Of a stretch of DNA of 32,000 bases, positions 1-32,000 are shown piece after piece. The stretch comes from Coprobacillaceae bacterium (GTDB taxonomy: Bacteria > Bacillota_I > Bacilli_A > Erysipelotrichales > Coprobacillaceae): contig OY776328.1 of the NCBI GenBank assembly GCA_963675515.1, positions 2,250,001-2,282,000 on the forward strand, written 5' to 3'. The notes below the pieces were generated by a model. That model did not search any database, had not been told where the DNA came from, and saw only the letters and a program-made list of their open reading frames with translations. The position numbers and the translations under genes were made by a program. Position 1 is the stretch's first letter, and each line of letters opens with the position of its first letter.

Positions 1-749
1 CCTTCGACATCGGTCGCTGCCAGTTTCGATGAAGTTATGCCTACGAGTTCGCCTGCCATGTTGACCAGGGCACCCCCGCTGTTGCCGGGATTGATGGCCG
101 CATCGGTCTGGATTACATTCATGTCCCAGTCTTCCACTCCATCATCGTTCAAGTCAAGGGTAATTGTCCTATCTTTGCCGGAGATTACCCCTTGGGTCAC
201 CGTCCCGGAATACTCAAGTCCAAGAGGCGAACCGATCGCGATAACCGTTTCCCCCGAATCAAGTAGTGATGTCGATCCCAGCTTCATTGTTTGAGGGTCG
301 CTCACGCCTTCGACAGCAAGAACCGCGATGTCGGAATAAGTATCTCCACCGACAAGCGTCGCTTCATAGGTATTCCCATCCGCGAAAACAACTTCGAAGC
401 TTGTCCCATCAGAGATCACGTGGTTGTTTGTGATGATGTAGGTGGTATCGCCGTCGACCTGATAGACAACGCCAGATCCGGTTGAATACAGCTGGTTTCG
501 CACATAGTTGGCCACCCCAACAACGGAATTTTCAACCGAGTCGACGACTTCGGTAGTCGTGGTCGTCACATCATATTGAACATTAGCCACCGCAGTGGCA
601 GTCGAATCGTCCGTGGTCGTCAGTGAATCGTTGAACGCCTGCAGGCTTTTTATTTCCCTGTAGAAATAAAGGTTGCTGGCAACAAGTCCAATCACAAGCA
701 GCATCACGACAAAAGTGACGAACTTATTGTATTTTGATTGTTGTTCCAT
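1..749 (-). CDS. htrA: HtrA/DegP-family (S1C) trypsin-like serine protease with an N-terminal membrane anchor; partial, C-terminus lies beyond the window start
   Basis: Absent from the ORF track because it runs off the window. My minus-strand translation from the ATG at 749-747 gives MEQQSKYNKFVTFVVMLLVIGLVASNLYFY (one TM helix). It is followed by the catalytic-triad contexts YIITNNHVI (His), YSDIAVLAV (Asp) and DAAINPGNSGGALVN (Ser). AGGAG RBS at 757-761 on the minus strand. Confidence 0.85.
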   Translation of the reverse strand, partial: MEQQSKYNKFVTFVVMLLVIGLVASNLYFYREIKSLQAFNDSLTTTDDSTATAVANVQYDVTTTTTEVVDSVENSVVGVANYVRNQLYSTGSGVVYQVDGDTTYIITNNHVISDGTSFEVVFADGNTYEATLVGGDTYSDIAVLAVEGVSDPQTMKLGSTSLLDSGETVIAIGSPLGLEYSGTVTQGVISGKDRTITLDLNDDGVEDWDMNVIQTDAAINPGNSGGALVNMAGELVGITSSKLAATDVE

Positions 750-828
750 ATTATCACTCCTTTAATTTATGGCTAAATTATAGCGCAACAGTGCCGATAA
801 ATTCCAATTATTTGATGTGAAAATATGG

Positions 829-1785
829 TTATTTTTCATAGCTGTCATATTTCTCAATCACTCTTTGAACAACCGGGTGGCGCACGACATCCATCGGTGA
901 AAGATAAACGAATTTGATTCCCTTGACGTCGCTTAACAATTTTGCGGCCTCTTTCAAGCCGGAATCGACTTTCCAGGGCAAATCGATCTGCGAGATGTCT
1001 CCGGTGACGATCATCTTCGAATTGAATCCAAGACGGGTCAGGAACATTTTCATCTGGGCCTTGGTTGTGTTCTGGGCTTCGTCAAGGATGACATAGGCAT
1101 CCTCGAGCGTGCGGCCCCGCATGTATGCCAGCGGCGCAATCTCGATGACACCTTTTTCAATCAGTTTCTCGGTCTGTTCGAATCCCAGCATATCATACAA
1201 AGCGTCATAGAGAGGCCTGAGATATGGGTCGACCTTTTCCTTGAGATCGCCTGGCAAAAAACCAAGCGATTCCCCGGCTTCCACCGCCGGTCGGGTCAGG
1301 ATTATTTTCTGGACTTCATTGTTCTTGAGCGCATTCACGGCAAAAACAACCCCCAGATACGTCTTTCCGGTCCCCGCCGGTCCGATGCCAAACACGATAT
1401 CGTTTTTTTGCAAAGCATGGTAGTATTCCTTTTGGCCAAATGTCTTAGGATAGATAAGTTTGCCGGTCAGGGTCCGGGCTATCTTTATCTTATACAACTC
1501 CTCGATTGATTCCAGGTCGTTTTTGTTTTCCAGGCGCAAGGCGTAGATCACATCACGGCGATGGACCTGAATGCCTTTTTTGATCAGGTTGATCAGGGCT
1601 TCAATCACATCCTTGGCTTCTTTGATGTTTTGAGGATCGGTTCCGGTAATTGTGACGATGTCGCCACGCATGGAAATCTCCACTTCAAGCTGTTCTTCAA
1701 TAATCTCAAAATGCTTGTCATTCGAACCACTCAACAGACTTAACTTATCGATGCTAAAATCATTAATTTGTATTGTCTCTTTCAT
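829..1785 (-). CDS. phoH: PhoH-family ATPase (PhoH/YbeZ-like)
   Basis: 318 aa with Walker A GPAGTGKTYL and Walker B-like VILDEAQN. The length and C-terminal half are typical of PhoH. GAGGAG RBS lies upstream of the ATG. Confidence 0.85.
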   Translation of the reverse strand: MKETIQINDFSIDKLSLLSGSNDKHFEIIEEQLEVEISMRGDIVTITGTDPQNIKEAKDVIEALINLIKKGIQVHRRDVIYALRLENKNDLESIEELYKIKIARTLTGKLIYPKTFGQKEYYHALQKNDIVFGIGPAGTGKTYLGVVFAVNALKNNEVQKIILTRPAVEAGESLGFLPGDLKEKVDPYLRPLYDALYDMLGFEQTEKLIEKGVIEIAPLAYMRGRTLEDAYVILDEAQNTTKAQMKMFLTRLGFNSKMIVTGDISQIDLPWKVDSGLKEAAKLLSDVKGIKFVYLSPMDVVRHPVVQRVIEKYDSYEK

Positions 1786-1902
1786 ATAGTCTCCTCATCT
1801 AATTCAATTCTAACAAACACGAACCATTTTTACAATATTCGAGCGAAAAAAAGGCCATCGATGAAACAAATCACACCCAACAGACAACCTGACAAAAAAA
1901 GA

Positions 1903-1930
1903 GGAAAAAAAAAGACTCAAAGCTGAGTCT
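1903..1930 (-). terminator. Rho-independent terminator of rpsU
   Basis: Minus-strand hairpin AGACTCA-gctt-TGAGTCT (1913-1930) followed by a run of 9 T (plus-strand A run at 1905-1913). The hairpin overlaps the rpsU stop codon. Confidence 0.7.
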
Positions 1931-2111
1931 ATCTTTTTTTCTTACTGTTTTTACGAGCTGCTTCTGACTTTAATTTTCTTTTTAAACCTGGTTTTACATA
2001 AAATTCTCTTTTACGAGCTTCTGCAAGGGTTCCAGTTCTAGAAACTTGTCTTTTAAATCTTCTAAGAGCATCATCTAACGATTCGTTATCTCTTACAACT
2101 GTCTTTGCCAT
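1929..2111 (-). CDS. rpsU: 30S ribosomal protein bS21
   Basis: 60 aa, [46 protein letters not shown]..., the characteristic S21 sequence and size. Confidence 0.95.
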
Positions 2112-2145
2112 CCTACATTCCCCCCTTCGACTCTAAATTCTATAT

Positions 2146-2173
2146 CATTATACACCATTAGGAAGTAATTTCA
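2146..2173 (-). promoter_or_regulatory. Sigma-A-type promoter of rpsU
   Basis: On the minus strand, TTGAAA (2168-2173), a 16-nt spacer, then TATAAT (2146-2151), about 35 nt upstream of the rpsU ATG. Confidence 0.55.
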
Positions 2174-2304
2174 AGGGGATAATTGAAATATTTCAAGTTA
2201 TTTTTTGCAATTATGGTTTGTTTACGAAAATCCAGGTTGAAATAGCCTTTGGAGTCATCAATTTCAAACAGAAAGGATATATTGTTATTTAATCAGAAGA
2301 TTCG

Positions 2305-2313
2305 TGTTATAAT
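2305..2313 (+). promoter_or_regulatory. Extended -10 promoter element upstream of map
   Basis: TGTTATAAT (TGnTATAAT) sits 54 nt upstream of the map ATG. The -35 region is weak. Confidence 0.4.
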
Positions 2314-2366
2314 ACTTGTGCAACAACAATTCCTAAATTAAGAAAACTAAATTGTGAGGTGAATTT

Positions 2367-3188
2367 ATGTATCCTGATTTTATCGACCCTGAAAAGATCG
2401 CTGATCTTGAAAAAGCCGGGCATATGGTACCGCCCCCGGAGATGATCAAGACTCCTGAGCAGATTGCCGGCATCAAGGAGGCGTGCAAGCTCAATACCAT
2501 GCTGCTCGATTACCTGACTCCACATGTCAAGGCCGGTGTCTCGACCTTGGAAATAGACAATCTTACATTGGAGTTCACAAGCAGCCACAACGCAATCTGC
2601 GCCGATTTTGGCTACATGGGTTATCCCAAACACATCTGCACTTCAGTAAACGACGTAGTCTGCCATGGAATCCCAAGCTCGCAAGTCGTTTTGCAAGAAG
2701 GTGACATCATCAATATCGATGCCACAACACTTTACAACGGCTATTACGGTGATGCTTCGCGCACTTTCACCATCGGCAAGGTGCATCCAATCATCCAGGA
2801 TCTTGTCGACAGGACCAGGGAAGCCCTGGAAATTGCGATAGCATCGATTGTCCCCTACCAAACAACAATCGGCGACATCGGAGCCATTATTGAAAGCTAC
2901 GCAACCAAGCATGATTTAAGCGTGGTAAAGGAATTCACCGGCCATGGAGTCGGCCTGGCATTGCATGAGGAGCCATATGTCTACCACTTCAAACCAAATG
3001 AAAAGACCAACACCATAATTCCCGGCATGGTCTTTACAATCGAACCGATGTTGAACCTGGGTGGCGCCGAGGTCTTCATCGATGAGGAAGACCAGTGGAC
3101 CGTCTATACCGAGGATGGGTATCCCTCTGCCCAATTCGAACACACAATCCTCATCACCCCAGACGGGGTGGAAATACTATCGAAATGA
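2367..3188 (+). CDS. map: Type I methionine aminopeptidase
   Basis: 273 aa with metal-ligand contexts IINIDATTLYNGYYGDASRT, GHGVG, FTIEP and FEHT. GAGGTG RBS lies 5 nt upstream of the ATG at 2367. Confidence 0.9.
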   Translation: MYPDFIDPEKIADLEKAGHMVPPPEMIKTPEQIAGIKEACKLNTMLLDYLTPHVKAGVSTLEIDNLTLEFTSSHNAICADFGYMGYPKHICTSVNDVVCHGIPSSQVVLQEGDIINIDATTLYNGYYGDASRTFTIGKVHPIIQDLVDRTREALEIAIASIVPYQTTIGDIGAIIESYATKHDLSVVKEFTGHGVGLALHEEPYVYHFKPNEKTNTIIPGMVFTIEPMLNLGGAEVFIDEEDQWTVYTEDGYPSAQFEHTILITPDGVEILSK

Positions 3189-4193
3189 TCAGATGATCGT
3201 TTCGATTTTTTTGATTTTACTCATAAGCGCTTCATACTTTTCCGGTTTCAATGATTGCGGTCCGTCGCACATTGCGCATTCAGGATCATTGTGGACTTCG
3301 ATCATAAGACCGTCAGCTCCGGCGATCATCGCAGCCTGGGCCATCGGTTCAACCAGCCACCATTTTCCTCCAGCATGGGAAGGATCGATCACGATTGGCA
3401 AATGGGTCATTCGTTTCAATACCGGAATCGCCTGCAGGTCAAGAGTGTTTCTTGTATATGATTCGAAGGTGCGGATTCCGCGTTCGCAAAGGATCACATT
3501 TGGATTTCCGTTAGCCATGATGTATTCGGCCGACATGATCCATTCCTCATAAGTGGCGCTAAGTCCGCGTTTCAAAAGGATCGGCTTGGTCGTTCTTTTA
3601 CCCAGCTCTTTTAAAAGCGAGAAGTTTTGCATGTTGCGGGCACCGATCTGGATCAGATCGACTTTCTCTTCGAATTCCTCGATATGCGACTCATCCATCA
3701 GCTCGGTTACGATCGGCAATCCGGTAACTTCCTTGGCCTTTAGCAGGATGTCCAAAGCTGTCGAACCCATTCCTTGGAAAGCGTATGGGCTGGTACGTGG
3801 CTTGAACGCCCCGCCGCGGAGCATATTAGCTCCGGCTTTCTTGACCGCTTTGGCGATCTCGATGACCTGTTCCTCGCTTTCGACCGAGCAAGGTCCCGCG
3901 ATATAGCAGTAATTGCCTCCGCCCACTTTCACTCCGGCGACATCGATCACGCTGTCTTCGGGATGGAAATGACGGCTGGCCAGTTTGTAAGGCACCGAAA
4001 CATACATCACCTTTTCCACGGCAGAGAAAACTTCGATAGCCGACGCATCGATTTTTGTAATGTCCCCGATCAGACCGATGATTGTCTGTTCGTCTCCGGT
4101 CGAAATATGGGGAGTGAGCCCCTTTGATTTCACCAGGTTTTCAATTTTTCCAATGTCTTCTTTGGTTGCTTCCGGTTTTAAAACGATAATCAT
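3189..4193 (-). CDS. aroF: 3-deoxy-7-phosphoheptulonate (DAHP) synthase, type I-beta, with an N-terminal ferredoxin-like/ACT-like regulatory domain
   Basis: Core motifs are FKPRTSPYAFQG, IVIDPSH and MIEVH. The N-terminal ~70 aa (MIIVLKPEATKEDIGKIENLVKSKGLTPHISTGDEQTIIGLIGD) resemble the regulatory domain of Thermotoga-type DAH7PS. I moved the start to the ATG at 4193 (GAGGAGA RBS 7 nt upstream), because the longer ORF-track start at 4283 would run through the T-box terminator. Confidence 0.85.
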   Translation of the reverse strand: MIIVLKPEATKEDIGKIENLVKSKGLTPHISTGDEQTIIGLIGDITKIDASAIEVFSAVEKVMYVSVPYKLASRHFHPEDSVIDVAGVKVGGGNYCYIAGPCSVESEEQVIEIAKAVKKAGANMLRGGAFKPRTSPYAFQGMGSTALDILLKAKEVTGLPIVTELMDESHIEEFEEKVDLIQIGARNMQNFSLLKELGKRTTKPILLKRGLSATYEEWIMSAEYIMANGNPNVILCERGIRTFESYTRNTLDLQAIPVLKRMTHLPIVIDPSHAGGKWWLVEPMAQAAMIAGADGLMIEVHNDPECAMCDGPQSLKPEKYEALMSKIKKIETII

Positions 4194-4199
4194 GATTAT

Positions 4200-4467
4200 T
4201 TCTCCTCTTCTTTTTCTTAAACAAAAAAAGACCCGTCCCTGTAAAGGGCGAGTCATCGCGTTACCACCTTTGTTTATCGACACATCGCTGTGTCAACCTC
4301 TTCGAGTACTATCATACCCACATAATATAACGGTTATAACCGGAGACGCCTACTGCAATTCAACGTTCTACTCAAAGATGTATTCATGACACTTTTTGAT
4401 TCTTTTCCACCAACCAAGAACTCTCTAGCCAAAATGAATGTCATTACTATTTCTTATCACTGTATTT
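4200..4467 (-). promoter_or_regulatory. T-box riboswitch leader, probable Tyr (UAC) specifier
   Basis: Read on the minus strand. Stem I elements are AGTA, AGAGAG and GGTGGAAAAG. The helix ATGACA/TGTCAT is followed by GAA-TAC-A (specifier TAC at 4382-4380, then a purine). An F-box CCGTTA lies at 4333-4328. The T-box sequence AAAGGTGGTAACGCG lies at 4271-4257, followed by the terminator. Confidence 0.8.
4222..4254 (-). terminator. Attenuator terminator of the aroF T-box leader
   Basis: On the minus strand, GACTCGCCCT-ttac-AGGGACGGGTC followed by 7 T. Its 5' arm can alternatively pair with the T-box sequence (antiterminator). Confidence 0.75.
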
Positions 4468-4473
4468 ATACGT

Positions 4474-4502
4474 ATATTACCCATTCTCTTTTTAGTTGTC
4501 AA
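4474..4502 (-). promoter_or_regulatory. Sigma-A-type promoter of the T-box/aroF transcript
   Basis: On the minus strand, TTGACA (4497-4502), a 17-nt spacer, then TAATAT (4474-4479). Confidence 0.6.
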
Positions 4503-4659
4503 CACAAATTTGAAATTAGTTCATAATTTTGACTTTTTAAAAAACAGACAGCCGTTATTTTCGAAAATTCGTATTTAATTGCTTTTTGGCAACTTGAAAG
4601 TCATCGATCCCCTTGCAAGAGTGCATGGCGTCATTATTTTAAGCGGCTTTTTGGCTGAC

Positions 4660-4703
4660 AAGGAAAAGATCCTTCAACAAGAGCACACTCTTGTTGAAGG
4701 ATC
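4660..4703 (-). terminator. Rho-independent terminator downstream of the TetR gene
   Basis: Perfect 16-bp inverted repeat GATCCTTCAACAAGAG / CTCTTGTTGAAGGATC (4668-4683 and 4688-4703) with a 4-nt loop. On the minus strand it is followed by CTTTTCCTT. Confidence 0.6.
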
Positions 4704-4741
4704 ATGGCATATTAGATAAATGTTTGGGGATTATTTATTAA

Positions 4742-5311
4742 TTATGCTTGGGAATTGATGTATGCATAGAAACCATTTGACATGATTCCAGCGATACAGT
4801 CAGTAACTTCTTCAGCGGTTACTTTTGAATCAGATCTTAACCACTCGATGATCAGGCTAGTCGCTCCAGCCGAAATATATTCGATTGACAGAGCAAACAA
4901 TTCCGGAGCCACGGTGATGTTGTCTTGCAAAGCGGAAGCAATTTCTTCTTCCAATAATTTTTGGATATGAGCACTTAAGGTGTTACAGTAGCTAGATCCC
5001 ACCAGCAATTTGAAAAATTGTTCATCTTCCTGGATGATGTTGTTCAAATGTTTGAACAACACCGAGAAATCAGGGCGTCCTTCATTCCATTTTTCTTCGG
5101 CCAGTTCCGCATGAAGACGATTGAAGATATCGTCATCAATTTCACTTAAAACATCGATGAACTGTCCGTAGTGGACATAGAATGTTTTCCGGGAAATATC
5201 CGCGGTTTCCGCCAATTCCTTTACTGTGATTTTTGAAACGTCCTTTTCAGTCATCAACTGAATCAATGCATGTTTAATCGCTTTTTTGGTTTTTACCGTT
5301 CTTCTATCCAT
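4742..5311 (-). CDS. TetR/AcrR-family transcriptional regulator
   Basis: 189 aa with an N-terminal HTH, TKKAIKHALIQLMTEKDVSKITVKELAETADISRKTFYVHYGQ, which is typical of TetR_N. The C-terminal half is helical. Confidence 0.8.
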   Translation of the reverse strand: MDRRTVKTKKAIKHALIQLMTEKDVSKITVKELAETADISRKTFYVHYGQFIDVLSEIDDDIFNRLHAELAEEKWNEGRPDFSVLFKHLNNIIQEDEQFFKLLVGSSYCNTLSAHIQKLLEEEIASALQDNITVAPELFALSIEYISAGATSLIIEWLRSDSKVTAEEVTDCIAGIMSNGFYAYINSQA

Positions 5312-5687
5312 TTTTTTCCATCCTTAAAAATTTTGTTGTAGGGCTTTTATACACTAGAAATCTTTTTGCTCAAGAAAAATTATAAGTGTATTTAATTACC
5401 ACATGACAATACTACAGGATATTAGCCATAAAATCAAGTTTTTTACCATTTTCTTTAGTCATTTGTTTTATTCTTGAGTCATACAACACTAGATTAACAA
5501 AAATCAGTTAAAAAAACCAATTTAGGCTACATTATCCTCTACGGGGAATAAATATCCAAAAACATTCGAAGAATCACCCATTTATCTTGTGATAATTATA
5601 ACACACACCGTTTATTAAATCAATTGCGATAATCATTTTTTTAACATTTTGATTAGAATTTCCCATATCGTCCCTATGGGTAAGTAA

Positions 5688-5859
5688 TCCACTAATAGAC
5701 TTAACTGTTCAACCAGGACAGTCAACCGGCTAATCTTGAAATATAAACAATTTGGTAAAAAACCGCGGCAATCTACCGGCACATACTTTTGATCCCGAAA
5801 CAAAGGCGATGATTATTGACTTGTATCTCGCTAAGTACACCGATGCCAATATCACTTGA
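5688..5859 (+). pseudogene. Remnant of the N-terminal HTH region of a transposase/integrase (resembles IS481- or ISNCY/IS1202-type proteins); frameshifted and truncated
   Basis: My translation gives STNRLNCSTRTVNRLILKYKQFGKK. After a +1 shift at the A6 run (5757-5762) it continues VKNRGNLPAHTFDPETKAMIIDLYLAKYTDANIT and then stops. This pattern recurs at the N-terminus of some IS transposases. No catalytic domain follows. Confidence 0.5.
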
Positions 5860-6016
5860 GCCGCAGCAAGCCATAATCGCCATGATCCTTGAAACCTAGT
5901 TTGTGGTATAGCCTGGTTGCATATGGATCGTTGTAGAACAAAGGCACAGTTTCAGATAAAGATGTAAGGGTATATACGATGGAAATCTCTATGTGAATAT
6001 CTTGGATAATCTGTAT
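5852..6016 (-). pseudogene. C-terminal remnant of a GNAT acetyltransferase paralog
   Basis: My minus-strand translation gives ...IHIEISIVYTLTSLSETVPLFYNDPYATRLYHKLGFKDHGDYGLLRLK*, a typical GNAT C-terminus (LYxKLGF). There is no start or N-terminal part. It abuts the transposase remnant. Confidence 0.5.
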
Positions 6017-6085
6017 TTACTCGAGAACGTGCCTGTACCAAGCCAAAGAAGAAAAAGCAATATATCATCCATGGAAACAAGCTTC

Positions 6086-6793
6086 CTATAGTTTGTGGTA
6101 TAGTTCATATGGATCTGCACACATATCCTGTTTCATATCCTGTTCAAGGAAGTCCTGACACAATTTATATACGGTAGCCATCGCGTAACCTTTGTTTCGA
6201 TATTGTTCAATCGTATATACGCCAATAATCATCGCCGCCCCAAGGCAGTGCGCGCTGGTCCGGGCCCCGGAAACAAGCCGGCCATCTTCCTTGACTCCAT
6301 AGTAGCGCGATGCGCCCTGCTTATAGTTTTCAATTTCCTGATCCAGGTCCATTTCCCGTTTGAAGACTATCCCGCATTCTTCAACCAGCTCCTTTAGATC
6401 ACCTTCTTCCAGCTCACAGGCCCTGGAATCCATGGCCACAGCGAGGTTGTCTAGAATTGCAATCCTGCACTTGTCCATCTTGAAACCACCAATGTCCAGC
6501 TTTTTTATGATCGAGTAATCACCGTTGATGTCGGTAATCCGATATTTTTCAACCAGTTTTTCAACAAACGGCTGGTCCACCATTCCTTCTATCGAACCGA
6601 TTACCAGATTGGTCCGGTAAACCAGATAAATGGTCCTGATTGACCCGTCTTGTTTGTCCATGAAGACACTTTGCCAGGGATTGTCGAAACCGAAATTCTC
6701 GATATCACCGATAATGAACAGGTTCATCACTGTATCCTTTCTGGCATATTCAAGCACTTCTTTACGATTGGGCTCGTTGCATCTGATTATCAT
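6086..6793 (-). CDS. GNAT-family N-acetyltransferase; the C-terminus may be truncated
   Basis: 235 aa with the acetyl-CoA-binding motif context VYTIEQYRNKGYAMATV. It ends ...ADPYELYHKL* exactly where GNATs normally continue with GF. GTGAGGT RBS is present. Confidence 0.6.
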   Translation of the reverse strand: MIIRCNEPNRKEVLEYARKDTVMNLFIIGDIENFGFDNPWQSVFMDKQDGSIRTIYLVYRTNLVIGSIEGMVDQPFVEKLVEKYRITDINGDYSIIKKLDIGGFKMDKCRIAILDNLAVAMDSRACELEEGDLKELVEECGIVFKREMDLDQEIENYKQGASRYYGVKEDGRLVSGARTSAHCLGAAMIIGVYTIEQYRNKGYAMATVYKLCQDFLEQDMKQDMCADPYELYHKL

Positions 6794-6816
6794 AGTATGA
6801 CCTCACTTTTCGAGAT

Positions 6817-6825
6817 ATTATATCA
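6817..6825 (-). promoter_or_regulatory. Extended -10 promoter element of the GNAT gene
   Basis: TGATATAAT on the minus strand, about 24 nt upstream of the ATG at 6793 and just downstream of the aroD terminator. Confidence 0.45.
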
Positions 6826-6831
6826 TAATAC

Positions 6832-6859
6832 AAAAAAAGATACCAGGAATTGGTATCTT
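6832..6859 (-). terminator. Rho-independent terminator of aroD
   Basis: On the minus strand, AAGATACCA-attcc-TGGTATCTT followed by 7 T (plus-strand A run at 6832-6838). Confidence 0.75.
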
Positions 6860-6873
6860 GGACGATGAACTGT

Positions 6874-7632
6874 CTATGAGCTGTATTTTTCAAGAATGGA
6901 CATCGCCGTTTTAAGGTCATCGAGGTCGACCTGGCCGGGTGCCGATCCTTCCCCGACCTTGGCGAACGTGATGGCGCTGCCAAACAATGAACCGGTCATC
7001 CGGGTCAAAACCCCCAGCTTACCCATCGCGATTACAACCACTGGAACATTGAAAATGGTTTTGCACTCGTCGGTGAACTCCAGGATTTTCAAGACATCCA
7101 GATAGTTTGACGGTGTGACCGCGATTTTCAGGACATCCCCTCCAAAAGATGCCATCTTCATGAACCGCATTGACATCGTATTGAACGACGGAGTTCTATG
7201 AAAATCGTGGTTAGACATGATCACCTTCTTGCCATGACCATGGATCAAAGCCACCAGTGAGATGACAACCGAATCGTCGATAAGCAGTTCGATATCGTAA
7301 AACTCGTAGGCTCCGCTATTGATTGCCACTCCAAGGATATGTTCGTACTCCTTTGGTTCGACCTCCAGATTACCGCCTTCACCCTTGGTTCTCAATGTGA
7401 AAATTATCGGCAACTTGTTGATCATCTTTATATTATTTGACAAGGTCATCAAAGCTTCATCATCCCTGACGTCTTCGAAACAGTCAATCCGCAACTCAAT
7501 CAAATCGATCCCCTTGGTTTGTAAGGATTTGATCTGTTCAATTATGTCGATGTCGCTTCTTTGTGTCACTGGAACACAAATTCGTGATCTCTCATTGTTC
7601 AAGACCAAATCATTTACTATGCACTCTTTCAT
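6874..7632 (-). CDS. aroD: Type I 3-dehydroquinate dehydratase
   Basis: 252 aa with motifs ELRIDCF, TLRTKGEGG, SNHDFHRTP, KIAVTP and AMGKLGVLTRM, characteristic of type I DHQase. GGAGGG RBS is present. Confidence 0.9.
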   Translation of the reverse strand: MKECIVNDLVLNNERSRICVPVTQRSDIDIIEQIKSLQTKGIDLIELRIDCFEDVRDDEALMTLSNNIKMINKLPIIFTLRTKGEGGNLEVEPKEYEHILGVAINSGAYEFYDIELLIDDSVVISLVALIHGHGKKVIMSNHDFHRTPSFNTMSMRFMKMASFGGDVLKIAVTPSNYLDVLKILEFTDECKTIFNVPVVVIAMGKLGVLTRMTGSLFGSAITFAKVGEGSAPGQVDLDDLKTAMSILEKYSS

Positions 7633-7651
7633 ATAATCCCTCCTACAAAAA

Positions 7652-7680
7652 ATTATACCATTATTTCAAAAAAATGACAG
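7652..7680 (-). promoter_or_regulatory. Promoter of aroD (extended -10)
   Basis: On the minus strand, CTGTCA (7675-7680), a 17-nt spacer containing TGG immediately 5' of the -10, then TATAAT (7652-7657). This gives TGGTATAAT and implies a very short leader. Confidence 0.5.
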
Positions 7681-7801
7681 GAAAAACATCAACCCGGAAT
7701 CCATTTTGTCGAACCCGAAGCGCTCAGTCACGCCAGGCAAAACAATAACACCCAATATCCGATGTTAATGTAAATAATCATTAACAATATTATTATCTTT
7801 T

Positions 7802-7829
7802 TTACCAAATCGTCAAAATTTGGTATAAT
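7802..7829 (+). promoter_or_regulatory. Promoter of ppk1 (extended -10)
   Basis: TTACCA (7802-7807), a 16-nt spacer ending in TGG, then TATAAT (7824-7829). AGGAG RBS at 7851-7855. Confidence 0.55.
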
Positions 7830-7862
7830 ATACTCATCAAATACAAAACAAGGAGTTTTTTT

Positions 7863-10001
7863 ATGGATGATATAGACTATAGCTTTTCCCAGGACCGCGA
7901 AAAATCCTGGCTTCAATTCAATGAGCGCGTCTTGAACGAGGCAAACGATTTCGAAGTGCCTTTGCTCGAGCGGCTTCGCTTCATGTCGATATACGAGTCG
8001 AACCTCCAGGAATTTTTCCGGGTCCGCGTCGGTTCGCTCCATGACATGATCGCCTCGGATCCGATCCATCATGATTCAAGAAGCGACTTGACCCCACAGC
8101 AGCAATTGAGCGATGTTTTAAAACGGGTAAAGAAACTGACAAGTTCGCAATCAAAGATCTACAACAATCTCAATCAGGAACTGATACTACGCGACATCCA
8201 AGTATGCAAGGTGGACGATTTGAAAAACAAGGACATCAAATATCTAGAAAATTATTTCAATGACACAATCGCCACAATGCTTACCCCGATCGTGCTTTCA
8301 CCGCTGCATCCTTTCCCCCATCTTGAAAATGGAAACACCTATCTTTCGGTTTTGCTTGAAAGATCCAAGGAATCGAGCTATGGTCTGGTTCCGCTCAACC
8401 CCAAATTCGCTCCGGTGGTATTCCTTCCAGGCAATTCCTTACGCTTTATTCTGGTCGAAGATATTCTGGAAATGTTCGCCGGCCATATCTTCAACAACTA
8501 CATTGTCAAGTCGACAGCGCTTATTCGCGTCACCCGTTCGGCCGACATCGACCCGGACGAAGCCGACGAGGATTACCGTGAGGCGATGAAAAAGCTGATC
8601 AAAAAAAGAAGACGGCTTGAAGTTGTACGGCTCGAATCAAACAAACCGCTCAACGAGAAGGTGTACAACTTTTTAAAACCTAATTTGAAGATAGAAGATG
8701 ATTCATTTTTCATCACCGGCGTTCCTTTCAATTGGAAATTCATATCGGAGATAAACCAGAAACTTCCACTCCAACTTCAGGAGAGTTTCAATTACAAGCC
8801 ATTCAGGCCATATCCTTCAGCCCTGTTCGACCACAACGCCCCGATTACCCCGCAAGTGATCCAATCCGACAAGATTCTCTCGTTCCCTTACGAATCGATG
8901 GATCCCTACATAAACCTGTTGAAAGAAAGCGCCCGGGATTCCGATACAATCTCGATCAAGATCACGATCTATCGCCTTGCCAAGGAAGCCAAAATCGTCA
9001 AATATCTCGCCGAGGCCGCCGAAAACGGAGTCGATGTCCTGGTTCTCATGGAGTTGCGGGCCCGTTTCGACGAGGAAAACAATATCAACTATTCCCAGGT
9101 GCTCGAAGATGCGGGCTGCAAGATCATCTACGGTTTCGAAGGCTACAAGGTCCACTCGAAGATAACATTGATAACAAAGAAAAAAGGGAACAGTGTTTCC
9201 CATATAACCCAGATCGGTACAGGTAATTACAACGAGTCGACTTCGCGTGTTTACACCGACCTTTCGCTGATTACCACCGACCCTGATATATGCCTCGACG
9301 CTGTCAACTTCTTCAACAATATGACCCTCAACGAGCTTTATGGAGAATACAGTTCCCTGTTGGTTGCGCCCAACAACCTGCGCGAAAGCCTCGTCGCCCA
9401 GATTGAAAACCAGACAATGAACGCCCAAAACGGCTCGGCTAGCTACATCTACATGAAGATGAATTCCCTGACCGACCGGACCATCATCGATGCATTGGCA
9501 TCAGCCAGTCAGGCCGGGGTCAAGATTGACCTGGTAATCAGGGGGATTTGCTGCATCGTTCCCGGGGTAGTTGACAAGACTGACAACATCACAATCAAAT
9601 CAATCGTGGGACGCTTCTTGGAGCATTCGCGGATCTATTCATTCGGCTTGAATGAACAGAACACCATGTATATCGGATCATCGGATATGATGACCCGAAA
9701 CACAATGCGACGCGTGGAAATATGCGCTCCAGTAAAGGATCCCCTGATCAAGTCAAGAATTCAGGAGATCATCGATCTTACGATGGCGGACAATGTCAAG
9801 GGCTCTTACCTGCAGCCAAACGGAAAGTACGTAAAGATAATCAAAGACGGCAAACTGGTGAACTCGCAGGAAATACTCTTGGAAAACGCCCGGGTGAATG
9901 CCCGGATGATCGCCAATGGCGTCAACAATTCCAATACTGGAAAATCCAATGGAGGCTTTTTCGCTTTCATCAAGAATATGTTCAACAAAAAAATCGATTA
10001 G
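7863..10001 (+). CDS. ppk1: Polyphosphate kinase 1
   Basis: 712 aa. The N-terminus has SWLQFNERVLNEA and FFRVRVG. Two PLD-like HKD-type motifs are present, KVHSKITLI and FLEHSRIY. The size is typical of PPK1. Confidence 0.9.
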   Translation: MDDIDYSFSQDREKSWLQFNERVLNEANDFEVPLLERLRFMSIYESNLQEFFRVRVGSLHDMIASDPIHHDSRSDLTPQQQLSDVLKRVKKLTSSQSKIYNNLNQELILRDIQVCKVDDLKNKDIKYLENYFNDTIATMLTPIVLSPLHPFPHLENGNTYLSVLLERSKESSYGLVPLNPKFAPVVFLPGNSLRFILVEDILEMFAGHIFNNYIVKSTALIRVTRSADIDPDEADEDYREAMKKLIKKRRRLEVVRLESNKPLNEKVYNFLKPNLKIEDDSFFITGVPFNWKFISEINQKLPLQLQESFNYKPFRPYPSALFDHNAPITPQVIQSDKILSFPYESMDPYINLLKESARDSDTISIKITIYRLAKEAKIVKYLAEAAENGVDVLVLMELRARFDEENNINYSQVLEDAGCKIIYGFEGYKVHSKITLITKKKGNSVSHITQIGTGNYNESTSRVYTDLSLITTDPDICLDAVNFFNNMTLNELYGEYSSLLVAPNNLRESLVAQIENQTMNAQNGSASYIYMKMNSLTDRTIIDALASASQAGVKIDLVIRGICCIVPGVVDKTDNITIKSIVGRFLEHSRIYSFGLNEQNTMYIGSSDMMTRNTMRRVEICAPVKDPLIKSRIQEIIDLTMADNVKGSYLQPNGKYVKIIKDGKLVNSQEILLENARVNARMIANGVNNSNTGKSNGGFFAFIKNMFNKKID

Positions 10002-10019
10002 TTTTCTAATCGATTTTTT
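9987..10019. terminator. Bidirectional terminator shared by the convergent ppk1 and V-ATPase D genes
   Basis: AAAAAAA-TCGATTAG-tttt-CTAATCGA-TTTTTT, a perfect palindrome with an A run on one side and a T run on the other. Both stop codons (TAG 9999-10001 on plus, TAA 10000-9998 on minus) lie inside the left arm of the stem. Confidence 0.65.
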
Positions 10020-10618
10020 CTTTCCTTGATTACTTTTTGACGGGTGAATTCTTCCCGTTCCTTTTCCTCAAGAGATTCGGATATGAATTTATTAGTCTCC
10101 TTCAAGCGAGGAATCGTGATATTCTGCAAGGCATTGGCCCGTTTCTGGGTCCTGCGGATCGCATCGGCCAGACGGTAAACACTGTTTTCAACTTCGGCCA
10201 ACAGAATGGTAAGTTCCTTGACGCGGTAGAAACACTGGTAAGCGTAATCCACCCGAGAGTTTGATCTTTCCATATTGTAGAAGCAAACCAGAGGCGCTTT
10301 GGCGTAATTGATTTTGGGAATCTCCACCCCCATTACCGAACGGTAGGCGATGGTGATTCCAGTGTCAATAGGTGACTCATTGACCAAAGAGGCAATCACC
10401 CCTAAGGAAATGTTGGCGTCCTGCAAAGCATCATAGGCATCCTGATAGGATGATGTGATCTGGTCGCGGATTACCTTGACCGAATCGATCAGCTGCATCA
10501 TTTCCTTGATCAGGATGTTCCTTTTTTTGTCCAGCAAATCATAGCCGACCGTAGCCAGCTGAAGTGATTTCTTATTAGCAAGCAAGTTCCCCTTGGTGGG
10601 TACAACCTTCATCGCCAT
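9998..10618 (-). CDS. ntpD: V/A-type ATP synthase subunit D
   Basis: 206 aa coiled-coil protein starting MAMKVVPTKGNLLANKKSLQLATVGYDLLDKKRNILI, a typical subunit D N-terminus. It is the last gene of the A-B-D triplet. Confidence 0.85.
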   Translation of the reverse strand: MAMKVVPTKGNLLANKKSLQLATVGYDLLDKKRNILIKEMMQLIDSVKVIRDQITSSYQDAYDALQDANISLGVIASLVNESPIDTGITIAYRSVMGVEIPKINYAKAPLVCFYNMERSNSRVDYAYQCFYRVKELTILLAEVENSVYRLADAIRRTQKRANALQNITIPRLKETNKFISESLEEKEREEFTRQKVIKERKNRLEN

Positions 10619-10620
10619 AA

Positions 10621-12063
10621 TTATTCACCTACTTTTTCTAATTCTTTGATGATCTTTGTCTGCTTGATATTGAAGCGTTCCAACGCCTGTTCATGATTAT
10701 AGAATTTGTCAAGCAAGGTGTTGTCAAGGCGGTCCAGGGCGGTTTTAGGCAAGACTGAAAGCAAGTCCCAAGCCAAATCCAATGTGTATTCGATCGAACG
10801 GTTGTCCTCGAATCCCTGGTTGACGAATTGAGCTTCGAAAAGACGACCGAACTTGACGTATTCCTTGTCAAGATCAGACAGTTCGTCCTCCCCGATTACC
10901 GACATCAGCGACTTTACTTCGCTGACGTGGTTATAGCAGGCAAACAGCTGGTTGGCAACATCCTGGTGGTCATAACGGGTATAGCCTTCCCCGATACCAT
11001 CCTTCATCAGACGTGACAGTGACGGCAATACTCCGACCGGCGGATATATACCCGCACTGTTGAGGTCGATATCCATTGAAATCTGACCTTCGGTGATGTA
11101 TCCGGTCAAATCGGGAACCGGATGGGTAATGTCATTGTTTGGCATCGTCAGGATTGGAATCTGGGTAACAGATCCTTTGGCGTATTTGGAAATCCCCGCT
11201 CTTTCATAAAGTGATGCCAGATCCGAATACAGATACCCCGGGTATCCTTTACGACCTGGGATTTCACCTGTAGAAGACGAGAATTCACGCAAGGCTTCAC
11301 AGTAAGAAGTCACGTCAGTATAGATAACCAAAACGTGCATGTCTTCCTCGAAAGCCAGATATTCAGCTGCTGTAAGAGCGCATCTAGGCGTCAGGATTCT
11401 TTCAATGATCGGATCGTTGGAAATGTTCATGAACATTACAACCCGGTCCATGATTCCCGCTTCCTTGAAGCTTCGTTTGAAGTAATCCGCGACGTCGTTG
11501 GTAACCCCCATAGCCCCAAAAACAACCGCGAACCCTTGACCGTTGTCTTGGGCTACTTTGGCCTGTTTTACGATTTGGACTGCAAGCTGGTTGTGTGGCA
11601 ATCCGGAAACCGAGAAGATCGGCAACTTCTGCCCCCTGATAAGGGTGGTCAGACAGTCGATGGTTGAAACACCAGTATTGATGTAGTCACGTGGGTAAAC
11701 ACGTGATACCGGATTTAGCGGCAGGCCGTTGATGTCCATTGACTTGCTCGCATAAACCTGTCCCAGGCCATCGATAGGTTTTCCAGCCCCATTGAAGACC
11801 CTTCCCAGGATCTCTTTGGAAACCGGAAGTTCCATCGGGTGCCCGGTAAGGCGGGTCTGTGAATTGGTGAGCGAAAGCTCGAAGGTTCCTTCAAAGACCT
11901 GGATAACGACTCTGTTTCCCTGGATTTGGACAATCCGGCCATTACGCATGGTGCCGTTATCGAGATGTAGTTCGACCATTTCATCGTAGCTAGCGTTTTC
12001 AACGTTATCCAAAACTACCAATGGTCCATTTATTTCATTTAAACCGACATATTTCAGACTCAT
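10621..12063 (-). CDS. ntpB: V/A-type ATP synthase subunit B
   Basis: 480 aa. The beta-barrel N-terminus, a nucleotide-binding fold without a canonical P-loop (FGAMGVTNDVA), and motifs such as GYPGYLYSDLASLYERAG and PNNDITHPVPDLTGYITEGQI fit subunit B. Confidence 0.9.
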   Translation of the reverse strand: MSLKYVGLNEINGPLVVLDNVENASYDEMVELHLDNGTMRNGRIVQIQGNRVVIQVFEGTFELSLTNSQTRLTGHPMELPVSKEILGRVFNGAGKPIDGLGQVYASKSMDINGLPLNPVSRVYPRDYINTGVSTIDCLTTLIRGQKLPIFSVSGLPHNQLAVQIVKQAKVAQDNGQGFAVVFGAMGVTNDVADYFKRSFKEAGIMDRVVMFMNISNDPIIERILTPRCALTAAEYLAFEEDMHVLVIYTDVTSYCEALREFSSSTGEIPGRKGYPGYLYSDLASLYERAGISKYAKGSVTQIPILTMPNNDITHPVPDLTGYITEGQISMDIDLNSAGIYPPVGVLPSLSRLMKDGIGEGYTRYDHQDVANQLFACYNHVSEVKSLMSVIGEDELSDLDKEYVKFGRLFEAQFVNQGFEDNRSIEYTLDLAWDLLSVLPKTALDRLDNTLLDKFYNHEQALERFNIKQTKIIKELEKVGE

Positions 12064-12072
12064 TTTATCCCC

Positions 12073-13821
12073 CTAAGCTACTGATTGGATTGCCTGATCG
12101 ATTTCTTTGATATAGCCATCAAGCAATTCAATATTATCGTTTGGAACATCGTATTTCATTTTTACAATCTTATCGAAGATTCCGGTTTTAACCAATTGGG
12201 AAACAACGCGACCGCTGCTTACCGCCTGGTTCGAACGGTTGTACAAATGAATGATGACTTCCATCATTTTCAACTGTTTAGCCATTGGGACATATGTGTC
12301 ATCCTTGTGGAAGGCATTTTGTTGCAGGTAACCGACCCGGATGATGCGGGCAACTTCGATTATCAGTTTTTGGTCTTCAGGCAGGACATCAGGTCCCATC
12401 AGGTTGACGATTTCAAGCAGCTTGGCTTCTTCTGCGAGCAAATATGCCAATATCTGGCGGTCTTTGACCCAGTTTTCGCTGACATTTTCATCCAGCCAAG
12501 AGCTCAGGTCTAGGACATAATCCGAATATGACTGCGTCCAGTTGATAGCGAAGTAGTGACGGGCATAAGCCAGCGATTTGTCCAAGGCCCAGAAACAACG
12601 GACGAAACGTTTCGTGTTTTGGGTTACCGGTTCCGAGAAATCGGCACCTTGAGGCGAAACAGCTCCGATGATCGTTACCGACCCCTGGCTGCCATTAAGA
12701 GTTTCCATGTAACCGGCACGTTCGTAGAATTGGGAAAGACGTGAAGGAAGGTACGCCGGGAACCCTTCTTCGGCCGGCATTTCTTCAAGACGTCCTGAAA
12801 TTTCACGCAAAGCTTCAGCCCAACGTGAAGTCGAGTCGGCCATGATTGCCACGTGATATCCCATGTCACGGTAGTATTCAGCCAGAGTAACTCCGGTATA
12901 GATGGAAGCTTCACGGGCCGCTACTGGCATGTTTGAGGTGTTGGCAATCAACACTGTCCGGTCAGTCAACGGCCGGTTTGATTTCGGGTCTATCAACTCC
13001 CCAAATTCTTCAAGAACCTGGGTCATTTCGTTTCCACGTTCCCCACATCCGACATAAACGATGATATCGGCATCGCACCATTTGGCGATCTGATGCTGGG
13101 TCATTGTCTTACCGGTACCAAATCCACCCGGGATTGCCGCCGTACCGCCTTTGGCGATCGGGAACAATGTGTCGATTACCCTTTGTCCGGTGACAAGAGG
13201 CATCGCGATAGGAAGCCTTTCCTTGATTGGACGGGCAATCTTGATCGGCCATCTTTGCATCAGGGAAATCTCATGGATTTTCCCGTTTTCATCTTCCAAT
13301 TTGACCAATGTCGTTTGGACGTTGTATTGGCCGTTTGCCACAACTTCAACAACTTTCCCTGAGATGTTTGGTGGAACCATTGATTTGTGGGTGATCAGCG
13401 GAGTTTCCGGGCAGGTTGCGATAATCGCACCGCTTGCCAGCTCGTCACCGATTGCGACCTGGATTGTGACATCCCACATTTTTTCCAGATCCAAAGATGG
13501 AACATTGGATCCGGCTTCGATAAAGGCCCCCGATTGTTCTTCCAGGTCTTTTAGCGGTCTTTCGATTCCGTCGAAGATATTGGTGATGATTCCGGGACCT
13601 AATGTCGCCGAAATCGGTGATCCTGTTGATAAAACTGGCTCTCCGGGTTTTAATCCAGTGGTCGTTTCATATACCTGGATCGTTGTGAACCTGTCATTGA
13701 TCGAGATTACTTCCCCCATCAATTGAGTGTGTCCGACGTAAACCATTTCCAACATTTGGAATGTTTTCGAGTCTTTTACTTTAACAACGGGTCCATTGAT
13801 TGAATAAATTACATCGCTCAT
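12073..13821 (-). CDS. ntpA: V/A-type ATP synthase catalytic subunit A
   Basis: 582 aa with Walker A GGFGTGKT, plus ADSTSRWAEALREISGRLEEMPAEEGFPAYL and the non-homologous insert region typical of A subunits. Confidence 0.92.
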   Translation of the reverse strand: MSDVIYSINGPVVKVKDSKTFQMLEMVYVGHTQLMGEVISINDRFTTIQVYETTTGLKPGEPVLSTGSPISATLGPGIITNIFDGIERPLKDLEEQSGAFIEAGSNVPSLDLEKMWDVTIQVAIGDELASGAIIATCPETPLITHKSMVPPNISGKVVEVVANGQYNVQTTLVKLEDENGKIHEISLMQRWPIKIARPIKERLPIAMPLVTGQRVIDTLFPIAKGGTAAIPGGFGTGKTMTQHQIAKWCDADIIVYVGCGERGNEMTQVLEEFGELIDPKSNRPLTDRTVLIANTSNMPVAAREASIYTGVTLAEYYRDMGYHVAIMADSTSRWAEALREISGRLEEMPAEEGFPAYLPSRLSQFYERAGYMETLNGSQGSVTIIGAVSPQGADFSEPVTQNTKRFVRCFWALDKSLAYARHYFAINWTQSYSDYVLDLSSWLDENVSENWVKDRQILAYLLAEEAKLLEIVNLMGPDVLPEDQKLIIEVARIIRVGYLQQNAFHKDDTYVPMAKQLKMMEVIIHLYNRSNQAVSSGRVVSQLVKTGIFDKIVKMKYDVPNDNIELLDGYIKEIDQAIQSVA

Positions 13822-13835
13822 ACAATTTCCCCTTC

Positions 13836-14432
13836 CTATTTGATTATCAAGCCTGAATTTTTAGTGAAGTATGCTTTTTGGTCTTCAAGGATAAAACTCA
13901 ATGAATTATCGATGACGACATTTGTCTTCGGGTTCAACAGAATGAATCCTCCGATAGTCAATTTTTCGCTGGCAATGACTTCAGCTTTCAATCCGTAGGC
14001 GCTCAATATTTTAGCTTCGTATTTTTTGTCTTTTTCACTGACCAGGATCTGGGCGTCCTCAAAACCGTAATTTTGGGCCGCCTCCTTTATCTTGGATAGC
14101 AAGAATTCTTCGTATTTCCCACTGTTTGTGAATTCAATCAGTTTAGCTCTGGCTCCTTCAAAAACCGTCTTGACATAACCATCACGCAGGCCAATTAGAT
14201 CCTGGCGTTGTTTGGTCGCATCCGTCGCACTCGCAACAGTCGATTGCAATTGAAGTGCCGTAAGTTCTTTTTCAAATCGAGCTTGAACTTCTTTGGAAAC
14301 TTCGGCTTTTATTTCCTCTTCGGCATTGTCTCTAAGCGCCTTTGCTTCTTCTAAAAGTCTTGCCTCTTGAGCGGCTGCTTCACGTTCAATCTCTTCTTTC
14401 ATGTAAAGAAATACTTGATCATTATTTGGCAT
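13836..14432 (-). CDS. ntpE: V/A-type ATP synthase subunit E (peripheral stalk)
   Basis: The N-terminal half is a charged coiled coil and the C-terminal half is globular (KLTIGGFILLNPKTNVVIDNSLSFILE), as in subunit E. I chose the ATG at 14432 (AGGAG 8 nt upstream) rather than the GTG at 14435. Confidence 0.7.
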   Translation of the reverse strand: MPNNDQVFLYMKEEIEREAAAQEARLLEEAKALRDNAEEEIKAEVSKEVQARFEKELTALQLQSTVASATDATKQRQDLIGLRDGYVKTVFEGARAKLIEFTNSGKYEEFLLSKIKEAAQNYGFEDAQILVSEKDKKYEAKILSAYGLKAEVIASEKLTIGGFILLNPKTNVVIDNSLSFILEDQKAYFTKNSGLIIK

Positions 14433-14442
14433 CACATTACTC

Positions 14443-14751
14443 CTATAGTTTCACCCCAACTGCTTCGGATACATATTTATCGATGGTCTCACCGATTTTT
14501 GATTCGCCATGGCGATCGGGTATCTCAACAATTAGAGGCTGACGTTGTTTTAATTTGATTTGTGAGATAACATCAGGTGCTAGCTCAATAAGTTTTGTCG
14601 TAATCAGGATGATCCCAATCGATCGGTCCTTGATTTTTTCTTCAAGCAGTTCCAGAAATTCACGTCTTTCATGGACCACTTCGCCTTCAATACCTACTAA
14701 CCTTAGCCCAACTTGAGTATCCACGTTATCACTAAGTAAATAGAATTTCAT
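14443..14751 (-). CDS. V/A-type ATP synthase subunit F
   Basis: 102 aa, MKFYLLSDNVDTQVGLRLVGIEG...IGIILITTKL, the characteristic subunit F pattern and size. Confidence 0.75.
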   Translation of the reverse strand: MKFYLLSDNVDTQVGLRLVGIEGEVVHERREFLELLEEKIKDRSIGIILITTKLIELAPDVISQIKLKQRQPLIVEIPDRHGESKIGETIDKYVSEAVGVKL

Positions 14752-14761
14752 TGGTAGCTCC

Positions 14762-15196
14762 TTATAATGAGTTGATGATCAGGATTGAAATCAATAGACC
14801 GTAGATGGCAACCCCTTCACCCAAGGCAACGAAGATCAATGAACGCCCGAAGTTTGCAGGGTTTTCAGAGAATGCTCCGATTGCTGCCGATGCAGCTGAT
14901 GATACGGCAATCCCGGCACCCAAAGCAGCCAGACCAGTTGACAATGCCGCTGCGACGAATCCCAAACCTTGTGCGATTGTACCAGTCATCGGATTTGCAG
15001 TTTCAGCAGCCAATACGCCGTTGGACATGATTGAGAACGTGAATACCAGAGCAACTGCTCCAAAGAAACCAAGCACATGAGTTGCCAGACGGAATTTTGC
15101 CGATTTCACATCGCATTTTCCTTGGAACACTTTGACTAAAGGTAAAGACAACAATACAACTGCAACTAAAGGTAAGATAAATTCAACTAATTTCAT
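14762..15196 (-). CDS. ntpK: V/A-type ATP synthase proteolipid subunit K (c-ring); the N-terminal half is atypical
   Basis: 144 aa. The C-terminal hairpin GLGFVAAALSTGLAALGAGIAVSSAASAAIGAF...RSLIFVALGEGVAIYGLLISILI is a c-subunit hairpin with one conserved Glu. The N-terminal ~70 aa are hydrophobic but lack the Gly/Ala-rich c-type pattern. Confidence 0.8.
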   Translation of the reverse strand: MKLVEFILPLVAVVLLSLPLVKVFQGKCDVKSAKFRLATHVLGFFGAVALVFTFSIMSNGVLAAETANPMTGTIAQGLGFVAAALSTGLAALGAGIAVSSAASAAIGAFSENPANFGRSLIFVALGEGVAIYGLLISILIINSL

Positions 15197-15216
15197 TTTA
15201 AGATTCTCCTCGTATG

Positions 15217-17103
15217 TTATTTATTGACAATATTTTTAAATGGCATACCATCGCCATCATAATATCTTGAAAACATTTCATAAAACTCAAGCCGCAATAC
15301 CTGGATTCCGACGATAAGACCTTCAAGTCCCATGACGAAAAGGTTTCCAAATATCAAGACAAGATAAAAACCGATACCGCCAAACATTTCCGCGATTGTA
15401 TAAACCACGAGCATCATTCCGGCATGGGAAAGGACGAAGCCTCCGACCCGCAAGAACGACATTGTGTTCGCCAAAAATGTAAGCATGATTTCAAAAAGTT
15501 CGAAGAATGCTTCGGTAAGACCCATCGCCATTCCTTCAGGGAAAAGCTTGTGGCCTTCGATCTTGCGTTCGATGATTTCCTTGAAAAACATCAAAAAGAA
15601 TGTGACGGTAGCCAGGATTTTCAAAATCGGTGCAATGCCCAGATCAATTCCGAACATTCCCAAAGCCAGCAACAAGACGGAAACATAGAAAACCAGACCG
15701 GAGATGCAGTTCTGGGAAAGAACCATCTCGACATAGCGTTTGCGCCTCAGGTTGGTGATGATCGCAATCGACATCGAAACGACAATCAGCGCGATCCCCA
15801 GCCCGACCGATAAGCCAAGCAAAGTCATGGTGTTATCCGATTCCATCGGCAGGAATATCGGCGTAAGGATTTCTTCGGACCCGAAAACCGAACCGAAGAT
15901 GATCCCGAAAATGACCGAAACGATGGCTACCCGCATCCCGATTCCTGCCAGAGCGTTCTTGGTTTTGCGGTACATAAGAGTTGCGACGATACCAATCAGG
16001 AGTCCCTGACCGACATCGGCGAACATGATCCCGAAAAGCAGCGAATATGAAAGCGCCAGGTAACTTGTCGGATCGATATCCCGATAAGAAGGCACTCCGT
16101 ACATCTCGACAAAGATCCTAAACGGTTTGGAAAACCAGTTCTCGGTAAGCTTGGTCGGAGGTGTCAGCCGGACATCGCTGTCGGCCGGACGGACTGAAAC
16201 ATGGACGTTGTCAAAACGTTCAAAATTGGCCTTGAACTCATCGGCCTTGCTTTTTTCGATAAAGCCGGTGATCGCCAGATGGTCACCCACCACATAGACA
16301 TAGCGTTGCATGATGAAAATCGCATTAAGATGCTTTACAACTGTATAGATCCGGTTGATTTCCTCGAAATTGTTCTGGTACAGTTTCTGGATCCGGTTTT
16401 GATATTTGAATATGTTTTTTTGAGAAAGGTTGGTCTCTTCCTGAATCTCCTCGACCGCCTTTTTTGGATCGCCATGGGCGAATGAGGGGATGTGGACCCG
16501 TTCGAACAACAATGAAGAGAACACGTTGTCAATTTCAGGGGCATCATTTGGTGTTGTAACATACATGCACCATGTGTATTCATCTACCTCATGGAACTGT
16601 CTGATAAAAAACGGCAAACCGTCATAGTAGCGAAGCTTGGACATGTTTTTGGTCGGCAGCTTCCCGAAGCGGATTTGCAGATATTTTGTCGTAAATAGTT
16701 CGTCGAAGTTCACATCCATTTCGACTACGTTGCGGATATGGATGATCGCCTCGCCGTTTTCCTTGACAATTCTTTCAAGCTTGTCGATAACAGCACCGTA
16801 CTTGTCGACTTCAGTGATGAAGTTTTCAACATAGTGCTTTGCTGTGATCATGTTGATCCGGTTGGAAATGGGACTTTGTTCAACCAGGTCGAATTTGTAT
16901 TTCTTTGCTGCTGTTTCAATTTTGTTTAGCAGATCTTCGTATATGTTCTCATCAGTCCAGGCTGCCAGGCTTTTGACATTGGCAGTGAATTTAGAAGCGG
17001 GCTCCAAATGAATTTCATTGTAATTCAACAGATTCACAAGCAATTCATTGTGGCTGCGACGGTCAAAATTGATATTTACGAGATTTAATTTTGTAATTGC
17101 CAC
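15217..17103 (-). CDS. ntpI: V/A-type ATP synthase subunit I (a-type stator subunit), full length
   Basis: 628 aa with a GTG start at 17103 and a GGGAGG RBS 7 nt upstream. It has a cytoplasmic N-terminal half and then multiple TM helices. The C-terminal channel motif NTMSFLRVGGFVLSHAGMM carries the conserved Arg. Confidence 0.85.
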   Translation of the reverse strand: MAITKLNLVNINFDRRSHNELLVNLLNYNEIHLEPASKFTANVKSLAAWTDENIYEDLLNKIETAAKKYKFDLVEQSPISNRINMITAKHYVENFITEVDKYGAVIDKLERIVKENGEAIIHIRNVVEMDVNFDELFTTKYLQIRFGKLPTKNMSKLRYYDGLPFFIRQFHEVDEYTWCMYVTTPNDAPEIDNVFSSLLFERVHIPSFAHGDPKKAVEEIQEETNLSQKNIFKYQNRIQKLYQNNFEEINRIYTVVKHLNAIFIMQRYVYVVGDHLAITGFIEKSKADEFKANFERFDNVHVSVRPADSDVRLTPPTKLTENWFSKPFRIFVEMYGVPSYRDIDPTSYLALSYSLLFGIMFADVGQGLLIGIVATLMYRKTKNALAGIGMRVAIVSVIFGIIFGSVFGSEEILTPIFLPMESDNTMTLLGLSVGLGIALIVVSMSIAIITNLRRKRYVEMVLSQNCISGLVFYVSVLLLALGMFGIDLGIAPILKILATVTFFLMFFKEIIERKIEGHKLFPEGMAMGLTEAFFELFEIMLTFLANTMSFLRVGGFVLSHAGMMLVVYTIAEMFGGIGFYLVLIFGNLFVMGLEGLIVGIQVLRLEFYEMFSRYYDGDGMPFKNIVNK

Positions 17104-17118
17104 AAATAATCCTCCCTT

Positions 17119-18477
17119 CTAAAATTCCACTTTTTTGCTTGTCATACCTCGAACTAGCGCCAGAGCCACAGTCAACAGGATGATTCCGATAAAGAAATAG
17201 AAAACTTTATGGATTGGCTGGAGCGGCGACATGATGATGGCCGGATAGAGGTGATAAGTGTCGAAGACAGTACCGTAGAACAGCCCGCCGACAAATCCGC
17301 ATCCTCCCAAAGTCAACAAAGCGCGACCGATATTTGTGGTCCGATGGCCAAACAGGACTCCCACAACCATGATCAGGGCACCCCAGCCAAGGTCTCCTAG
17401 GAAAAGGGCCGCAAGCAATGAGTAGCCGATTGCCAAAAACAAAGTCACGTCAATTTTATCTTTGTGTCTTGGTTTCAGGATACCCTCAAAAGACTTCACG
17501 AAGAAGTTGTTGTGGATGATTACCGGCGGTTCGATACCCCGGGAATTGTAAATGTTTTTAGGTAATTGAAGAATTCTGACTCCTTCAATCCCTTTGAAAA
17601 TACCTTCAACTTCGAGAATCGACAATGTCGAGAACGCATAAATGGCGTTCTTGTTCGAATAATCCACCACATAGCGGGCCTGGTCGAACAATAATTTCAA
17701 GTTGTAGATCTTGGTAAAGGCGCTTAGCACCTGACTTGAATATTCCTGCGAGATCACATCGATCCGTTCGTTGATGTGGCTGATGTAGTTTTTCATCGCC
17801 TCGCATTCTGTCTTCAGTTCGCTCACCGCGCTGTCCAAGGTACCATGGGCGAAATCCGGAAGGTTTACCACCTCGAAGGAAACCGAATCGAAAATGTTGT
17901 CGATTTCCGCGATATCTTTGGTCAAGCCGGTGTAAATACCCCATACATAATCCTTGTTTTGCGAATACTCCTTGAAAATAAACGGATATTCATTGTAGTA
18001 TTTCAATTTTTCATATTCACTTGCAGGAATTCGGCCAAAGCGACATTTGATAAACTGAGTTGCTTCGATTTCATCCAAGTTGATGTTTTGATTAGAAATT
18101 TCATTCAGGATCTGAATTGCGCTGAAGTTTTCCTCGCGGACAGCGACAATCTCGTCGCGGATCTTGACTGCCAGGTCCAGTTTTTCACTGACCTCGTCAA
18201 TCAGGTTGTTTGCGAACGTAATGCTTAGCTGTTCGCCATGATATTCTTCAGTCACCTTTTCAAGACCCAGGTTGTCAAGCAAATGATACATCTTTTCCAA
18301 TGTATCATTGTAAGGATTTTCGTGATCCATCACGGTAACCCCTTTTACGTTGTTTGCCAACAGTTTGGAATCAAGAGGAAACATCTTGTCCTCGTTTTTC
18401 TTAATCAAAATCAAAACTTGCATCAAATCAGAAGAATTAAAGGTCACATTATATAAGTGCGTTGGTACTATTGCCAT
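17119..18477 (-). CDS. Subunit-I-like paralog lacking the C-terminal proton-channel half
   Basis: The 452-aa protein aligns by eye with the neighbouring subunit I. Example: RFGRIPASEYEKLKYYNEYPFIF...DYVWGIYTG...EIDNIFDSVSFEVVNLPDFAHG versus RFGKLPTKNMSKLRYYDGLPFFI...EYTWCMYVT...EIDNVFSSLLFERVHIPSFAHG. Only about 3-4 C-terminal TM helices are present. The LRVGG...SH Arg motif is absent. Confidence 0.65.
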   Translation of the reverse strand: MAIVPTHLYNVTFNSSDLMQVLILIKKNEDKMFPLDSKLLANNVKGVTVMDHENPYNDTLEKMYHLLDNLGLEKVTEEYHGEQLSITFANNLIDEVSEKLDLAVKIRDEIVAVREENFSAIQILNEISNQNINLDEIEATQFIKCRFGRIPASEYEKLKYYNEYPFIFKEYSQNKDYVWGIYTGLTKDIAEIDNIFDSVSFEVVNLPDFAHGTLDSAVSELKTECEAMKNYISHINERIDVISQEYSSQVLSAFTKIYNLKLLFDQARYVVDYSNKNAIYAFSTLSILEVEGIFKGIEGVRILQLPKNIYNSRGIEPPVIIHNNFFVKSFEGILKPRHKDKIDVTLFLAIGYSLLAALFLGDLGWGALIMVVGVLFGHRTTNIGRALLTLGGCGFVGGLFYGTVFDTYHLYPAIIMSPLQPIHKVFYFFIGIILLTVALALVRGMTSKKVEF

Positions 18478-18486
18478 GACTTTCTC

Positions 18487-19515
18487 CTAACTATATATTA
18501 ATAACGATTCGATACTTGCCCCATCGCGGCCGTAGCGGATGCCTTCGATGATGTGGATCAGGTTGTTGATCTCTATTTTGGCAAGCATTGTGTATGCCAG
18601 ATAGGCCACAGCATCATCACTGGTCAGATACAGGAAATGACGGCACATGTGATATCGAACAAAAGCTACCGACTCTTCGATTGAAGTATCGGGTGCTATA
18701 TGCGAAACGTCACCATAACGGATTCGCTCTTTTATCATCGAGTACAATGTATCGATGTTTTTTGCTTCCAGAAGCTCTTGATAACTCTCTTTGGAAATCC
18801 GGGAATATTTCAAAAACAGCGACTGCATGATCACTTCATTCGCTTCATCCGGGAAATACGTCTTGTAACGTACAATCTTCGCGAGATTGCGAAGGTCGAT
18901 TGACATCGACAAAATGGCGAGAAGATCAGATTTGGTCTTGTTTGAGAAGTTGTTTTTGACCGCCTTGAAATACGTCCGGTAATAGAACTCCATAAACTCC
19001 TTGTTCAACTTGTTGAAGTTGATTGGCATATCGAAATCGATGCCATCAATCAGGAAAGAATATTTGGTGTTCTTTAAAAATGCTACTAGTTCTTTATGAG
19101 TATCCACATTAATTAAACCGTGCAGATCGAAACTCGCATGATCCACAACATATTGCGACACATTCAACGAAAATGCCTCAGGCATTGCTGTGATGGTGGC
19201 AATTTTTTCAAGGATTACATTAATCTCGATACCCATAATTTCCATGTAGTAAAACTGTTTTTTCTCTTTCGGTGCAAAACGAAGCAGCCCGGCACAGCGG
19301 CGGTAATATTCCTGATTTAGAATCGATTCTACTTCATGGCGGCGGATAAGCCTTGGATTGGCATCCTGGAACGCCTCACTGTAAGAAGATTTCTGTTTCA
19401 GATAAGTTACGACATCACCGATTGACTGTTTGCGCGCCAATTCCATATATGCATCTTGAAGAATCCGATTTCCATACCGTGCCTTGGCTTTGGTACTTAA
19501 TACATTAGATGACAT
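18487..19515 (-). CDS. ntpC: V/A-type ATP synthase subunit C (eukaryotic d-type)
   Basis: 342 aa, all-helical. The N-terminal pattern KAKARYGNRILQDAYMELARKQSIGDVVTYL, the size and the operon context fit subunit C. Confidence 0.65.
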   Translation of the reverse strand: MSSNVLSTKAKARYGNRILQDAYMELARKQSIGDVVTYLKQKSSYSEAFQDANPRLIRRHEVESILNQEYYRRCAGLLRFAPKEKKQFYYMEIMGIEINVILEKIATITAMPEAFSLNVSQYVVDHASFDLHGLINVDTHKELVAFLKNTKYSFLIDGIDFDMPINFNKLNKEFMEFYYRTYFKAVKNNFSNKTKSDLLAILSMSIDLRNLAKIVRYKTYFPDEANEVIMQSLFLKYSRISKESYQELLEAKNIDTLYSMIKERIRYGDVSHIAPDTSIEESVAFVRYHMCRHFLYLTSDDAVAYLAYTMLAKIEINNLIHIIEGIRYGRDGASIESLLIYS

Positions 19516-19527
19516 ACAGCTCTCCTT

Positions 19528-19836
19528 CTAGGATATACAACGTTCTACCAGTTCGTCTATCCAAGCATCCTTGTTTTGATTGAACTTAAGTTCCAATTCA
19601 TTTTTGGAACTGTCGTAATCTTTTGTCTTGGCAGAAGTCTGCGCTAAAAGATTGCTTTGTAATTCAATTTTTTGCTTTTCAAGTTCTGCAGCTTTTTCAG
19701 CCCATAATTTTTCATAAAGTTCTTTTCTGCATGTCTGCATGTCATCAGTAGCATGAAACTTCTGATTTTTTGCCTGCTCGACACGATTAGCACATTCATG
19801 ATCAATCCGGACCAATTCTTGAATGATATTATCCAT
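19528..19836 (-). CDS. Small coiled-coil protein, probable V/A-ATPase peripheral-stalk subunit (G/H-like)
   Basis: 102 aa, charged and helical (ELYEKLWAEKAAELEKQKIELQSNLLAQ). It is the first gene of the operon, and G-like subunits commonly sit there. The call rests on context and composition only. Confidence 0.4.
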   Translation of the reverse strand: MDNIIQELVRIDHECANRVEQAKNQKFHATDDMQTCRKELYEKLWAEKAAELEKQKIELQSNLLAQTSAKTKDYDSSKNELELKFNQNKDAWIDELVERCIS

Positions 19837-19859
19837 TTTTAACCCTCCTTCAACCGTTT

Positions 19860-19887
19860 ATTATACTCCTTTGTAAGCACGTTTCAA
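19860..19887 (-). promoter_or_regulatory. Promoter of the V/A-ATPase operon
   Basis: On the minus strand, TTGAAA (19882-19887), a 16-nt spacer, then TATAAT (19860-19865), about 24 nt upstream of the first ATG. GGAGGG RBS is present. Confidence 0.55.
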
Positions 19888-19964
19888 ATGATATTTCCGT
19901 TTTTTTACATATTTTTTTTGTAAGCGTAACCATGTTTCTCGGACTTTCATAAGTGTGAATTTAA

Positions 19965-19973
19965 TGTTATAAT
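19965..19973 (+). promoter_or_regulatory. Extended -10 promoter element of the M24 peptidase gene
   Basis: TGTTATAAT sits 23 nt upstream of the ATG at 19996. AAGGAG RBS at 19981-19986. Confidence 0.45.
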
Positions 19974-19995
19974 CTAGACCAAGGAGAACACGTCC

Positions 19996-21753
19996 ATGAA
20001 AGAAAATAAACTAAAAACCATCAAGAAATTGATGTTGGAAAACAAAATTGATTACTATATTGTGCCCACCAGTGACTTCCATTCAAGCGAAATCGCAGGG
20101 GCTTATTTCCAGGGTCGCAGGTACCTGTCGGGGTTCACCGGATCAGCCGGGACACTGCTTATAGGGCTTGAAAAAACATATCTCTATGTCGACGGCCGCT
20201 ATTTCATCCAGGCCGATCAGCAGGTCGACTTGAACGAGATAACGGTGATGAAAATCGGTCAACCCGAATGTGTCGATTTGATCGACATCCTAAAACAGGA
20301 CCCGACCAAAACTGTCGGCTTCGATGGCCGCTGCGTATCAAGAAAATTCGTCTCATCAATATCCAATCCGATTGTCAGCGATATCGATCTGGTCGATCAA
20401 GTATGGATTGACCGTCCCGAGCTATCAAAGGAGCCAATCTATGATTACCCGATTGAATATTGCGGCCAATCGCGCAAGGATAAACTGACAAAAATCCGCG
20501 AGCTTATGAAAGCCGACAGCCATGTCCTGACCACATTGGACGATATCGCTTACCTCTTCAATCTGCGGGGCAACGACATCGAACACACACCGGTATTCTA
20601 CAGCTACGCCCTGATCGATAAGAATCAGGCAATCCTGTACGTGCATGAAAATGCCCTGGACCAAAAGCTTAAGGCACAACTTGAAAACGACGGGATCACC
20701 ATCAGGGATTATTTTGCCATCTACGATGATGCCAAAAACCTGAGCGGTTCCATCCAGCTCGACGGCAATGTGGTCAACCACCAGATTGTTTCAAGCATCA
20801 AGGGGACAATTGTCGATTGTCCCAATCCCAGCCAGCTTCTAAAGGCGATCAAGAATGAAACCGAAATCGCCAACACCAGGGTCGCCCACATCAAGGATGG
20901 CCTGGCTATGACCAAGTTCATGCATTATCTCAAGTCCAATATCTCCAAAGTGGAACTCGACGAGCTAAGCGTCGATGCCATCCTCACCAAGTACCGCTTT
21001 GAACAGCCTGATTTCAAGCAGCTTTCGTTTGCGACAATATGCGCCTACGAACAAAACGGGGCCTTGATGCACTACAGCGCCACACCAGAAAACCACGCCA
21101 CACTCGAGCCTAGAGGACTGCTGCTTATCGACAGTGGCGGGCAATATCTCCAAGGCACCATCGACACTACCAGGACATTCGTGCTAGGACCCATCAGCGA
21201 GCTCCAAAAGCACCATTTCACCCTTGTCTTCAAAGCGATGAACAACCTCCAGCAGGCCAACTTCCTTTATGGCAAGACCGGAGTGGGTCTCGACATCCTC
21301 GCCAGAGGGGTGATCCAGCAAGAAAACCTCGACTACCAGTGTGGCACCGGACATGGGGTGGGCCACTACCTTTCCGTCCACGAAGGTCCCCACGGATTGC
21401 GGCCCTTCAAGCGCGAAAACGACCCGGATTCAATCTTTGAGCCGGGGATGATTGTCACCGACGAGCCGGGAATCTACCTGGCCGGGGAATACGGTATCCG
21501 GATTGAAAACGAACTCCTCGTCACCAAAGGAGAGAAGAACTTCTACGGCCAGTTCCTTCATTTCGAAACGTTGACGATGGTCCCCATCGACCTAGACGGA
21601 ATTGATTTTTCAATGCTTTCAAAAAATGAGCTGACCCAGCTTTACGATTACCATCTGCTTGTATTCAAGAATATCGAATACGGTCTCGACATTACCCAGA
21701 AAGCCTGGTATCAGGATACCCTGATTGCCCCTTTGCAGGAGATTTTGGAATAA
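19996..21753 (+). CDS. Aminopeptidase P-family (Xaa-Pro aminopeptidase, M24B) protein with creatinase/prolidase-like N-terminal domains
   Basis: 585 aa. The C-terminal pita-bread fold motifs are LIDSGGQY, TRT, GTGHGVGHYLSVHEGP, DEPGIY and IRIENE. Confidence 0.85.
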   Translation: MKENKLKTIKKLMLENKIDYYIVPTSDFHSSEIAGAYFQGRRYLSGFTGSAGTLLIGLEKTYLYVDGRYFIQADQQVDLNEITVMKIGQPECVDLIDILKQDPTKTVGFDGRCVSRKFVSSISNPIVSDIDLVDQVWIDRPELSKEPIYDYPIEYCGQSRKDKLTKIRELMKADSHVLTTLDDIAYLFNLRGNDIEHTPVFYSYALIDKNQAILYVHENALDQKLKAQLENDGITIRDYFAIYDDAKNLSGSIQLDGNVVNHQIVSSIKGTIVDCPNPSQLLKAIKNETEIANTRVAHIKDGLAMTKFMHYLKSNISKVELDELSVDAILTKYRFEQPDFKQLSFATICAYEQNGALMHYSATPENHATLEPRGLLLIDSGGQYLQGTIDTTRTFVLGPISELQKHHFTLVFKAMNNLQQANFLYGKTGVGLDILARGVIQQENLDYQCGTGHGVGHYLSVHEGPHGLRPFKRENDPDSIFEPGMIVTDEPGIYLAGEYGIRIENELLVTKGEKNFYGQFLHFETLTMVPIDLDGIDFSMLSKNELTQLYDYHLLVFKNIEYGLDITQKAWYQDTLIAPLQEILE

Positions 21754-21754
21754 T

Positions 21755-21788
21755 AAAAAAAACAATGGTTTTTTGCCATTGTTTTTAT
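21755..21788. terminator. Bidirectional terminator between the convergent M24 peptidase and ATP-cone genes
   Basis: AAAAAACAATGG-ttttttg-CCATTGTTTTT with A and T runs on both sides. The minus-strand gene's stop codon (21785-21787) lies in the T tract. Confidence 0.65.
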
Positions 21789-22888
21789 TTGCTTTCGATA
21801 TCAATTTTATCATCAAGACCTTCCAGGAAATACGGCGAATGTTGTAATTCCTTTCCTTTGGCATTGATCAGGTCAAGCTGGTTGACGGTTATGTTATAAG
21901 CCAGGTATTGCCGGTAATCCCCCAACATCCTGACACTGTCATCGAACAGCTGGCGGGTTGCCTTGTTTAAAAAATCCTTAAGGCGGTTTTCCAGGCCATC
22001 CAGGTCAATTCCAAGATCAAAGCTGTTTAGTTCCAGCAGTTCGACATCAATCCCGATATTGTAGACGACATTGGCGTTGGAAACATCATCCACAAAAGCG
22101 ATATTGTTCCGGCCAAGCATCCTGCAGGCATGATCATCAAGACCGCCTCTTTCAATCTCCAGCCGGTTTTCAAGAAACATTTCGAGACTGTCAAGAACCA
22201 GACCCATCTTTTTGGCCACCTTGGGATCATCCACTAGCGAAACCATGAAACTGTCGAAGTTGCAAAGTTGCAGGGGACCTTGCTGGAACTTGTCAAAAAA
22301 GATGACAACCTGAAGAAATTTATTCAGGCCGACATCGCTGTCGCTTTGTTCGATCTTCTGACAATCGATGACATATTGGTAGATCAGATCATCAAGATAT
22401 GCCATATTGTTGATTGTCAGGATTTTTTGCTCCAAGGCTTTGGATACAAAACAGTCAAAGTGGCTCGACTGGTTGTAGCTTGCCAGGCTGGTCTCACCTA
22501 GAATCCGGGCCCGGGCCTTGGGCGAATTGTAAAAGCTGTTTTTTGGCTGGTATGACTGGAGCTGTTCGAATGAACCGCCTAGAGTCACAGCCATCTTCCG
22601 CTGGTTCGACCTTTTCTCCCGGTAAAGGATGTAGGCCTTGGCAGCCTTGATATAGTTCTTCTCAATCAGCACTTCCTCGACAATATCCTGGACAAATTCC
22701 ACAGTCGGAACTCCGACGTCCATCTCCTCGATTATCTTGACCACCTCGTTGGCGAGCCGCTCTGGGATCTGTTTGTCATACGTCTTTATATTATCACTTG
22801 CCTGAAATGATTTGTCGATCGCAATGGCGATCTTGTCAGGCTCAAAAGGCACCAGCGACCCGTCCCGTTTCAATATCAGCTTAATCAT
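21785..22888 (-). CDS. ATP-cone domain protein with an uncharacterised ~270-aa C-terminal region
   Basis: The N-terminus MIKLILKRDGSLVPFEPDKIAIAIDKSF...KAAKAYILYREKR matches the ATP-cone pattern (KRDG..v.Fd..KI) known from RNRs and NrdR. The rest has no motif I recognise. I set the start at the ATG at 22888 (GGAGGG RBS 6 nt upstream). It overlaps the upstream gene by 8 nt (ATGATTAA). Confidence 0.7.
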   Translation of the reverse strand: MIKLILKRDGSLVPFEPDKIAIAIDKSFQASDNIKTYDKQIPERLANEVVKIIEEMDVGVPTVEFVQDIVEEVLIEKNYIKAAKAYILYREKRSNQRKMAVTLGGSFEQLQSYQPKNSFYNSPKARARILGETSLASYNQSSHFDCFVSKALEQKILTINNMAYLDDLIYQYVIDCQKIEQSDSDVGLNKFLQVVIFFDKFQQGPLQLCNFDSFMVSLVDDPKVAKKMGLVLDSLEMFLENRLEIERGGLDDHACRMLGRNNIAFVDDVSNANVVYNIGIDVELLELNSFDLGIDLDGLENRLKDFLNKATRQLFDDSVRMLGDYRQYLAYNITVNQLDLINAKGKELQHSPYFLEGLDDKIDIESK

Positions 22889-24530
22889 CGATATCCCTCC
22901 AATTTCCACAAATCAATTGTACACGATAATCTTTGAAGATGCCAACGATATAATCATTCCCGACTTTCTCCACCAGGGAGTAGCGGAAAAGCAGTTCCTG
23001 GTCATGGCCCAACTCGACCAGATGATGCAAGACTCGCTTGGCTTCGCTGGTGGCTAGGGTCGGCTCGTAAAAACGTTTTGGCTTGACTTTGGCGTTCAGG
23101 AAGTAATCCATCACCAGCTCCTTGAACAGGTCATGATTTTCACCCTGCATGAATTCCATTATGTAGCTGTAGAGTTCATGAAGCTGATATCCCATCCGTT
23201 TGAATTCATGGTTCCGGTAGTAAACCCCCAGCTTCAAAAAGAAATCGAACATCGACGGGTAGATCTCAAATACCCGATTCATGGTATTTTCAAAGCGGCC
23301 GGAGTTCCAGTATTTTTCCAGCATATCTTCGACCAGGTGGATCTTGGAGATATCATTCTCGCTTAGATAATCCGATTTGGTTATTTCATAGGGAGCGCTT
23401 TGGTCAAATTCATAACCGTATTCCTGGTAGTTTTTTCGCAAACTGGTCCCCCGCAGCAGTTTCAAGAAGCCAAGCTGCAATTCCTTTGGCTTCAAGGCGA
23501 AAACGTCATCGAATGACTTCTTGAACCGGTCGAGCTTTTCCAGGGGCAAACCGGCTATAAGATCGAGATGCAACACGATGTTGTGGGCCTTTTGCAAGGT
23601 GGAAATGACCTGCTCTAACCTGGTAAAATCCTGATATCGTTTGACAACCAGATTTGTCGGCTCATAGGTTGACTGGATTCCGATTTCCAGGCGGACCAGG
23701 TTGGCTGGCACCCGATTGACCAGAAAGTCGAGTAGTCCTTGATCGAGCACGTCACCGTTGATCTCGAACTGGAAAACAACTCCGGAGTCTTTTTTGGAAA
23801 CGATGTATTCCAGGATTGCCAAAGCATGCTCGAATTTGGCATTGAACGAGCGGTCAAGGAACTTGACGGTCTTCACTCCGCTTGATATTATGCCATCAAG
23901 TTCCCTTTTAAGATATTCCAAGGAGAAAAAGCGCAGACCCACTTCCAACGAGGAAAGGCAGTACTGACATTGATAAGGACAGCCCCGGCTTGTTTCGAAA
24001 TACAGGATCCGATTTTTCATTTCGGCCATATCCTTTTCAACCAGATAGGGAGAATCAAGGCTTTCAAGCCAGCTTAGATCGACCAGCCTTGTCTGATTGT
24101 AGTCCTTCCTGTGTCGAGTCGATATCCCCGGGATCTTAACTTCTGCTTCGGTGGCCAGGCAGTCGAGAAGCTGTTTTAGCGCAATCTCCCCTTCGCCTGA
24201 AATCAGGTAGTCGATTGGGAAACTGTCCATGAAATGATCGACATCATAGCTTACTTCCGGTCCCCCGACGATGATGTTTACATCGGGGAAACGATCTTTG
24301 ATCATGGTGACCAGCGCCATGGTCTTTTCAACGTTCCAGATATAGACTGAAAAGACCAGGTTTTTTGGCCGAAGCGCCATCAGGCTTTCCAGAATTTTTT
24401 CACTGTCGTCCTTTATAGTGTATTCCACAAAATCGACATCGTGAAAATCCTTTGATGCCACGTAAAGAAGTCGCAAAGCCAGGGCCTTATGGATGAATTT
24501 TGAGTTTAAAGTAGTAATTATTGTTTTCAT
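22881..24530 (-). CDS. B12-binding-domain-type radical SAM protein with a long helical C-terminal extension (DUF4080-like)
   Basis: 549 aa. The N-terminal Rossmann-like region (VFSVYIWN...IIVGGPE) resembles the cobalamin-binding domain of class B radical SAM enzymes. The radical SAM cluster motif is SRGCPYQCQYC. The ~170-aa C-terminal domain fits my recollection of the DUF4080 family. Confidence 0.8.
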   Translation of the reverse strand: MKTIITTLNSKFIHKALALRLLYVASKDFHDVDFVEYTIKDDSEKILESLMALRPKNLVFSVYIWNVEKTMALVTMIKDRFPDVNIIVGGPEVSYDVDHFMDSFPIDYLISGEGEIALKQLLDCLATEAEVKIPGISTRHRKDYNQTRLVDLSWLESLDSPYLVEKDMAEMKNRILYFETSRGCPYQCQYCLSSLEVGLRFFSLEYLKRELDGIISSGVKTVKFLDRSFNAKFEHALAILEYIVSKKDSGVVFQFEINGDVLDQGLLDFLVNRVPANLVRLEIGIQSTYEPTNLVVKRYQDFTRLEQVISTLQKAHNIVLHLDLIAGLPLEKLDRFKKSFDDVFALKPKELQLGFLKLLRGTSLRKNYQEYGYEFDQSAPYEITKSDYLSENDISKIHLVEDMLEKYWNSGRFENTMNRVFEIYPSMFDFFLKLGVYYRNHEFKRMGYQLHELYSYIMEFMQGENHDLFKELVMDYFLNAKVKPKRFYEPTLATSEAKRVLHHLVELGHDQELLFRYSLVEKVGNDYIVGIFKDYRVQLICGNWRDIDD

Positions 24531-24541
24531 TTTATTCCTTT

Positions 24542-24565
24542 AAAAAAAGCCTGAATAATCAGGCT
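24542..24565 (-). terminator. Rho-independent terminator after the VanY-like gene
   Basis: On the minus strand, AGCCTGA-ttat-TCAGGCT followed by 7 T. It overlaps the VanY-like stop codon and ends about 10 nt before the radical SAM RBS. Confidence 0.65.
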
Positions 24566-25797
24566 TATCGTGCAACCACTGTCGGCAAAATCCCGTTTTC
24601 CAGACAGTATTGTTCAAATGTGATATTCGCTTCAGTTATTTCCTGGGCAACCTCGACCCCGACATACCTGAAATGCCACGGTTCATGGGCGATTCCAGTC
24701 AGTTCGCTGGTCGATTCGGGATAACGGTTGATGAAACCATATTTGGCCGCATTAGCCAATACCCACTTATATTCAGCTGTATCACCAAAAGTGATCTTCG
24801 TACCATCGACAACCGACTGGCTCGTCAAATCGATTCCAAGACCGGTCTGATGTTCGCTGGCTCCTGGCAAGGCAACATATTGGGAAGCGTACAATCCGCC
24901 GTAGCGACTTTCAAAATCCTGATATGTCTGGGACTGGACTGTATACGAGCGATAGCCGCTGTTGAACACCAGGTCCAACCCTTCCGCCTTGGCATCTTCG
25001 TACATCTGTTTCAAGGCATCGGCCACAACCTGGCGGACCATAGGGTTTTGACAATCAGGAGCGATTGGCATCGGTGCTTCAACCAGGTCACTTGGTTCAT
25101 ATGAGCTTTCAAGATAGAATCCGGCTTTTACCAGTGTCAGGATCTCATCGGGATTGGTGATTGTATAGCCCCGGCCGCTATAGGCGCTGGTTGAAAGAAT
25201 GAACGGATAGTTGACTATTCCAACCGTGTAGGTCGGATTGTCGTTTTGCTTGTCAGCTTCGATATAGGCTTCCATGTTCTTGACCATGTAGCCATCGACT
25301 TCCAGATACTCTTCGATATCGGTGGCACTCAGGTCGTTTTCGATAAGATACTCGAAATCGCTGATGGAAACATTATTGCCAACCATCTCCCAGATTCCAG
25401 CATCATCGAATCCAAGATCAATCAATTGAGAATAGATCTCACCATTGAGTTCATCGACATAGCTGACGATTTCAGCTGGTTCGATTTCCGGGAATTGCCC
25501 GTAGTAACGTTCGTAATCATCGTAATTTACCGGAGTCGCTTCCAGCTCCTGCCAGGTATCGAAATTTTCCATGAAATCCGCCGCCAATATCTCGTTTTCA
25601 GCTTCGCTTTCCATAGCGACAATCTGGTTGGCCTGGGTGAAACTATAGCCCTTGACCAAGGCCCGGATCCGGTTGAAATTCAAAAATACGACAGCAGCGA
25701 CAATCACCACAACCAGGGCGATTATCCCAAAAACCTTAAAATTGTTGTTGCTTCTTCTACCATATGAATAGCTATATGAATTGCTTTTTCTTAGCAC
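24565..25797 (-). CDS. M15B (VanY/LdcB-like) D-alanyl-D-alanine carboxypeptidase, membrane anchored
   Basis: 410 aa with a GTG start at 25797 and an AAGGAGA RBS 8 nt upstream. A TM helix (FGIIALVVVIVAAVVFL) is followed by an acidic spacer. The C-terminal motifs are SGYRSY, SEHQTGLGIDL and EPWHFRYVG. Confidence 0.8.
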   Translation of the reverse strand: MLRKSNSYSYSYGRRSNNNFKVFGIIALVVVIVAAVVFLNFNRIRALVKGYSFTQANQIVAMESEAENEILAADFMENFDTWQELEATPVNYDDYERYYGQFPEIEPAEIVSYVDELNGEIYSQLIDLGFDDAGIWEMVGNNVSISDFEYLIENDLSATDIEEYLEVDGYMVKNMEAYIEADKQNDNPTYTVGIVNYPFILSTSAYSGRGYTITNPDEILTLVKAGFYLESSYEPSDLVEAPMPIAPDCQNPMVRQVVADALKQMYEDAKAEGLDLVFNSGYRSYTVQSQTYQDFESRYGGLYASQYVALPGASEHQTGLGIDLTSQSVVDGTKITFGDTAEYKWVLANAAKYGFINRYPESTSELTGIAHEPWHFRYVGVEVAQEITEANITFEQYCLENGILPTVVAR

Positions 25798-26357
25798 TTA
25801 TTTTTCTCCTTAAATTCCAAATATTGTTGTTTGCCCGATTGATACTGGTCATTTCCGTAAATGTCATTGATGACGACCAGGGGCATGTCCTTGACTTCAA
25901 GCCGTCTGATGGCTTCGGGCCCCAGGTCCTCAAATGCGATTACCTGAGAGCTTAGCACACAATTGCCTATCAAAGCTCCGGTTCCCCCGATCGCCCCGAA
26001 ATAGACACCCTGATATTTCACAATGGCGTCCTTGACTTCCTGGTTTCGATCACCCTTGCCAATCATAGTCTTGAGCCCCAATGAAATAAGTTTTGGCGCG
26101 AAGCTGTCCATCCGGTATGATGTGGTCGGACCGCCGCTGCCAAAAACCTCACCAGGTTTGGTCGGAGTCGGTCCGACATAGAAAATGGTGGCGTCCTGGA
26201 TATCGAAAGGAAGCTGTTCGTTGTTGTCGATAAGCCTGACCAGGCGGGCATGGGCCGCATCCCGGCCGGTATAGATTGTCCCGCTTAAAAGCACCTGGTC
26301 ACCGCTTTTTAGCTCTTTTAGCTTGTCTGTTGTAAGTGGGGTGTGCAAATGGATCAT
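25791..26357 (-). CDS. Fe-S hydro-lyase beta subunit (class I fumarate hydratase / L(+)-tartrate dehydratase type)
   Basis: 188 aa with LSGTIYTGRDAAHARL and GKGDR, typical of the FumA C-terminal / TtdB family. Its ATG overlaps the alpha-subunit stop (ATGA). Confidence 0.8.
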   Translation of the reverse strand: MIHLHTPLTTDKLKELKSGDQVLLSGTIYTGRDAAHARLVRLIDNNEQLPFDIQDATIFYVGPTPTKPGEVFGSGGPTTSYRMDSFAPKLISLGLKTMIGKGDRNQEVKDAIVKYQGVYFGAIGGTGALIGNCVLSSQVIAFEDLGPEAIRRLEVKDMPLVVINDIYGNDQYQSGKQQYLEFKEKNKC

Positions 26358-27199
26358 AGCGTTGCCTCCATATGGCGCGACACGTGACAGCAGATGGCAA
26401 CAGCCACCGGCAATCCGGCGATATGGGTCGGCATCGTCTCGATGTTCAACCCAAGAGCCGTAGTCTTACCGCCAAGACCCGCCGGACCGATTCCGGTCGC
26501 ATTTACGATTTCAAGCAATTCATCTTCCAAAGCGGCATAACGTGCGTCAAGATGATGGCTGCCGATTTTTCGAAGCATTGCCTGTTTGGCAAGATAGGCA
26601 ACCTTGTCGAACGATCCGCCGATTCCCACGCCCACAACGATTGGCGGACAGGGATTTGAAGATGCAGTGGTTACGACTTCCTCGACGAAGGCCTTCACTC
26701 CTGCGACTCCTTCGCTTGGTTTTAACATCTTGATTTTCGACATGTTTTCCGAACCGAACCCCTTTGGAGCGAATACAATCTTGAACCCGTCACCTTCGAC
26801 CAGGTCGATATAGATCAAAGCCGGGGTGTTGTCCTGGGTGTTCTTGCGCTCAAACAGGGGATCATCGACCACCGACTTGCGCAGATAGCCTTCCTGGTAC
26901 CCTTGGGCCACCCCTTTGTTTATGGCGTCTTTCAGGCTGCCCCCGGTTATTTGGACATCCTGCCCGATGGTAACATAGACATTGGCCATCCCGGTGTCCT
27001 GGCAGATCGGTTTGCATGAGGATTTGGCGATTTCATTGTTGTGTTGGATTGTCTTGAGCGTTTCCTTGGCCAACGGGAAATCCTCAGCCGCTATCGCCTT
27101 GTCCAGGGCGATTGAAACATCCTCAGGCAGCTCGACTGCCGCCTTTTTTGCCAGAGTGGCAATGATACTGGTTATATCTTCACATCTTACTTTTCTCAT
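26354..27199 (-). CDS. Fe-S hydro-lyase alpha subunit (class I fumarate hydratase / L(+)-tartrate dehydratase type)
   Basis: 281 aa with CQDTGMANVYV and additional conserved Cys residues, typical of the FumA N-terminal / TtdA family. Its ATG overlaps the RpiR stop (ATGA). Confidence 0.8.
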   Translation of the reverse strand: MRKVRCEDITSIIATLAKKAAVELPEDVSIALDKAIAAEDFPLAKETLKTIQHNNEIAKSSCKPICQDTGMANVYVTIGQDVQITGGSLKDAINKGVAQGYQEGYLRKSVVDDPLFERKNTQDNTPALIYIDLVEGDGFKIVFAPKGFGSENMSKIKMLKPSEGVAGVKAFVEEVVTTASSNPCPPIVVGVGIGGSFDKVAYLAKQAMLRKIGSHHLDARYAALEDELLEIVNATGIGPAGLGGKTTALGLNIETMPTHIAGLPVAVAICCHVSRHMEATL

Positions 27200-28020
27200 T
27201 TGATAATACTCCCTGCTACATTTGGATAAAATAAAGAATAATAACGCAGCGACATCAGTTCGATTGTCGCCAGAAGCGCGTGTTTTCCCACCCGGGCTTT
27301 CGCTTTGGATCCGATGATGATCCGGTGGGTGATTTTCATGTCCATGAATTTTTCACATTCCGGATTGCAGGTGATCAGGATGACCTTGCAGCCCGATTTC
27401 TTGATATAGGCCAGGGTCTTGTTGTTGCCGTTGGCATACAACCCGTTGACAGAAATGATCACCGCGATTGAATCCTCATCAAGATTCTGGGCGCAGTTGA
27501 GCTGGCGCTCATCATCAAGATAAGCCATCGTGAACTTTTCGAGCATCAGCAGATCCGTTTGGAAATGCAGGGCTATTGACTGGGAAAACTGGGTCCCAAA
27601 AAAAGCCACGCTTTCGGTTTTTTGAATCAGGTACAGGACCTTGTCGATTTCGCTCCAGTCAAGATAATTGGGAAGATCGAGAATGACATCGGAAACCTTG
27701 TTAGCATGATAGCTTACAGCCTCATTAGGTCTTTTGGTCATCAGATCGATGTCGACATCGATAAGGTTGTTGAATTTTTTCATATCTGAAGAGAATTCGG
27801 CACATTCCTGTTTCAAATGGGCGAAGTTCTCATATCCTAAAGCTCTACAGAATCTTGAAATTGTCGCGGGCGAAACGTAGCACTTCTTGGCCAGTTCGCT
27901 GATGCCCATCGTCGCAATTTCCGCAAAGTGGTGGGCCAGGTACCAACCGATATTGTAATTGGTATCATTATCATCAGCAGTATCCAAAAATATGATCAGT
28001 CGATAAAATAATTTTTTCAT
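27196..28020 (-). CDS. MurR/RpiR-family transcriptional regulator (HTH plus SIS domain)
   Basis: HTH segment ISELAKKCYVSPATISRFCRALGYENFAHLK, with a SIS-like C-terminal half. I chose the ATG at 28020 (AAGGAGG RBS 6 nt upstream) rather than the ORF-track start at 28047. Confidence 0.8.
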   Translation of the reverse strand: MKKLFYRLIIFLDTADDNDTNYNIGWYLAHHFAEIATMGISELAKKCYVSPATISRFCRALGYENFAHLKQECAEFSSDMKKFNNLIDVDIDLMTKRPNEAVSYHANKVSDVILDLPNYLDWSEIDKVLYLIQKTESVAFFGTQFSQSIALHFQTDLLMLEKFTMAYLDDERQLNCAQNLDEDSIAVIISVNGLYANGNNKTLAYIKKSGCKVILITCNPECEKFMDMKITHRIIIGSKAKARVGKHALLATIELMSLRYYSLFYPNVAGSIIK

Positions 28021-28406
28021 AGCGTTCCTCCTTGTGTCATTATACATTATTTCATTTTGTTTTTAAATTAAATTTTCCTGATTATGAAATTAAATCGTGT
28101 CAATATTTTCCTGTTTTTAACACACGAAACGCACCTTACCGGAACATTTAATTATTGTAAAAAGGCCGTTCTTAACATATGCCATGGATTGAATTAAATA
28201 AAATAGGTAGATTACATCAAGATATTTATGACATATGTCGGTTATGGCAAATAATTATGTGAAATTGACGCTATTAACATTTAGTTCATATTGAGTTCAC
28301 AAAACTGTCATATATTCTAGGTGTAGTAAGTTTCCTTGCTTGCTACATATGTAAATTTTCCCTTTTTTATAATAATTACTGTTTGGGTAGCCCTTAACCT
28401 GAACAA

Positions 28407-28445
28407 GGAGCAAAGATGTCCCCTCGTCTTTGCTCCAATTTTTTT
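28407..28445 (+). terminator. Plus-strand-oriented terminator-like hairpin with no annotated plus-strand gene upstream
   Basis: GGAGCAAAGA-tgtcccctcg-TCTTTGCTCC (10-bp stem), then aa and 7 T on the plus strand. Confidence 0.4.
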
Positions 28446-28446
28446 A

Positions 28447-28490
28447 CCAAAAAAGCGTCATTTCGAAGAAGTCTTCGATCTGGCGCTTTT
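28447..28490 (-). terminator. Probable terminator of argB
   Basis: On the minus strand, AAAAGCG...TCGAAGA-ct-TCTTCGA...CGCTTTTTTGG, a nested hairpin followed by a T6 run immediately after the argB stop codon. Confidence 0.5.
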
Positions 28491-29335
28491 TATCTTGATA
28501 TTTCCGTACCGATTCCTTGGGCCGTGAAGATTTCGATAATCATCGAATGCGGTTCGCGGCCGTCAAGGATATGGATTTTTTCGATCTTGTCCAAAGCGGC
28601 GATGCAGTTTTTTATCTTGACTGCCATCCCCCCCTCGATCACACCCTGGTCAATCAGGTTGTTGGCCATGGTCTCGTTGATATGGTGGATCAGCGAGTTT
28701 GGGTTGTTCACATTTGAAAGCACGCCTTTCTGGTCGGTGAGGAAAACCAGTTTGGATGCGTTCACACTGCGAGCCACTTCGGTAGCCACATCATCGGCAT
28801 TGACATTGTAGCCCTGGCCGGCATCGTCGACCCCGATTGAAGAAATCACCGGTGTATAGCCGAGTTCAAGAAGCGAGTTGATCAGGGTCGGATCGATCTC
28901 CTTGATCGTTCCCACATAACCGTAGTCAACGTTCTGTTCGACTTTGATCATCTGGCCGTCCTTGCCTGAAAGACCGACCGCCTTGACCTGATGTTCACCA
29001 AGGTAGCCAACCAGGTCCTTGTTCACCTTGCCACAAAGGACCATCTGCACGACTTCAAGGGTGTCCTCGTCAGTCACCCGCAAACCGTCCTTGAACTGTG
29101 ATTTTATCTTGGCCTTGTCGAGCCAGCGGTTGATTTCTTTCCCGCCACCATGGACAATGACCACTTTGATTCCCACGCTTTTCAAGACTGCGATGTCCTG
29201 AAGCACGCTCTTTTTGATTTCCTCGTTTTCCATTGCCGATCCGCCATACTTGACGACCATGATATGGCCGGAAAACTTCTGCATATAGCTAAGCGCATCT
29301 ACCAACACTTGCGCTGTCTGTTGTTCAGATATCAT
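28490..29335 (-). CDS. argB: Acetylglutamate kinase
   Basis: Motifs VVKYGGSAM, VIVHGGG and the amino-acid kinase fold. I chose the ATG at 29335 (TAAGGAGAAAGTGATG, where the RBS overlaps the argJ stop) rather than 29365, which lies inside argJ. Confidence 0.9.
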   Translation of the reverse strand: MISEQQTAQVLVDALSYMQKFSGHIMVVKYGGSAMENEEIKKSVLQDIAVLKSVGIKVVIVHGGGKEINRWLDKAKIKSQFKDGLRVTDEDTLEVVQMVLCGKVNKDLVGYLGEHQVKAVGLSGKDGQMIKVEQNVDYGYVGTIKEIDPTLINSLLELGYTPVISSIGVDDAGQGYNVNADDVATEVARSVNASKLVFLTDQKGVLSNVNNPNSLIHHINETMANNLIDQGVIEGGMAVKIKNCIAALDKIEKIHILDGREPHSMIIEIFTAQGIGTEISR

Positions 29336-29345
29336 CACTTTCTCC

Positions 29346-30569
29346 TTATGACCGGTAATCGGCATTGATTTTCACATAATCGTAGCTAAGGTCACATCCC
29401 CAAGCCCGAGCCGACTGGTCTCCTTCATGCATGTCGACCATGACATTGACCTTTTCATTGTCGATTATCTCAGTCGCTTTTTCTTCCGAATAATCGGTAG
29501 CCATCCCTTTTTCAACCAGTTTGATTTTTTGACCTTTGGCTTCAAGATAGATATCGACAATCGTGTCGTCGAAATCGACTCCGGCATAACCCATGGCGCA
29601 GAACAGCCGGCCCCAGTTGGCGTCATTTCCAAACATCGCTGTCTTGACCAGTGGTGAGGTGCAGATCGATTTGGCGATTATCTTGGCGTTTTTCTTGGAT
29701 GAACAGTTGACCACATCGACTTCAAGAAGCTTGGTCGCCCCTTCACCGTCTCCGGCAATCGCTTTGGCCAGATAAGTGCAGATGTAGCTCAAGGCCTCCT
29801 TGAACAGGTCATAGTCATGACCAGGTCCCACGATTTCCGGGTTGTGTGCAAGCGAGTTGGCCATGCAAAGGACCGTATCGTTGGTTGAAGTGTCACGGTC
29901 AACCGACACCATATTGAAGGTCTCATTGACAACGTCCTTGAGCATCTGGTCCAGGATCGTTTTTGAAATGTTGCAGTCAGTTGTGATGAAACCAAGCATG
30001 GTTGCCATATTTGGATGGATCATCCCCGAACCTTTGGCGCAGCAACCAAGGGTTACTGTCTTGCCTGAAAGTGAAACTTCGATGGCCATGTTCTTTGGTT
30101 TCGTATCAGTCGTCATGATGGCCGTAGCAACATCGATTCCGGCCTCTTCCGATTCGCTAAGCAGGTCGATTGCCTTAGGCAGACCGGCTTCGATGATGTC
30201 CATTGGCAATTGTTTTCCGATGACACCGGTCGAACAGATAAGAACTTCGTGTTCATCCAAGCCCAGGTTTTGGGCTACCAGACGGGCGAATCTCTGATTA
30301 TTCATTTCCCCGGCCACTCCGGTGCAGGCATTGGCAACGCCCGAATTGATGGCGATCACTTTTGCAGTCGAATAATTGTCGACGATGTTTTTATCCCAAA
30401 TGACCGGTGCCGCTTTGACAACGTTGGTTGTGAATGTCCCGACACACTTGGCTGGCACCTGTGATACGATCATCGCCAGGTCCTTTTTAGCTTTCTTGAT
30501 ACCGATATAGCAGCCAACACCCAGATATCCGATTGGTGAAGTTACTGTTCCATTTTCTATTATTTTCAT
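29346..30569 (-). CDS. argJ: Bifunctional glutamate N-acetyltransferase / amino-acid acetyltransferase (ornithine acetyltransferase)
   Basis: 407 aa. The autoproteolytic site context is PNMATMLGFITTD. The length and C-terminal YVKINADYRS are typical of ArgJ. Confidence 0.92.
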   Translation of the reverse strand: MKIIENGTVTSPIGYLGVGCYIGIKKAKKDLAMIVSQVPAKCVGTFTTNVVKAAPVIWDKNIVDNYSTAKVIAINSGVANACTGVAGEMNNQRFARLVAQNLGLDEHEVLICSTGVIGKQLPMDIIEAGLPKAIDLLSESEEAGIDVATAIMTTDTKPKNMAIEVSLSGKTVTLGCCAKGSGMIHPNMATMLGFITTDCNISKTILDQMLKDVVNETFNMVSVDRDTSTNDTVLCMANSLAHNPEIVGPGHDYDLFKEALSYICTYLAKAIAGDGEGATKLLEVDVVNCSSKKNAKIIAKSICTSPLVKTAMFGNDANWGRLFCAMGYAGVDFDDTIVDIYLEAKGQKIKLVEKGMATDYSEEKATEIIDNEKVNVMVDMHEGDQSARAWGCDLSYDYVKINADYRS

Positions 30570-30583
30570 AAGTTTCTCCTTGT

Positions 30584-31621
30584 CTAAAGACTGTTTGGTG
30601 CCTGGTCGATACCCATTGACTCTTCGATACCGTACATTATGTTCATGTTCTGGATTGCCTGGCCGGCCGCACCTTTGACCAAATTGTCCATCGCTCCTAC
30701 TACTATTATTCTATTACATCTCTGATCGATTTTAAAGTTAATATCGATATAATTCGAGCATCTTACGTTACGGATTTCCGGATACACGCCATCCTTCAAT
30801 ACTCGCAGGAATTTTTCATCTTCATACATCTTGTACGCATTTGCGACGTCTTCTTGACTAACCCCGGCTTTGAGGGTCGCATATGAGGTGGTGAGGATCC
30901 CGCGGTTGATTGGAATGAGATGCGGGGTGAAAGTCACATTGAATTTTTCTTCTCCTGCCCCGTTGAGAATCATCTCGATTTCCGGAGTGTGGCGGTGTGT
31001 GGCTATCCCGTAAGCCTTGACGCTTTCATTCACCTCGCAGAAGAGGTTAGGGATTTTGGCCGAGCGGCCCGCTCCCGAAGTTCCCGAAAGCGCATCGATG
31101 ATGATCGTCTCAGTTTCGATCAATCCCGCCTTTACCAAAGGGTACAGTGAAAGTGACGAGCAGGTCGGATAGCAACCCGGGTTGGCCAACAGGCGGGCAT
31201 CCTTGATCTTGTCACGGTTGATCTCGCAAAGACCGAAAACAGCATCTTCCATCATGTCCCAGCTGGGATGTCCACATTGGTACCACTGTTCATAGACATC
31301 CTGTTGATCAAGACGGTAGTCGGCTGACAAATCGATGACCTTCACCTTTTCAAGCATTTCCTTGGAAATCATTTTCGAAGCCACACCGTGTGGGGTCGCG
31401 AAGAACACCACATCGACCTGGTCGAGATAGTCTTCCAGGTTGTCACTGATCAGCTGGTCATCCACTATATTGAAATAGCTGCCATAGATATCACTGAAAT
31501 GTTCCTTTGCATATGAACGTGATGAAAGCCACACAATCCTAGCTTCCTTATGATTCAACAATAACCGCACCAATTCATTCCCACCGTATCCGGTCGCACC
31601 TATTATTCCTACTTTTACCAT
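30584..31621 (-). CDS. argC: N-acetyl-gamma-glutamyl-phosphate reductase
   Basis: MVKVGIIGATGYGG (NAD(P)-binding) and the catalytic Cys context ANPGCYPT. I chose the ATG at 31621 (AGGAGA RBS 7 nt upstream) rather than 31645. Confidence 0.92.
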   Translation of the reverse strand: MVKVGIIGATGYGGNELVRLLLNHKEARIVWLSSRSYAKEHFSDIYGSYFNIVDDQLISDNLEDYLDQVDVVFFATPHGVASKMISKEMLEKVKVIDLSADYRLDQQDVYEQWYQCGHPSWDMMEDAVFGLCEINRDKIKDARLLANPGCYPTCSSLSLYPLVKAGLIETETIIIDALSGTSGAGRSAKIPNLFCEVNESVKAYGIATHRHTPEIEMILNGAGEEKFNVTFTPHLIPINRGILTTSYATLKAGVSQEDVANAYKMYEDEKFLRVLKDGVYPEIRNVRCSNYIDINFKIDQRCNRIIVVGAMDNLVKGAAGQAIQNMNIMYGIEESMGIDQAPNSL

Positions 31622-31643
31622 TTTCTTTTCTCCTTTAAAATAC

Positions 31644-31672
31644 AAAAAAACGCCTCCAAAAAAGAGACGTTA
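31644..31672 (-). terminator. Attenuator terminator of the argCJB T-box leader
   Basis: On the minus strand, AACGTCTC-tttttt-GGAGGCGTT followed by 7 T. Its 5' arm lies directly 3' of the T-box sequence. Confidence 0.7.
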
Positions 31673-31877
31673 TTAACGCGATACCACTCTACTTGCCATC
31701 AGTCGACCTGATGACCTCTCTCACTGATAAGGGCAGTTACCCGAAAGTTATACTTGGTTTCCAACTTTCCTCTCCAAAATGCGCTTGGGATTAATTCCGT
31801 CACTGACCTTGCACCGTCGTCAGCTCGCTTTAGACTTCCTTAATCTTACTCTTTTTGTCATCGAGTTCAATTTATTT
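31646..31877 (-). promoter_or_regulatory. T-box riboswitch leader, probable Arg (CGC) specifier
   Basis: Read on the minus strand. Stem I elements are AGAGTAA, AGCGAG and GGTGCAA. The helix GATTAA/TTAATC is followed by CCAAG-CGC-A (CGC at 31783-31781). An F-box-like CCCTTA is present. The T-box sequence AGAGTGGTATCGCG lies at 31690-31677, followed by the terminator. Confidence 0.75.
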
Positions 31878-31883
31878 AAGTTA

Positions 31884-31911
31884 ATTATAGACAATAACTT
31901 TATTTTGTCAA
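31884..31911 (-). promoter_or_regulatory. Sigma-A-type promoter of the T-box/argCJB transcript
   Basis: On the minus strand, TTGACA (31906-31911), a 16-nt spacer, then TATAAT (31884-31889). An A-tract lies upstream of the -35. Confidence 0.65.
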
Positions 31912-32000
31912 TATTTTTTTCATTTAATCATAAATTTGTTTGGATTATTCTTCTTTTCCTAAAGTTGCCACCAAAACAGACTTGATGGTATGCATCCGGT

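Follow-up and report, generated by a model that had tools for sequence, protein, structure and literature searches.

A probable NrdD remnant with an intact ATP-cone is maintained by selection downstream of a B12-binding radical SAM gene in Coprobacillaceae

ATP-cones are regarded as regulatory modules on active ribonucleotide reductase (RNR) subunits or on the repressor NrdR. What, then, is an ATP-cone protein doing directly behind a B12-binding radical SAM (rSAM) gene? This question is raised by a Coprobacillaceae locus within the window, i.e. the whole stretch of 32,000 nucleotides that was analysed, in which a 367-aa protein labelled just "ATP cone domain-containing protein" in the database is encoded in overlap with a 549-aa rSAM protein. 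The first-pass annotation, made from the sequence alone, proposed a nucleotide-sensed rSAM system loosely mirroring NrdD/NrdG. The features on which it was built are all present on the minus strand (the 549-aa ORF, CPYQCQYC, the 8-nt overlap, GGAGGG and the 367-aa ORF with its ATP-cone), and profile-HMM searches gave B12-binding, Radical_SAM, DUF4080 and ATP-cone matches above the gathering scores, in agreement with its domain calls for both proteins. The features of the locus are as follows.

22881-24530, minus strand: B12-binding/radical SAM/DUF4080 gene, 549 aa (ORF list and Pfam)
24168-24512, minus strand: B12-binding (Rossmann-like) domain, rSAM residues 7-121 (Pfam PF02310, 54.2 bits against a cutoff of 32.1)
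23958-23981, minus strand: CPYQCQYC [4Fe-4S]/SAM cluster motif, rSAM residues 184-191 (read from the sequence)
23022-23426, minus strand: DUF4080 helical C-terminal domain, rSAM residues 369-503 (Pfam PF13311, 97 bits, E 1.9e-27)
22916-22945, minus strand: putative promoter TTGGCA-18-TACAAT in the rSAM 3' end, possibly for the ATP-cone gene (consensus scan, 10/12 matches)
22895-22900, minus strand: GGAGGG ribosome-binding site of the ATP-cone gene, within the last rSAM codons (sequence)
22881-22888, minus strand: 8-nt stop/start overlap of the rSAM and ATP-cone genes, ATGATTAA (read from the sequence)
21785-22888, minus strand: gene of the probable NrdD-derived ATP-cone pseudoenzyme, 367 aa plus stop (ORF, synteny of the nrdD slot, hhalign, dN/dS)
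22607-22879, minus strand: ATP-cone domain, residues 4-94 (Pfam PF03477, E 3e-21, 76.2 bits against a cutoff of 25.8)
22232-22594, minus strand: connector and first part of the NrdD core, residues 99-219, with substituted catalytic motifs (hhalign to NrdD)
21788-22231, minus strand: remodelled C-terminal alpha/beta region, residues 220-367 (AF2/Foldseek; no sequence relatives outside the family)
21758-21786, no strand assigned: terminator-like, bidirectional hairpin between the convergent ATP-cone and PepM24 genes (seen in the sequence)

We consider, with a probability of roughly 0.6, that the 367-aa ORF is a truncated and catalytically dead descendant of nrdD, the gene for the catalytic subunit of the class III anaerobic RNR, which has been kept by selection. 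The gene order in relatives provides the first argument. In Thomasclavelia ramosa (L004) the order is VanY, rSAM, NrdD (767 aa) and NrdG, followed by convergent PepM24, and two further loci (L009 and L011) show the same arrangement with one unrelated gene, GH1 or GATase_7, between rSAM and nrdD. Eight metagenome loci have the T. ramosa order, seven of them with a full-length nrdD. Since these relatives hold an intact nrdD-nrdG pair in exactly that slot, the rSAM/ATP-cone adjacency is explained by descent, i.e. the comparison of loci identifies it as inherited gene order.

The rSAM protein itself appears, from its domain content and distribution, as an independent, widespread and solitary class-B-type radical SAM enzyme. 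Radical_SAM (PF04055) covers residues 179-342 with 54 bits, above the gathering score, the cysteines of CPYQCQYC are invariant in the alignment, and more than 7,900 homologues exist. A PDB search returned the class B methylases TokK (77 bits) and CysS as best solved relatives. The protein shares the N-terminal B12-binding domain and the CxxxCxxC radical SAM core with the cobalamin-dependent class B enzymes TokK, CysS and KedN5/PhpK; however, it reaches at most about 80 bits against curated families, whose cutoffs range from 180 to more than 900, and it carries in addition the uncharacterised DUF4080 C-terminal domain. No NCBIfam model reached its cutoff (best 25 of 36; the top score was 80 bits against 700), and we found no mention of DUF4080 in the literature, which bears out the earlier statement that this type of B12-rSAM lacks an assigned function. 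PADLOC reported the rSAM as defence candidate PDC-M51A (158 bits) and gave no match for either cone protein; as the gene lies in a conserved housekeeping neighbourhood, we rejected this candidate and took the match as generic B12-rSAM similarity.

At the junction, the rSAM gene ends with GAT GAT TAA, and the ATG of the ATP-cone gene (22888-22886) sits inside that string, 6 nt from the GGAGGG. Comparison with the N-termini of NrdD and the homologues favours this ATG over a GTG at 22909. The 8-nt overlap is found in four loci (the window, L001, L003 and L007), and in a fifth, L002, it amounts to 26 nt. As the start codon overlaps the rSAM stop codon, translation of the gene would be coupled to that of rSAM, with the ATP-cone gene as the distal cistron. 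The putative TTGGCA-18-TACAAT promoter shares its bases with conserved rSAM codons, and a crude consensus scan revealed no convincing NrdR boxes in the window or ahead of nrdD and the cone genes. Furthermore, GGAGGGATAT is identical at the window junction and ahead of the T. ramosa nrdD; it is weak evidence of shared origin because other nrdD leaders have GGAGG only and do not contain GGAGGGATAT. The ATP-cone gene has a GC content of 46% and a GC3 of 0.58 like its neighbours, which points to a native gene.

Such a junction could also be expected if rSAM and ATP-cone protein formed a dedicated two-component system, in which the ATP/dATP-sensing cone protein regulates the DUF4080 B12-rSAM or serves as its scaffold or substrate. 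Although synonymous sites are saturated, each of the five sequenced clade loci keeps the overlap and the ribosome-binding site inside the upstream gene, the ATP-cone gene apparently no longer has a leader of its own, which ties its expression to rSAM, and both orphan ATP-cone families known from this slot (the second is described below) still lie immediately downstream of rSAM. Because of the translational coupling and the conserved start/stop overlap, a link between the two proteins deserves consideration. But the position of the ATP-cone gene was inherited from nrdD, the GH1 and GATase_7 insertions document that rSAM and nrdD can be separated, and in Coprobacillus and Longibaculum the rSAM is present with an empty slot. 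Moreover, 31 more distant rSAM loci showed neither an ATP-cone or NrdD within 6 kb nor any recurrent neighbour, thousands of rSAM homologues stand against about seven of the 367-aa protein, and the shorter sibling of the cone protein, 49-64 nt away from rSAM and with an nrdD-type -10 box, is uncoupled. The co-localised orthologues all belong to one small, fully syntenic clade and hence provide no independent evidence of linkage: the predicted adjacency and overlap were recovered in the five clade loci, but do not extend beyond this clade. In view of adjacency through descent, the empty slots and the 31 distant loci, a nucleotide-sensed rSAM system mirroring NrdD/NrdG is not supported, and we regard a dedicated pairing as unlikely.

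Descent from nrdD is also indicated by the protein itself. The ATP-cone region is 47% identical to residues 1-116 of the T. ramosa NrdD, and hhalign aligned residues 1-219 with NrdD 1-239 (probability 99.9, E 1.3e-32). In this alignment ALEQKILTINNMAYLDDL is placed opposite the NrdD AHxxGxIHIHD...CC region, i.e. the resemblance to NrdD behind the cone that had seemed faint at first reading represents real homology. Among the NCBIfam NrdD models, PRK07111 matched residues 1-167, and the top score, confined to these residues, was 71 bits where 764 are required; Pfam NRDD (PF13597) gave no match at E<=1. For residues 215-367 neither permissive hhalign nor a PDB profile search detected sequence homology to NrdD. 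Foldseek with a cone-less AF2 model (residues 101-367) returned class III RNR/NrdD structures for all top 18 matches, with E-values of 4e-5 to 3e-3 and TMq of 0.38-0.51; for residues 220-367, the NrdD ancestry suggested in this way depends on a model of medium confidence (pLDDT 68) with modest TM-scores. Altogether, synteny, hhalign and the cone-less model indicate that the protein is homologous to and descended from NrdD, in line with one of the options given in the first-pass annotation. The cones of the 367-aa family are 47-51% identical to those of Coprobacillaceae NrdDs and 52-58% to some archaeal RNR cones (approximately 100 aa). By identity they are therefore no nearer to the former than to some of the latter, an observation that counts against this descent.

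What has been lost is the chemistry. The NrdD invariants H159, G162, H165, H167, D168 and C178 are substituted, both the AHxxGxIHIHD and the CC motif are replaced, and the active-site C178 (T. ramosa numbering) aligns to IYQY; hence, the protein cannot be a reductase. It stops far before the finger-loop region with the thiyl-radical C445 (CCRLR), and the glycyl-radical domain (RxxGY) as well as the Zn-binding Cys cluster are missing, as already noticed at first reading. Only C146 of its four cysteines is invariant in the family. The C-terminal ends differ accordingly, ...RIRRITGYLVG... in the T. ramosa NrdD versus ...GLDDKIDIESK in the window protein. When T. ramosa NrdD and NrdG were searched with tblastn in six frames against the gene region, the window and five syntenic loci, the N-terminal 106-118 aa only were recovered, which rules out a frameshifted pseudogene, a nearby second half and frame-shifted nrdD/nrdG remnants near the ATP-cone gene; NrdG-like sequence was found neither in the window nor in the five syntenic loci. 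The stop codons of the ATP-cone gene and PepM24 are approximately 31 nt apart, so that no DNA of the nrdD 3' half or nrdG is left.

In contrast to its catalytic parts, the nucleotide site of the NrdD cone has equivalents in the 367-aa protein. K7, R8, I20, Q67 and Y86 align gap-free to K19, R20, I32, Q79 and Y98 of StNrdD (9D3X), which are site-1 nucleotide contacts (PMC12662201), and they are invariant across the six-member family. It is therefore probable from sequence conservation that the protein still binds and senses ATP/dATP via its cone.

Is the remainder simply a functionless nrdD pseudogene relic, open by chance and carried along by rSAM transcription? A truncated gene without any catalytic parts, belonging to a tiny family in a single clade, could be read in this way, and both a split of the gene into 176-aa and 167-aa pieces in one assembly and the disruption of the related 172-aa gene in one contig (L027) would fit. 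Nevertheless, selection argues otherwise. In the unsaturated pair L001/L003 (dS 0.18) omega is 0.07, with 0 for the cone, 0.06 for the middle and 0.12 for the C-terminus; saturated pairs gave 0.09-0.19. Over the whole length dN/dS ranges from 0.07 to 0.19, the non-cone part included (0.12-0.19 for residues 220-367). The family, which has about seven members and is confined to one small, fully syntenic Coprobacillaceae clade, keeps its frame and lengths of 367-372 aa down to 43% amino-acid identity, and its invariant residues cluster in the cone, in the connector and in the motif S-x-D-x-GID-xx-GLE-x-R-xxx-FLN. A phmmer search with residues 100-367 against 1.84 billion representatives returned family members only. 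Hence, the 367-aa gene is under purifying selection along its entire length and is not decaying, and we hold a mere relic for very improbable. A decayed nrdD fragment, which the first-pass annotation had named as an outcome against its own claim, is borne out in so far as a fragment of nrdD gave rise to the gene, but not with regard to the decay.

That the protein represents the N-terminal part of an NrdD which is split and still active is hardly credible: real cases of this kind (L012 with 337 aa, a LAGLIDADG gene and 408 aa; L013 with 259 aa plus 457 aa) have the second half and nrdG directly after, whereas here neither occurs in the window or within 10 kb at any syntenic locus, the residues that are invariant in the N-terminal half of NrdD (AHxxGxIHIHD and C178) have given way to others, and Pfam NRDD matches the true split pieces but not the 367-aa protein. 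The short ATP-cone+NRDD matches P0114 and P0069 are pieces of genuinely split nrdD genes followed by their second half, a situation not encountered in the window.

Support for a maintained nrdD remnant comes from a second Coprobacillaceae lineage, in which the nrdD of this slot has been reduced to an ATP-cone protein of 172-174 aa (L026, L030, L094 and L096). This family also evolves under purifying selection (omega 0.15), with members diverging to 55% identity, and it is far more populous than the 367-aa family. Like the 367-aa protein, its members share the nrdD source, the slot downstream of the same rSAM and a cone under constraint. However, the cut was more severe and left the cone with an unrelated helical tail of approximately 65 aa. 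Furthermore, there is no overlap with rSAM; the spacer of 49-64 nt and the retained promoter-like element with its nrdD-type -10 box mean that this gene is not translationally coupled. In the rSAM tree the 172-aa lineage is placed among lineages with intact nrdDG, which suggests two independent truncations, by parsimony only, since the tree was built from a single gene by simple NJ.

Among known systems, NrdD (of T. ramosa; StNrdD, PDB 9D3X/9DAU; P. copri NrdD, 8P28) is the closest. The 367-aa protein shares with it the chromosomal slot (in T. ramosa), the site-1 residues of the cone, the homologous connector and first core segment up to about residue 219 and, according to the model, an NrdD-like fold for the rest; it differs by half the length and by the lack of the thiyl-radical Cys loop, the Zn site, the glycyl-radical domain and nrdG. 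Catalytically inactive homologues of the RNR large subunit that are retained for another role have a precedent in M45/UL45 of betaherpesviruses. These proteins are viral, class I and full-length, with added interaction motifs, and have no common ancestry with the bacterial class III truncation. For bacterial RNR pseudoenzymes as well as for stand-alone ATP-cones, we found no description in the literature.

As regards the possible working, the best model could be NrdR, a non-catalytic repressor of RNR genes whose ATP-cone senses ATP/dATP and changes its oligomeric state (PMC9110341). But NrdR lacks an RNR core and carries a Zn-ribbon DNA-binding domain at its N-terminus, whereas the cone of the 367-aa protein starts at residue 4; in this protein no CxxC pairs, no Zn-ribbon or other DNA-binding domain and no Pfam/NCBIfam match to NrdR were found. 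In Leeuwenhoekiella blandensis an ATP-cone is fused to NrdB (PDB 5OLK; PMC5794259), and of all PDB sequences this cone matches the window cone best (E 6e-10). It demonstrates that the ATP-cone is a mobile regulatory module working outside NrdA/NrdD, although it is attached to an active RNR subunit there and to a dead half-core here.

For the maintained remnant, we therefore propose the following scenario. The ancestral order would have been that of T. ramosa (VanY, DUF4080 rSAM, nrdD, nrdG, convergent PepM24), as the comparison of loci suggests. In the small Coprobacillaceae clade, the distal approximately 400 codons of nrdD, coding for the thiyl-radical finger-loop Cys, the Zn site and the glycyl-radical domain, would have been deleted, and with them nrdG and also the promoter and leader of nrdD. 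The remnant, in which the ATP-cone is intact, the connector is retained and half of the RNR barrel is left in remodelled form, may act as a nucleotide-state sensor or adaptor, in which cone and connector drive a change in conformation or oligomerisation by analogy to NrdD and NrdR. Its target would somewhat more likely be the remaining RNR system of the cell than the upstream rSAM. More generally, and only tentatively, the NrdD ATP-cone may have been turned repeatedly into free-standing, trans-acting ATP/dATP sensors (367 aa and approximately 172 aa) through nucleotide-dependent cone-cone oligomerisation, with RNR, NrdR or the neighbouring B12-rSAM as targets.

The locus also calls for caution in annotation, because an apparent operon of rSAM and an NrdD-like partner would here be a by-product of gene decay beside an unrelated gene. 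If our reading is correct, an RNR catalytic subunit without any chemistry has been conserved for its cone, connector and half-barrel, while a neighbouring lineage kept the cone alone. Moreover, if the cone proteins sense ATP/dATP in trans, they would form a new class of stand-alone sensors of the dNTP pool, offer a simple, natural minimal system for cone-driven allostery and add a level of dNTP-pool regulation that has gone unrecognised in gut Firmicutes.

The sequence features described in the first-pass annotation, namely both open reading frames, their overlap, the GGAGGG element and the ATP-cone, were all borne out by ORF reading and Pfam searches, in which the three rSAM domains scored above the gathering score.

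Features of the gene pair in the window
22881-24530, minus: rSAM gene, ORF of 549 aa (ORF reading)
rSAM residues 7-121, minus: B12-binding domain (Pfam)
rSAM residues 179-342, minus: Radical_SAM domain (Pfam)
rSAM residues 184-191, minus: CPYQCQYC motif, inside Radical_SAM
rSAM residues 369-503, minus: DUF4080 domain (Pfam)
22916-22945: candidate promoter-like site within the 3' end of rSAM
21785-22888, minus: cone gene, ORF of 367 aa (ORF reading)
367-aa protein residues 4-94, minus: ATP-cone (Pfam, E 3e-21)
21758-21786: hairpin between the cone gene and PepM24

The rSAM gene ends in GAT GAT TAA, and the ATG of the cone gene (22888) lies within that string, resulting in an 8-nt overlap; GGAGGG is found 6 nt upstream of this ATG, and approximately 31 nt separate the cone gene from the convergent PepM24 gene. 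The overlap is conserved among the syntenic loci, 8 nt in four of them and 26 nt in L002, and the geometry of the two genes fits co-transcription. The L002 assembly, with an rSAM of 555 aa, also contains split neighbouring genes (PepM24 and V-ATPase subunit I, L002:9137-10854 and 13794-15679), hence its 26-nt overlap may be an assembly error. In one assembly the 367-aa gene itself is broken into 176-aa and 167-aa pieces (P0247/P0248); this split and the L002 anomalies are probably long-read frameshift errors and not biology. VanY and rSAM are 34 nt apart (stop to start), and this gap contains a terminator-like hairpin (AAGCCTGATTATTCAGGCTT, then a T-run; window 24547-24566, minus), so that the pair may be transcribed apart from VanY or via read-through. 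The region is flanked by a polyphosphate kinase gene (7863-10001, plus) and a complete V-type ATPase operon (10621-19836, minus). Two T-box leaders were identified with Rfam (132 and 121 bits), one at 4241-4469 (minus) upstream of a DAHP synthase gene and one at 31660-31870 (minus) upstream of the ORF 30584-31645, apparently argC, which heads an argJ/argB cluster.

The rSAM protein is an uncharacterised DUF4080 class-B-type enzyme with more than 7,900 homologues, the top matches coming from Thomasclavelia, Coprobacillus and Longibaculum. It (22884-24530, minus) also matches the PADLOC phage-defence candidate PDC-M51A (E 7.5e-47, residues 44-406) better than any characterised class B rSAM; its genomic context is housekeeping, with no defence island. 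VanY, fumarase alpha/beta and an RpiR regulator are situated upstream of rSAM in the window, and the order RpiR, fumarase alpha, fumarase beta, VanY, rSAM, ATP-cone gene recurs in every locus with the 367-aa gene, the VanY-rSAM adjacency being kept within Coprobacillaceae only. The convergent PepM24 and then V-ATPase genes come directly next in L002, L007 and the window, while L001 and L003 carry an inserted esterase gene behind the cone gene. These esterases of ~877 aa (PF00756), one or two genes between cone gene and PepM24 (L001:9312-11945; L003:8953-13650), belong to a sub-clade with a 371-aa cone protein and indicate that the slot between rSAM and PepM24 is tolerant of insertions. With the entire neighbourhood conserved, proximity inside this clade is uninformative on a functional link. 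The same slot in relatives is occupied as follows.

Content of the slot after rSAM in related loci
L004, Thomasclavelia ramosa: full-length NrdD (class III ribonucleotide reductase; 767 aa, ATP-cone + NRDD) and its activase NrdG, 153 nt past rSAM
L009: GH1 gene, then nrdDG
L011: GATase_7 gene, then nrdDG
L010, Coprobacillus: empty, the convergent PepM24 comes next
L005, Longibaculum: empty

The T. ramosa arrangement was found in 8 of 80 metagenomic rSAM loci, with a full-length nrdD in seven of the eight. Among 31 more distant rSAM loci (40-55% identity, at least 2 kb downstream flank), neither an ATP-cone/NrdD within 6 kb nor a recurrent neighbour of any kind was detected. Co-location across genomes holds at all 367-aa loci, where rSAM adjoins the cone gene, but not in the 31 distant loci, L010 or L005. 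The rSAM is a solitary gene, and the ATP-cone ORF occupies the former nrdD position. The earlier proposal of a new radical SAM two-gene system is not upheld, since adjacency is uninformative in one syntenic clade, relatives carry nrdDG in the same slot and the distant rSAM loci are devoid of ATP-cone and NrdD over 6 kb.

The other option that had been raised, an NrdD-derived cone protein, is supported by this synteny as well as by sequence and structure. Residues 1-118 share 47% identity with residues 1-116 of T. ramosa NrdD, and the NCBIfam NrdD model PRK07111 matches residues 1-167. In profile-profile comparison with 12 NrdDs, the 367-aa family aligned over residues 1-219 (NrdD 1-239) with a probability of 99.9 and E 1.3e-32; this span takes in a Q..G....NFD motif and the stretch that had been called faintly reminiscent of NrdD, a suspicion that proved correct. 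Past residue 219, no sequence similarity to NrdD was detected by tblastn, profile-profile or PDB profile search, and Pfam gave no domain besides the ATP-cone. When residues 101-367 were modelled on their own with AlphaFold (pLDDT 68, pTM 0.66, core near 90), the 18 best PDB matches of the model were exclusively class III RNRs, from T. maritima, T4 and S. thermophilus (E 4e-5 to 3e-3, TMq 0.38-0.51). The predicted fold has about seven strands with flanking helices, which would represent about half of the ten-stranded RNR barrel. Hence, the 367-aa ORF is NrdD-derived.

Judged from its sequence, the protein is incapable of being a reductase. In the profile-profile alignment the NrdD-invariant AHxxGxIHIHD is replaced by ALEQKILTINNM and the CC pair (C178) by IYQY, and the protein stops short of the thiyl-radical Cys loop (C445), Zn site and glycyl-radical domain; although homologous to NrdD, it has none of the enzymatic hallmarks of that family. 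No trace of the missing NrdD regions or of nrdG was found by tblastn in any frame of the window and five syntenic loci. A split nrdD was rejected, because in true cases (L012, L013) the remaining half of nrdD and then nrdG come immediately 3' and Pfam NRDD still matches; neither holds for the window gene. At L012:5001-8816 a LAGLIDADG-type ORF interrupts nrdD (337 aa + 274 aa + 408 aa); at L013:5001-7172 nrdD is in two pieces of 259 aa and 457 aa, followed by nrdG.

The 367-aa gene is under purifying selection. Nei-Gojobori estimates for the only unsaturated pair, L001/L003 (dS 0.18), gave an omega (dN/dS) of 0.07 for the whole gene, with 0 for the cone, 0.06 for residues 99-219 and 0.12 for residues 220-367; pairs with saturated dS gave 0.09-0.13 for the whole gene, the C-terminal region reaching 0.19. 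Moreover, ORF length stays at 367-372 aa even at 43% identity, and composition is native (GC 46%, GC3 0.58). The cone and the connector, the latter predicted to be disordered, are rich in invariant residues, and further invariant positions make up a C-terminal S-x-D-x-GID-xx-GLE-x-R-xxx-FLN motif. Site 1 of S. thermophilus NrdD contacts nucleotide through K19, R20, I32, Q79 and Y98 (PMC12662201), whose counterparts in a gap-free alignment, K7, R8, I20, Q67 and Y86, are invariant (5/5); by sequence, the cone signature is intact.

The family is rare, with only six full-length cluster representatives in 5.8 billion proteins (identity 43-100%) and carriers in 2 of 185,579 species genomes, both uncultured Erysipelotrichaceae/Coprobacillaceae MAGs. 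A phmmer search of residues 100-367 against 1.84 billion representatives returned only the protein itself and one relative, and NCBI labels it merely "ATP cone domain-containing protein". Its homology matches include many ~446-aa proteins combining a uridine-kinase/PRK domain (PF00485) with an ATP-cone, as well as NrdB-cone fusions (PF00268); P0028, P0035-P0039 and P0079 are examples of cone proteins. Therefore, cones outside NrdA/D/J and NrdR are less rare than assumed when they were described as near-exclusive to RNRs and NrdR.

In other Coprobacillaceae (L022-L037, L040, L046, L094-L096) the same slot is filled by a 172-174-aa protein (L026:7674-8192; L030:7670-8188; L094:5001-5525; L096:5001-5522), which consists of an ATP-cone with 70% identity to T. 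ramosa NrdD residues 1-106 and an unrelated ~65-aa helical tail. This family is populous in gut metagenomes, down to 55% identity, and is likewise under purifying selection (omega 0.15 overall, cone 0.08, tail ~0.25, dS ~0.8). Its gene starts 49-64 nt past rSAM, and its TATACT -10-like box is also present 5' of intact nrdD genes. The element, (GA)TATACT(A/T)A, occurs ~12-20 nt upstream of the RBS (L004:7627-7779; L009:8188-8370; L011:8075-8290; L014; L015; L026:7624-7673; L094:4940-5000) and probably represents the nrdD promoter -10 box; it is absent at the window junction. A crude scan near nrdD and the small cone genes gave no clear NrdR box. At L027:6683-7342 a 219-aa ORF joins ~40 aa of ATP-cone N-terminus, in frame, to an N-terminal piece of transketolase; this disruption of the small cone gene reflects a rearrangement or else a chimeric assembly. 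In the rSAM NJ tree the 172-174-aa lineage is nested among nrdDG-intact lineages, with the window clade as their sister, and the two remnants have the cone alone in common. By parsimony, one gene was truncated twice separately, with the cone retained each time. This parallel truncation and the selection signal make the 367-aa gene more than a pseudogene.

The window-clade rSAM is ~8 residues longer than its relatives (...CGNWRDIDD), and these added codons form the RBS region of the cone gene. The GGAGGGATAT string at this junction also precedes T. ramosa nrdD, other nrdD leaders having GGAGG only, and hints weakly at a common origin. In the simplest history, deletion of the rSAM stop codon and ~150 nt of nrdD promoter/leader would have fused the remnant to the rSAM transcription unit.

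We propose that the 367-aa protein would bind ATP/dATP, change conformation or oligomerisation with nucleotide state and then act on a partner. By analogy, in S. thermophilus NrdD the cones form dimers with dATP and shift the connector flap (PMC12662201), and NrdR cones likewise turn nucleotide state into such changes (PMC9110341). As to the partner, we rank the remaining cellular RNR/NrdR machinery somewhat over rSAM, because the cone is what both independent remnants share, and one of the two is uncoupled from rSAM; rSAM itself is an unlikely partner. Conceptually, the protein would resemble NrdR as a non-catalytic cone-based sensor, but it lacks the Zn-ribbon of NrdR. Neither a conserved, truncated NrdD pseudoenzyme nor free-standing cones derived from NrdD turned up in the literature. 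The cone gene is less than the new radical SAM system that had been proposed, and more than a pseudogene.
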